From assembly GCF_036971445.1 (NCBI RefSeq), contig NC_091472.1, forward strand, positions 203,484,001 through 203,548,000: a stretch of DNA of 64,000 nt. The letters run 5' to 3'. Source of the stretch: Narcine bancroftii. Taxonomy: Eukaryota. Positions 1 to 64,000 of this stretch are shown here, piece by piece; positions within the stretch are counted from its first letter, which is position 1; the number at the start of each line of letters is the position of its first letter. Below the pieces are notes generated by a model. That model made no database searches. It was not told the origin of the DNA and worked only from the letters and a program-made list of their open reading frames with translations. The translations under genes and the position numbers were made by a program.

Positions 1-514
1 AGCTGGGTGAATTGTCCTTTCTTTCTGATTCTATCAATCATTTTAGTAATTTTATTCACCTGAACATTTTACATGATGCTATCGGCCCTATCTCACTGTT
101 ATCAATAGAATGGGCAAGAAGGGGACTTCAGTGGCCAGGGTGATGGTTGTGGGAATTGTAATTACAAACACTGCTCAGGGAAACTAGTAAAGCCCACTCA
201 CCAGTTATTGATCAGGCTGGAGGACAGTGAGGTAACCGGTCTAACGTGGATAGGTCCCACAGAGTGAATGGTGACGATCTGGGGATAGTGATGGAGCAGA
301 GAGATCTGGGAGTGCGGGTGGTCAAAAGAGCGTTTGGCATATTGGCCTTCATCAGCCGGAGATCTGGAGAGGCCACGTTTCCTGAGGCGCCATTTAGTGC
401 AATGTATTCAGTCACAAGCTGGAAAGTTGATTGAGCTGCGTCACGAAATGATGGAGAGCGTCGAGGAACGCGGTATCATTTGTGTTTAACAAATTCAGGT
501 TGTTTGATACATAC

Positions 515-728
515 AGACATACAGCACGGTCACGGGCCCTTTCGGCCCCCTATCCTAATCGAATTTCAACCTCGGTATGTTTCGAACGGTGGGAGGAAAC
601 CGGAGCCCCCGGGGAAAGCCCATGTAGACAAGGGGAGAACGTACCAACTCCTTACAGACAGCGCGGGATTCGAACTCCCGTCCCGATCGCCGGCGCCGTA
701 AAGGAGTTGCGCTCGCTCACCGCGCCGC
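515..728 (-). mobile_element. tRNA-derived SINE
   Basis: Reverse-strand B-box-like GAGTTCGAATCCCG and a body shared with copies at about 3490-3990, 11560-11735 and 25840-26010. Confidence 0.75.
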
Positions 729-839
729 TCTTTATCTCGTGTTATTTCATCGCCATTTTCTGCTTCTTCATGTCAAATTTACCAATCTGAACTACATTTG
801 CCGTGTTTGCTTCGCTCTCTTTGTTTGAACAGGAACCGA

Positions 840-1170
840 GAATTGGGAACCTTCCAGCGATCTATTATGGAATTGGGAAGCTTTGAGTGATCTTGTGGAA
901 TTCGGAACCTTCCAGCGATCTATTATGGATCTGGGAAGCTTTGAGTGATCTATTATGGAATTGGGAACCTTCCAACGATCTATTATGGAACTGGGAATCT
1001 TTCAGTGATCTATTATGGAATTGGGAACCTTCCAACGATCTATTATGGAACTGGGAATCTTTCAGTGATCTATTATGGAATTGGGAACCTTCCAACGATC
1101 TATTATGGAACTGGGAATCTTTCAGTGATCTATTATGGAATTGGGAACCTTTGAATGATCTATTATGGAA
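840..1170. repeat. Minisatellite: 11 x 30-bp units arranged as 60-bp A/B dimers
   Basis: Unit AATTGGGAACCTTCCAACGATCTATTATGG alternates with AACTGGGAATCTTTCAGTGATCTATTATGG. 961-1140 is three identical 60-mers. Confidence 0.97.
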
Positions 1171-2463
1171 AGAACTACAACCTCCACTTCGGCAAAATAC
1201 ACGAATCAGACGGCCTCTACTAACAGTGCAGTCAAAGTTCTCTGTTCTAATAAGTTCATCGCATTCAAATTTAATGAAAAATTATATTAATGCGAGGCCA
1301 GTGGCCTCAGTGCACCGCGCCTTCCACGTCTTTCTCTCTCAGCTACATTCGTACTTCAGGAAAAGTCTTGAGCTCACCGTCTTTCTCCTTCTGTGGCGAA
1401 TTTCATCCTGCCTTGTATTATCCAATCACCTTTTCCTTTCCTGACTGAAATGTCCCTTGTATAGTGGAGCCTAACAAAGAAGAGGGAAACTGCGGACTTT
1501 AACCTCTGGTTCAGCTGATACTTTTTGACAAGGGCCAATTCGTCATCCCATCAGCATGTTGGTTGCCACGCGTATGCGTGAACACTCGGGTTTGTAATCA
1601 GTACTCATCCGCCCATATTTATCTCTCGTTTTATATTCCCGCAAATTATTCTTTACGATAAATTCCTTTCTTCCGGGGGGAACAGGCAAGCCGAAATAAC
1701 GATTTCATCACTCTGCACAATCAAAGCGACATTTTAGGTTCTGGTCTCCAGATCATCCAAACAATTTTCCCATCAATAAAATATTTAAAGCATGAAGTTT
1801 GTGCTTCTCGTTGATACAACGGTTTGTAATGGGATTACATTTCTTAGGGAAGCTGACAAAAACGTTTTGCTTGGTGTATCTGCTCTCTCTGGGTGCCGTG
1901 CACAATTTAAGTCTGGCCGATAGATTGTAAACGCAGCACATTAGCAACTCATATAATTTCTGTTTGAACTGTTGTGCCAATATTTAATTAAAAAGATGGA
2001 AAATGTTTGTCTTCGTATTTCGGAATCTAAGCTCGTAGGTTGAGGACTTTTTTGAGTGAAACACGGCAGGCTGGAGACACTGTGATTGTAGTAAACACAC
2101 AGAAACGCTGGAGGAGCTCGGCCCGTCTTTATATCTCAAGAACTGCCTGCCTGGTCGATGCTTCAAAATTCAGATTTAGTGTTAAGACACCAGGTTTCAA
2201 TTCAATATCTGGTGTAGAATCTATGCGGCAACCGGCGCCTCCCGCGGGGTTGATCGCTGTGCTCCAGGCCACAACAAGCCCCAATCTCAGGTCATGCGTT
2301 TGTTCCTGCCGTCCCTGAATTATCTCGTATTGAATGACAGAGGGAATAGATGTGTCCGAAAGTAAAGCGGCCACTGTTTTGTGCATTTTTAAGTAGCCAG
2401 AAATTCAAAACCAAACCCCATCAAACAACTGGCAACATGTAATTGATGCCAACCGGCACCATG

Positions 2464-2471
2464 ATTTGCCT
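2464..2471 (+). promoter_or_regulatory. Mutated Ig octamer (ATTTGCCT) of the IgL pseudogene
   Basis: One mismatch to ATTTGCAT, in TGATTTGCCT decamer context, 113 bp before the ATG at 2577. A CAACTG E-box lies upstream, as in the intact gene. Confidence 0.7.
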
Positions 2472-2576
2472 TAATCAGGTGACATCCAGCCCCACGATTC
2501 ATAAGCGAGTCGAAAACAAGCTGAGAAGCCACTTCAGTCAGAAAATGTGACCTTGCTTTAACACCAGTCAATTGAA

Positions 2577-2625
2577 ATGGGTTGTTGCATTCGGGTGGAC
2601 AGTGTGTTGGTTATTTGCGTGACTT
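2577..2625 (+). pseudogene. IgL pseudogene leader exon (MGCCIRVDSVLVICVT-)
   Basis: Same 49-nt length and phase as the intact leader. ATG context AATTGAA-ATG versus AATTGAAG-ATG, a degenerate GTGACT donor and a 96-nt intron. Confidence 0.75.
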
Positions 2626-2721
2626 GTGACTTTAATCGGCACTTAATTTCTTCCGTGGGAAGTTTCGCTGATGTTTTCATTGCAAATTATTGAACTGAAC
2701 GAGCTGACTCCTATTTTGTAG

Positions 2722-3038
2722 ATTTAAACGCAGAAATTACAGTCAGTCAGTCGCGTTCAACGACCATCGCGCTGGGACAAAACGATCCTGCACTAGGCCT
2801 GGGGCCAGTTTAGAGAATGACAACGTTTACTGGTCATCATCTTCATGCTTCCCGGTTCTCGTCTGTTTTTGGTCCAGCAAGAGCAGCGTGAGACGAGGTC
2901 TGGGAGTTTCAGGAAGGTTCCCCGGCTCCGGATCGGGCAACAAGGGATCTTTCACAATATTAAACGTACAATCGGTGGGCGCCGCAGACTATCATTGCGC
3001 CATAATATTGGGAAAAGGAACAAGGTTGAGTGTTGGCA
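2722..3038 (+). pseudogene. Germline-joined IgL V-J pseudo-exon, frameshifted
   Basis: TTTTGTAG acceptor; LNAEITVSQSRS..LGQ / SCTRPGASLENDNVYW / LPGSRLFL.. / GVSGRFPGSGSGNKGSFTILNVQSVGAADYHC-AII-LGKGTRLSVG, then a phase-1 GTAAGT donor. Indels in FR1 and FR2. Confidence 0.9.
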
Positions 3039-3485
3039 GTAAGTAAAATATATTCTTTCTGAGATGACGTGTGAAAATAATTAATTGAATTACAGTGGGC
3101 AATTTGTTTCTCCGAAAAGTTTCCTTCCTGGAAACAGTGGGGATTATGATCGACAACTTCAAGATGAACAGAAAGATAATTTCAGATTTGCTGCATCGTG
3201 TTGGAAGTTGGAGAAACATTGGTTTAACTTTGATTGAATTTACCGTCATCTTGACGCTGGCACATGACGTTAGTTGAACCGACCCAAAATGTTTTGCCGT
3301 TGATTTTTCGTTTGTATTCAGGCCCTAATAAGCTTTTCCTGGTTAAACCTTTCACCATGTTCGTTGAGCAGCAGAGAACTCCAAGTGCAAATGCAGGAAG
3401 TGAATTTTCAGAGACATGGTTCTGTGTGCTTGAGGTAGACTTAAAATATGGCAGGAAATCACAAAAATAGGTGGGATCTGTTTTG

Positions 3486-3990
3486 GGGCGACACGGTTGG
3501 CGTAGTAGTTGTAGCAATGCCTTTATAGAGCCAGACCAGATTCTGAATCCCACCTGTCGGTACCGTCTGCATGGGGTTTCCCCGGGGGCTCCAGTTTCCG
3601 CCCACTGTTCAAAATGTACTGGGGGGGGGGGGGTTGTAAATTAATGGGGTGTAAATCCGTGCACGGATTTGTGGGCCGAAATGGCCTGTTACAGGACTGC
3701 AGATCTAAATTTGTTTTAAAATCTATAACACTTGTAAACTGATGAAGGAAAGGTTGGCGTAGTGGGTGGCACAATTAGCCTAGCAGTTAGCACAACGTTG
3801 TTACAGCGCTAGCGATTGGGACTGGGGTTGCAATCCCGCTCTGTCTGTAAGGAGTTTGTACGTTCTAACCATGACTGCGTGGGTATCCCCTACAGCTCCT
3901 GTTTCTTTCCACCGTTTGAAAATGTACTGAGGGTTGTGAGTTTTTTTAAAAAAAGGTGTAAATGGCTTATGACAGAGCTGCACGTGTAAA
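3486..3990 (+). mobile_element. Two tandem tRNA-derived SINE copies
   Basis: GGTTGGCGTAGT A-box-like starts, B-box-like motifs and a shared TGGGTTTCCCC..GCTCC body. Confidence 0.7.
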
Positions 3991-4019
3991 CATAGAATAT
4001 GGACAATGACAGCACAGTA

Positions 4020-4545
4020 CAGGCATTTCTGCTTTCGATGTTGGACCAACCCATATTCCATTTAAAAAAAACACTAAAACCTCCCTCCCCCGTAACCTCT
4101 ATTTTTCTTTCATCCGTGTGCCTGTCTGAGAGTCACTTAAATGACCCTAATGTTTCAGCCTCCACCACCATCCCCGACAATGCATGCTAGGCACCCACAA
4201 ACAACTCTTGTGTATATTTATTTTTTTAATCTTACCCCTGACGTCTCCTCTAAACTTCTCTCCCTTAACGTTTTACACATGTCCTCTGGTGTTTGCTGAT
4301 CCTGGCCTGGGAAACAGGCGTTGGCTGTCCACCCTATTTATGCCTCTCATAATCTTGTAGCCCTCTGTCAAGTCTCCTCCCATCCTTCTACACTCTGAAG
4401 AGAAAAGTCCCAGCTCTGCTAGCCTTGCCTCATAAGAATTGTTTTCTAATCCAGGCAGCGTCCTGGTAAATCTCCTCTCCACCTTCTCCACAGCTTCCAC
4501 ATCCTTCCTATAATGAGTTGACCACAACTGAACACAAAATCCCAA
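4020..4545 (-). mobile_element. CR1 LINE 3' fragment
   Basis: CVQLWSTHYRKDVEAVEKVERRFTR..YEARL..LGLFS..RRMGGDL is the CR1 ORF2 C-terminus. Confidence 0.9.
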
Positions 4546-4550
4546 AGCAT

Positions 4551-4913
4551 TTGAGCAACATTCAGAATCATATGGCCTTGGATTTTCTGTTAGCAAAACA
4601 AGGTGGCACGTGTACCATTGTCGGTTCTGACTGTTGCTAGTATATTCCTAATGTAACCACTAATATTTCTGTTATTATTCAGCATGTTTCGAATTCTGTT
4701 CGTGAGCTCCAGCGTCTGGGTATTGTGGCCAACAAGGATAGTTTGAGCCTTGGTTGGAATCCTTTTTCATGGTTAACTGGTACATTTGGGGGGTTGGGCC
4801 ACACTATTCTCCGTTGGTTGCTCCCTTTATTGCTTGTTTTTGTGATTATTGTAGTTTTGATTTCTCTTTTACGCTCTTTTTGTACTCTTATGCTTGTCAA
4901 GTCTCGTGTCTGA
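4551..4913 (+). mobile_element. env: Endogenous retrovirus env TM-subunit remnant (gamma-type)
   Basis: IQNHMALDFLLAKQGGTCTIVGSDCC*YIP contains an immunosuppressive domain and a CX6CC motif, followed by a membrane anchor (WLLPLLLVFVIIVVLISLL). One in-frame stop. Confidence 0.9.
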
Positions 4914-5049
4914 CAGCCTGTGATCAAGGGGTGGAATGTAATGGAAGATTCATAAATTAGATCAGCCATGATCGTATTGAATGGCAGAGCAGGCTTGATG
5001 GGCCATTTTTGGCCTACTCCTGTTCCTACTTCCTATGTTCCTATATTCT

Positions 5050-5689
5050 AACCTGCTTTTTTAATTTGCAGCTCTGGGTTCTGCAAGGCTAAGAACCTGC
5101 TTGTTTTTAGAATCAGCAGACATAAGCTAAATTCCACCGAGGTGCCAGAGATGCTGTTATCTGAAGAAAGGACACCTGTGTACCAAGAACATTTAATCTT
5201 CCTGCTTGTTTTGGTCACAGACTGTCAGAAACCTAGCCTTGATGCAAAATAAACCATTGTATTCAAAGTGATAAGCTGAAAATTATATTATTTGTTAGTA
5301 GTCTAACATGCTAGCTTGCTCACTTATCTTTCTTGCTGTGCTGGGAATAGGTGCTTGGGTAAGCACTTTTTGGGTAATATAAGCCATGGTCCCGCTGCTG
5401 AAGTTTGAGACTCTGAGAGGTGACATCTCTCAGCAAGAAGAACTTCTAGAGTCCAGCCAATGTCCCAGTCAGGGGAGGTGGAGAAGCTGCTACCGGCGCC
5501 CTGACAACCTACTACAAGTGTGCAGTCATTGCCTCGCTTCGGCAGTTGGGACCAGTCCAAGTGTTGATAAGTATAGTTGGGAAGGGCTTGCATATTGTAG
5601 TGTGAAATCAGCATTTGAATTTGTAATAAACTTTTGTATAATCTGAACTACTCTCGGTGTGTGTGTCTATTTTCTTTCGGTAGCTCAAA
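5050..5689 (+). mobile_element. ERV-like LTR remnant downstream of env
   Basis: TATA (AATATAAG) about 5376, AATAAA about 5625, ends in ...AACA. The 5' boundary is obscured by a CR1 fragment. Confidence 0.55.
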
Positions 5690-5744
5690 CACTGACCAAT
5701 CTAAAACGAACAAAGTGAGAGGTACAAGTTTACCCAAGACAGTG

Positions 5745-5960
5745 ATCTTTAAGGTAAAGGTTCCATTATTGGAACATAATACTATATTTAGAATGTAACA
5801 TACATGAAATTCTTTAACATTTTGTCTACTGTGAGGCAGACTGAGAGCCACCACTTCGTTCAGCGCCCCTCACAAAAACCTACAGAACCTGGTGTTCCCA
5901 GGTAGTCTCCCCTTCCAAATACTGAGCCTGCTTAGCTTCTGAGGTGTATTCAGGCTATTA
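5745..5960 (-). mobile_element. 5S rRNA-derived SINE (SINE3-like) or 5S retrocopy with LINE-type tail
   Basis: Minus strand reads CTCAGAAGCTAAGCAGG..CAGTATTTGGAAGGGGAGACTACCTGGGAACACCAGGTTCTGTAGGTTTTT, matching 5S rRNA with deletions, followed by a tail of about 120 nt. Confidence 0.75.
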
Positions 5961-7150
5961 GCAGCTTTGTAGAGATTTGTAGAGTTGCAACATTATCTCT
6001 CTACTCCTGAACTCAATCCCCCTATTAATGAAGCCCAGCATCCCATCTGCCTTTCTTCTTAACTATCCTATCAATCTGTGTGGCGACCTTGAGGGATGAA
6101 TGGATTTGAACTGCAAGGTCCCTCTGTTTATCCACCCTCTTAAGAAACTGACATTTAATCCTGTATTCAGTCTTATGGTTTTTCCTTCCCAAATGCATCA
6201 TCTCGCACTTATCAGGATTGAACTCCACATGCCACTTTTCAGCCAAATTTTCATCCTGTCTCTATCCTCTTGTAACCTTCAACAACCTTCAGCTCCATCC
6301 ACAACTCCTCCAACCTTCATATCATTCGCAAAGTTACTGACCCATCCTTCCACCTTTTCATCCAGGTCATTTATAAAAATTGCAAAGAACATGTGTCCCT
6401 GCGGCCCCTCCACTAGTCACTGACCTCCAGGCAGATACTTCCACTTTTACTCTTTGCTTTGTTCCTGCAAGCCAATTTTTTTTAACCATACAGCCAAGGT
6501 TCCACTGATCCCATGCCTCATTACTTTCTGGATGAATCTCTTATGGGGGAACTTGTCAAATGCCTTGCTAAAATTCATGCAGATTACATCTATCATCCTA
6601 TCCTTATCAATTTCTTTTGTTACCTCATCACAAACTCAATTAGGCTCAGGAGGCATGACCTTCCCTTCACAAAGCCACACTGATGATCCTTGAGTAGACT
6701 GAGTTTCTACAAATGCTCATAGATCCCATCTTCATTCTTGTAATCCTTCTGTTCTCACATACGCATAGAACATCTTGGGGTTCTCCATAATCCTACATGC
6801 CAAAGCCTTCTCATGCCCCCTTTGATCTCTCCTAAATCCTTTTTTTTTAAAGCTCCTTTCTGGCTATATTTCTCTTGAGCCCTTCCTGTTTCTGCTTCCT
6901 ATATCTAACATATGCTTCCTCCTTCCTCTTGACTAGTTGTCTGACCTGTTTCATCAGCCATGGTTCCCTTTTCCTTGTCCCACTGGGACAAACCTATCCT
7001 GAACCCTACACAAGTGGCCTCTAAATTTCCTCCACATTACGTTCTCCACAAACGTTGGTTTGTTACCAATTTACTCTCACCAGTTCCTGCCTCATCCTAT
7101 CACAATTTTCCCCTTCCTATTTAAGCAGTTTCCCATTTTTGTCTGATTGC
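5960..7150 (-). mobile_element. CR1 LINE ORF2 fragments
   Basis: AEKWHVEFNPDKCEMMHLGRKN..QRDLAV and decayed RT motifs. Confidence 0.85.
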
Positions 7151-7980
7151 TTTCACACAATCTGTGAAGAGCAAAGCAGGGTGGTCATTTCAGGTTCTCG
7201 ACACCAGGGCAGGCCTACTCTGTTAAATTCATTTTTCTCTCTACAGAAGCCACCTAAATGGTTGGGCACTCTTTGCATTTTCAGTTTTGATGTCAGAATT
7301 TCAGTAATATATACGAATGGTATTTCACTCTGCAACAAATAGCTGATTTCTTGAATGTAATTTGGTCCAATGGTTGGTCTAAATTTTGATTTGAACCATT
7401 TAACCTCTTTATTTTGAAAAGATTCTCTCTCATTATTTCAGTCATTTGAAGTACCCGAGGCAACTTTCAGCTTCCATGTACTCTCCAAGGAATCATGGGC
7501 CAGGAACAAATCGGGCGACCGTCAAACATTGAAGTTGCAGCCCAAACTTGGAAATCCCAGAGAAAATGATTCTCTGCATCTTACCTTTACACATCTGTGC
7601 ATATTCCCTTCTTTATTTGGCCCCGCACTTCTTGAACTTCAGTGTTCCTGAATAATGTGTCCAATCTTTCCTATGTTTCATCAGAACCCATGCCAACCAA
7701 CAATCGCCATGTGCTGAAGGGGATTCTTTATTTTTTATGATGCATTAGTTACCACGCCAATAATGTCAAATTATTGTGTCCTCGTGGTATTTTTGTTTCA
7801 TGAAGTGAAATCCATTGTGGAAGGAAGCATGAGAAGAGTCAACAATGCAAGGAAACAAGACAATATGGAAAAGGAGTCCCCCACCATCTCCAACGTAATT
7901 ATTCAGGCTGATGTGTTTCACCAGTGCCTGTCTTCTTCTTGAGGTAGGTTAAAATGAGTATTTCTCAGTTCTAGTTCTAA

Positions 7981-9445
7981 AATGGCAGAGTGGTTAGTTG
8001 TAGAAAGTGTGCACCAGCATGTCGATAAGGTTGATGAGATGACAAAACGGAGATGTTTCTTCTGTGGTTTCTCTTACCATTCATGGGATCACTGTCCAGC
8101 ATGTGAGGCTACTTGTAATAAATGTGCCAAGAAGGAGCACTATCCCTGGGTGTGCAAATCCAAGGCTTCACCAAGCTCAGTGGCCACAGTGGTCAATTCT
8201 CATGTAATGTGCCACAAGGACTCGCTCAAGCCACAACCTTTGTGACTAAGTGGGAAAAGGTTAATGCTCTGTTGGATTCATGCAGCACTAATAGTTACAT
8301 TAGCGAGGAAGTCATACAGAAACTAAAACTAGAGGTTCACCCATCCAGTAAAGACTGACTCAGAAAACTTTAACCACTACTTCCCAAGGATATGTAGTGG
8401 TTGACCTAACTGTTAGTCTTAATAGCCAGTCATACACTGCCACATGACTTGGTGTATTGAAGGACCTAGGTTCTGACTTAATACTTAGCCAGGATTTCCA
8501 TTGTCAGCATCTGAGTGTGAATGTGAAGGCGGAGGACCCTTGTCTGAGCTAACTGTGAATGGTGCTGATCAGTACTGAGCACTGACAGCAGCAAAAATAG
8601 AAGAGCCATCCCTTTTCTCAAACCTATCACCAAGCTGTAAACCCAATTGCTGCCAAATCGAGATGCTTTAACAAAGATGATCAGGACTTCATTGCAGAGG
8701 GAATTCACCAATTACTTTCAGAAGGCATAATTGAGATGTGCATATCACCATGGCGAGCCCAAGGGGTAGTGGTGAAGGATCTTGCCCACCGACACAAGAA
8801 GCGAATGTGTGTGGATTATTCACAATCAATCAACACATGGAACTGGATGCTTACTCTTTGCCAAGAATTGACAGAATGGTGAATGAACTTGCCAAATATA
8901 GTGTGTTCTCTTCCTTTGACCTGAAAAATGTCTACCATCAAGTGTCACTGAAGGAGTCAGATAAGAAGTATACAGCTTTTGAAGTCAATGGACGTTTATA
9001 CCAATTTTGTAGGATTCCATTTGTATTCACAAATAGGGTAGCTGCCTTCCAGTGGGCTATGGATAAGTTAGTTAGAGAAGAAAAACTGCAAGGTGCCTTC
9101 CCTTACCTCGATAATATAATTATTGGTGGACTTGATCAAAATGTAAAGAAATTCATAAAGACCATCCAGCCAAAATCACCTAACACTTAATGACCATGGA
9201 GTCTGTGATTTCCATTAATGTCTTTGGATACTGGGTGGGGAAAGGTATCTTTTGGCCAGATGCTGAAAGACTTTGCCCACTACAAGAGCTTCCTCCACTA
9301 GAACATTTGTGATCATTAAAAAGGGTATTCGGGATGTTTGTTTATTATACCAAATGGATTCATGGGTTTTCTAACAAGATTCAACTGATGGTAAATACAG
9401 AGAAGTTTCCAATGGAGGAAAAGGCCCTGAATGCCTTTAACTTAC

Positions 9446-9480
<35 letters not shown>

Positions 9481-11400
9481 GGAGGAAGCCACCCTGCAGT
9501 CAGTGGATGAAAACTTACCCTTTGAGGTAGAGTGTGACGCATCTGATGTGGCTAAGAATAACTTTGCAATATTATGTTTTCCCCACCTAAACAAAAAAAG
9601 GCACTAGCAGTATCAAGGAACTCTTTTCAGGACTACTCCCATCCATATTGATTGGGAGGTTTTGATACATAACCAGAGCTCATTAGTTCTCATGGAGCTG
9701 TTTCAACATCCTCCACACTGTGTGAATGTGAAGGCGGAGGACCCTTGTCTGAGCTAACTGTGAACAGTGCTGATCAGTACTGTGAGGACAGCCTGTTGCA
9801 TTCCTTGCAAAGACACTACAAGGAAGTGAACTGCTCTACCACATTGTAGAGAAAGAAGTGATAACATTGAGGCAGTGCACAAATGGAACCACTGCCTGAC
9901 ATGACACCACTTCAGCTTGGTTACTGATCAGAGGTCAGTGGCCTTTATGTTTGACAGTAAAAAGCATTCAACAATAAAGAATGAAAAGATTCAAGAATGG
10001 AGATTGGAACTTGCAGCATTTAGTTACACAATCAAGTACTGTCCTAAGAAAGAGAATGTGGTCCTTGATGCTTTTAGTTGGGCGTACACTTGTTCAGCCT
10101 TTACTACCCCCACACTCGCTGACATTTCCAATGGACTTTGTCATCCAGGAATAACTCGACTGCTGCATTTTGTTAGAGCAAAGAATCTCCACATTTCTAC
10201 AGAAGATGTCAAGAAGACTTGTGCTTCATGCAGGGTCTGTGCTAAACGAAAGCCTCAGTTCTACCACTCACCAGGAGGGATTCTTATCAAAGCCACAAAA
10301 GCTATTGATTTCAAGGGACCCTTGCCCTACAGCTTCATGTTACCCATATCCACTTGCAGTAGTTGATGAGTACATGTTTCCCCTTTGCCTTTCCATGTCC
10401 CAATATTCACTACAACAGTGATCAGATGCCTGGATCTGCTATTTGGCATATGTGGAATGCCAAATTACATACTCTGATTGAGGCACAACCTTCATGTCCA
10501 AGGATCTTAAAGATTATCTCTCCCAGAAGGGGTTTGCCACAAGTCATACTACCCCATACCACCTAATCAGGAATGGACAGGTAGAGGTTCAACAGCATCA
10601 TATGAAAGGCAGTCAGTTTGGCCTTTATATCACGTAACTTGCTCAAGAATCATTGGGAACTGGTGCTTCGCAAGGTACTACACTCCCAAATATTGCTGTT
10701 GTGTACAGCAACAAATACTACACCCCATGAATGTTTTTTTTTTGCATTCTAACTGCCGCTCACCCCATGGGAATTCACTGCCCTCCTGGCTAATGAACCC
10801 TGGACCTATACTACTAAGAAGATTGGTGAGGAGTAACAGCAGCCCACTTGCAGATCAAGTTGAACTCCCAGTAATCCAACATATGCAAACATCAGGTACC
10901 CAGATGAAGGGGAGTCCACTGTGTCTGTTCGTGACTTGGCACCTTGTGCAGGAACTCGGGTAATCCCCACATCTCCGATTGTGGAACAAGATAAAAGAAA
11001 TCTGGTGAAGCCAATACTTGAGGAGGAGGAGGAATATGTGACGTGGCACAGTGTGGAGGATGAAACAGCTCCACGAGAACTAATGAGCTCTGGTTATGTA
11101 TCAAAACCTCCCAATCAATATGGATGGGAGTAGTCCCGAAAAGAGTTCCTTGATACTGCTAGTGCCTTTTTTTGTTTAGGTGGGGAAAACATAATATTGC
11201 AAAGTTATTCTTAATTATGAATGAGCATGCATTTCATATTTAGCTGATCCTGGCTGCACTGCTCCTCAGGTCACCTGATCTCTTGCTCTAATCAGCTTCT
11301 TGCTGCTGCCATGCTCTTTTAAAAATTCTAATTGCTTTGCAGAACTATTAGCTTTGTTTTCTTCCCATTTAGATTGTATAGGGTGTAGAATAATGAGCAT
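7981..11400 (+). mobile_element. Decayed Gypsy LTR retrotransposon (5'-truncated)
   Basis: Zinc knuckles (CFFCG..H..C), protease LLDSCST, RT PYLDNII, RNase H ECDASD/TDQRS, integrase HPG..C..C/DFKGP, and a PPT at about 11176-11189. Confidence 0.92.
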
Positions 11401-11735
11401 AAATCCACTTATGTCAAATGTATGAGCCAAATAATTTTAAAATCTAATTTTCGGACAGTAATTATAGGATTAAGTTGAGTGAAGTTTGGAAAGCAGCCCC
11501 GTGTTTTTCATTCTCAAAACACCTATGATTTTTTTAATAAAAAGAGATGCAATTTTCTACTCGGGTTGCCGGTGTAACGCGATGTAGCGCTGCAGACTCT
11601 TCTGATCCAAGGACCCGAGTCCGCGTTGAATCCCGGCTAGTTGGGGTTTGCATGTTTTTCCTGCCAGTCACGGCGAGGCTCTCCTCCCATAGCCTAAAGG
11701 CACGCAAGTGGGTTAATAACTTAAATGATCCATGA

Positions 11736-12396
11736 CTGCAGGGAAGTGGTTCGAAGAGAGAAGTGGTTGTTAACAGACGTGCATGAACAAAAGACGGCTG
11801 CATGAGAAAAACTGCAACACCTGGGTGGCCCTCCTGGGGTCCAGGGGCGATTATTGGGGCAAAGGTGATGGCCAAATCTCTGCGTAAGGCAGAGAAACCA
11901 AGATGAGTCACGTCCTTGTATTCATGTATACATAAATAATGTTGGTCTCTCCAGTTCTTAAACTATAAAAATGAAGAAAACTCCTGTATAATTTCGGATT
12001 TGTCCCAACACCCTCAATGCACACAGCAGCTGGACTCCCAGAACAGCTTTACTACTTTGAAGCGGGTTTTGCTGCATTGGAAGTATTAAGGTCAACTCTT
12101 ACCCGCGACTTCTTTTCAACCAGAACCTCGGACCCCCCTGCCGTCTTCAGCAGACGAAGTCCGCGAAAAAGGGCTGGTGTGTTTGGCGAGTGAGTTTAAT
12201 CCGGGCGCTGTGAACGTTGAGTGAACGACCGAGCGCTAAGGAACGGTGTTGAGTGCGAGCAGTTACCAGACTCAGCCTCAGACTGGAAGGTAAACCACCG
12301 TTACTGTGCCTTTTAACCACTGCGGGGAAGTGGTTCGAAGAGAGAAGTGGGTATTAACAGACGTGCATGAACAAAAGACGGCTGCATGGGAAAAAA
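11736..12396. repeat. About 75-bp direct repeat (11736-11810 and 12320-12396)
   Basis: CTGC(A/G)GGGAAGTGGTTCGAAGAGAGAAGTGG..AACAGACGTGCATGAACAAAAGACGGCTGCATG occurs twice with few differences. Confidence 0.9.
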
Positions 12397-12758
12397 GTGA
12401 AACTCGCGCAGCCCTGCTTAAAAAATATAGCGTGAACTCAAGTTGTATTTGATGACGGAAATTTGTTGAGACTGCTGAGAAATTTTTATCACCATTGGTT
12501 TATTGTACTTGATTAAAATCGAGATAATAGATTCGTATTAATTAAAAATGGCACTTGGGCGGCGTTATTGGTCTGTTCACCTTGAACGCCGTCCTAGTGA
12601 TAGAATGCCATCGTTGATCGAAACCTCCAGTTTAATTCACACACGGTTCATCCAACTAAGGCAACCCCGTGTCGATTATGTCCCTTGCATCTGACGGACA
12701 AAGCCAATCAACCCATCTGAATTGCAAACCGACTTCCCTTCGTTCTGTTCTGCTCCAG

Positions 12759-13095
12759 GAAGTTCAAGTATTCTTTTGATGCTCGTTTTCCCCTTGGGAC
12801 TGATCCCAGTTGCGATCAGACATCGCCCTGAAACTGCAGTAAGACTCGCCGAGCTGGCACGTCGCACAGCGCGGATCCTCTGGGCACCAGGTGGATGTCA
12901 GGAAGGGAGCTGGCGATGTTAATCACTTCGCGACAGCCTGTTCTCCATCGGGTCCTGCTCTCCACCGTGCGGCGCCCACTTAAACCGGCGCGGGAGGGGA
13001 AGCGCCAACGCAGACCGGGTCTGAGCACAACCTTAGTCTTCGCTCCAGGGCTTCGTCCTAACAAGCTCCGACACGTTGAAAAGAAGTTGCAGTTT
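12759..13095 (+). pseudogene. Probable highly decayed IgL constant pseudo-exon
   Basis: Strong phase-1 acceptor (TTCTGTTCTGCTCCAG). Residual register matches: VFPL..VA..ETAVRL..TARILW vs LLPP..VA..ATLVCL..SVEVSW; DSLFSIGSC......HLN vs DQTYSLSSY......EWN; GLSTTLV vs SLGSQLT; TLKRSC near the end. ATTAAA at 13180. Both core cysteines are lost. Confidence 0.45.
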
Positions 13096-13960
13096 CTTGC
13101 TGGATGTCTTTTAAAAAAAAGAATCAGCTCCTTCCTGAACAAGCACAGGAACCGATTCATTTATTGAAACAGCAGAAGAATTAAAACCCACGGGGCGCCG
13201 CACACTCAAGAGGAACAGCTCAGAAAACCTCCATGAGCTGGGAGCATCCAACTTCAGCGCACAAAGTGGTCCCAAGCTCCAGAGATCGTAGAAGGAGGAA
13301 ATCGCCACCTCTCAACCTGGCTCCGTGACGCGCATTTTTAACAGTTCGTTGCTCGGCATCATTCTAGATCGCAAGGAAATGAACTTCTTTGGGAGATTTT
13401 AATAGTAGTGCCCGATTATTCTCACAGAACTAAGTCTCCAGTGTTGGGGCTGGGAGGAGGCAGGATGATGATAGCCATCGGTTGCCAGAAAATCAAGGAT
13501 ATCTCGGTATTTTCAGGACTATAATGGAAATCACACATGATATTGTAGAAATATATGCTTACTTTAAAAAAAATTAAATATCCCGTCAAGGAAATTAGCA
13601 AAACGGCTTTCGCCTCCTTTCTGTCCACGACCTTTGTGAAATGGAGCTCGGCAATCCCATGTAACAGGAGTCCACGCGGCTTCTCCCAACCCAACCGCAA
13701 AAGCCCCTTCTTCTTAGCATTAAAAAGGCAAATAAAGGAAAGGCAAACCACGAGAAACTGGAGGGTCCATCCATGGTCAGAAATGGCCAGACATTCAAGC
13801 TGCCGTGTAAAATGGAATTAATTGCCCGGTTAACACCCCACTCACGTGTCCGACCCGGTCAGTGTGGTCCAAATCCAACTGGGTCCCTGACCTACCTCAG
13901 AGGTTGTCAGGGAGCTCAGTTAAACTTACCGAGGATGCGTGCACTGGCGGCTTGAAATTG

Positions 13961-14029
13961 AAAATGGCCGACCCGGTGGTTCCAGTGACGTCAGTGCGTG
14001 CGTGCGTGCGTCACCGGGCTGCATCCAAT
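13961..14029. promoter_or_regulatory. CpG-rich motif cluster: YY1, full CRE, (GCGT)4, CCAAT
   Basis: AAAATGGC at 13961, TGACGTCA at 13986-13993, CCAAT at 14025, and a minus-strand GTAAGT donor at 13929. Confidence 0.5.
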
Positions 14030-14057
14030 GACTGAAGCATTTACCTGACAGTACTAC

Positions 14058-14991
14058 AGCTTTGCGGAAACTGCCAAAATGTTTGGCCTGGAAGTCAGCC
14101 TGAAGAAAACTGAGGTCCTCCATCAGCCAGCTCCCCACCATGATTACCAGCCCCCCCACATCTCCATCGGGCACACAAAACTCAAAACGGTCAACCAGTT
14201 TACCTATCTCGGCTGCACCATTTCATCAGATGCAAGGATCGACAACGAGATAGACAACAGACTCGCCAAGGCAAATAGCGCCTTTGGAAGACTACACAAA
14301 AGAGTCTGGAAAAACAACCAACTGAAAAACCTCACAAAGATAAGCATATACAGAGCCGTTGTCATACCCACACTCCTGTTCGGCTCCGAATCATGGGTCC
14401 TCTACTGGCATCACCTACGGTTCCTAGAACGCTTCCACCAGCGTTGTCTCCGCTCCATCCTCAACATCTATTGGAGCGCTTTCATCCTTAACGTCAAAGT
14501 ACTTGAGATGGCAGAGGTCGACATCATCGAGTCCACCCTGCTGAAGATCCAGCTGCGCTGGGTGGGTCACGTCTCCAGAATGGAGGACCATCGCCTTCCC
14601 AAGATCGTGTTATATGGCGAGCTCTCCACTGGCCACCGTGACAGAGGTGCACCAAAGAAAAGGTACAAGGACTGCCTAAAGAAATCTCTTGGTGCCTGCC
14701 ACATTGACCACCGCCAGTGGGCTGATATCGCCTCAAACCGTGCATCTTGGCGCCTCACAATTTGGCGGGCAGCAACCTCCTTTGAAGAAGACCGCAGAGC
14801 CCACCTCACTGACAAAAGGCAAAGGAGGAAAAACCCAACACCCAACCCCAACCAACCAATTTTCCCCTGCAGCCGCTGCAACCGTGTCTGCCTGTCCCGC
14901 ATCGGACTGGTCAGCCACAAACGAGCCTGCAGCTGACATGGACTTTTTACCCCCTCCATAAATCTTCGTCCGCGAAGCCAAGCCAAAGAAG
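14058..14991 (+). mobile_element. RTE-clade LINE, 5'-truncated, young
   Basis: Open 285-aa RT C-terminal region (FTYLG..RLAKANSAFGRL..QLRWVGHV.RM..RLPK..C2HC finger), short 3' UTR and a GAA tail. Confidence 0.95.
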
Positions 14992-15099
14992 ATTGCAGCA
15001 CAGCAGAGTTGCTTAGCCAGGATCTGAAGATCATTTCCTTCCTGTTCGCCATTTGGACTGATTTGTCACTTCCAGTGAGTGTGAGGCAGAGAAGCAAAG

Positions 15100-18060
15100 A
15101 GAGTTTGAGAGAGAGGAGGAGTTATACCTTCTGGTCCTAATGAGAGGTCAGGTTAGCCCCTCCATTTGATGAGGAAAGTTGCTGAGAGTTTAAAGTGGCC
15201 AAAGGACCATTGGACCCTCATGTTACAATGCATGATGAAAGGGAAAGCTTAACAGGCTTACTGTGCCTTTAAAATCGGACAAGCTTCTGATTATGACACT
15301 CTAAAGCAAACTGTGCTTAAGGTTTATGAATAGCTTCCAGAAGCTTATTGTCAAAAATTTAGGAATTTAAGAAAATCAGTGAACCAGTCTGATATGGATT
15401 TTGCATAATGACAAAGCTTTGTGCATATCAGCAAATATAAATGATGAGCATAATAGACTGAGAGAGCGAGTGTTAGTTGATGAAATTAAAAAGTGTGTTC
15501 CAGTGATATAAAAGCATGTTTAGATGTAATGGGAGTGGAAACCTGGCAGGAATCTGCTAGATTAGTGCAAGTAGGCCTTAACCCACAAGGCTAAATTTGT
15601 ACCAATTAGAACTTTCCAAAGGGATAATATGGACTATCTAAGTAAGTCATAAAATAAATCAGGAAGATGAAGGGAAGCAAGAAAAGGAAAAACCTTTGTG
15701 TCCCCTTTGCCACTGTTGTAAAAAAAACCTGGTCACGTGATAGCATATTGTCTGAGCTGAGAGAAAAGGAGGCAGCACCAGACTCCTGTATTCAAAGAGA
15801 TGGAAAACATAGAAGTCAAAAGGGATTCAAACCTGCTGGTAACATTTGGGATAAATAATTTGGGTTTTGGTAAAGGAAGTGTCTCATCATGCTCAGTGGC
15901 TACATGACATCATGTCATGTTTAAACTTAGTGAAGATTAGTAACAGTGAAAATCCTTCGAGATACTGGGAGTGACCAGTCACTCAAGTTGGACAGTATTT
16001 TGGAGTTTGGTGATGAGGCTGCCACAGGTGAAATAAATTTGATTCGAGGTCTGGGGGGTGATCCAGAGTTGATACCTCTGCACAGGATAATGTTGAAATC
16101 AGAATTAATTGATGGACCTGTTACGATATGGATCAAGTTTACCAGTGGAAGGGGTCTCATTATTATTAGGAATGACCTTGCAGAGGATAAAGTTGTCCCC
16201 GTGGTGCAGTTGACAGCTAAGACAGTCATTCATGAGACAAAGACAAATATGGATATCTATCCAGCCTGTGCAGTGTCTCGAGCTATCGCAAACATTTATG
16301 ATGTGTTGTTGGGAATAAGAGAGGCTCCCTCAGATAAAATTTTTAAAGTCTAGGAATAGGACCAACAGCTTTTAATTCCTGAAAAAACTTGAAATGTAAT
16401 TTTCAAATTGGTTAAATACCTCTTCTTTATGTACCTGCCATTCTCTCCTACAATTTAAGGTAGTCCATAGTCAAACTATCTCATTTTTATGTAGATGTAT
16501 TTCTTTGTTGTGATAAATGCAACAATGGAGATGCTTCATTAATTCATATGTTCTGGACACGTAGAGTCTTGGGAAATATTGGAATGAAGTATTTCAAACT
16601 TTCTCTGCACTTTTTAAAGTTAATTTTAAACCATTTCTCTTAACTGCTTTATTTGGATTTGTTGGAGAGAGTAACATAATGGTTATGATATCTGAGTGAC
16701 ATGTATTAGCTTTTATTTCTCTTATGGCTGGGTGGGCGGTGTTGCTCAGAAGGAGGGACATTACCCTGCCTCATCATGCTCAGTGGCTACATGACATCAT
16801 GTCATGTTTAAACTTAGTGAAGATTAGATGCTCAATTTCTGATTTGAATTTAAATTTTCAAACTCCGTGGGGACTCTTTTTGAATTACTTTTATAATCCT
16901 TGATTTGTTTAGAAATGTAGAATAATGAAGTAATTTATCATCTGATAAGAATTGTGCCTTTCTTTTTGGGCAAACAGCTTCTTTCTTGGTAGTGGATATA
17001 GATTTCCTTTTTTATAATGAATTAATATAATATCAATTCAATAAAATATGTTTGATTTAAATGTGGACCTTTGAAATTATATGAGTTAAGTGTAATGTAT
17101 CTTTTTGAATTTTAACCTATATCCATATGTACTCTGTAATTTTGCTGTGAAATTTCAATGTAAATAAAAATATTGAAAAAAAGAGCTATGGCCTAAAAGC
17201 TTGCCAGTGCAGATGGTGTTGTGTTGACTGATTTTACAGGGACTGGAATCTGTGATAGTACAAAACCACATTTAGGTTGTAAGGATTGGCCAAAGCCTTT
17301 ACCTCATTCTTTGTTGGACCAGAGTTCTGGTGTTAAACCCGAGTGTAAGGATTTGTAGTAATCCCTAAAAGAGTTTAGAGCAGGGCAGAAAGAGATCCCG
17401 ATCCTACTGAAGAGAGAGATACAGCTCTCTCTGATGATGAAATTAAGAAAGTGCCAGTTGGATATTATTTAAAGGAATGGATGTTGATGAGGACGTGGAG
17501 ACCCCCTTAGGATACTGCCAGTGAAGAATGGGCAGTTGTTCACCAGGATGTAGTTCCTGAAGCCTTTAGGGATGAAATTTTAACCTTGGCCCATAGCACA
17601 CCCTGGGGTGGTCATCCTGATGTAAGGAAAACTATGTATAGGATTTTGAAGCAATTCTATTGACTGCGTTTAAGAAAAGATGTGACATTTTGCTGGACCT
17701 GTCACATTTGTCAAGTTGTGGGTAAACCCAATCAGGATCCCCCACTGGGTCCATTACAATCCATTCCTGCTTTTGGTGATCCCTTTCTAAAGTTGTTGGC
17801 CCATTGGCCAAGAAGAAAGCTGGGAATTAGTATATGTTAATTGTCATGTGTACAGAGTCCAGGTTTTCACAAGCAATACCGCTTGGAAATGTTAAAGCTA
17901 AAACTGTCAAAAGCTCTTACAAAATTTTTCACTTGAGTTGGTTTGCCTAAATAGATTCAGTCAGACCAGGGAGGTAATTTCATGTCGGGGCTGTTTCAGC
18001 AGACCATTTACATATTGGGAGCTAACCAGATTACGTCTCCTGCATATCATCCAGAATCTC
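15100..18060 (+). mobile_element. Decayed Gmr1-like Gypsy (gag, protease, then integrase)
   Basis: gag VYE*LPEAYCQKFRNLRK, protease ILRDTGS, then integrase HSTPWGGH..C..C..GP with no RT in between. Interrupted by an L1 fragment. Confidence 0.75.
16290..17182 (+). mobile_element. L1-clade LINE 3' fragment
   Basis: LQFKVVH, CDKC..LIHMFWT zinc finger, AT-rich 3' UTR, AATAAA and an A tail. Confidence 0.8.
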
Positions 18061-18440
18061 AACAGATCTAGAAATAATATGGCAGTGTGCATTACTGCAG
18101 CAGCTCATGCTGCTTCTTTGTGGTTTGTTGTGTGTGTTTTCCTGAGTGTGTGTGTGTGTTTGTGAATGTCAGTTTTGGATGGGCAAGTTCTACCAACAGC
18201 TGGCAGGTCCTTCTAAACCTGTGGGCCAGCGTATCAGGGTTGCAGTGAGTGCATTTCTGCACTCCTGCAATGGGTTGGTTGCCAGGGAGCAGAGGGCCAC
18301 AATACAGGGATCATATTTTGGTTGTCTGCCAGTTGCTAGTGGTGTTCCTCTGGGGTTGGTGTTGGGATCACTTTTTATGTTGCATATTAATGGTGAAGAT
18401 TACAGAATGAATGGCTTTATGTCCAAGTTTGCAGATGTAA

Positions 18441-20440
18441 TTTTTCGGGATATAAACTGAACTTAAATAAAAGTGAATTATTCCCTTTTAATGGATGGGT
18501 TCCTATTTATGATAGCTTGCCTTTTAAAATAGCTAGAGACCATTTTATATATTTAGGGATTAAGATTACTAAAAAACATAAAGATTTGTTTAGGACTAAT
18601 TTTTTCCCTCTATTGGACCTGATCGGCAGTTTACTTACCAATTGGTCACCATTATCCCTATCCATGATAGGCCGAATTAATGCTATTAAGATGATGATCT
18701 TACCTAAATTTTTATATATATTCCAAGCTATACCTATTTTTGTTCCTAAATCTTTTTTTGATAAGGTCGATTCTAAATTGTCCTCGTATATCTGGCAAAA
18801 CAAGAATCCTAGATTGGGGAAAAAATATTTACAGAAATCTAAACCAGAGGGAGGGTTGGCATTACCCAACTTTAGAATTTATTACTGGGCAATTAATATT
18901 AGTTACTTAAGGTATTGGTTGAATTATTCAGAATTATCTCTAAATCCCCATTGGGTAAATTTAGAAATTAAACTGATACAAAATTTTTCAATTAGCTCTA
19001 TTTTGGGAGCTGCTCTCCATTTTACTCTTACTAAATTATATAAACAAATTGATAATCCAATGGCTAAACATACACTACGTATATGGTTTCAATTCCGGAG
19101 ATTTTTTGGCCTAAGTCATTTTATCTTGGAAACTCCTATTGTACTAAATTTCCTTTTTCATCCCTCATTAATTGATCAAGCTTATTTACTCTGGAAAGTT
19201 AAAGGTATAACATGCTTTTCGGATTTATTCTTGGATAACTCTTTCATGTCATTTGAACAATTATCCATGAAATATGATTTACCTCGATCTCATTTCTTTC
19301 GATATTTGCAGATTAGGAGTTTCTTAGTTTCGACTTTACCCTCTTTTCCCAATCGGGAGACTACGACTGTTTTAGAGGATATACTATATTCAAAATTCCC
19401 TCCAAAAGGTGTGATATCTAAATTATATAATATAATTACAAAAATAAATTCTGGGACTTTTGAAAAGTTTAAAAATAATTGGGAAAGAGAACTCAACCTT
19501 CATATTTCCAATGAAAATTGGAATAAAATTCTGCGACTGGTAAACTCTTCTTCTCTATGTGCAAAACATTCACTAATACAGTTTAAAGTTGTTCATAGAG
19601 CTCATATGTCTAAAGATAAACTCCATCGCTTTTATTCTCATATCGATCCTATATGTGATAAATGTCAATTGGAAATAGCTTCCCTTACACATATGTTTTG
19701 GTCCTGTCCCTCTTTACAGAATTATTGGAAGGAAATTTTTTCTATTATATCTACTGTTTTGAATATTGATTTACAACCACATCCCATTACTGCAATTTTT
19801 GGATTACCTATGATAGATTTGACTTATTTATCTCTTCCTGTGGATCGTATGATTGCTTTTCTTACACTAATGGCTAGAAGATCTATATATTGAATTGGAA
19901 AGAGGTTAATTCTCCCACTGTTTTTCAATGGTTTACCCAAACTATACTATGTTTAAATTTAAAGAAAATTAGAAACTCTGTCTATGAATCCCCTTCTAAG
20001 TTTGAGTTAACCTGGCGACCATTTATTCAATATTTTCATTTGTGGTGAGTTGATCTGGCTCTGTTTTCTTTCTATGATTATGTATGATAATTGGGCTGTA
20101 AGATGAGATCGGAGTGATCGGCGTGGTTTAGCTATATCTGTAGGTTTTTTTTGTTTTTTTTAAGTTTTTTTAATTCAGATTTGTTTTTTCTTCTTTTTTG
20201 GGGTTTTTTTTTCTCTTTTTTCATATATTGTTATTAATTATATCTTTTTTTAGAGATAGTTCACACTCTAAACTGATCTAAAAATTTTTTTATGATATAT
20301 TTTTATTCTGTAATATTATTGTTTAATATCTCTGTATTAATTCATTACTTACTATGTATTTTTTATATCTCTTTGAACTGTATGTGTTTATAAATAATAA
20401 TAATAATAAAAAGATTGAAAAAGAAAAGAAAGAAAGGAAA
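18441..20440 (+). mobile_element. L1-clade LINE, 5'-truncated (ORF2 C-terminal 458 aa open)
   Basis: YLGI..GRINAIKM.ILPK.LY.FQ..GGLALPNF..YYWA..CDKC..HMFWSC, then a T-rich 3' UTR and A-rich tail. Inserted in CR1. Confidence 0.95.
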
Positions 20441-20966
20441 GTGTCACATACTTGGACATAAAAAATAAACAGGAAGACTATTTTCCAAATGGGGATAAAA
20501 TAGAAAATACCCAGATGTAAAGGGACCTGGGAGTCCTCATGCAGAATAGCCCGAAGGTAAACTTGCAGGTTGAGTCGATAGTTAAGAAGGCATTCATTTC
20601 TAGCAGAATAGATGCACTGTTCAGGCTTTATAAGGCACTGGTGAGACCTCACTTGGAGTATTATGAGCAGTTTGGGGCTCTTCATTTAAGAAAGGATGTT
20701 GGATAAGATTCATAAGAATAATTCCGGGAATGAAAGGGTTTTCACACAAAGAGTTCTTGGCCTGTACTCGTTGGAATTTAAGAAAATTGGGGTACATCTC
20801 ATTGAAACATTTTGTATGTTGAAATGCATGGACTGAGTAGATGTAGAAAGTTTGCTTGCCATGGTGGGAGATTGTAGGACAAGAGGGCACATCCTCAGGA
20901 TTGAAGGTCGACTGCTTGGAACAGAGATGAGGAGGAATTTATTTAATCAGAAGTTGCCGCATGTGG

Positions 20967-22668
20967 AGGGGGCGTGGCAAGATGGCGTAGGGAGCGGACG
21001 TGCATTCCCGGTCTCCCCCAGGCAGTTATATAAATACCCGTTTTAAGAATATTTCTTTTCTGCTAAAAGTCTTTGTTTTGTTTATCAATTGTTTTTAGTT
21101 TAAAATGGCAACAAAGATTAAGGAAAATAGAGTTCAAATACAGAACAAAACTACACTCTCCGACTTTGGAAGAAACTCGGCCTTCTTGCCTAGACAGAAC
21201 CACAGAGTCAAGGCTGGAATTTTCTTAAGAACGGAGCTCATTAATTGGACTGTCGGATAAGCTGGTCTTGGACACCCCTCTGAAAGATGGTGATGAATAT
21301 TGATTTGAAATGTTTTATGAAGATAAATTGCAGTAATTGGCATTGGTTGCCCGTGAGTTTTAAAAATCCAGATAACATTAAAGTTTATTAGTGATTTTTT
21401 TTGGATGGAATATCGGAAGGATGAATTTATTATCTATAAATACAGAACAAAATTACATTCTTTGACTTTGGAAGAAATTTGACCTATTTGCCCAGACAGA
21501 GCCGGAGTTGGTGCTGGAATTTTCTCAAGAACAGAACTTATTAAAGTTGATTTCGGACTCCTTTTTGAAAGATGGCGACGAATATTGATTTGAAATATTT
21601 GAAATATTTTCTGAAGATAAACATATATATGGAACTCCTTGACCTGCAATAAGGTTTATCAGTGATTTTTTTTTTGGATGGAATATTGGAAGAGTGAATT
21701 TTTTATCTGTGAGTATGCATACATTGCAAACAGATTTTAATAGTTTTGAAAAGGTTTTTTTTAAACTAAACAACAAGATCAGTTTAATATTGAGAAAATT
21801 GGAAAAAACAGAAACTTTATTATTAAATTTGGAAATTCAGTAGAAAGAAACTATGAACAAGATTGATGATTTATAAAATTAAAGTCGAAGGAGCAATGTC
21901 CAAGAAGAGTTAAAAATTTTGAATAAGTTTTCTTGAAAATAAACAATAATTTCAACTTAACATTGAGAAGATTGACAAAGTGGAAAATTTGGTATTAAAT
22001 TGGGAAACACAGAAGAAAGAACTTATGAATAACATTGATGCTTTAGAAGATCAAGACCGAAGGAATTATGTTCAAGAAAATTTTAAAAGATTTGAAAAAA
22101 ACTTTTTTTGAAAGTAAGCTACAAATTCAATTTGAGACTGAGAAGAATGGAAGATTCGGTGTTGAACTGGGATGTTCAGAGGTGTTTTAATTCAGTGGAT
22201 GAAATTCAGGAAGACTTTAAAAAAAATTTTTAAAAAACTTTTATTGATTGTAAACAATGCTTAACTCAGTGTTGGGAGGGTGGAAAGGGTGCAAAATTTA
22301 ATATCAAGTTTGGATTTTCAAAAAAAAGAGTTTATGAATAAGATTGGTTAAATTGATGGACCGGGGTTTTATGGATTTAAGAAATGATGATTTTTCGGTT
22401 TATACGTGTATTTTGTCTGCCTGGGGGGGGGGGGGGAGGGGGAGGGAGTGGTACTTCTGCTCCCGAAAGTCATATGCCACTTGTGGTTTATACCACACCC
22501 GTTTGGGTTTTTGGGAATTAACCACCACAAGGTGGTTTCCTAAGGGGTTAGGGGAGGTGGGGGGGGGGTGAAAATTTGAAAATTATTTAGTATCTATTAT
22601 GTAATATTATACTAAGTCAATTTGTAATGAATGTATGGAGATACTATAAATAAATTTCGAGAAAAAAA
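20967..22668 (+). mobile_element. Non-autonomous L1 derivative lacking ORF2 (HAL1-like/bipartite)
   Basis: L1-type 5' end GGGGGCGTGGCAAGATGGCG, internal tandem duplications, G-rich 3' UTR, AATAAA and A tail, with a perfect 18-bp TSD AGAAGTTGCCGCATGTGG (20949-20966, 22669-22686). Confidence 0.8.
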
Positions 22669-23383
22669 AGAAGTTGCCGCATGTGGTTGTGGAGGCCAGG
22701 TCATTGGGTTTTTTTATGGTAGAGATTGATAACTTCTTGATGAGCCTGGTGATTATCAGTTATCCCGAGAAGACCAGGCAGTATCTGCTGCCCTTTCCCC
22801 CTCCTGATTTCCCCTTTTGTTTGCTCTCATTTCAATTCCTGAAGCACCTCCAGCTATACGTATGATTCCAGCTGCTTAAACCTGCCCCAGACAACTTCAG
22901 ATAAGTGAAACCTGGTGGGTTAAATGGTTAAATGATGGTGATTGTATTGTAGAATCTTTGCTCTGGTTCAATGGATTTGCAGACTGTCATCTCAACCTGA
23001 GAAATGTAGTTAGCATTGGGCAGGTCATTAAATGCATTGACTGGTCTTTATTAAAGTGGTTGTGAAGACCAAGCAGTAGTGCTGAGTGGACAAAATGGAC
23101 CAGCTCATTAAATGGCAGGACACACTAGATAGGAGCCTAAAATAGGCCATTCAGCCTATCTCTTATGGTCTTACAGACATGGTCTACCACTACTGACCCT
23201 CCTCCCAAATGCTGATCTTTCCCACCAACAGTCAGCCTGCAAGAATGAAGCTCAAAGCAGTCTTCAATTTCTTTACACGTTGGTCACTCAATATTAATCA
23301 CGTCTCGCAATTTGCAGGCCGGCATGGTATCCCAGGTGCAAGTGATCTTTTCTACTCAAGACAAGAAGGGAAGAGCTGACCAT

Positions 23384-23491
23384 GGGAGAATGAATAGGAA
23401 GGGAGAATGAATAGGAAGGGAGAATGAATAGGAAGGGAGAATGAATAGGAAGGGAGAATGAATAGGAAGGGAGAATGAATAGGAAGGGAGA
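23384..23491. repeat. 17-bp purine-rich tandem repeat, 6 perfect copies plus a partial
   Basis: (GGGAGAATGAATAGGAA)6. Confidence 0.97.
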
Positions 23492-24198
23492 GGTATAGGA
23501 CCACAATGTTGGCAGCGCATTGCATTCACATTGAAAAATATATGCCGTCGTGATTTCGGAGAGTTAGGAAATTGAAACTATTAGGGGCAACAGGCAGGGA
23601 ACCCAGGTTCCTCGTGAAACACCGTGGAGATAGGAGACTCTAGCCTCTTAGGATGAAGAGTAGAATCAGCATGTATCTTTGCAGAAACTGTTTTTCTATG
23701 ATGCGGTGGGATGGGATGAGGGCAGCCATGAAATTCAGAGTTTCATACAGGAATTCCATTTTCTTACCAATCAAGGATGCTCATTCTTTTAGGATTGAAA
23801 TAAATTCGGATGGTTCATAGAAAATCCTAGTGGCAATGCAGATTTTATAGAACTTTTCGCTTTCGGCATTGTGCTCTTTCACAATGTTATAGGAGATTAG
23901 GGGAATTTCCACATTCATCAGCTGTCTTCTACAGTCAACCACCAGCAGTTTATGCTTGTTCTAATTTTAAGGCAAACACAAGCCAAAAGTGAAAATATGC
24001 ATGTTTAAAAATCCTGGAACGACACTAAAAGAATCCCTATCCACCTTGTTATGTTTGGAGCGTTAATTGCTTTTGTGTGTTGCATGTTGCTGACAACATC
24101 TGTAATTCATTTTTATTGTCCTAGAAAAGGTAATATGAGCTGCTTTCCTGAACTGCTGACACTTTTATGGTGTAGGTGAGTGTCAAAAATGAATGTGT

Positions 24199-25632
24199 TG
24201 TGGTGGCGCACATCTCTTGGAGTGAACCAGCCCCACTAGTATCGCCGTGTTGGTGGGGCAGCTGCAGGAAAATGTCGCCGCCAGGGCCTGCTGATTGCCT
24301 TGTGGCTTAGGCCACAGCTCGCTCCCCGGGCAATGTGGTGACATCACCGCCACGTGGGGTGGAACTCCCGTTGGCTTTAAAGGTGCGCGCATGAAATTCA
24401 AATAAACAGTTCAACTGAAATCTCCACCGTGTCCAGCGGTGTATTTCTGTGTGTGTAGCAGCCGCTACATTGGTGACCCCACACAGCCCAGATGTTATCT
24501 GGTGTCCAACCATGGATTTGTCGGTGATCAGCGCTGTCTTCATGAAACTCCCTCTTCTCCCCCCCGCCCCACCTTTTTGGACCCATCGACCTTGCATGTG
24601 GTTCAGGCAGGTGGGGGCACATTTTCATCGCAGGCAGATCACCTTGGACTTAACCATGTGGTGCGTGCGCACAATGAGGAAACTGCGGCCAGAGTCGACA
24701 ACCTAATCCATGATCCTCCAGAGGGCAAGTATGTCGCCCTCAAAGTCCTCCTCCTTTGCACCTTCAGTCTCTCCCATTGGCAGCATGCAGCCAGGCCTGG
24801 GGTCAGAGCCCAGTCCGCTCGCACTGCCAGAAGAACACAAACCTTGCCTGATGTTTGAGCAAGCCTTCCTGGAACAAATGCCGCAAGACATCCTGCTCCT
24901 ACTAGTGGACGATGACTTCTCAGGCCACAGCCCGTGCCGACGAGCTGTGGAGAACCAAACGGGAGAACTAGGCTGCCATGAATCGTCACCCGGCCTTCGG
25001 ACCATGAATCATGTCACCCGCCTTGGATCCAGCCGACCACAGTCCGCCCCCAGGCAGAAACCAGAGGAGCACCAAACCACCTGGTGTTTCTACTGACATT
25101 CACAAACACATACCAACATGCCAGGGAAATGTCCAGGCCAGCCGCCGCTGATGGCTGCGATGGCTGGCCACACGAACGGCCTCTTACACGTGGTCGACAA
25201 GGCCAATGGAATGCGTTACCTGGTGGACATGAGAGGAGTTGAGCATGCTTCCCCTGACTGCCCTCGAATCCCACACGAGACCCTGTGGACAGCGAATGGC
25301 AGTGACATAAAGTCCTTCGGCAGATGGACCATTCAGGTACACCTCGGGCCAGGCAAATCCCGCATCTGCTGGTCACCGTGAGAACTGCGCTGCTAGGAGC
25401 CGATTTCCTCAGAGTGCACAGCCAGCTACAGGAAGGTGGCGTGGTGGGGGCTGGCTCTTGCCTTGTGGCTTAGGCCACAGTTCGCGCCCCGGGCCACGTG
25501 ATGACGTCGCCGCTGCGCGGGGGAGTGGGGGGGGCGGAACTCCCGTGGGCCTTAAAGGGGCACGCGAAATGCAAATGAACAGTTCGACTGAAAGCTCCAC
25601 CGAGTCCTGTGAGATGTGTAGCAGCCGCTGCA
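24199..25632 (+). mobile_element. Internally deleted Gypsy of CsRn1/Kabuki type
   Basis: 5' LTR 24199-24469, PBS TGGTGACCCC (tRNA-Trp type), gag PPFWTHRPCMWFRQV, CHCC-like finger, protease remnant YLVD, partial 3' LTR, and a near-TSD GTGT/GTGG. Confidence 0.8.
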
Positions 25633-26040
25633 GTGGATGTATTTCCCGGGACTGAAGTGAAACCTGGCTGTTCCCGGCTGCTTCCTGTCCTTGCCCTTTC
25701 TTGGTAGTAGAAGCCGTAGTGTGGGCTGAGGTTTCCTGGACCAGAAGCAGCAATTCCTTTTAAAGATGGTGCACTGCGGCCATTGGAGAAATGAAGGTTT
25801 AACAATAAATGGTGAACCACTCAAGCACATTGCTTTAAATGTAGACATACAGCATGATAACAGGCCCATTCAGCCCAGGAGCCCGTGCCGCCCAATTGCC
25901 CTATAAACCCCCACCCGGTACGTTTCGAAAGGTGGGAGAAAACCGGAGCGTCTGGCGGGAAAACCCTAGGCGGTCACGGGGAGGACGTACAGACAGCGCG
26001 GGATTCTACTATTTAGTTAGCAATATTTATATTTATATAC

Positions 26041-26522
26041 TCGACAGCATCGAGTCCACGCTGCTGAAGATCCAGCTGCGCTGGATGGGTCACGTCTCCA
26101 GAATGGAGGACCATCGCCTTCCCAAGATCGTGTTATATGGCGAGCTCTCCACTGGCCACCGTGACAGAGGTGCACCAAAGAAAAGGTACAAGGACTGCCT
26201 AAAGAAATCTCTTGGTGCCTGCCACATTGACCACCGCCAGTGGGCTGATAACGCCTCAAACCGTGCATCTTGGCGCCTCACAGTTTGGCGGGCAGCAACC
26301 TCCTTTGAAGAAGACCGCAGAGCCCACCTCACTGACAAAAGGCAAAGGAGGAAAAACCCAACACCCAACCCCAACCAACCAATTTTCCCCTGCAACCGCT
26401 GCAACCGTGTCTGCCTGTCCCGCATCGGACTTGTCAGCCACAAACGAGCCTGCAGCTGACGTGGTCTTTTTACCCCCTCCATAAATCTTCGTCCGCGAAG
26501 CCAAGCCAAAGAAGAAGAAGAA
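26041..26522 (+). mobile_element. RTE-clade LINE 3' fragment (same family as 14058)
   Basis: Near-identical to 14518-14991, with a (GAA)n tail. Confidence 0.95.
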
Positions 26523-26609
26523 ATTTATATGTGTACTGCGTCTAAGTACCCATGCAATGTCTACATATGTGTCTGGATGCTCTCCCACCGAAGAAACGCT
26601 GCTTCCTCC

Positions 26610-27139
26610 TGTGAGAGATAAGTTAAACTGATATAAAAATATGAAGATGAAGAAAGCTAGTATGGATATATGTGTAATGAATAAAGCCAGTATGAATAGG
26701 ATAAGAATAGATAATAGAATGTAGGAAGTAAAGTTAGTTTGGATAAGGGTCTTCTAGCCTTAGACAGAATTAGCAAGGTCTGCATATAAGAAGGTTGTAG
26801 CCCTGAAGGTGTGAATTAGAACAAAGGCAGGTTTGTGAATAAGGACAATGACATGATGGGACACCGACAGGATACCCCCTGGTCCTCCAAGTTCACAGAA
26901 GCAGCACATAGGCAGACAGGATTGCCTAATGCCAAACTCATCCAGGAGGCAGAAGAATGTAAGGGGGAGGGTACTTCTATACTGAAATCAACTGTATAAA
27001 AGTTGGGTGAGCCCCAGTGTATGTGTGTATTCCCAGGGTAAGGGGAAAGCACCCAACTTTGCATTGTTGTATAATAAATGTTCTTTGTTCTCAATTTTTG
27101 TCTCGAGCAAATTCTGTGAAGGTACTTCTGTTTCTCACA
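26610..27139 (+). mobile_element. Solo LTR, 4-bp TSD CTCC
   Basis: TG...CA ends, TATAAAA, AATAAA; paralog at 36802-37487. Confidence 0.9.
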
Positions 27140-28624
27140 CTCCGCTGTGTTTATGCAATTCAACGAGAGTAATGAACTTTAGTGGCTCTGTCGAGGTTCA
27201 ACTCAATTCTTCGGGGAAATTTGTGGCAATTTTTCACAGATTAAGAATTCCCACACAGGAATGTCGGGCGTAACTGTGATTAGTTAAGGGTCAAGTGAGG
27301 GCGGTGGGAGGGAGGGAGATGAAACGAGCTTGAACTCTATAGAATGGATCACTGTAAATTGGAGGCAATATTGATACTGCTCACGTTGACTCTAATAATG
27401 TTGATTACTGTTTGTTTGGGAAATTATAATTTAAAAAAACCCAGTACGTGTGGGTGGGAATTGCTACTACCACGAAGGTAATGGATGCTTTTCCACAAAT
27501 GACTGCATTGATTCCTGAGTGGTCCAATTTTTTTCTCTGTTTACCCTTTCTTTTCTTATATAGGAATAAAATATTTTGATATTTAATGTTATCTGCCGCC
27601 CTTTCTCCCTCTTGATCCCCCCTTTTTTTAATAGTTCTTATCTTAATTCCTGAAACTCCTACAGCAATGCGTATGATTCCAGCTGCTTAAACCTGCCCCA
27701 GACAACTTCAGATAAGCGAAACCTGGTTAAATGATGGTGAGTGTGTTGTAGAATCTTTGTTCCGGTTCAATGGATTTGCAGACTGTCATCTCAACCTGAG
27801 AAATGCAGTTAGTGTTGGGCAGGTCATTAAATGCATTGAGTGGTTTTGATTAGAGTGGGTTTGAACAACGGAGTTCCGATTCAACATTAATGTTATCAAG
27901 TGCCTATTTGGAACCCATATCTTGACGTTATAGTTTCAATTACAATATTTGAGGGAGGAAGAACTCAGGCAGACCCGAGTAAGCTGCCCCCAGAATGTGG
28001 TGGTAGAAATGGTTCCATTGCGAAGATATCCTTATGCGCTACGGCAAAAGAGTAATTCAGCGAAGGCTTTCCACGAGAGCACTTGTCCACTGGCAAACTC
28101 TATTGAGAGCAGGTTGTTCTGACTCGTAGTCATTTCTGACGATGATTGTGTTGTGACAGAGTTGAAACATTCAAGCAGAGACAAATGCAATGAATGGGAA
28201 TGGAGTTTTAGAAATTGAGACGGGGGGTGGGTTTGTGCGCGCTGGAATGTCGTGGCCTCAGAGAAGCTCTGGAAATGTAGCAATTTCCATCGTTGGCTCG
28301 AATGGTGCCCCAGGCGGAAAGTTGGATGATTTGCCACGGCCACAGTATATTGATTTCAGGACGGAATCAAGGAACGATACGTTGGAAGGAAAAGCGGGAG
28401 GTGCACAGCGAGTCAGCCAGCGTCCATGGATAGACGTGACCAGTCAACCTTTTGGGTCGGGACACTTTTCCATTTCTGCAGATTCCAGCATCTGCAGTTT
28501 CTATCATGGTTCATTGAAGCATAAATTAGGCCAGCGGTCGGCTGCATCTTTGATTAAAATCCGTCAACAGTTGTGCTTAGAGAAATTATGACGGAAATAG
28601 AAGCAACTGGGAAAATATATGCTC

Positions 28625-28757
28625 CAGGGGTGGGCAACCTTTTAAATTTTTAGTAGCAGGCCATTTCAGCCCACGAGTCCGAGCCGCCCAATTGACCTCA
28701 TGGGCCTGTTACCGTGCTGTATGTCTTCATCAAAGAATAAAAGTTTGTCCACCCCCG
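28625..28757. mobile_element. Short hAT-type MITE
   Basis: TIRs CAGGGGTGGGCAACCTT / AAGTTTGTCCACCCCCG with similar flanks TATGCTC/TAGGCTC. Confidence 0.55.
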
Positions 28758-29299
28758 TAGGCTCTTGGTACATGGGTTCCATTTCGTTTGCTATGTAATA
28801 ACTTGCAAAGCTACTTCGACTTAATTTAAGGACATAGGGAAGGCAAGTCAGGAATTCTGGCTCGAATTTCCGAAAGCTGTTGAACATCGGAGAGGTTCCT
28901 GTGGAAAAGAGAAAGTTGTGTTTGTTTTTTTAAAATGAAGTTAGCCACAGATTGATGAGGGAGATACCCTTTGCAGAAAGAAATACGAGAACTCGTCTCA
29001 AAGATTAGATCACAAGGCATTCAGTATAGCATTCGGCACTTTTAAACGACATATTCTTGCTCCAAAATTCTTGGTGAATCTAATTTAATCGCTTTCTTGA
29101 GCAAATGAACCCAGGAATGAAGGGATTGAGTTCAGAGCTTGTGTTGATCTATTTCCAGTGCAACGATCGTCACCAGCTTGCACAAAAAGTCCGTTGGAGC
29201 ATTACCATCCAAAGTGGTTATATTTATAAATCACACAGACACAAATAAAACGATGTACCAGAGACGAATATTGACGTTCGAATATAATTTTGAATTAAG

Positions 29300-30960
29300 C
29301 AGATGCATGGCAGATGGCATTTCATCATCATCATGGCCCATCCCTTCGCGAGCAAAGATGAACACGGTGCCTTGTAGCTCTTCTGCCCTCAGAGAACTTT
29401 TTGTTGGCACATTGTGATGTGCCACTGTGAATCGCGGAATGCCATGCAGTGCGATTTTTTGCGAGGTCCTCTCAGTCAGTATGGTTGACATGGAGTGACT
29501 GGAGATTGCACTTGATTACATCTTTGTAGCAAAGATGTGGGTGGACAACAGGACGGGGAACATCTGGTAGCCCACCATAGAGGACATCTTTGGGCAATCA
29601 GCCATCCTCTATATGGACAATGTGGCCAGCCCACCGCAGGCGGCGAGCGTGGACAATTGAGTAGAGGTCTATGCTTCCAATCTTCTTCAGGACTTGGATG
29701 TTTGTGACTCTGTCACGCCATGAGTAGCTTAGGATGGATCCGAGGCAGCGGAAATGGAATGTGTTAAGGCAGTGTTCTTGCTTTCTGTATGTGACCCAGG
29801 ATTCACATCCATGGAGAAGAATGCTCAGCATGCAGGCCTCATAGACTCGGATCTTCAACTTGGTGAACGTGGGCACGGAGGCGTCCGAAGGTAGTGGATG
29901 CTTTTCCCAGGCGTGTGTCCAGTTCTATGTCAAGTGAGTTCATTGTTGTTATGGTGGAGCTCAAGTAGCAGAATTTCTCTATGTTGGCCAGCACTGACCC
30001 ATTGATGGTAATTGATGGAGTGTTTTGGGTTTGTTGGCTAAAGACGACTGTCTTGTCCAGGCTGATTTTCAGACCAAATTCAGTGCTGGGAGATGCAAAT
30101 GCATCACACAACGCTTGCAGCTCTGGCTGAGAGTGAGCCATGAAGGCAGCATCACCTGCATAGAGCAGTTCTCGAATCATAACTCTTCTGATTTTGGTCT
30201 TTGCCCGAATCCGTGACAGATTAAAAACTTTTCCAGAGCTCCTTGTGTGCAGGGCTATGCCTGAAAGGCATGGCGCAGAAGAGCAGAGAAGTTAAACAGA
30301 ACTGGAGCAAGTTCGCAGCCATCTCGAGCCGTCGAATGGGATAATGGTCTGCTTGTTGTGGTGGAACTAGACGATGATGGACAGTAGTGTGTAAGGGCAG
30401 CCAAGACATTTTAAGACATGGAATAGGTCTGAATGACTAACTTAGTTATAGGCCTTGGTGAGGTCAATGAAGCACACATAGAGGGGTTTGCATTGTTCAA
30501 TACATCTCTCTTGCAGATGGCGGAAGGTGAAGACCATATCGATAGTTGATCGAGATAGTTGAAAGCCACATTGGTGATGGTTTGCAGGCAGGTGAGGATT
30601 GATGGTAGAGTATCTTGCCTACAAGGCTGAGCAGTGAGATGCCACGGTAATTGTTGCAGTCTTGATGGTCACCTTTGTTTTTGTAAAGGGTCACAATGTT
30701 CGCATCTCACAGATCTTTGGGCATGCCGTGGTGGAGCCAGCAGGTTTTGAATAGTGTTGTGAGCTCAGAGACCAGCGCTTCGCCGCCAAGCTTTAAGATT
30801 TCTGAGGGGATACCATCGATTCCAGGTGATTTATTATTTTTCATGCAGTGGACTGCTTTTCTGACATCAGTGATGATAAATTCAGCATCTAGCTCCACTA
30901 GAACAGGTAGTTGTGGCAGGGTGTTGCCGATGATATCAGGGTCCACATCAACTGGCATTT
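29300..30960 (-). mobile_element. Older RTE-clade LINE, frameshifted
   Basis: KSPGIDGIPSE, DCNNYRGISLLS, LLYAGDAA, FCYLSS, RRLRWAGH. Confidence 0.9.
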
Positions 30961-31998
30961 ACATCGAAGAAATCCAAAATCTTTCACGAGTCCGAAATAA
31001 ATTAATTTCACTTGACTGTGGGTGGTTGAACACAATAGTTAATCAACTCCATTCTTATCCATTGTGTGACTAACCTGGTTACCAGTCTTGCAATTCACCT
31101 CTTTCCAGTCAGTAAGTTAAAATGTAAACTGTAGCTACAAAAGGCAACGACACAATTAATTCCCCCCCCCCCCAAGAATGACCGATCAACCAAATAAAGA
31201 GATTGAAATCGATAACAAGCAACAAGTTTACAATGCACGTCTGACCAAAAGTAGATTGATGGTAGAAATGCTGGGGATAAGAGCGTCAAAACAGACCAAA
31301 ATGGACACAATTGCTGGGAATAAAAACTCCAAAGAGACTGTTGGTACTCATCAGATTAAAAACGGTTGCTTAGAATCAACGAGGGAACAAATAATATTCC
31401 CAGCATTGTGGCAGGGAAGAAAACAGATGAAAAATGTATGAAGAAAATGGAAGATTCAACTTTGAACACAAAACACCCATACACAGAACATGCAACATTA
31501 CAGCATAGTACAATGTGAACCGACTTCACATCGATAACCCTTTATTTTTCTTACATCTATGTGCCTATCGAAGAGTATTTTGAATGTCCCTATTGTATCG
31601 ACCTCCACCAGCACGCCTGACAATCCATTGCAAGCACTCTTTGCAAAAAAAATTACTTCCTCCAATTACCTGTAAAAGGTTTTTTAAAAAAATTCTTATT
31701 TGCCCTGTTGACCCGGGAGATAGGTGCTAATTTGATTGTAGGCAACATATCTATTTGATCTTTCTCTTTTCAAACTTCATGAGCCGGCCATCCCATGTCA
31801 ACCTCTCAGAAGGTGACGTCCCAGCTCTGCTCTATCGCGGATCACGGGGGAAGATTTGCCTGCGGGGAACAGAGTAACAGGCTGCCAGCTGGGCTGGGAA
31901 GGATGAGGTTGATGGAGTAGGTTTATACAGGTAGGGAAAACATTGTGAGCCGAAGGGCCCATGTTTTATTTGATGTTCTACCTTTTGAATGTAGACAT

Positions 31999-32747
31999 TG
32001 TGACAGAGTATTTAGAGGTGGTTTGGGAGAAATTGTTAGAGCAGGTAACACACAAACATTTTAAAACACAGAGTTTTTGCAGGACTTTTGCAGTGCTTTT
32101 TGCAACAGACAAACAAAGTAGCAACATACAGCAGGTTGCTGCCGGGGAGAGCATGTGATCTTTGCAGGCAGAGGAGAACAGCTTTGCTCCCAGAGAGGGA
32201 GGGAGCTGAGAGAGAAGAAGAGACAGAGAAATCGGTTCCAGAGGGACAAGCTGGCAAACTTTGGAAGACTGCCTGGTCAAAGGAGGAGACTGACGGTCTG
32301 AAAGGTGACCTGAAAGAAAGAGAATCAGCTGGAGAACCCTAAAGGGGCAAGTTTCGTCAGCAAGATTGATTGGAAAGGAATCAGGTGCGGATGTCCTGGA
32401 ACAAAAGGAATCGCTCTCAAAAAACCAATCAGAAACTCCTGAGTGGTAACCATTTGCCCGTTAAGCACCAAAGCCTGGTGAACTTTATTAATGCTAACTT
32501 CTGTGCACAGTCCAAGAATTGCCTGCAACCCGTGAGATTGGGTCTCAAAGAACTTTTCTAAGCTTATATACACATTACTCACACTTGCTTTTAGTATTAG
32601 AGGGGCGATTAAGTAAGTTAAGTAATGTTAAAGTTTAATTCTGTTTTCTTGTTCAAATATAATTAAAAACAACTTTTGTTTAAGTAACCCTGTGTTGTGG
32701 TGAATATCTAATGCTGCTGGTTTTGGGGTCCTCTGGACTCCGTAACA
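31999..32747 (+). mobile_element. Solo LTR, 4-bp TSD ACAT
   Basis: TGTGAC...GTAACA ends; related copies at 33377-39972 (-) and about 39977-40659 (+). Confidence 0.9.
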
Positions 32748-33669
32748 ACATAAACATTGACACATTTTCATGATATTTCAATATTTGAAGGGGCGAGAGA
32801 TTGGGTGTTATTGTTCAAAGTTATCTGGGTGTCCATTTCCTGAAAGCAAATGTGCCAATGCAACAATTCACTTGGAATCCAAATGGTGTTCTGTCTACGA
32901 AGACCAAAAAATTTACGCATAAAAACAGTGGTATCTTTCTGCATTTAAGGTCTCCCTAAGACCACACTTGGCCCTTTGCACAATTTCGTGCTCACTGCTT
33001 TAAAAGATCTTGTTGCACAATTAAGTCTAACCACTCGACGGTAGATTTGCAATTTCAGAAGAAAATGGATCACATTGCCTCGTGGCCTCTGGGGTTTAGA
33101 ACGATGCAGGCAGGGTTTAGAATGACAAGGTGACTATTTCATGGGAACAAAACTAAACAGCATGGATGGATATTTTGAGTGGCCGAGGAGTCAGCAATCA
33201 TGGGTGACATTCTTGGCACAGGAGGCAGAAACTGAGAACCAAACTTAGAGGTTTTCAGGACATTTAGGTTGGGTTGTGATTTTGGGTCATTGGCTCAAAA
33301 CAGTGGTCTCGCACAATTGGCTCATCAGTCAGGCAAAAATACCAAACGTCCAATGAATCGTTGGATTTATCTGCCCTGTTACGAGTCAAGAGGATCCCAA
33401 AACCCAGCAGCATGACAAAGGGTTACTGAAACAAAAGTTGCTTTTAATTATCTTTGAACATGAAAATAGAATAAAACTTTAACTTATCTCTATTGACTCA
33501 CTTAACCTACTTAACCCCCTTCTAATTCTAAGGTCACGTGTGTGTGATGTGTATGTAAGTTCAGGAAAGTTATTTGGTTCACAGTTCAATCTTACTGGTT
33601 GCAGGCAATTCTTGTACCGTGCACAGAAGTTAACATTAATAAATTTCACTAGGGTTTGGTGCTTAACAG

Positions 33670-36600
33670 TGTACTGACAATAACCACACCAGCCGTGCAA
33701 GTATAAGACAGCTTTAATAAACTAATATGTACATGAAGAGGTCTTGTCTCTCTGCAAGACAAACCTGGAAGGCTAGACTGTAGCTCTGGACTGCTTTATA
33801 TACAAGGTCATCGGGATGACCTATGGTGACCTAGTGGTGTAATTACATATCACCACATTCATCCCCTCTTTAGAAAATTGTTATCCCCCCCTCCCCTGTC
33901 CTCCTTCCCTTGTTTGTAAGTTCATAAGTCCCAATTTTTTGTGGCTTCCGTTGCTTTCTGGACCTCCTCAGTAGTGGTATAGGGGTGGGGCGTGCTAGAT
34001 GGCCATGTGGGCTGAGGATCCACTTGTATGGGATTAGGTCCTGCCATCAAGTCTATTTGTGGGGTGGGCGTATCCAAGGTCCTGATTTCGGGGTGGGTGG
34101 TATACTCCTCTGGGGTGACTCAATGGACAACTGTTCTAGTGACTGCTGCTGTACTCCTTGTTGATCTGTAGACATCTGTGTTTCCTCTGCGTTGTTCACA
34201 CATCCGGCCAGCGTGAGATCCCTGGTGGCCACCGAGTCTTCTCTTCCATCTGGGAATGTGATGAAGGCGTACTTAGGGTTCGCATGCCTCAACTCCACTT
34301 GATCCACCAGCGGGTCCGCTCTGTGGGGTCTGCAGTGCTTCCAGAGGAGAACAGGTCCCTGTGTCATCATCCATTTAGGCAGCACTGTGCCCGTCGAGGC
34401 TTTCCTTGTGAAAGAAAAGATACGGTCATGTGGGGTCATGTTAGTGGCAGTACACAACAAAGAATGTATAGAGTGTAGGGCTTCTGGAAACACTTCTTGC
34501 AAACTAGTAACAGGCAGGTCTTTGTTTTTAAAGTCAAGAGGACCATTTTCCAGATAGTGGCATTTTCCCTTTCGACTTGTCCATTCCCGCAGGATTGTAA
34601 CTTGTAGTGCAGCTGGTAGCAATCCCTCTCTCATGCAGTTACTGCTGTACTTCTGTGCTCATGAAAGCAGCACCCCTGTCTGTGTGTATGTAGTTCGGGT
34701 ACCCAAATATACTGAAGATGAGTTGGAGACATTTTATAACAGTGGCTGCTGATACATCAGAACACGGGATTGCGAAGGGGAAACGGGAATATTCATCTAT
34801 TATGTTTAGAAAATAGACATTTCTATTATTGGACGGGAGTGGGCCCTTTAAATCGAGGCTGAGGTGCTCAAAAGGTTTGGTAGCTTTTATCAGGGTGGCT
34901 TTGTCTGGCCGGTCAAATTGTGGTTTACATTCCGCACAGATGGGACAGTTCTTGTTCACTGACCTCACTTCCTCTACTGAAAATGGGAGGTTTTGGGTTT
35001 TAATGAATTGAAGCAGTCTAGCGACCCCCGGGTGGCCCAGCTCATTTTGCAAGTTCTGCAACTGGGATGTGTGGTTAAGGATGGCACAAGTGCCTCTGGA
35101 CAGCGTGTCCAGGGGCTCGTTGAGTCTCCCGGGGTGGTATAGAATGTTGTAGTTAAATGTAGACAATTTAATCCCCAGCGCAGGATTTTGTCATTCTTAA
35201 TTCTCCCCCTGTTCTGGTTATCAAACATAAAAGCCACAGAGTGAAGTGTTTGCATGCCAGATAATGTTGCCAGGGCCTTAATGCTTCCACAATGGCTAGG
35301 GTCTCCTTCTCTATTGCTGAGTGTCTTACTTCTGACCCCTGTAGGGTTCACGAGAAAAAGGCCACCAGTCATCCGTCTTGGTTTAGGGTGGCTGCCAGAG
35401 CCACATCAAATGCATCTGTTTCTACTTGTAATGGGATCGACTCATCTATGGACCGCATGGTAGCTTTAGCGATATGGTCCCTAATGTCCCTGAATGCTCT
35501 GGTGGCTACTGGGCACAGTGGGAAAACTGAGGCTTTTATAAGTGGGCGGGCCCTGTCGGCGTAGTTGGAGACCCATTAGGCGTAGTAAACAAACAGCCCC
35601 AAACACCTTTTAGTGCTTTCAGCGTGTGTGGCACTGGGAGGTCTAGGAGAGGGCACATACAGGCTGGGTCTGGGCTGATTTCCCCGTTCTGGACTATGTA
35701 GCCCAGGATTGGCAACTTCCTGTCGCTAAAGACGCATTTGTCCCTGTTGTACGTTAGGTTCCTTTTCTCGGCTGCCTTGAAGAAGTGTTTTAAATTCGTG
35801 TCATAATCCTCCTGAATGTGGCCACAGATTATCACGTAGTCTAAATAAGGGAACACCACTCATTTACTATTCAGTCCATTTCTCTTGAAACAGGGACACT
35901 CCATTGGTGACATCGAAGGGAAGTCGCAGAAATTGATACAGCCTGCCATCTGCCTCAAATGCCGTGTAAATGAGATCGCTGTTTCTAATGGCCAGTTGGT
36001 GATATGCTGCCTCCAGGTCTATGGTGGAGAACACCTTATACTGCACTATGTTGTTGACCATGCCTGCTATGCGTGGCAGGGGGTAGGCATTTAGTTGTGT
36101 AAATTGTTGATGTCTGGCTGTAATCCACTACCATGGGCAGTTTTTCTCCTGACTTTACTCCAACCACCTCGACTCTCCAGGGGCTGGTGCTTTGCTCTAT
36201 GATTCTATGATGCCCCCCTGTAGTAGCCTGCAGACCTCTGTCCTAATGAAGGCTCTATCCCTTGGGCTGTACCTCCTGCTCTTTGTGGCTATTGGTGTGC
36301 ATTCTGTGTTCAGGTGTGTGAACAGTGGAGGGGGTTCTATGTTCAGGACAGACAGGTTGCATTGTTGTTTCTTCGTAAGGCATAGTGGGGTGGGGGGGGG
36401 GATGAGGCCCATTGTCCACTATTGTAATGCTTTCTAACTGGCACTGAAAATCTAACCCCAATAGTACCAGGGCACAGAGGTGAGGGAGTACTAGTAATTT
36501 GAACCCTTCGTATTTTGTGCCCTTGATTTCTAGAGTAACCCTGCAAAACTGTTTTACCTCAGCTACAAGGCTGCTGGCTGCTAACAGGATCTAGTGCTCA

Positions 36601-39193
36601 CTTGGGCATGTGGGGAGGGCAAGGCTGTTGACTAACCCCTGGTCAAGAAAACTTTCAGTGCTTCCAATATCTATTAAGCAATTTACCCTCACATCATTAA
36701 TTTTGATCCACACAGTGGCGTCAGATAAATTGTGTGGACTCGCCTGATTCATATGTAGGGAAGCAAGTCTGGCATGTCCTTCGTGTCCTTCCATCTGATA
36801 GTGTGAGAGATGGGAAAATTGATCTAAAATTATGAACATGGAAGAAACTAAAATTCATCAGTTAATGGCTGTAACCAGTACAAACAGGATGAGCTTGGGA
36901 ATTAGGATGCAGGAAAGCAGAGTCAGTATGATTAACATAAGAATCTTCTTTGTGACAAGAGCCACCATAAGACTAAGAAAAGGAATGGTAAGGTACAATA
37001 GAATGTAGGAAGTTGAGGTAGTCTGGATCAGATAAAGGTCTCCTAGCCCTAGATAGAAGTACCAAGTCCTACATATCTAATTAGCTAACCTTACACAGAT
37101 TTATACATATTAAATTAGCCAACCCTAGACAGGATGAGCCAACTCTACATACCAAGAGACTGTAGCCCCGAGAATCAGGAAGGTGTGAATAAGGACAATG
37201 ACATGATGGGACACCCACAGGATACCCCCTGGTCCTCCAAGTGTATTGAACTGCACGTAGGCAGGAAGGATTGCCTATGCCAAACCCATCCAGGGGCAGA
37301 AGAATGTAAGGGGGAGGGCACTCTGATACTGAAATCGACTGTATAAAAGTTGGGTGAGCCCCAGTATGTGTGTGTATTCCCAAGGTAAGGGGAAGCACCC
37401 AACGTTGCATTGTTGTTGTAATAAATGTTCTTTGTTCTCAATTTTTGACTCGAGCTATTTCTTTAAAGGTAAATTCTGTTTCTAACAATAGTACTCAGCG
37501 TCATATTCATCTCCTGAAGACTGTGTCCTCTGCTTTGTAGCATTTGTCCAAGATGGCTGGCTACACATGGCATTCTTCTTCTTCTGTTTGTCTGTGGAGA
37601 AAGAAGAGCTTTCCCGCCTCTCAGTAGTATGAGAATGGGCCTTGGCTGTGGCCTTGAGGCTCCTGCAGACTTTTCCATAATGCCCTTGTTTTCCACAGTT
37701 GGAATAGACATTTTCTCTGGCAGGGCAGAGGGCTCTGAGGTGCTTTATTTGTCCACAGAAAAAGCACTTGGGACCCTCAAGGTGTGCTGCTGCGGTGAAT
37801 TCCTGTGAGGCAGCATTCTTTTCTTTTCGTGGGGCTAGAGAGTCCAGCAGTGTGACGTTTGTCCCAGCCCCAGGGTCCTGTGAGTACTCCTCCAATTCTT
37901 TCCTGGTGCTTTCTAAAGCTTCTGCAATAGTCTCTGCCTCATCTAGTCCCACCATTCCTTTCTCCAGTATTCGGTCTCATCTCAGTGGACCATATGCCCG
38001 CAACAATTCTGTCCCTAATAAGGTCCTCCGCATACTCCTGAGCTGATACTGCTTTAAAGTTGCAGCCTTTCGCCAGGTCTTTATACTCTCTATGAGAGTA
38101 TAAAGTCTCTGGCAGACTTCCCTACTTGTTGTGACCTGGCCATGAATCTGTACCGGGAGTGGAGTTCACTATGCCCCTTACTGTAATGCCTCTTTAAAAT
38201 GCTCATTGCCTCTTGGTAGGACCTGGCATCCTGTATAAGAGAGTAAGGGTGGTCTCCCAGCTGGGCTACCAGCAGCATTAATAGTTCTTTATCCAATGCC
38301 TCAGCACCCTCCACGTAATTCAGAAAGCATCTCTGCCAGTGGCTGAAGTGCGTGCTGGCTCCGGGATTTCTGGGGTCGAGCTCCAGCCTGTCTGGTTGCT
38401 AAGCCGCAGTCTCTGGTCCCTTAGGTGTAGCAAGGGTGGGCCCTGGGGTACTAGGAGCTGCTGGTAGAGCCTCTGTGGGGCTTGTGTCTGCTGGAGGACT
38501 TACCTGGGTGCTTGGGGCTGTTGGCTGAGTCTCTGGCTTTGGGGAATTTGCAGGAGGCTTAAGGGGGATCCCCGAGGTAGCGTTAGGTCTCCTTGGTAAT
38601 GGAGAAACTGCTGCTGGGGGAGTGATGGTAGTGGTGTTCTGCTTTCCCTGGGTCTGGAGTGGTTGGGAATTCTGCACAAGGCGGTCAGGAACATGACTTG
38701 TGGAGATCCTTCCACCCACACTTGTAGTGGCCCTTTTCTGATCGGACCGGGGTTTAGGGTTGGCGGCACCTGTACCAGCGAACCCACGGGCAGGCAGGGC
38801 TCTTGGCCATTTCTTACCTGCCCTATCGTACTTCTGTGGTCTTCCCTGCATTCCACCACGATTCCAGTACAGCAGTTCCTCGCTGTCTCTGTCCTTGGAA
38901 GCACGTGCGTGTTAGTTGTCCCCAGATTCCATTCCTCAGCAAGTCTCCAGGTGGTCGGAAATGCGCTTTGGAGTAGAAGCAGCTTCCATCCTAGTAGCTA
39001 TCATATTAGTTTATTAAATTATACTGACAATAACCACAACAGGAGTGTGAGTATAAGACAGCTTTAATAAACTATATGTACACTAAGAGGTCTTGTCTCT
39101 CTGCAAGACAAACCTGGAAGGCTGGTCTGCTTTATATACAAGGTCACCGGGATGACCCCTGGTAACCTAGTGGTGTAATTGCATATCACCACA
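33670..39193 (-). mobile_element. Full-length but decayed Gypsy LTR retrotransposon
   Basis: LTRs 33670-33857 and 39020-39193, 5-bp TSD AACAG, PPT next to 33858. gag RLELDP and zinc knuckles, PR LIDIGS, RT PYLDYV, RH, IN GHPG..DLKGP..DRG. Confidence 0.96.
36802..37487 (+). mobile_element. Solo LTR nested in Gypsy, TSD ATAG
   Basis: TG...CA ends; homologous to 26610-27139. Confidence 0.9.
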
Positions 39194-39681
39194 AACAGGT
39201 AAATGTTTACCACTCAGAAGGATTCATGTTGGTTTTCAGAGAGAGAGTTTTTCTTGTTCCAGTACATCCACAACTGATTCTTTTTTAATCAGCCACTCCG
39301 GTGTCTTGTTGACGAAACTTGCCCCCTTCGGGGTTCTCGAGTTGATAACCTCTTTCTTTCAGGTCACCACTGAGTTCCTTTCTATTTTACCTATTCCAAG
39401 GGAATCACCGGACAGCTAGTCCTCTCCTTTGACTAGGACATCTTTCAAAGCTTGCCAGCTTGTCCCTCTGGATGTGAGTGCAAAACCTGTTTCTTTCTGC
39501 TCTCTGCCTGCAAAGATCACATGACCTTCCAGACAGTAAATCCTCTTTTCCAGACAAAGCTGCTACTGCCTGTTGTTACATTCGTTGCCTTTTCGCAAAT
39601 AACAGTCCATCATGTCTCTGAGCACTTTTGCAAAAGCTCCTGAAAAAAAATCTGTGTTTTAAAGTGTTTGCGTGTGACCTG

Positions 39682-39912
39682 TGTGATAGTACAGATTCTA
39701 TCACCAATGTGTATATGTATAGATTGAAGTGTAAGATGATTTTGATTGGCTGAGAGCATAGCCTCACCTACTAGCAGGTCTTAAAGGGTTGCTCCTAGCC
39801 AGACCAGGTCATTCTGGACTGGTCGACCTACATGTGATATGCTCCAGTCTTCTAGTTAATAAAAGCCTTGGTTTGGATCAACAAGCCTTTGGTTCTTTCA
39901 ACGCACTCTACA
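39682..39912 (+). mobile_element. Short solo LTR, 5-bp TSD ACCTG
   Basis: TGTGAT...CTACA ends with an internal AATAAA. Confidence 0.85.
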
Positions 39913-39976
39913 ACCTGCTCGAACAAACCTTTCCCAGTTTATCTCCCAAACGCCTCTGTATACTCTGTCACAGCCC

Positions 39977-40659
39977 TGTAAATGCTTTGTTGACAGTGAC
40001 AGAATTTGCCTCTGTGAGCAGCTGAAACTCTAGTTTCTGTATCTCCAGCTCTTCCCAACCTACCATGTGTTGGTTAATTGCAGCCAATAGGAGACTCAAT
40101 TTCTGCTAGAGGCGGGAGATTTGAAGGAAGTGATTGTGGGGAGCTCCTGCAGCTTATAAAAGGAAAACAAAATCTCAGGTGGGAAGTGAGGAACTCTGTG
40201 GTGACCTGGAAGAAGAGGTTATCATTTGGAAAACCCTGATGGGGCAAGTTTCTTCGGCAAGACACTGAGGTGACTGATGGAAGTAAATCAGTTTGTGTGG
40301 GTCCAATGAGCAACTAATCTCTTTCTGAAACTAACAAGGACCTTCCTGAGCAGTAACCATTCACTTTTAAGCAGCAAAACTTGGTGAAAATTTATAAAGG
40401 TTAAATTCTGTGCACAGTATAAGAATTGCCGGTGAACTCAGAGGAGTGAGAAGTGAGATTGGACTGTGAATCAAAGAACTTTCCTGAACACTTAAACATT
40501 ACATACGCATGCGCTTAGAATTAGATGAGGGTTAAGTTAGGTTAAGTTAATAGTAATAAGTTTGATCCTATTTTGATGTTTACAGAAAATTTAAAGCAAC
40601 CTTTGTTTAAGTAACCATGTGTTTGGTGCTGGGTTTTGGGGTCCTCTGGGCCCGTAACA
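39977..40659 (+). mobile_element. LTR related to the 31999 family (5' end unclear)
   Basis: Shares GGGGCAAGTTTC, CTGTGCACAG and the terminal GGTTTTGGGGTCCTCTGG..CGTAACA. Confidence 0.75.
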
Positions 40660-41404
40660 AATGTCTTCCACAATTTTATCATAACATCCCAACTCCTATA
40701 CTCAATACAGACATATTCTGTATAACACGGTTAATGCAAGTTCAGTGTTATGGAAAACTGCATTTTTCAAAGCATTATTACAATGTATTTTAATGTCATA
40801 TGGTCCGATCATATAATTATTTATATTTTATCTAGAACTCTTATGAAAACATGTGGATAAAATATTTTAAAGGGATATATAACACTGGAAAATGACAAAG
40901 ATCTTTATTGCTATAAGTGAAAATTGTTTATTTAAGAAAATGTTTGTCTAATATACATTAGTCTGCACTCCTTTGACTCCAGCTCCCCCTGCCTGTCTCC
41001 GGCAAACTCAGCCCGCAATGCCTGTCAGGTGAGGAGGGGATAGGTGTGAAGGTGGTCTCGGATCTGTGGAGATGCAGACACCTATCTTCAACTTGGGATG
41101 GTGAGTCCCCGAAGGCCAATATGCCAAAAGCTTTCTTTACAGCTCTATGACACTATTTTCAGTGAATCATATATCTGTATCCCCAGATCTGTTCAATTCA
41201 TATAACATTAAAAGAGGTGCTCAAAGCTCCGAAGTGTATGAAGGTGTATGAAGGCCTAATATGATACATGCAAGGACATGGTGGAAACTAGAGAGATAAT
41301 TGCAAGTGCCCTGGCTGAGATTTATCCAGAAGTCTGGATGGTGGCAAATGTTGAGACTCTATTCATGAATGACTGCAGGGACTAAGTTGCTAACTTATCT
41401 CAAG

Positions 41405-42455
41405 TTTTTAAAAATTTTTTTTACATTTTTCACACTATGAACCATATCAATCAAAATACACACAAACACTTCCCTCTTGAATATACATAGTGGCAATTTC
41501 TCCCCCCTTCCCCCCCCTACCTTCCCTCCCTCCTTCCCACCCCCCTCCAAACCCATTAAATATTCAACAAATACAATACAATAAAGCCATTAAACAATGT
41601 AATCACACAGTGAAAATAAACAAGAAAATTGTGTCATCTACTTTTACATACTGGGTCAGTTCATTTTGTCTTCTTCTCATTTTATCATTTTAGGTGGTGG
41701 AGGTCCGCAGTAGGCCCTCTCTGTTGTGTTCCATGTACGGTTCCCAAATTTGTTCAAATAATGTGACTTTATTTTTCAAATTATATGTTATTTTTTCCAA
41801 TGGAATACATTTATTCTTTTCCATGTAACATTGCTGTACTCTCAGGCTCTCTTTTGATTTCCAAGTTGACATTATACATTTTTTTCCTACAGCTAAGGCT
41901 ATCATAATAAATCTTTTTTGGGCTTCATCCAGTTTGAGGTCTAATTCTTTACTTATTATATTACTTAGAAGAAAGATCTCTCGATTTTTTGGTATGTTGC
42001 TTTTTGTGATTTTATTTAATACCTGATTTAGATCTTCCCAAAACTTTTTCACTTTCTCACATGCCCAAATTGCATGTACTGTTGTTCCCATTTCCTTCTT
42101 ACAACGAAAACATTTACCTGATAATGTTGGATCCCATTTATTTAACTTTTGGTGTGTGATATATACCCTGTGTAACCAATTATATTGTATCATGCGTAAC
42201 CTCGTATTTATTATATTTTTCATAGTTCCAGAGCATAACTTTTCCCATATTTCATTTTTTATCTTTATGTTTAAATCTTTTTTCCCATTTTTGTTTGGGT
42301 TTATAGCTTATTTCATCATTTTCCTTCTCTTGCAGCTTGGTGTACATGTTTGTTATAAATCTTTTAATTATCATTGTGTCAATAATAATTTTGGTAGTTG
42401 GTAATTTGTTTTTTTCCTTTCTAAGTGAATCTTCTTCCATATATTGAGTAAATGA
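41405..42455 (-). mobile_element. L1-clade LINE 3' fragment
   Basis: IQYNWLHRVY..CFRC..HAIWAC..LEKITY, G-rich 3' UTR and A tail. Confidence 0.9.
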
Positions 42456-42695
42456 TATATTTTAAAGCAACCTTTAAAGGTTCAATCAAGACATTAATTG
42501 GTAGACTGTTCTGGAAAATTAGATCACATGGTATCTAAGGATAGGTAGCAAAATTGTTAGAAAATTGGCTTTGTGATTGAAAACAATGGATGATTAGGAA
42601 GGTTGTTTTTAGACTGGAGGTCTGTAGTTAGTGGTGTGTCATGGTGTTGGATATGGGGCCCATTGTTGTTGGTCATTAATATCAATGATTTAGAT

Positions 42696-43071
42696 CAGTG
42701 GATTTCAAACTGCTTCCCTAAACTCAGATTCAACCTTAAGCAATCCTTATACGCCATAGGTGCTCTGTGATTAGTGAGGGGCCACTTAAGCTGCCATGCC
42801 ATGTGAGTGGAAAGAAAGTTTGAAAACCACTGTTTTAATAGTCCCTAATTATCTCGCTGTGTGTACAGTTTCATAACTCCAAAGGAAATGGGCCAAGGAC
42901 AATTTTATCAGGGAAAATATTTCAGTAATAATTGGGTCTCAAGCAGTGGTTCTGAAAATTCCTACCCACTCATAACCCACCTTAAGCAATCACTTACCAA
43001 TCACAGGGAACATTTGGCGTCGGAATTGTTTAAGGTGGATTGTGAGTTGGTGGGGGGGTTGAAAAGCACTG
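42696..43071. mobile_element. hAT-like MITE(s) within CR1 debris
   Basis: CAGTGGATTTCAAAC / TTGAAAACCACTG-type inverted ends; a related body lies at 51001-51113. Confidence 0.55.
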
Positions 43072-43996
43072 ATTCTGGTGCAAAGGTAAATTTCAGTGTC
43101 TTTGTATTGTAGAGAGTGAAGACTGTTTATCTAGTTTGTGGAAGATCGGTTGGGCAGGTGTGCAGAGGAAAGGCTGAAGAGGTTAATAAAGAGAAACGTG
43201 AGGTGTTGCATTTGGGAGGTCTGACTGGGTGAGGACGGACACAGTAAATGACAGCGATCTGAGGAGTGTTATAGAGCAGAAGGCCCTTGGAGTGCAAGTG
43301 CACAGTACCTTGAAAGTGGCGTGACGGGCAGATAGGGTGTGGTTCAAAAGGGTCTCGGCGCATTGGTCTTCATCATTCGGAATATGGAAGTTGGGGGGGT
43401 GGGGGGAATCATCTTACAAGACGTTAATAAGGTGGCATTTAACCTCTGTTAACCCTTGGTCAACGTGCGATAGAAAAGCTGTTAAGCTGAAGAGGATTCA
43501 TGAAGGATGATGCCAAGACCCAGCGGCCTGAGCTCTGGGGAGTGGTTGAACAGGCTCGGGTTTATTCCTCGGAGTGCAAGAGGAGAAGGTAGATAAACTC
43601 ATGAGAGGAACAGCTGGAGTCTTTTGCCTCGAGTGGGAGATTCCATAACCAAGCAGAGTGAGGGGGCAGAGATTTAACAGGAAACTGAGGTGTAACTCCC
43701 TTTACTCAGAGTGTGGTAGGTGTATGGAACGCACTGCCAGAGGATCTATTCGAGACAGCAACGCAATTGGGTAGGTACATGAAGCTAGTGAGCGGGCCCA
43801 GCGCAAGCAGGTAAGATCAGTGCGGGTGGGATAGTTTCGTGGGAACGGACAAATTGGGCCGAAGGTCCTGTTTTCACACTGTGACTCTGTCGCCTTCAAC
43901 CTCACGTCTCCTGGTGATCTTAAAATAATACAAGAACGTTTGACTTCAAATGATAGGGCTCATTGACAAAACATAGAGCAGTTGGCAATTGAATAT

Positions 43997-44002
43997 TTTA
44001 AT
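43997..44002 (-). terminator. Probable polyadenylation signal (ATTAAA) of the IgL gene
   Basis: About 175 nt past the C stop codon and followed by a GT/T-rich tract (TATGTTTTGT). Confidence 0.6.
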
Positions 44003-44174
44003 TAAACTGACGAGGCTTCGCCACAATTACAAAGAGAAAGAGGTTTGAAACATTGTAAATCCCTTAAAGCACTATTCTCTGAAAGGCGCCTGCACATAGA
44101 AAGAGAGCACTTAGGAAACACTCCCTGCCACTTCAGACTATAAATAACTGCGCACCGAGCCCACTGGATCGCTT

Positions 44175-44503
44175 CTACACGCACCCTGATCGCTGGATGC
44201 TCCGTGTCAGCTGAGATCCGAGGGACTCGTGTGTCACCCCGCAAGTGTACTTTTCGTGTGAGTTCCACTCGGAGGTGGACAGGGTCAGATAACTGCTCAG
44301 GCTATAGGTCTGATCGGTGTCCCGGACGGCGCGGGTGGTCTGCACACCAGTCTTCACCGCCTCATCGTCCATACTCCATGAAACCTCCACCGATGCAGGA
44401 AAAAAATTGTTGATCAGACACACCAAAGTCGCCACCTGTCCTTCAGCGACCTGTTTGTCCGCCGGCGGGAGAAGGGAGACCGAAGGGCTGGACATCGTTC
44501 GAC
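44175..44503 (-). CDS. IGL: Ig light chain constant exon (C1-set, lambda-like)
   Basis: ATTACAG acceptor in phase 1. Translation PSVSLLPP...ATLVCLINNFFP..VEVSW...TYSLSSYLTLSTSEWNSHEKYTCGVTHE...RSGCV*, with a penultimate Cys for the H-L disulfide. Spliced CDS is 49+348+329=726 nt and open. Confidence 0.97.
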
Positions 44504-47500
44504 CTGTAATTGCAAAATAAAGAATCGCTTGTGTTAAAAAACAATATAATGAATTGCATATTGTCAATGTAACTCTCGGTTGCTTGACGTTCCCATAATG
44601 AGATAGCAAGTCGCGGGGTTGTCCCACACACCACAGATGTGGAGTGCCGCCCAGCTGCAGCGCCGAAGATGCGCTCTCAGCGACGCACAAGGTATCCCCA
44701 CTGATCGGAGAAGAGCAACAGGAGAGATTAGCTCAATGTCCTACACAAGATTTATAGATCAAAGCATCAATAAAGCCGATTACTGGGCTACATTGCAGTG
44801 ACCGAGACTGTGTTGTGTCAGAATTGGTTCCTGCTGTTGCAGATTACTCCAATGTTGAAGAAATTGCTTAGAGAAATTAATACCTTCTGAATCTAATCGT
44901 CAAATATTCAATTGTCACCATGAGGTTTCTGGGCGGGCTATTTTCACCTGGTCTCTTCTTCTGTGGCGGCCTCTCAGATAGCCAGTCGATAGGGGTGTCT
45001 CCCCTAAATCCCAGTGAAGTTCCCTTTGCACCGCAGATCTGTGCATTCCTGGACTGAGACCATTAATCCTCTCTAATTAGACTCTTTGCTTATTTACTCT
45101 GTGACCAAGATCCTGCTGTAATCTTAGGCAACCTTCTTCGCTGGCATCGACACCATCAATTTTACTGTAATGAACAAACTCATTGATTATGCCCCTTCAT
45201 TCTCATCAAAATCGTTCATATTATGACAAACGGCAGTGGACCTGTCATCAAACCTTGGGGCACGCAATCCCGAAATCTGGAAAGCAACCATCCTGTCATT
45301 CCTCCAAGCCAGATTGTATCCAGATGGCCAGCTGTCATCTCAACGTCTAGGCCAGTCTACTAAGCGTTACCTTCTCAAAGGCTTTTCTGGGCGTTGAGAA
45401 GGCGACTCGAATCCGCCAATATCTCCTTTGTTTTGCAATATCGTCGTGCTTCAGGTATTGATTTGAGCCCTCGACTATCTCCTGTGACTCCACACAGAGT
45501 CCACCAAGCTCACCTGTTCTCTCCAGTTGCCCCGTATCCTTGACTTATTGATGTAATCTCTGAGAATTCTCTGTTACCTCTTCAACTGAAGATGGTCCTC
45601 CTCCTTCTACATTCCTTCTATACCCCAATGGATTTGTGGGATTCCAAGCTCCCTTTTCCCTGGCCTGGATTCCCCAATCCTTCTAGCCCTACCCTGCACT
45701 CCAGCAGTAAGTGTCTTTCCAACGGAGTCACATTCGCAACCACTTACCAGACGCTCCCAAATGTCCCACGTTATGAATTCCTATATATTAAACGACCCCA
45801 ATTTAGGACTCGAACGTTATACATAGATTTAAAGCTTATAGAATTATGTCCACTGGTCTCAATATATTGGCGCCCCCACCACTTCCGAGCCTCGTGGCCC
45901 AAGACGAGGTTTAATCCTGATGCTGGAAAATAAACGGTGTTCGTTGTAAAATCGGGCTGAAGGAGAGAGCTGCGATTTTTGTGTCAATTAAGTGCTGAAT
46001 TTCCATCAGCTGTTGAGGACAGATTAGTTCTCCCGGGCATTATTATCGGGATTTTTCCTGCACGGTATCTAACCCGTGCTGCTCCCGGTCCCGCCAGTGT
46101 TGACCGCGGCCGGTACAGAGAGATTCACTCCGTTTTTAAACGCAAGGTGATTCTGTCCTTGAAGTGTTTGGAAGGAGAATGTAAAGGAAAGATCTCTAAT
46201 CTGCCGCGGACCTGTGGGGTATTTCTCAGGAGCCTTACTAACTTGTGAATTAATGTCTTCCGCGTCCAATGAAATATTCACGGAAAGTTAATTTAAGGAT
46301 AACTTGCAGAATATATCTTCCTCCACATGGTCCTGCTCTGTTAAAAGTTCCCAGATAAGACATAGCACGCTTTCGACACCGAAGCAAAACCCTTCAAAAC
46401 TCTCACACGAGGCACCGTTCCATAATCGAGGACAGTGAGGACCCGCTGCTGCGGGTCATGTTTCCAAATGCTAATAACCCAATATGAACTAACTTTCCGT
46501 TTCAAGATGGTGGGTAGATGCTTGTCGCAATGTACATTGATTGAATACAAACTATTAAACTGCATTTAATGCAATTTGAGAAAATTTACAAGACAACCCG
46601 AAAGAATTCAATGTTTTCGGGGCTTACAGAAACAGACCCGCTGCAATCTATGGTGAGCAGAGAGAAAGGGCAGCGTTTCTGTGTGTGTGTGTGTTTGTCA
46701 TCGTGTACACGCCTGCACTTGCAATCCGTGGATAAAAAGCATTTTATAATACTCAAATACTTCCCTGGATAAACGCTCTTTTATAAAATGGAGGCAATTG
46801 CATTCTGATCTCTCTTTGTAACAGGTACGACAAGCAGGATACATCTATCGGGACTTTAGTAACAAGCCACAAATCTTGCTAGAGCCTTATATTTAGAAAT
46901 AACGAACAACTGATGGTGATAATTTGGTCGGAAAAATTTCTGCTTCTTTTTTAAAATCAATATAACGAGTTCGGTTACATGGTTTATCTCAATTTAAAAT
47001 TCTGTTGCTAAATTCTTCCAACCCGAACGGAACTAATTTCGAGGATATTTTTTTTAAAATCGGATTTGAGGATATTTGAGAAACTCCTGCTTTATCTGTG
47101 AACGGTTCTGATCGTCCAGCATCTCTCCTTTACCCAGTTGTCTTTTTTCCTATTTCGTTTCAGCTTTCCCCCTGTCTCGATGACGCCGAGAGTGGCGCAA
47201 ATTTGAAAAGTTTGGTCAAGGATTTATTGGGATCCCGAAAACGGGAGAACAACGTTCACAGTTGAAAGGATTAAATTTAAACCCATCTTCCTGCTCATTG
47301 GTGGCGACATTCACCTTTATAAAGCAATTTGCTCCACAAGTCCCCAAACGTTACTTGTTGTAGGATTGCTCTCTGAGGTGCTTTAATAATGATTCAACCA
47401 CGCGAATCCCTCACGCTGTTCACAATCTCTGCGTGAAGGCTGAGACTAATCACCAAACAGACCTTTTACTTCGAGATGCGTGCACAATTCATGTAAACAC

Positions 47501-47596
47501 TTCATTTTGAGCTATAAGCCTCACATAGATGCATTTTAGATGCATCCAATAAAAATAAGCAACTTAACTGCACCACATAAAGTAAAAATTACTTAC

Positions 47597-47944
47597 TGGA
47601 AACAGTCAATTTGGTGCCTCCGCCGAAGTGTAACGCGTTTGATGTCCACCAACCACAATAGTAATCGGCGAAGTCTTCCAATTGAACATTACTGATGGTT
47701 AAATACGCGGCGTTGTTTGACTGAGACCTTCCAGAGAATCTACTGGGAATTCCTGTTCCCTTTACCTCGCGGTTGAGATCGTGATAGAGGAGATATCGGG
47801 GAGCACTGTCGGGTTTCTGCTGGTACCATGCTATGTCACTGTTTCCCAACGTCGCCCCAGACACGCTGCACCGGAGCTTCACCGTTCCTCCTGGCTGGAC
47901 AAACAGCGATTGCTCCTGAGTTAGCGTGATCTCCGCGTTTGAAC
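47597..47944 (-). CDS. IGL: Ig light chain germline-joined V-J exon (lambda-related)
   Basis: Translation (G)SNA-EITLTQ...LRC...WYQQKPDSAPRYLL...GIPSRFSG...EDFADYYC-GWWTSNALH-FGGGTKLTVS, then a GTAAGT donor at 47596. V and J are fused in frame with no RSS. Confidence 0.97.
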
Positions 47945-48038
47945 CTAGAAATATACCCAATATGAGAAGGAGGGCGATCATTTACCTGCAAATAAAAACC
48001 CGCTCAAAAAATCCAAGCAGTATTGGACATTGACTTAC

Positions 48039-48087
48039 CGACTGCACAGACCGTCAGCAGAGTGAAGACTCCGATCCACGGGGACAT
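48039..48087 (-). CDS. IGL: Ig light chain leader exon (MSPWIGVFTLLTVCAV-G)
   Basis: ATG at 48087, 16 mostly hydrophobic codons plus 1 nt, then a GTAAGT donor at 48038. A 94-nt phase-1 intron ends in TTCTAG at 47945, the canonical Ig split leader. Confidence 0.93.
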
Positions 48088-48208
48088 CTTCAATTCGGAT
48101 CGCTGTGGATGTATCGTTTGCAGCCAGAAGTCGGAGTTTACCTGGTTTCTCTCTTTCTCTCTCTTATTCATACTCCAGATAGGGCATGTGATCAGAGACT
48201 CTTTTTAA

Positions 48209-48216
48209 ATGCAAAT
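48209..48216 (-). promoter_or_regulatory. Ig octamer ATTTGCAT (light-chain orientation)
   Basis: Perfect octamer about 120 bp upstream of the leader ATG. CAACTG E-box and TGACGT half-CRE motifs lie just upstream, and a TATA-like TATGAATAA downstream. Confidence 0.9.
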
Positions 48217-48364
48217 TCGCGCTGACGTTTGGTTCCGGGGATGAGCAGTTGCGCCCAGGACGCCAAGGCGGATCATGACGTTGCACATAACATACAGAAT
48301 GAACGTAACAAGCTGGCATTTCAACAGTACAGACACCGCCAGAGTGTTGCACTGCTCAATTACC

Positions 48365-48805
48365 TCTTTTTTAAATATTTTTTATTTTTCACACCATAAA
48401 TCACATTAACCATGATACACACTTTTTCCTTTTCACACATATACAGTGCCATTTTCTCCCCCCCCCCCTCCTCCCATCCCACCCTCCCTACCTCCCCCCT
48501 CCCGTCCATTTAAGGTATAAAATCTAGGATACATTAAACCAGTCAGACAATGTTGTCATTCAATAAAAATACACCAGAAATTCCACTGAGTCCATTCTTT
48601 TCATTTCCTTTTCCTTCCGTTAACTTATGTCCCCGGTAGGTTTTCGCTATTGTGTTTAATGTAAGGCTCCCATATTTGTTCGAATATTTCAATATTATTT
48701 CTTAAACTATATGTTATTTTTTCTAATGGAATACATTTATTCATTTCTATATACCATTGTTGTATTTTCAAATTATCTTCCAATTTCCAGGTTGACATAA
48801 TACAA
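48365..48805 (-). mobile_element. L1-clade 3' fragment just upstream of the IgL promoter
   Basis: Homologous to 41405-41880 (QQWYIEMNKCIPLEKITY), with G-rich UTR and A tail. Confidence 0.85.
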
Positions 48806-50739
48806 TGTTGTATCTTTCCTCTTACACGTGTCTAATATTAGTAACATGTATCATCGAGAATCCTTCCTTCCGACACGAGTCTGCTACATCCCACCGTCTG
48901 TAACTTAAGGTGTGTTCACACGTGGTTGTTGCAAAGAAGTAACATTTCATGCAGAATTCCAAAATGTTTGAGCACTGGAGTGGATTTGAAATGTCTCCTC
49001 CCGGCGCACTAACAGGGGTAAATAATACGATATACACACTGAAAACGTTTTCTTTAACACAGTTCAACAGGAGAATCGAAATAAGTTGGTTCTCAAGTTA
49101 TTACCGTTCGCCACGTTGTAAAGCGTTCATTACTTTTTCGCTGTGTACCCTCGTTTGCGATTTGAAATAATTTGAAAGGATTCGTGTTAAAGTGGAGAAT
49201 TGACCCGCATGTGGAAGATGAAAGCTTGACCCAAACTAGAGTGGTGCGCTTCATTTGTATAATCACGAGAACGCCAACAAGAGATATAATTGCAGTTGGG
49301 AATTTTTCTGTAGGTTCTGACGACGATTCGATTGGTGAAAGCGGTTAATTGACTAGATGTGGGCATCGGTAATGCGAAGAAATTGCGCCAAACATTGACA
49401 AGAGCCCTGGTCGAGCCCCAGCTGGTGATTATGTCCCTATGCATCATACATGTTTCACGTTGGTACTAATGGCGCAGAGAATGTACAGGGTTCTAACATC
49501 ACTAAAACACACACAGCCGTGTCAGAGAGACTAGAGTCCCGCGGATTGATTTGTTCCGTGAACAGATGCTTGAATGAAGTTTGAGAGAGACAGACTTTTA
49601 CAGGAAGGTGGCGTCGGAATGTAGTGACATTTTGCGGCTCCTCGCAGATCCTCTGCTTTCATGCATTATAATCGTTAACATTTCTTAAATCAAGGCTAAA
49701 GTACGAGCCGACCTGCATGAATCGCATGAGACAACTCTCTTTGGTGTAACTTGGTAAACGGGACAAGAAACGGTTCCATTTCCTCGGGGACGTGAAGCAT
49801 TTCAAAGTTCGCTTCCAGCGAAGTATCGGGGGTGGTGGTGGGGGGGGGGGGGGGTCTTCCCAATGGAATCCGTGGGAACACACAAGGCACAGACATCAGG
49901 AATTGACATGAACTAAATGCTCCGCGGGAAAGTGTTCCGGATGTTGCTGGAAATTTTTTTCTGAACATAATGTTCCATGGGATAAATATTTGTAGGTGCT
50001 TAATTAAAATATCCTTGACGCCCTCCTGTTGTACACTCATTCAAGTCAAGGGATCTTCTGCACGATGGCTTTGTTAAGACGAGTCTGTTCCCGCTTAGAG
50101 TAGCTTATTCTTTACTGGTCCGGGCGGAAGGTGGGAAACCTCATGCCAGTCATCCAATTGCCAGCAAAAATGGCACAACGTCCAACCGACGGCATCTTTT
50201 AATTCAGTTAGCTGAATGGTCATACCTCACAATAAAAAACACGACATCTTTATTTATACACATACATAGATATTCTTTCTTCTCTTATTTATTTTTCTTT
50301 TTTGAGATGAGGGAGTGAGAGGATGTAGGAGGGCCTGGAGTCTTTTAGTCTCCCGGACGTCCATGTCTGCACTAGGTGTCGTGAGCTGCAACTTCTCAGG
50401 GACCGTGTTAGAGAACTGGAGCTGCAGCTTGACGACCTCGCCCTCGTCAGAGAGAGTGAGGAAGTCATAGAAAGGACCCAGGTGGTCTTATCAGGGCCAC
50501 AGGAGGAGGAGAAGTGGGTCACGGTAAGGAGAGGGAAGGGGAAGAGTAAGGTGCTAGAGAGGACCCCTGTGATTGTAACCCCCAACAATAAGTTCTCCTC
50601 CTTGAGTACTGTTGGGGGGGGGGGTGAAAGCATCATTGGCTGTACCTCGGGCATGAGTTCGGCCTCTGTAGCTTAGAAGGGAAGGGAAAGGAAGAGGAGG
50701 GCAGTAGTTGTTGGAGATTCAATAGGAGGTCAGATAGGA

Positions 50740-51852
50740 CAGGGGTGTCAAACTCAAATTCACGGAGGGCCAAAATTAAAAACTTGGACTGTTGAGGGCC
50801 GAACTAAATATTTATTGAAAATTTTCAACAACATCTGCATGTTTTCTCTTCTTTCAACATATGTAATGTTAAACTTTTTCTTATTAAAATAAATGTTTAA
50901 TAATAGTTTTGGATAAACTCTTTCATTGTCATTGTCATTGGCCCATTTCCTTTAGCGTCTGAAACCGTGCACATGACGAGTCAATGAGGGATGATTAAAG
51001 CAGTGGTCTTCAAACTTTTTCTTCCCACCCACAGACCACCTTAAGCAATCCCTTACTAATCACAGAGCACCAATGGCACAGGGACGCGAGTGGAAAGAAA
51101 AAGGTTGAGACCTGTTGTATTGTGGTAACTCCACATCTGATTAGGTTAATTGTTAGGCAAGTGGTCAGAGAAGGACCCCCCACCCCAAGAAAGGCTTAAA
51201 TCACAGGAACAAAATAAGCTTCCGTCTCACTGCTCCCAATCTTACACACAGTCCTGATGTGGAATGTGGGGTCGCAGTTCCACATTCACCCAAGTTCAGG
51301 TGCTGTCTGTGTGGAGTTTGTACGCTCTCCCCTTGTCTTGGACCAACAGGTCGGTCGCCTGACGAAGGCACCCGAATCCCCCGTTGAAACGCCAGCGTCC
51401 GGGGCGGTGGAGGAATTGGCTGAGAAGAGCGTGTTGCTCCCACCCCCCTCCCATGGTTGGAGAGGGATTAAACTGCAATCTCACGGCGCCGGGCTCGTCT
51501 CCAACAAAAGGAGCGGGAGGCAGGGTCCGCCGCGCACGGAGCGAGGGGGAAGGCATCGCCAACGAGACATTCGGTCCAGCGTCGCCGCTGAAGCGCAGAC
51601 CCAGCGAGGATGGTCCCCAACTCCAGCCGTGTCTGTGTGTCCGGGAGCCGGGCGGGCTGAGTGCGGCGCTCCGATCCCTGGGATTCGGGACTCTGAGATC
51701 CCTCCACACCTCCGGCGTCTTCATTTTCACCTTCAGTGTGCATGCTCTATACTGGCGCGGCGGCCAGCGGGCCAACTCTAATATATATTTAATATGATCT
51801 TGCGGGCCAAATATAATTATATTGGCCCGCGGGCCAGAGTTTGACATGTGTG
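50740..51852. mobile_element. Non-autonomous hAT DNA transposon with nested SINE/MITE
   Basis: TIRs CAGGGGTGTCAAACTC / GAGTTTGACATGTGTG and an 8-bp TSD AGATAGG(A/G). Confidence 0.85.
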
Positions 51853-53437
51853 AGATAGGGGATTCTCTGAACTCGCTAAAGAGAACTGTGAGGTGGTTTG
51901 CCTCCCTGGTACGAGGGATGTCCTATATATACTAAAGTGGGAGAGAAATGAGCCAGAGATTGTGATACATGTCGGTACCAACAACATAGGGAGGAAAAGT
52001 GTGGAGGTCCTAAATACTAGTAGAGGGAGTAGGTAGGGAGCTAAAAAGAAGGAGGGTGAAGGGGGTCATCTCTGGATCACTGTCTGTGCCACACGACAGT
52101 GAGGGGAGGAATAGTATCAGGTGGAGGATGAATGTGTGGCTGAAGGGATGGAGAAAGCGGCAGGGATTCAAGATTTTGGATCACTGGGACCTTTTTTGGT
52201 TTGAATAAAAAGCAAGGCCTACATTTAATATAACAAACAAGGTATAAATGAGATGCTTGGAAAATCACATTGATTGTAAAAAAGAATCTTAAGAAAGAAA
52301 TTAGGAAAGCTAAATGAAGGTATGAGGTGGCTTTAGCGAACAGGGTGAAAATAAATCCGAAGGGTTTTTACCAATATGTCAATACTAAAAGGAGAGTGAA
52401 GGATAAAATTGGCCCCTTAGAGAATCAGAGCAGACAACTGTGTGCAGAGCCAAATGAGATGGGAGAGATATTGAACAAGTTCTTTTCTTCGGTTTTCACC
52501 AGGGAGAAGGATATTGAATTGTACAGGATAAGGGAGGAAAAAGGAGTAATTATGGAAATTGTAGGGATCAGGAATGAGGGGGTATTGGAGCTTTTGAACC
52601 ATATAAAAGTGGATAAATTGCCAGGCCCTGAGGGGATTTTCCCCAGGACCTTGAGGGAAGTCAGGGAAGAAATAACAAAGGCTCTGACAGTGATTTTTAA
52701 AAGTCAATAGAAAGGGGTGTAGTGCTGGAGGATTGGTGTATCACACATATGGTTTCTTTGTTTAAAAAAGGATCGAGGAGTAAGCCTGGCAATTATAGGC
52801 CTGCAGGTTTGATGTTGATGCTTGGTACGCTAATGGAAAATATTCTTAGAGATAATACATATAAGTATCTAGAGAGACAGAGTCTGATCAGGAATACTCA
52901 ACATGGGTTTGTGCATGGAAGGTCATGTTAGATAAATCTTGTTGAATTTTTGGGGAGGTGACTAGAATGTATATAATGCAGTGGGTGTTGTCTAAATGGA
53001 TTTCGGTAAGGCCTTCATTAAGGTTCCACATGGAAGGTTAGTAAGAAAGATTCAAACGCTAGGTATTAATTTTGCGATAGTCAAATGGGTTCATCAGTGC
53101 CCAGAAGGTAGATACCAGAGAGTCATGGTGGATAACTGTCTGTCAGGATGGAGGCCAGTAATAAGTGAAGTGCTTCAGGGATTAGTATTGGGTCCCTTGT
53201 TATTTATCATGTACATTAATAATTTGGATGATGGAGTGGTAAACTGAATTAGTAAATATGTGGAAAAATAAATTAAAACAGGACATATGCAGTAAACTGG
53301 GGGACATTGAAGAACGCAGATGAACAGAAAGATCCATTGTTCATCATTCTTTAAAGGTGAAATCTCATGTAGATCAGGTGGTGAAGAAAGCGTTTGGTAT
53401 GCTGGCCTTTATAAATCATAGCATAGAATATAAGAGT

Positions 53438-56400
53438 AGAATTTTATCTGACCATTCATTGTTGTTGACCTTTTGTTTAGATACCGAGAAGGTAGCAAAT
53501 ACTTATCATTGGAGATTTAATGAGATGTTATTAAAAAGACGAGTTTATTAAATATATTAGGGAACAAATTATTTTTTATTTAAAAATGAATCAGGATTCA
53601 GTACAAAGTAAATTTGTTTAATGGGATGCTTTAAAAGCATATTTGATAGGTCAGATCATTAGTTATACAGCTAGAATTAAAAGACAATACTTGATTGAAA
53701 GTCAAAATTTGGAAGAAGAAATCGAAAAGTTAGAAAAAGAATTTCAGAAGAATTCTACTGAAGATAATAAGATCCATTTATCTAAATTAAAATTATGATA
53801 TAATATATTGCAATCATATAAATATGAAAAAATGATTCAAAGATCGAAACAGCATTTTTATGAATTAGGTGAAAAAGCACATAAGCAATTAAAAATGGAA
53901 CAAGCATCAAGAACAATTAATCCCATTAGGAAAGATTCAGAGATTACTTATAAACCTCAGGAAATTAAGGAGGAATTTTATAGATTTTATATCAAACTGT
54001 ATACATCTGAAAGTAGACAAAATACTGAGCAAATTGATTCGTTTTTGGCTAATTTAAATTTGCCATCATTGAGTGGGAACGATATTAATGATTTTGATAG
54101 TCCTTTTACGGAATTGGAATTAAAGGAAGCATTGCAATCAATGTCAGGAGGAATTTCCCCAGGGGAAAGATGGGTTTACAGTAGAATTTTATAAAGGATT
54201 TAATGATTTGTTGTTTCTGGTTTATATGGAAGTTTTGAAGCAGGCAACTGAGGTGGGTTTATTTCCAGAATCGTTTTCGAGGGCGTTGCTTACAGTTATT
54301 CCAAAGAAAGATAGAGATCCATTAAAACTGTCTTCTTATCGACTAATATCATTATTAAACGTAGATTATAAAATTGTTGCGAAAGTATTAGCGAACAGAT
54401 TGGCTAATTATTTGCAAAACTAGTACATGTTGATCAAGCTGGATTTATAAAGGCTCGATATTCAGTTGATAATGTCACTAAATTGATTTCTATAATTAAT
54501 GCTGCTAGACAACAAGCTAACCAACGATAATGGTGTTAGAAGCAGAAAAGGCTTTTGATAGCGTTGAGTGGAAATTTTTATTTAAAGTTTTAGAAAAAAT
54601 TCAATTTGGACCAACTTTCCCTACTTGGGTTAAAGCTTTATATACTAATCCTACAGCACAAATAATGACGAATGGTCTAATTTCATTGGCTTTTTGCACT
54701 ATCTTGATCAACTAGACAAGGTTGTCCTCTTTCACCAGTGTTGTTTGCATTGGTAATAGAACCTTTAGCTCAAGCTGTTCGGCAAAATTTGGATATTAAA
54801 GGTATTAAAGTAGGTGAACAAGAGTATAAGATTAATTTGTTTGCTGATGATGTTTTAATATATCTAACACATCCTAAAGAATCTTTGAGGATATTGCAAA
54901 ATTTATTACATCAATATGACATATTGTCAGGTTATAAGGTTAACTGGGAGAAGAGTGAAATATTGCTGATATAAAATGAGGATTATTTAGATTGTAGACA
55001 GATTACTACATTTAAATGGTCTGATAAGATTAAATATTTAGGAGTTATAGTTAATAAAGATGATCAAGACTTATATATTTTGAATTATATGCCTTTGTTG
55101 AATAAGATTAAAATTGATTTTCAGAAATGGAAAGCTTTGCTAATAACTTTGATTGGGAGAGTCTTTCTTTCTTCTTCTTCTTCTTTGGCTTGGCTTCGCG
55201 GACGAAGATTTATGGAAGGGTAAATGTCCACGTCAGCTGCAGGCTCGTTTGTGGCTGACAAGTCCGATGCGGGACAGGAAGACAGGGTTGCAGCGGTTGC
55301 ATGGGAAAATTTGTTGGTTGGGGTTGGGTGTTGGGTTTTTCCTCCTTTGTCTTTTGTCAGTGAGGTGGGCTCTGCGGTCTTCTTCAAAGGAGGTTGCTGC
55401 CCGCCGAACTGTGAGGCGCCAAGATGCACGGTTTGAGGTGATATCAGCCCACTGGCGGTGGTCAATGTGGCAGGTTCCGAAGCAATTTTTTAAAGAATTA
55501 AATAAAGTAATTCAGTTATTTTTATGGAAGGGTAAATTATCTAGGGTCTCTATGCATAAATTAATGTGGTGGTATGAATGGGGAGGACTTCAATTACCAA
55601 ATTTTCAAAATTATTATGAAGCAGCACAGTTGAAATTCATTAATAGGTTGTTTGATGTTCAACAATCAGCGGTCTGGACTAAAGATGAGTTGGATCAAAT
55701 TTTTGAAAAATAAATGAGTCAATTTATTTATAAATGGGATCCTTTATTGTTATAAAAAATATAATTTACCAGTATTAAGACATATATTGAATATTTGGTA
55801 TAAGCAGGATCAACTTTTAGGTTCTAAAGGGAAAATTTTGATTAAATCACCATTGTATCAGAATAAATTAATTCCATTTTCTTTAAATAATCCTTATTTG
55901 AAAAAATTGGAAATCAAAAGGAATTAGTATTATACAAGATTCTTTTGAGGCGGTTAAATTTTCTACATTTAATAGATTACAAATAAATTTGGTATTTCTG
56001 CAAATTCTATTTTAGTGTATTATCAAGTTCGAGATTTTTTTGCGAATACGATTTGGTAAGGAATTAATTTTACCAAGTCAATCAAAGTTTGAGATTTTAA
56101 TGGTTGACAAGGAAATGAAAGGATTTATATCGGATATGTATAGGTTGTTGCAAGAAAAGATGGATAAAGTTGGGATAGATAGGATAAAAGAGAAATGGGA
56201 GAAAGATTTAGATATTGAATTGTCTTGGGACGAATGGTCAAATATGTGTATGGATAGTGTTACAAAATTAATTAATGTGAGATATAGTATGGTTAATTAT
56301 AATTTTATTCATCAATTATATTTGACACCTGAGAAGTTGAAGAAATATGGATTTAGTCCAACAGATTTGTGTTTTAGATGTGAAGAAAAGACAGGCACTT

Positions 56401-57015
56401 TTGTGCATTGTGTATGGATGGACATGTAAGAAAGTTAAGCTTTTTTGGGAAAAAGTTATTAAATTTTTGAGAGACTTATTTACAATCAATTTGCAAATGG
56501 ATTCAATTATGTGTTTATTGGGATATATAAATGCTGTTACTTTGGGATTGATTGATAAACAACAATTGGCATTTTTGCGGTTAGGGTTAGCGGTAGCAAG
56601 AAAATGTATAACGATAACTTGGAAAAATGACGTGGAATTGAATATACAAAGATGACATAATGAATTGCAATCGTGTTTATATTTGGAAAAATTAACTTAC
56701 AATTTGCAAAATAACTACTCTTTTTTAATTAAAATGTGAAGTTTATATTTGGATTGTATGATTATTCATCTTAAGTAAGAGTTATGTAAAGAGCTGGCAC
56801 ATTGATTAACTAATTTTAAATGTATAATTTTTTAAGGCTCTGAGAGGTGAGGGAGGGAGTTAAGATTATGTAGTTAGTAGAGAGAGGGAGGGGGTGGGGG
56901 TTATTATAATCACCAGTATTATTTTTTTATACTTTTTCTTCTTTTTTATATATCTGTATTTGTATTTTCTTTTTTTGTAATATCTTGGAAAATTCTTAAA
57001 TAAAAATTTTCAAAG
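53438..57015 (+). mobile_element. L1-clade LINE ORF2 (decayed) inserted in CR1
   Basis: SDH, WDALKAYL, YRLISLLNVDYKI, AEKAFD, RQGCPLSP, LFADD, CFRC. 12-bp TSD GAATATA(A/G)GAGT. Confidence 0.93.
55163..55474 (-). mobile_element. RTE-clade 3' fragment nested in L1
   Basis: Reverse complement of the 14690-14991 family, with a (GAA)n tail. Confidence 0.95.
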
Positions 57016-59179
57016 GAATATAGGAGTTGGGACGTGATGTTGAGACTATTCAAGGCATTGGTGAGGCCAAATTTAGTGTACTCTGTACAGTTCTGGCTGT
57101 CAAATTATAGGAAGGATATCAATAAGGTAGAGAAAATGCAGAGGAGATTTCCTAAAATGTTGCCTGGATTTCAGAATCTAGACCTCAAAGAAAGATTGAG
57201 TAGATTAGGTCTTTATTCATTGGAGTGTAGAAGGTTGAAGGGGGATTTGATAGGGATATTTAAAATTATGAAGGGGATAGATAGAGTAGATGTGAATAGG
57301 CTCTTCCCCTTGAGGGTAGGTGAGATTGGAATGAAGGGTCTTAAGTTATGGGTTAGGTAGCAAAAGTTTAGAAGTAACATGAGGGGGAGCTTCTTCACTC
57401 AGAGAGTAGTGGCTTAGTGGAATGACCTTCCAGAAGAGGTGGTTGCAGCCGGGTCAATTTTGTCATTTAAGAGAAGGTTGTATAAGCGCATGAATGTGAG
57501 GGGATTGGAGGGTTATAGACAGGAAGCAGGTACGTTGGACTAGAGGAGATCACTTAGATGGGTACAGACAAGAGGGTCCAAGATGGCCTATTTCTGTACT
57601 GCAATTGTTATATGGTTATATGGATGAGAGTAGTTTGGAGGGTTATGAGCAAAGTGCAGGTAGGTGGGACTAGAGGAGATCATTTACATTGGTATGGACA
57701 AGAGGGTCCAAGATGGCCTGTTTCTATACTGCAATTGTTATATGGTTATATATAGACACACTTTCACTGTGATTTGGTTTATCTGAGATAGAAGAAAAGC
57801 AGCATATTAATGTATTTACCATGAATATTTATGAGCTACAACATAACCCCACAATCCTTGAACTCAATCCCCTGACTAATGTTGGCCAGTATATCATATG
57901 CCTTCATATCAACCCCATCAACCTACAAGGCAGCCTATAGATTTGGACCCCAAAGTCTTCCACACTGTTAGGAAAAGTGCCATTAACCATGTGTCCACCT
58001 ACAAGTTTGGCTTCCAAAATGCAAAACTTATCTGCATTGAACTCCATTCGCCACTTTTCCACCCAATTCCATGCCATCTCAATCCCATTGTAACAGGTGC
58101 AACACTGCCTTGGTGGTGGAGTGATGTAAGAGTTGAGCATGGGGTGTCCATCAAACACGTTGTCTGCACTGTGTGGTGTGGAGCGTGTTGTGTTTTGTTG
58201 ACTTACACTCATTCAGGCAATTTGAGAGCATGTGATTACACGCCTGACTTGAGCCCCGTTTCGAGGTTATGGGGTCAGTTAGTCACCACATGACACCGAG
58301 GCTCTGACCAGTAATTTAGCTAAATTGCCTGTATGGCTACTGTAGCTCAGTTTACAGTCAATGGTTCCCCAGGTTATTGATAATGAAGGATGGTAATGTA
58401 ATTGAATGTCAGTGGGTGAAAACTAGATCATCTCTCGTTTGGTGTCATTCTTGTCTGGCAAATGTGAGTTGCAACTATTTCCAGCTATCTTTCACCCCAG
58501 GCCTTGACATTGTTCCGGCCTTGCTCGATTTGATGCGAGCTGCTTCATTATCTGAGGAATCAGAAATGCTGCTCAACCCTGTGCAAACCATCAGCGAACA
58601 AATCTTCTGCTGACCTTAACGATTGAAGGGGAGGCGTTGTCGAAACTGCTGCAGATGTTGGAGCCTGGGGCACTGCCCAGAGGATATGTCCTGTGTCTGA
58701 GATGATTGACCACCAACAGCCACATCTATCTCCCTTCTGGCTGGGTATGTTTCCAGCCAACATGAGAAGCTACTTCTCATTCCCATTGACACTTTTAACC
58801 AGGGGCTCTTGAAGCCATTTTCGATCATATTCCTGGTGGTGAATGGGCTCCTGGGGTGAAGAGAATACCTTTAAATCGGGTATTGAAGAAGCCTGGCGTT
58901 ATTGGATTTAACAGAGGGAGAGATCATCTCATTGACCAGTGCAAGACAGACGATTGTTATGATAAGGTGGATGCTGAAAGGCCTTTCAACTGGCTATGAA
59001 ACTGGCTCGGGGATTAGTCTCAAACACAATCTTCTCCGGAACTCCCGCGGGCCCATCTGCATCAATGGATGTGAAGGAAAGGTGGCCGTTTCCATCCGAA
59101 ACTGCATCACATCAAGGATTCAGCTCTGAATATTGACCAATCTTTTCCTCACTGATGTTGCTTGTACCACCGGAATCTT

Positions 59180-59194
59180 CCAGCAGATGGCGCT
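59180..59194 (+). promoter_or_regulatory. CTCF-like motif
   Basis: CCAGCAGATGGCGCT matches the CCASYAGRKGGCR consensus in non-repetitive-looking sequence. Confidence 0.5.
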
Positions 59195-59999
59195 CGGCTT
59201 CAGGTTCAACAACCCGCAGCCTCCTGTGTGTCTACAGCTCGGAATGAAAGAAGTGAAAACAGGGACTCTATTTATAACAGGGATTTCCAACATTCTGCTC
59301 AGATAGATCTGGGAGACCAGACATCCACGGTGTTACATGGCGAGACGATGAGATTTCACTTTTCCATGTGACTAACAGCAGGAACATGGCCAAGAGACAT
59401 GGTCTGACTGGAGACAGGGGTGAGGCAGAGTGAAGTTGGATGGTCCTATGTTAATCCCCCTGCTGCGGTCTTTTGTTCACAGGTTGTTAGCTGAGACCAA
59501 AATTGTATTAACGCTAAAGAAGGAATGGATAAATCCATGAAATATTATATCCTTGCAGCAATGGTGAAAGGTGTCAGGTCGTAGATCACTTCATTGCAAT
59601 TGAAGAACAGAACTTGGCGTTATGAAAGTTTTCGACCGAAAATGATAGATTCTTGCCTTAGATGGGTCTCGCCTTCTGAGCATTTTCGGCACTTGTTTCC
59701 ACTACCTCCAAAGAATCATTTCGTCCACTGATCCAGTTCCACTATTCAATATGACCATGGGGAATCTAACATTCTCCCCACTCTGTCCCCTTTAATCAAA
59801 GACCTCGCAACCCTAAAAGTCGATACTGTCCTTGAAGCGATTCATTGAGTCTCTAAAGTTGAGAGTTCCAAAATATTCGTGATGATGAGACTCAAATGTA
59901 TGTTCCTGAAATTTCAGAAATATTACCTCTTATTGCTTAAGATTGTGAGAATACAAGACACGATGCGGGAACTTGGCTATGCGTCCCATCGATTGCGCC

Positions 60000-61608
60000 C
60001 CACCGTTCCATCATGGCTAATTTTCTCTCCCTTTTAACCTCACTCTCCCCGGACCTTCGATTTAATTCCTGATCAAGTCCCTATCAACTTCACTTAAATA
60101 TACTGACGACGGCCTCCACAGCCATCTGCGGTAATGAATCCCCTTGATTCACCACCCACCAAGCAAAGAAAATCCTCCCCAACTCTGTTCTGAATTGACG
60201 TATTCTGAGCATGTGATCCCCTGGTCCTCGGCAGCCCCAACAGAGGAAACATCTTCTCCAGGTCAACTCGCTGGAGGCCTTTTAGTATTCGACAGGGTTC
60301 AATGAGACACCCTTTCATTCTTTTCAACTCCAGCGAGCACAGTCCGAGAGTCATCAAACTATCCTCTTTTGACAACCCTTTCATTCCGGGATCATTCACG
60401 TTAACCTCCTTTGTTTTACAGAAGAGCCCGACATTGTTCACAGTACTCCAAGGACAGTTTTCCCAATAAAATGAAGCCTCAACATCCGCTTTGATATTCT
60501 CTCCCTCGCGACACGAATGATTTCACTTGCTTACCACTGACACTACATGCATCTTAGCCCTCAGGGATATTTGCACGAAGTATGTAAGTGTACTCGGGAT
60601 TTCTGGACTCCTTGCCCGTTTAGAAAATTGACTGCCTTTGCTTCCTTCCACTGAAGTGAATGATCATTCAGGTATCCACACAGTATTCCATTTGACATTA
60701 CCTTGACCCAACCACTAACCTGCCTAAGTCCTTTGCTCTGCATTTAATGATTTATCAACGCCAACTGTCCCTCTTCTGTCTTGTATAATCTTGGCCGCAA
60801 GCCACTATTTCGCCATTTAAATAATTGACAGACAGCGTGAAGATAAACGGTATTAACTTTCACACTTAGACTCTATAACCCCGGCAACATTCTAGTAAAT
60901 TTTATCTGCACTCTCTCCAAATTCTTCCTAGATCCCTCTGTTCTACTACACTTCAGATTGAAGTAGTAAAATAGATTCAACAGTGGTTGAATGGAGATGC
61001 CAGAGAGGTGTGGTAGATAACTGTTTGTCAGATTGGAAGTGGTGTGCCTCAGGCTTCAGCATTGGGTCCATTACTGTTTGTCAAACATATTAATGATCTG
61101 GATGATGGAGTGGTAAATTGGATTAGTAAGTGTGCAGATGATACTATGATAGGCGGAGCTGTGGCTAGTAAAGAAGGGTTTCAAAGTTCGCAGAGGGATT
61201 TATGCCAGTTAGAAAACTGGGGTGAAAAACAGCAGTTGGAGTTTAATGCAGATAACTGTATGGTGTTACATTTTGGTAGGGCTAAATCAATGTAAGACAT
61301 TCATGGTGAATGCTAGGATACTGAAAAGTGCAGTAGAACAGAGGGATTTAGGATGAATGATGTTCCCTGAAGATGAAGTCACATGAGGATAGGGTGGTGA
61401 AGAAAGCTTAAGGTATGTTGGCCTTTATAAATCAGAGCATTGAGTGTAGGAGCTGGGATGTTATGTTAAAATAGTACAAGGCATTGGTGAAGCCAAATCT
61501 GGAGTATTGTGTGCAGTTTTAGTCACCAACATATAGGAATGATATCAACAATATGGAGAGAGTTCAGATAAAATTTACTAGAATGTTGCCGGGATTACAG
61601 AGTCTAAG
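60000..61608. mobile_element. CR1 fragments (minus about 60000-60830, plus about 60960-61608)
   Basis: LGLCSLELKRMKG; PQASALGPLLF..INDL..ADDT..FNADNC.VLHFG. Confidence 0.8.
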
Positions 61609-63608
61609 TGTGAAAGTTAAAACCTTGTGTTTTTAGTTAATTTTGTGCCTGTCTCTTTAAGACAACTATTGTTTGTAGTGTTACCATAGTGACCATGATG
61701 TAATATCTTCCCAGACTAATGGCCTGAGTCTCATTCTACAAGATGGAAAGGAAGCATGAGCATGAAACTTTTTTCTTTAAGTTTTTGTATCTCTTTAAAT
61801 ATTGGGTATCTCTTTAAAAGCCTTTTATATCTCTATCTATCTTTTGTATCTCTATCACACAATAAATACTTTGTTATTTATTATTATGAAAGTCTTAATC
61901 TGAAGCTATACAAAATGTTTATCCATTTTATCAACAAATTAAAACTATATCAAGTAGCAGAGAAGAGTTTGATTTGTTGGATTAAAGAGATTACAGATCA
62001 CGATTTAGAAAATGATACTTTGAAATTAGGATATATTAGAATAAGGAAAGTGATGCTTATATTTTGATTCAAATTTTAAAAACTGTGAACTTTGTTTAGA
62101 AAAAGGCTCATAAAATTTGTCTAAAAGAATTAACATCTTGATTTAAAGCCAAGAGACATCCATGCTGTAGCAATAGAATATTCCAGAAGTGTTAAGAACC
62201 TGTCTGTGAATTGCCCAGTTTGAAATTGAGCCAAGGACTGGCCAGACACCTACAACATTAAAAAAAGATAAACCAGCTCTGGTAGCAGAATTGGCAGGAA
62301 TCCCATAACATTGAGATAAGAGAGCTTGTGTGCAGGATCACAGAGACAATTCAGCCAAGCAGCAATTCTATTAAAGGGACTAAGTAAGATATAAAATTCA
62401 TTTACAGTTTCCAGGAACCAGGAAAAGCCAGGGCAAAAGCCAGGTTGCTGTGTGAAGAACCCAAGGTGGATAAGAAGAAGTTTCATCATCTTCTCAAAGA
62501 ACTGTTTGATTGTGAGTTGAGCCAGCAAGGGAGACCTCCTGGATCAGGAGGTTGGAGCCAGTAGCCAAAGAAGAAGCAGCTTCAACTAGCAAGCAAGGCA
62601 CTGCAGGGTTCATTAGCTGACTTAAAAGTTAGTTCAACCAAGTGAAATGAGGAAGATAGAGACTCAGTCAGTGGTATCTGAAAGTTCAGGTGTGAATTCT
62701 GATGACAGTATTTCCAATGTTATAAGTGCAGGAAGATCTTCAAAGGCATCTAGAGCAAGTACAGCTTTGCGTGCTTCAAGCACATAATCTATGCATGCTA
62801 AGACTTAAGCAGACTTGGCTATTGTCTGTGCACAATAACAGTGGTTGGAGAAAAGAGGTTAGGGAGGTTCAAATGAGGAATCAGCAACTGAGGTTACAAA
62901 TGGGTAGTGAAGAACAAAAAAGATAATTGAACAGAGAAAAGTAAAGACTTTAGCTTGAAGAACAATGTGCTATAAACATGGCCAAAGTAAAAGCATTAGC
63001 TTAGGCTTCAGCAAGATCTATCACTCAAAGTGAAATACCCAAAGGGCTTGCACCTAACATTCCAGCAGATCAATGGGTACTGCAGCCAGAAGAAACAAGT
63101 ACACTTCAGCATGGAGCCACAGGTGGTGTTGCTCATGCTCGAATGTCAATGACCAATCCTGTTGAAAGGGCTAGCAACATTCAATCTCTTCTGAATGCAC
63201 AACTTATGAATCTTCCCGAAAGGAGGGTATTTCAACCAGGCACAAGCATGCGAGTTGATCATACTCAACCATTGATGTCTCTTTGTGTTGCTGGAGAACC
63301 AGGGGCATCAAGGATCTTCACCAATGCCATCACTTACATACCAAGGATCTCCATCATTGCCATTACTTACAAATCAAGGTCCTACACCTATGGCAACCAG
63401 TTCAAGGTCCATTTCCTCCATTCACCTCAAGATAATTAGTCGCAAGCCATGGTGAACAAGACAATATAATATCACTCATAGCAAAACAAAATGAAATTTC
63501 TGCTATGTTAGCGCAGCAACAAGGGTCATATGGTTTTTAAATGGCGATCCATTACAATATCTGACATTCATGAAATCCATTGAACATCACATTGAAAGTA
63601 ATACTGGC
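61609..63608 (+). mobile_element. BEL/Pao LTR retrotransposon 5' part (LTR plus decayed gag)
   Basis: TGT start and AATAAA. Coiled-coil gag remnant, then QNEISAMLAQQQ..F.GDPLQYLTFMKSIEHHIE (DUF1759-type). Confidence 0.7.
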
Positions 63609-63609
63609 A

Positions 63610-64000
63610 GGGGCGTGGCAAGATGACGTAAGGATCAGACGTGCCTTCCAGTCCTCTCCTGACTCTATCTTATTGTTTTGTCTAGAAATGCCCGTTAAAA
63701 TTCTTTAAAAGTTTAGATAATTTCAGTGCTGTTAATTTAACTTTTGATGGTACAATTGGTGGAAAAGAGCAAAAAAAAACGACAACAGATCATCAAAAAA
63801 CTACATTTTCCAAAAGTTCAAGTTTTGGAGCCTACCTACAGGAAAGACACCGGGACTCAGCGTGAAATGGATCCCAGGAGAGAGGTACAGTGTTCGGATG
63901 TAGAGCTCTATGTTACATCGGTAGAGCCCCCTAAAGAGGGCGCCAAACAGCCTTTAGAATAAAGAGTTACTCAAAGGCATTTGTCAACTGCAGAGGTGGC
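63610..64000 (+). mobile_element. 5' end of an L1-clade element (runs off the window)
   Basis: GGGGCGTGGCAAGATGACG start, like 20967, followed by an ORF1-like start. Confidence 0.7.

What the first reader, a model, noticed from the sequence alone, without database searches (positions are those of the whole stretch)
2464..3044. Hidden second IgL cluster: germline-joined VJ pseudogene missed by the ORF track
Seen: mutated octamer, 49-nt leader, 96-nt intron, NAEITVSQ start (NAEITLTQ in the intact gene), RFPGSGSG..DYHC-AII-LGKGTRLSVG and an intact J donor. The junction leaves only a 3-residue CDR3 versus 9 in the intact gene. Inference: this is a diverged paralog from either an independent germline joining event or a later deletion.
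Basis: seen in the sequence. Interest (0 to 1): 0.7.

Follow-up and report, generated by a model that had tools for sequence, protein, structure and literature searches.

The report
Dead lambda antibody light-chain gene
This is a decayed, pre-joined lambda antibody light-chain gene of an electric ray, with its own broken constant exon 9 kb away; its very short third binding loop is likely a later deletion rather than a fresh germline rearrangement, and it appears to be the last relic here of a gene subfamily that other rays keep in many working copies.

Summary
Observation confirmed; interpretation partly supported. Octamer-like box, 49-nt leader, 96-nt intron, fused V-J exon and J donor are where stated. 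It does not derive from the intact neighbour (AU test p=0.009). It groups (99/88) with intact genes of sawfish, stingrays and skates that share its CDR2 motif; 8 of 8 have an 8-residue CDR3, as do the shark sister genes. One 15-nt deletion gives the 3-residue junction with one extra substitution; about seven other deletions scar the gene. So the join is ancient and the short CDR3 is likely decay. A frameshift stops the spliced product at 46 residues. No intact member of this subfamily was found in the genome, though other rays hold seven or more. Germline-joined lambda genes are textbook, so interest is low. The scan's earlier notes cover this genome's sigma genes, not this locus.

The parts
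2464..2471 (+). Ig promoter octamer with one mismatch, 113 nt before the ATG
   Evidence: 100-129 nt in 4 of 4 intact lambda genes; octamer consensus is recalled
2577..2625 (+). leader exon, 49 nt, open frame; donor weakened to GTGACT
   Evidence: resembles the leader of orthologue P0140
2626..2721 (+). leader intron, 96 nt, GT..AG
2722..3038 (+). fused V-J exon, broken: 7-nt frameshifting deletion at about 2784-2788 (stop at 2811-2813 in the leader frame), about 9 nt net lost in FR2 (about 2834-2857), J Phe changed to Leu; both Cys and the core Trp kept
   Evidence: 65 of 105 aligned residues identical to P0140
2999..3007 (+). three-codon CDR3 (Ala-Ile-Ile), 15 nt shorter than in orthologues
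3039..3044 (+). J splice donor GTAAGT
8735..10363 (+). retroelement remains in the 9.1-kb J-C intron (reverse transcriptase and integrase zinc-binding pieces)
   Evidence: PF00078 E 6e-12; PF17921 E 2e-4, under its cut-off
11735..11811 (+). 77-bp, 95% identical copy of 12319-12395, a local duplication of part of the damaged constant exon
   Evidence: 2 places in the genome
12124..12452 (+). lambda constant pseudo-exon: acceptor AG at 12122-12123, TGA in place of the core Trp at 12222, about five deletions of 4-38 nt, about 70 nt inserted near 12290-12359, original stop at 12450-12452
   Evidence: score 113-123 to batoid lambda C against shuffled max 40.5 of 25, and 60-62 to the neighbour's C
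47597..47944 (-). intact neighbour V-J exon of a different lambda subfamily (comparator; leader 48039-48087, octamer 48209-48216)
44178..44498 (-). intact constant exon of the neighbour; opposite strand, so not usable by the pseudogene

Best explanation
The locus is a broken V-J-C lambda light-chain cluster whose V and J are fused in the germline; it likely inherited that join from a gene already joined before sharks and rays split, and likely lost 15 nt of its CDR3 by an ordinary deletion during neutral decay. Shown: exon layout, lesions, the constant pseudo-exon, the tree position, the 8-residue loop of orthologues. Inferred: (1) the ancestral gene needed no RAG rearrangement, was transcribed from the octamer promoter and spliced leader to V-J to C; (2) it was inactivated in the electric-ray line, long ago judging by a branch of 0.61 against 0.02-0.07 for the end branches of its orthologues; (3) today any transcript spliced at the normal sites would give a 46-residue stub and likely be degraded, so the locus makes no antibody chain.
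For: Tree with CDR3 left out: pseudogene joins six sawfish, stingray and skate genes at 99/88, and this group is sister (95/95) to three shark genes. 8 of 8 V domains with the same CDR2 motif, from 7 ray species, have an 8-residue CDR3 starting AMWK (7 of 8 end in LI), and 6 of 6 shark sister genes checked have 8. 80 of 81 subfamily proteins have 8 (50) or 9 (30), one has no readable motif, none is shorter. One 15-nt deletion from a synonymous coding of the sawfish CDR3 gives the observed 21 bases with 1 mismatch, the Phe-to-Leu change. About 7 further deletions of 4-38 nt lie in V and C; at that density the chance of one starting in a 24-nt CDR3 is about 0.22. Family-invariant residues are kept no better than chance allows (19 of 27 against 30 of 53, Fisher p 0.33). 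C exon carries a stop at the core Trp and scores best to the same ray lineage.
Against: The pseudogene is a long branch and sits as sister to, not inside, the six orthologues; an earlier tree without them placed it with catshark genes at weaker support. No orthologous DNA was on hand, so the junction test rests on back-translation. Short CDR3s exist in intact lambda genes: 5 residues in L005 of this genome and in a chimaera chain, 6 in four shark genes. The order of lesions cannot be read: the CDR3 deletion may precede inactivation. The frame from 2789 to the J donor has no stop in 83 codons. The junction is confirmed only by a run that may be the assembly's source.
Confidence: 0.9

Rival explanations
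1. The 3-residue CDR3 is the scar of a separate RAG-mediated joining in germ cells, with heavy trimming, of a split V and J in the electric-ray line.
For: Germline V-J joining with nucleotide removal is documented for shark kappa (NS4) genes (PMC2193156, sections 3 and 17). CDR3 length varies among lambda subfamilies (5, 6, 8, 9, 11), which hints at several old joining events.
Against: Needs a split ancestor inside a clade whose every sampled member, and its shark sister group, is joined with 8 residues. A review states lambda genes are all joined in all species studied (PMC5192425 passage). The one joint worked out in the section read involves two bases, not 15. No RSS remnant.
Confidence: 0.03
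2. The gene is not dead: a cryptic acceptor at 2751 puts the leader back in frame with the Cys-Trp-Cys frame and would give a 145-residue V-J chain with a short tail, a surrogate-light-chain-like product.
For: A CAG before 2751 does restore the frame on paper; both cysteines, the Trp and both J and C splice sites survive; no stop in 2789-3038.
Against: That acceptor has no pyrimidine tract; strand A would be out-of-frame junk; FR2 residues that pack against the heavy chain are lost (established Ig structure); no excess retention of invariant residues (p 0.33); the octamer and leader donor are mutated.
Confidence: 0.04
3. The CDR3 was shortened while the gene still worked (a viable short-loop variant like L005), and inactivation came later.
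For: The deletion is in frame and inside a loop; intact 5- and 6-residue loops exist.
Against: Three residues is below every intact lambda CDR3 seen here; the deletion removes the Trp present at CDR3 position 3 throughout the lineage; other in-frame deletions (12 and 9 nt in C strands) show that in-frame losses also arose in decay. This differs from the best explanation only in timing.
Confidence: 0.08
4. A duplicate of the intact neighbour at 47.6 kb that decayed in place.
For: Highest raw DNA score among genes of this genome, 145 against 131 and 126.5; shared NAEIT start.
Against: AU test rejects it, p 0.009; V score 121 against 263; C score 60-62 against 113-123; C tree puts it outside the neighbour's clade.
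Confidence: 0.01

Closest known systems
Elasmobranch Ig lambda light chain (type II, NS3), germline-joined V-J-C clusters (PMC5192425, PMC5985310)
   Same: One V-J fused in the germline, one C exon, leader exon with phase-1 intron, octamer promoter, same chromosome region as the four intact lambda genes
   Different: Frameshifted V, 3-residue CDR3, stop and deletions in C: a pseudogene
Intact orthologues: Pristis XP_051887887 (P0140), Hemitrygon XP_072911484 (P0149), Amblyraja XP_032899434 (P0153), Leucoraja XP_055511143 (P0176)
   Same: NDNVYW and WSSKS motifs, J end, SADE motif at the start of C; 56-59% identity over 103 columns
   Different: They are full 239-240-residue chains with an 8-residue CDR3 and are 83-89% identical to each other
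Nurse shark NS4 (kappa) germline-joined pseudogenes R6 and R19 (PMC2193156)
   Same: Germline-joined light-chain genes that have become pseudogenes
   Different: Those sit in a family with split sister genes and record recent joining; here all relatives are joined and the join is ancient

Membership tests
Elasmobranch Ig lambda (type II) light-chain cluster | V, J and C in one cluster on one strand | tested here: met
   V-J 2722-3038 and C 12124-12452, both +
Elasmobranch Ig lambda (type II) light-chain cluster | V and J fused in the germline, no RSS between them | tested here: met
   genomic contigs agree
Elasmobranch Ig lambda (type II) light-chain cluster | V and C group with lambda, not sigma or sigma-2 | tested here: met
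   best PDB hits are mostly lambda chains. No sequence named NS3 or type II was on hand: the label rests on NCBI's automatic names, PDB hits and tree position; my sigma and sigma-2 labels for L006-L015 are recalled, the sigma one also from earlier scan notes
Elasmobranch Ig lambda (type II) light-chain cluster | Octamer promoter, leader exon and phase-1 intron | tested here: met
   octamer has one mismatch, donor is weakened
Functional lambda gene | Open frame through V, J and C | tested here: not met
   46 residues then stop; TGA at 12222
Functional lambda gene | Spliced transcript in lymphoid tissue | tested here: inconclusive
   only guessed-RNA contig sets of unknown tissue could be laid
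Lambda-2 isotype | Short CDR2 of 2-3 residues (PMC5985310, section 30) | tested here: not met
   CDR2 is as long as in the skate and sawfish genes (alignment); no lambda-2 sequence was on hand for a tree
Non-rearranging V-J-type IgSF gene | Best similarity to non-antibody V-J genes, no light-chain C exon | tested here: not met
   best matches are light chains; DNA scores to L011, L019, L020 are 36-64 against 127-145 for lambda genes; lambda C exon present
Processed (retrotransposed) pseudogene | Introns lost, poly(A) tail | tested here: not met
   both introns and the promoter box are kept
Recent RAG-made germline joint | Split sister genes with RSSs in the same family | tested here: not met
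   5 of 5 lambda V hits in this genome are joined; 80 of 81 relatives read through V-J, taken from protein models, not from their DNA

The most novel reading that the evidence does not exclude
This pseudogene is the only remnant of the lambda subfamily that is most expanded in other rays, so this electric ray runs on about eleven intact light-chain genes (4 lambda, 4 sigma-2-like, 3 sigma-like), all pre-joined, with no recombining light chain at all: a jawed vertebrate whose light-chain diversity would come from hypermutation alone.
Probability: 0.5. Interest if true: 0.45.

Novelty: new member of a known kind. Interest (0 to 1): 0.22.

Why it matters
The pseudogene itself is ordinary birth-and-death of antibody genes. 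Two by-products have some value for comparative immunology. First, the shared 8-residue junction across rays and three shark orders implies that this lambda join is older than the shark-ray split, so lambda CDR3 lengths are inherited, and odd lengths in dead copies should not be read as new RAG events. Second, it marks the apparent loss of a whole lambda subfamily in an electric ray with very few light-chain genes, which would make that species a clean case for asking how much antibody diversity needs light-chain recombination.

Tried and rejected
A first tblastn with the neighbour's C found the pseudo-C only at E 0.52; the other lambda C exons found it (E 1.5e-4). No further V or C in 264 kb around the window beyond L002, L003, their C exons and this locus (one weak hit at C9:203435591, E 7e-4, not followed). 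Expression: no RNA holder listed; guessed-RNA sets X7 (V-J), X8 and X9 (C) did not cover the exons, which is no evidence either way, and no control gene was laid. Run X6 (another organism label) matched only a repeat at 3138-3242, so no relative's copy of the junction was obtained. A contig of X5 matching 3009-3047 with loose ends on both sides is likely chance. A 23-of-26 match between the C-exon insert and sigma CDR3 DNA (1-4 of 1000 shuffles, found by eye, blastn E 7) was rejected as unproven. In the C tree (quick method) four read-through columns were taken in the wrong frame; it is used only as a side check. A regular expression printed no rows and was redone; two proteins (P0153, P0160) were dropped for lack of the J motif searched, and P0153 was scored. 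ORFs near 12.8-13.8 kb have no Pfam match. No structure was predicted: a frameshifted domain made it pointless. Literature searches for this locus or for light-chain loss in electric rays found nothing relevant (listings only); subscription papers are not held, and one paper sought by DOI was not held.

Full report
Setting. The window is G000:C9:203484001-203548000. The intact gene at 47597-47944 (-) is 99% identical to a protein that NCBI names for Narcine bancroftii, an electric ray, and 67-81% identical to proteins of 11 other shark and ray entries (12 of the 14 hits; the other 2 are engineered antibodies).

1. Observation. Every element listed is present: a one-mismatch octamer 113 nt before the ATG (100, 118, 126, 129 nt in the four intact lambda genes), a 49-nt leader, a 96-nt intron (81-131 nt in the intact genes), a fused V-J exon 2722-3038 and a GTAAGT donor. 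Similarity is far above chance (tblastn E 1.4e-9; DNA score 145 against shuffled max 87.5 of 200; PDB light chains from E 3e-10). The 611-base stretch is single-copy in the genome. Contigs of run X2, which may be the assembly's source, hold 2300-3165 without a difference; X5, of another sample and study, holds three identical pieces, one of them across the frameshift, none across the junction.

2. What else is there. tblastn of this genome's other lambda C domains over 264 kb found a degenerate C exon on the + strand. It runs 12124-12452 with an intact acceptor AG and the original stop. Frameshift-aware scores are 113-123 to ray lambda C domains, 60-62 to the neighbour's C, and at most 40.5 in 25 shuffles. 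It has TGA at the core Trp codon (12222), about five deletions of 4-38 nt and a roughly 70-nt insert. X3 covers it without a difference (possible source). The J-C intron is 9.1 kb and holds retroelement remains. So the title's second cluster is real and complete in layout.

3. Lineage. The best single-domain hit among 68 representatives was a basking-shark lambda chain. Two further searches (21 and 50 hits) and cluster look-ups gave 81 proteins of one subfamily. Frameshift-aware V scores rank the sawfish P0140 first (263; 65 of 105 residues), against 121 for the neighbour and 122-124 for L004 and L005. With the CDR3 left out (47 rows, chosen by me to cover the subfamilies), the pseudogene joins P0140, P0149, P0168, P0175, P0153 and P0176 at 99/88, sister to Pristiophorus, Scyliorhinus and Heptranchias genes at 95/95. 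It is a long branch (0.61). In a bamboo shark, genes of the pseudogene's subfamily and of the neighbour's subfamily carry locus numbers 7074 and 7076 on a scaffold of the same length, which suggests that the side-by-side layout is old (inference from numbering).

4. The junction. 8 of 8 V domains of the orthologous lineage, from 7 ray species, have an 8-residue CDR3 starting AMWK; 6 of 6 shark sister genes checked have 8. Across the subfamily 50 have 8, 30 have 9, 1 is unreadable. A single 15-nt deletion after the seventh or eighth base of the Cys-Ala-Met codons reproduces the observed 21 bases with one mismatch, in the J Phe codon (back-translation, since no orthologous DNA was available). 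The gene has about seven other deletions (7 and about 9 nt in V; about 12, 9, 7, 38, 4 nt in C; sizes depend on the comparator), so a loss in CDR3 has a prior chance near 0.22. Hence the join is inherited and, given the shark sister genes, likely older than the shark-ray split; the short loop is likely later damage. Against this: intact lambda genes with 5- and 6-residue loops exist, and the order of lesions is unknown.

5. How it works. Inferred ancestral function: a ready-made lambda chain expressed without RAG. Present state: normal splicing would give 46 residues and a stop. A cryptic acceptor at 2751 would restore the frame on paper (145 residues) but lacks a pyrimidine tract, and invariant residues are not preferentially kept (19 of 27 against 30 of 53, p 0.33). 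Expression could not be tested properly.

6. Genome context. Searches with the neighbour V (110 of 110 candidates scored), a sawfish V (126 of 126) and P0140 (150 of 251) found four intact lambda V-J exons and this pseudogene, which is the closest V to P0140 (62%; others 41-47%). By database names, other rays hold at least 7 (Pristis, Hypanus), 9 (Hemitrygon) and more than 10 (two skates) proteins of the subfamily. The eleven intact light-chain V exons that I read (L002-L010, L012, L015) are all joined (the middle of that output, on other loci, was cut), and five further damaged copies showed no intact split gene (one, L094, lacks a joined J and has a weak RSS). These searches are lower bounds and no kappa query was used.

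7. Known literature. PMC5192425 (passages): lambda genes are germline-joined in all species studied; numbers vary widely. PMC5985310 (passages and section 30): isotype table, kappa not detected in little skate, lambda-2 not found in cartilaginous fish and marked by short CDR2. PMC2193156 (passages, sections 3 and 17): RAG-like germline joining of NS4 genes, two joined pseudogenes. PMC2192082 (abstract only): at least 89 skate type I genes, none found unjoined. PMC13320880 (passages): light-chain types not distinguished in cartilaginous fish. Supplements were not read. Searches for Narcine light chains or their loss gave nothing relevant.

8. Verdict. Real feature, correctly seen, ordinary in kind: a new pseudogene member of the germline-joined lambda family. 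The short CDR3 is likely decay. Interest 0.22; the subfamily loss and an all-joined light-chain set are the parts worth a follow-up.

Noticed in passing
window 44178-44498 and L033 (G000:C9:203596833-203597150): The C exons of the neighbour and of the next cluster are 98.6% identical over 357 nt, confined to the exon, while their V genes are 45-47% identical in protein and share no DNA match: likely C-exon gene conversion.
   Followed up: partly
window 47597-47944 (-): The neighbour belongs to a low-copy lambda subfamily conserved across sharks and rays (67-81% V identity) with its own C type, only 44-46% identical to the other lambda C domains and a separate clade (96). Its long CDR2 argues against lambda-2. 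I found no name for it.
   Followed up: partly
window 12489-12800 and beyond: Contigs of two guessed-RNA runs cover single-copy DNA just past the pseudo-C stop; an AATAAA on the - strand at 12499-12504 suggests the 3' end of a convergent transcript. No Pfam match in nearby ORFs.
   Followed up: partly
L005 (G000:C9:204568777-204569106): Intact germline-joined lambda gene with a 5-residue CDR3; a chimaera chain (P0167) also has 5.
   Followed up: no
L083-L085, L090 (C12 and C11): Four damaged or altered joined copies of the sigma-2-like V; three share a 12-residue insert in CDR2.
   Followed up: partly
L011, L019, L020 (G000:C9:2.88-2.93 Mb), L028, L030: V-J-fused Ig-superfamily exons that are not light chains, with very short CDR3-like loops in the C9 group.
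   Followed up: no
window 12290-12359: Insert in the pseudo-C exon with a 23-of-26 match to sigma CDR3 DNA; probably chance.
   Followed up: yes
window 840-1170: Tandem array of about 60-bp period (self-alignment).
   Followed up: no
window 4641-4913: Short ORF with a hydrophobic stretch that recalls an envelope transmembrane piece (recalled resemblance; no Pfam match).
   Followed up: no

Follow-up and report, generated by a model that had tools for sequence, protein, structure and literature searches.

Gene A, a germline-joined light chain gene of the ray Narcine bancroftii, and its low-copy relatives in cartilaginous fishes: a probable ancient second sub-isotype of lambda

The window analyzed here (64,000 nucleotides; G000:C9:203484001-203548000, G000 being the Narcine bancroftii genome) contains an intact immunoglobulin light chain gene with V and J joined, referred to as gene A. 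We consider it probable that this low-copy gene, which has a C domain of its own, represents an ancient second sub-isotype of lambda, and that its product is a fixed light-chain half, likely paired with IgM or IgW and made without RAG. By sequence comparison, gene A, a neighboring gene B and a set of chains designated G make up a low-copy lineage with its own class of C domain in sharks, rays and a chimaera; this lineage is likely an overlooked and ancient sister to the lambda class of sharks. Joined light chains were already known in cartilaginous fishes. The lineage is real, expressed and distinct from ordinary type II lambda, and the lengths of the A and B junctions are fixed across sharks and rays.

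Gene A is composed of an octamer, a leader, a fused VJ and a C exon, with one open chain of 242 amino acids (window positions, all on the minus strand). The octamer ATTTGCAT, an Ig promoter element (48209..48216), is located about 95 nt upstream of the starts of the transcript contigs. The 5′ UTR (48088..48121) is given by spliced contigs starting at 48112-48121, which as contigs cannot fix the start site. Then come leader exon L1 MSPWIGVFTLLTVCAV (48039..48087), with its splice joint seen in transcripts, a leader intron of 94 nt (47945..48038), the exon containing L2 and the germline-joined VJ (47597..47944), a J-C intron of 3093 nt (44504..47596), and the C exon with the penultimate Cys and the stop (44175..44503). 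Both introns are GT-AG and are spliced out in the probable transcripts. The 3′ UTR (43989..44174) contains ATTAAA at 44002-43997 and ends where the full-length contig does, at 43989. The VJ exon encodes IMGT CDR1, CDR2 and CDR3 of 8, 6 and 9 residues, and the CDR3 or V-J junction, GWWTSNALH (47628..47654), continues directly into FGGGTKLTVSS. No RSS with 3 mismatches or fewer was found within gene A, and neither of the two 4-mismatch matches in 47001-48300 flanks the V-J junction. The residues that face VH (WYQQ, PR, YYC, FGGG) are retained, as is the penultimate Cys. The predicted structure shows the V+C fold (pLDDT 79), its top 50 matches being antibody chains, and a PDB sequence search gave mammalian antibody chains only, among the 60 matches listed. 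Gene A is an Ig light chain of the germline-joined cluster type, as seen from its octamer, its leader in two parts, its VJ exon and the one C1 exon that ends with the terminal Cys. A complete octamer-L-VJ-C gene, with V and J fused and no RSS, had been described in the first-pass annotation, and it is confirmed by the open frame, the GT-AG introns and the spliced transcripts.

The database model P0004, assigned by its source to the electric ray Narcine bancroftii and with a C domain 100% identical to that of gene A, has an N-terminal extension of 28 residues (window 48088-48171, minus strand); its start is likely wrong, as it begins upstream of the main spliced contig starts (48112-48121). Elsewhere in the window, a decayed joined VJ with a frameshift is found at 2727-3043 (plus strand), its best match being the D-type chain P0055, and 9 kb downstream of it, at 12123-12290 (plus strand), are the broken remains of a type II-like C. 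Long open frames at 8735-10960, 14049-14933, 18397-19890, 34056-37976 and 52318-57357 resemble, by eye, fragments of LINE/LTR retrotransposons.

Transcripts of gene A were analyzed in four runs (X5-X8), corresponding to four samples of one study and presumed to be RNA rather than recorded as such. Both splice joints were found in the four probable RNA runs, with an exon depth far above the intron depth, which is a sign of splicing. In X5, a single spliced contig of 937 nt covered the whole mRNA with 0 differences from the genome. The sole exon variant reaching at least 1% across the four runs was 47804 C>T (about 2% in X7 and 1.6% in X8), which changes Ala to Thr in FR2 and lies within a TGCT motif that we take to be an AID-type hotspot. 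At the same threshold, no CDR3 variant was present in the contigs of the four runs, from which rare variants are dropped, nor any of the letters diagnostic of the gene B C exon, for which alleles may differ. Since the contigs drop rare variants and the tissue of the runs is coded, the data show a uniform junction and hypermutation may still occur. It is probable that gene A is expressed with its germline junction.

Concerning copy number, a V search of the genome gave 54 matches, consisting of gene A itself and others of at best 47-50% identity, with no split (unfused) copy among the 54. The C search gave 90 matches, two of them at 98-100% identity and the next light-chain C exons at 40-45%. 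Gene B (L061; G000:C9:203596830-203602649, minus strand), 70 kb from gene A, is intact and joined, has an octamer, and its CDR3 is AVWVGSTSTFY. The alignment of the two genes is limited to 357 nt (98.6% identity) that span the C exon together with its acceptor. Their V domains show 45-47% identity. The pattern suggests that the shared C exon was likely produced by gene conversion. The A-B identity of C within a genus was 0.98 in Narcine, 0.83-0.93 in Heterodontus, Pristiophorus, Pristis and Mustelus, and 0.66-0.72 in stingrays and mantas, a variation which indicates that gene conversion is lineage-dependent. The description of gene A as germline-joined, and as possibly a minor isotype or an invariant chain, in the first-pass annotation is in agreement with these copy counts and with transcripts of uniform junction.

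Sigma-2 and sigma are encoded on C12 and C8 of this genome, respectively, and type II has two intact genes at a distance of 1 Mb from gene A. The 11 light-chain V exons read were all joined, so joining by itself is unremarkable in this ray. No kappa locus appeared among 48 matches to a shark kappa query (150 of 207 candidates scored, hence a lower bound), whose best match in the genome was the C exon of gene A (50%), and no G locus among 56 matches to a G query (150 of 230 candidates scored, also a lower bound). Three joined VJ exons with a CDR3 of about 5 residues (L010, L019 and L024) were noted at G000:C9:2.88-2.93 Mb; in the V tree, two of them have long branches and are placed close to sigma-2.

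Genes A (203.53 Mb) and B (203.60 Mb) and the type II genes (204.57-204.62 Mb) are all flanked on C9 by TOP3B (202.38-202.40 Mb) and SMARCB1 (205.79-205.81 Mb), which mark the mammalian lambda/VpreB region (PMC9614664). The TOP3B-SMARCB1 interval is the ancestral lambda address, and the gene A locus has a lambda position in the broad sense. A second SNF5-family match (G000:C21:120532716-120534033) shows short gaps between its pieces and an open frame of 650 residues.

A protein search with the C domain of gene A gave 32 matches from six ray and eight shark species: 22 at 60-100% identity (12 A, 9 B and 1 'G'), then a gap down to nine type II chains at 43-46%, and one IgM. Cluster look-ups added Carcharodon, further copies from stingrays and G-type cDNAs from chimaera. 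The orthologues are gene models, compared as proteins, and those of A, B and G bear generic names only in the databases. Several sharks retain A variants with a CDR3 of 6 residues, and A is duplicated in stingrays. In Heterodontus and Hemitrygon, the accession numbers of the A and B models are neighbors, and in four ray genera A/B and type II models come from chromosomes of equal length, which suggests that the linkage is conserved. Neither skates nor catsharks yielded a member in the word-indexed search, which cannot show absence. A length-limited search with V only gave two tortoise V genes among eight candidates. The basking shark chain P0055 ('D' type) has an A/B-related V with long CDR2 joined to a type II C, and this combination ties the two lineages together. 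Two divergent full-length light chains were also observed on long branches: P0149 (Chiloscyllium punctatum), near sigma-2, and P0161 (Protopterus), with no placement in the trees.

The IMGT lengths of CDR1/CDR2 were 8/6 in 15/15 A and 13/13 B chains (the script window of 7 for CDR2 takes in position 66), compared to 8/3 in 19 type II chains and 5-7/2-3 in lambda-2. With P0025 dropped from the CDR3 comparison (region missing), the A CDR3 had 9 residues in 11/15 chains, 10 of which start with GWW, and 6 residues in four shark copies, while that of B had 11 residues in 13/13 and that of type II 5-12 residues among 19 ray chains. The identities of A between genera were 0.65 in FR1, 0.73 in CDR1, 0.71 in CDR2 and 0.60 in CDR3 (59 same-length pairs of 101), the last value being 59% for same-length type II pairs, from rays only. 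So, the conserved trait of the A CDR3 is its length rather than its sequence, and the CDR3 conservation across rays and sharks that the first-pass annotation had proposed to check holds for length (A, B) and does not extend to sequence (A).

The trees were built with fetched sequences only, type II being represented by five of nine database chains plus both own genes, and lambda-2 by rows P0151, P0166, P0201, P0202 and P0204, assigned by eye from the supplement of PMC5985310. In the C tree (64 rows), support was 96/98 for A+B, whose sequences intermingle by species, 99/96 for A+B+G, 99/97 for type II+D and 98/83 for lambda-2. In the V tree (70 rows), it was 100/98 for A, 99/96 for B, 98/87 for A+B+G+D, 100/98 for type II and 99/86 for lambda-2. 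The V+C tree (49 rows; 7 rows omitted as near-duplicates and three as long or odd, along with D and the outgroups) gave 100/99 to A+B+G, which was one branch of a polytomy that also included lambda-2, ray-finned lambda, and kappa plus tetrapod lambda, and was set apart from sigma / sigma-2 at 99/98. Type II formed a starred clade of its own in the trees of V and V+C; in the C tree it did so jointly with D. Both V and C of gene A fell outside the type II clade in the three trees and outside the lambda-2 and sigma / sigma-2 clades, and its V outside the kappa clade, whose CDR2 is of 3. In AU tests, union of the A/B lineage was not rejected with type II (p 0.50 and 0.27), with lambda-2 (p 0.48 and 0.29) or, for V alone, with the sigma groups (p 0.115), and A+VpreB was rejected (p=0.025, one VpreB row). 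P0151 (Polyodon spathula) joined teleost lambda-2 in the C, V and V+C trees, in contrast to the absence of lambda-2 from Acipenseriformes reported in PMC5985310.

The mean C identity of A/B was 63% to G, 48% to shark kappa (one row), 45-46% to type II, 45% to sigma-2, 40-41% to sigma and 39-41% to lambda-2; that of type II was 47% to sigma and 40% to shark kappa. The C of A/B is no closer to type II than to the one shark kappa, which weighs against a firm placement within lambda. The V identity of the lineage was on average 44-48% to type II and 32-34% to sigma / sigma-2. These values bear on the first-pass reading of the C domain as lambda/type II-like, of which only a general family motif is left, and on its reading of the V as something other than ordinary type II, which is upheld by the trees and by the CDR2 (6 versus 3).

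Among known light chains, the cartilaginous-fish type II lambda (nurse shark NS3) shares with gene A the joined VJ-C minicluster, the octamer promoter, a CDR1 of 8 and the chromosome region, at a distance of 1 Mb. On the other hand, type II differs in CDR2 (3 versus 6), in FR2 (PVFVW versus PR[YF]LLY) and in the variable length of CDR3 (5-12), which in A and B is set per gene across species. The G chains (Callorhinchus AFK11423.1 and AFM88275.1; Heptranchias XP_067861670.1), deposited as generic light chains only, are sister to A+B in the C and V+C trees and differ from them in a short CDR2 and a distinct V (45-48%). The PRYLL-type FR2 and long CDR2 of gene A are found in lambda V of bony vertebrates (sturgeon/paddlefish IgL3, turtle, tortoise, IGLV5-like, VpreB), genes which in bony vertebrates rearrange, with V identities of 49-53% to turtle, tortoise and IGLV5-like V and 41-42% to VpreB, but the V of gene A does not cluster with them in the V tree. 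The first-pass annotation had likened this V to V-lambda5, VpreB and sigma frameworks; the likeness to long-CDR2 lambda V of turtle and tortoise (51-53%) stands, while sigma (32-34%) and VpreB orthology (AU p=0.025) do not. Identity with a VpreB/lambda5 surrogate was rejected, gene A being a single VJ-C chain (AU p=0.025, one VpreB row).

In the nurse shark, sigma-2 NS5, whose partner is IgM1gj, and kappa NS4 are, like gene A, pre-joined invariant chains; both are expressed early (PMC2193156; PMC4279169; PMC5192425), and they offer a model of the way in which gene A may function. NS5 sigma-2 is another isotype, with 32-33% identity to gene A in V and 45% in C. The NS4 joints are recent, one of them within 7 Myr (PMC2193156), in contrast to the A and B junction lengths, common to sharks and rays. 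The joined state is typical of type II (PMC4279169; PMC5192425), and the type I light-chain genes of skate are all joined (PMC2192082). Four light-chain isotypes of cartilaginous fishes were still listed in 2025 (PMC12227049). No published description of the A/B lineage was found in the literature searched, where subscription journals are sparsely covered, and no passage on Ig light chains was among those listed from the elephant shark genome supplement.

The preferred explanation supposes that a tandem duplication within the lambda locus would have given rise to the lineage before the divergence of chimaeras and elasmobranchs, and that A and B diverged before sharks and rays did. The A and B junctions may each have been fixed once and then maintained by purifying selection. 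In some species, gene conversion limited to the exon would keep the A/B C domains alike and the V domains apart. The octamer would drive the expression of gene A in B cells, and the terminal Cys would bond to a heavy chain, the product pairing with IgM or IgW. So, gene A would make a fixed VL contribution, and the diversity of binding would be supplied by the VH of the heavy chain.

It is possible, albeit on the unlikely side, that gene A is an innate-like or surrogate chain which, unmutated, binds a conserved ligand or tests the heavy chains of early B cells, an interpretation compatible with the preferred one. It is favored by the A CDR1 and CDR2 being as conserved between genera as FR1 (0.73 and 0.71 versus 0.65), by a CDR2 identity among rays of 0.75 in A versus 0.58 in type II, by the near-germline transcripts, and by the precedent of the early-expressed joined chains of nurse shark (PMC2193156; PMC4279169). 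However, gene A is an ordinary VJ-C single chain with neither a VpreB-like tail nor a lambda5-like unique region, A+VpreB is rejected (p=0.025), several sharks have the 6-residue CDR3 variants, and stingrays have A duplicated.

An unlikely alternative is a separate isotype of the age of kappa, lambda and lambda-2, present in cartilaginous fishes only and merely linked to lambda. The C distance of A/B to type II (45-46%) matches that between accepted isotypes, and the lineage is an arm of its own in the polytomy of the V+C tree. Against this, the genes occupy the lambda locus, where type II lies at a distance of 1 Mb, P0055 mixes a related V with a type II C, and a union with type II is not rejected by AU tests. 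The difference between such an isotype and a second lambda sub-isotype is in part a matter of naming. It is rather unlikely that all of the following is true: a fifth class as old as kappa and lambda, two genes whose junctions pre-date the shark-ray split and were possibly never split by RAG, and an innate-like or heavy-chain-testing counterpart of the surrogate.

We regard as very unlikely that the lineage is the missing cartilaginous-fish orthologue of lambda-2, a class known from ray-finned fishes (PMC5985310) and mentioned in the first-pass annotation as a possible membership. Like A/B, lambda-2 has one or two genes per species and falls within the broad group of kappa and lambda; the two as sisters are not rejected (AU p 0.48 and 0.29), and that paper, finding no lambda-2 in cartilaginous fish, leaves its survival in some of them open. 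Membership nevertheless fails by the CDR1/CDR2 lengths (8/6 versus 5-7/2-3), by C motifs, by a C identity (39-41%) below that to type II, shark kappa and sigma-2, and by separate starred clades in three trees, with a small lambda-2 set of 3-4 rows. It is extremely improbable that gene A is ordinary type II lambda, or that a rearrangement of somatic origin was caught by the assembly, for although the joined state is typical of type II and the C family motif SSYLTL..SEWNSHE is in common, no nesting in type II occurs in any of the three trees, no split copy exists among the 54 V matches, the junction is identical in four other samples, and the CDR3 length is the same in sharks.

A fifth C class, at a distance from type II equal to that between accepted isotypes, would have escaped type II probes, and, if it is such a class, it would revise the view of early lambda evolution and of the shark repertoire, as well as isotype-exclusion studies. 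Junction lengths common to sharks and rays indicate that the A and B joints are much older than the dated joints of nurse shark, which makes them a test case for two views of fused VJ genes, as relics or as products of ancient rearrangement in the germline. Fishes are not known to have a surrogate light chain. With no kappa found in this ray among the candidates scored and near-unmutated transcription, gene A is a target for learning how fishes devoid of a surrogate test their heavy chains.
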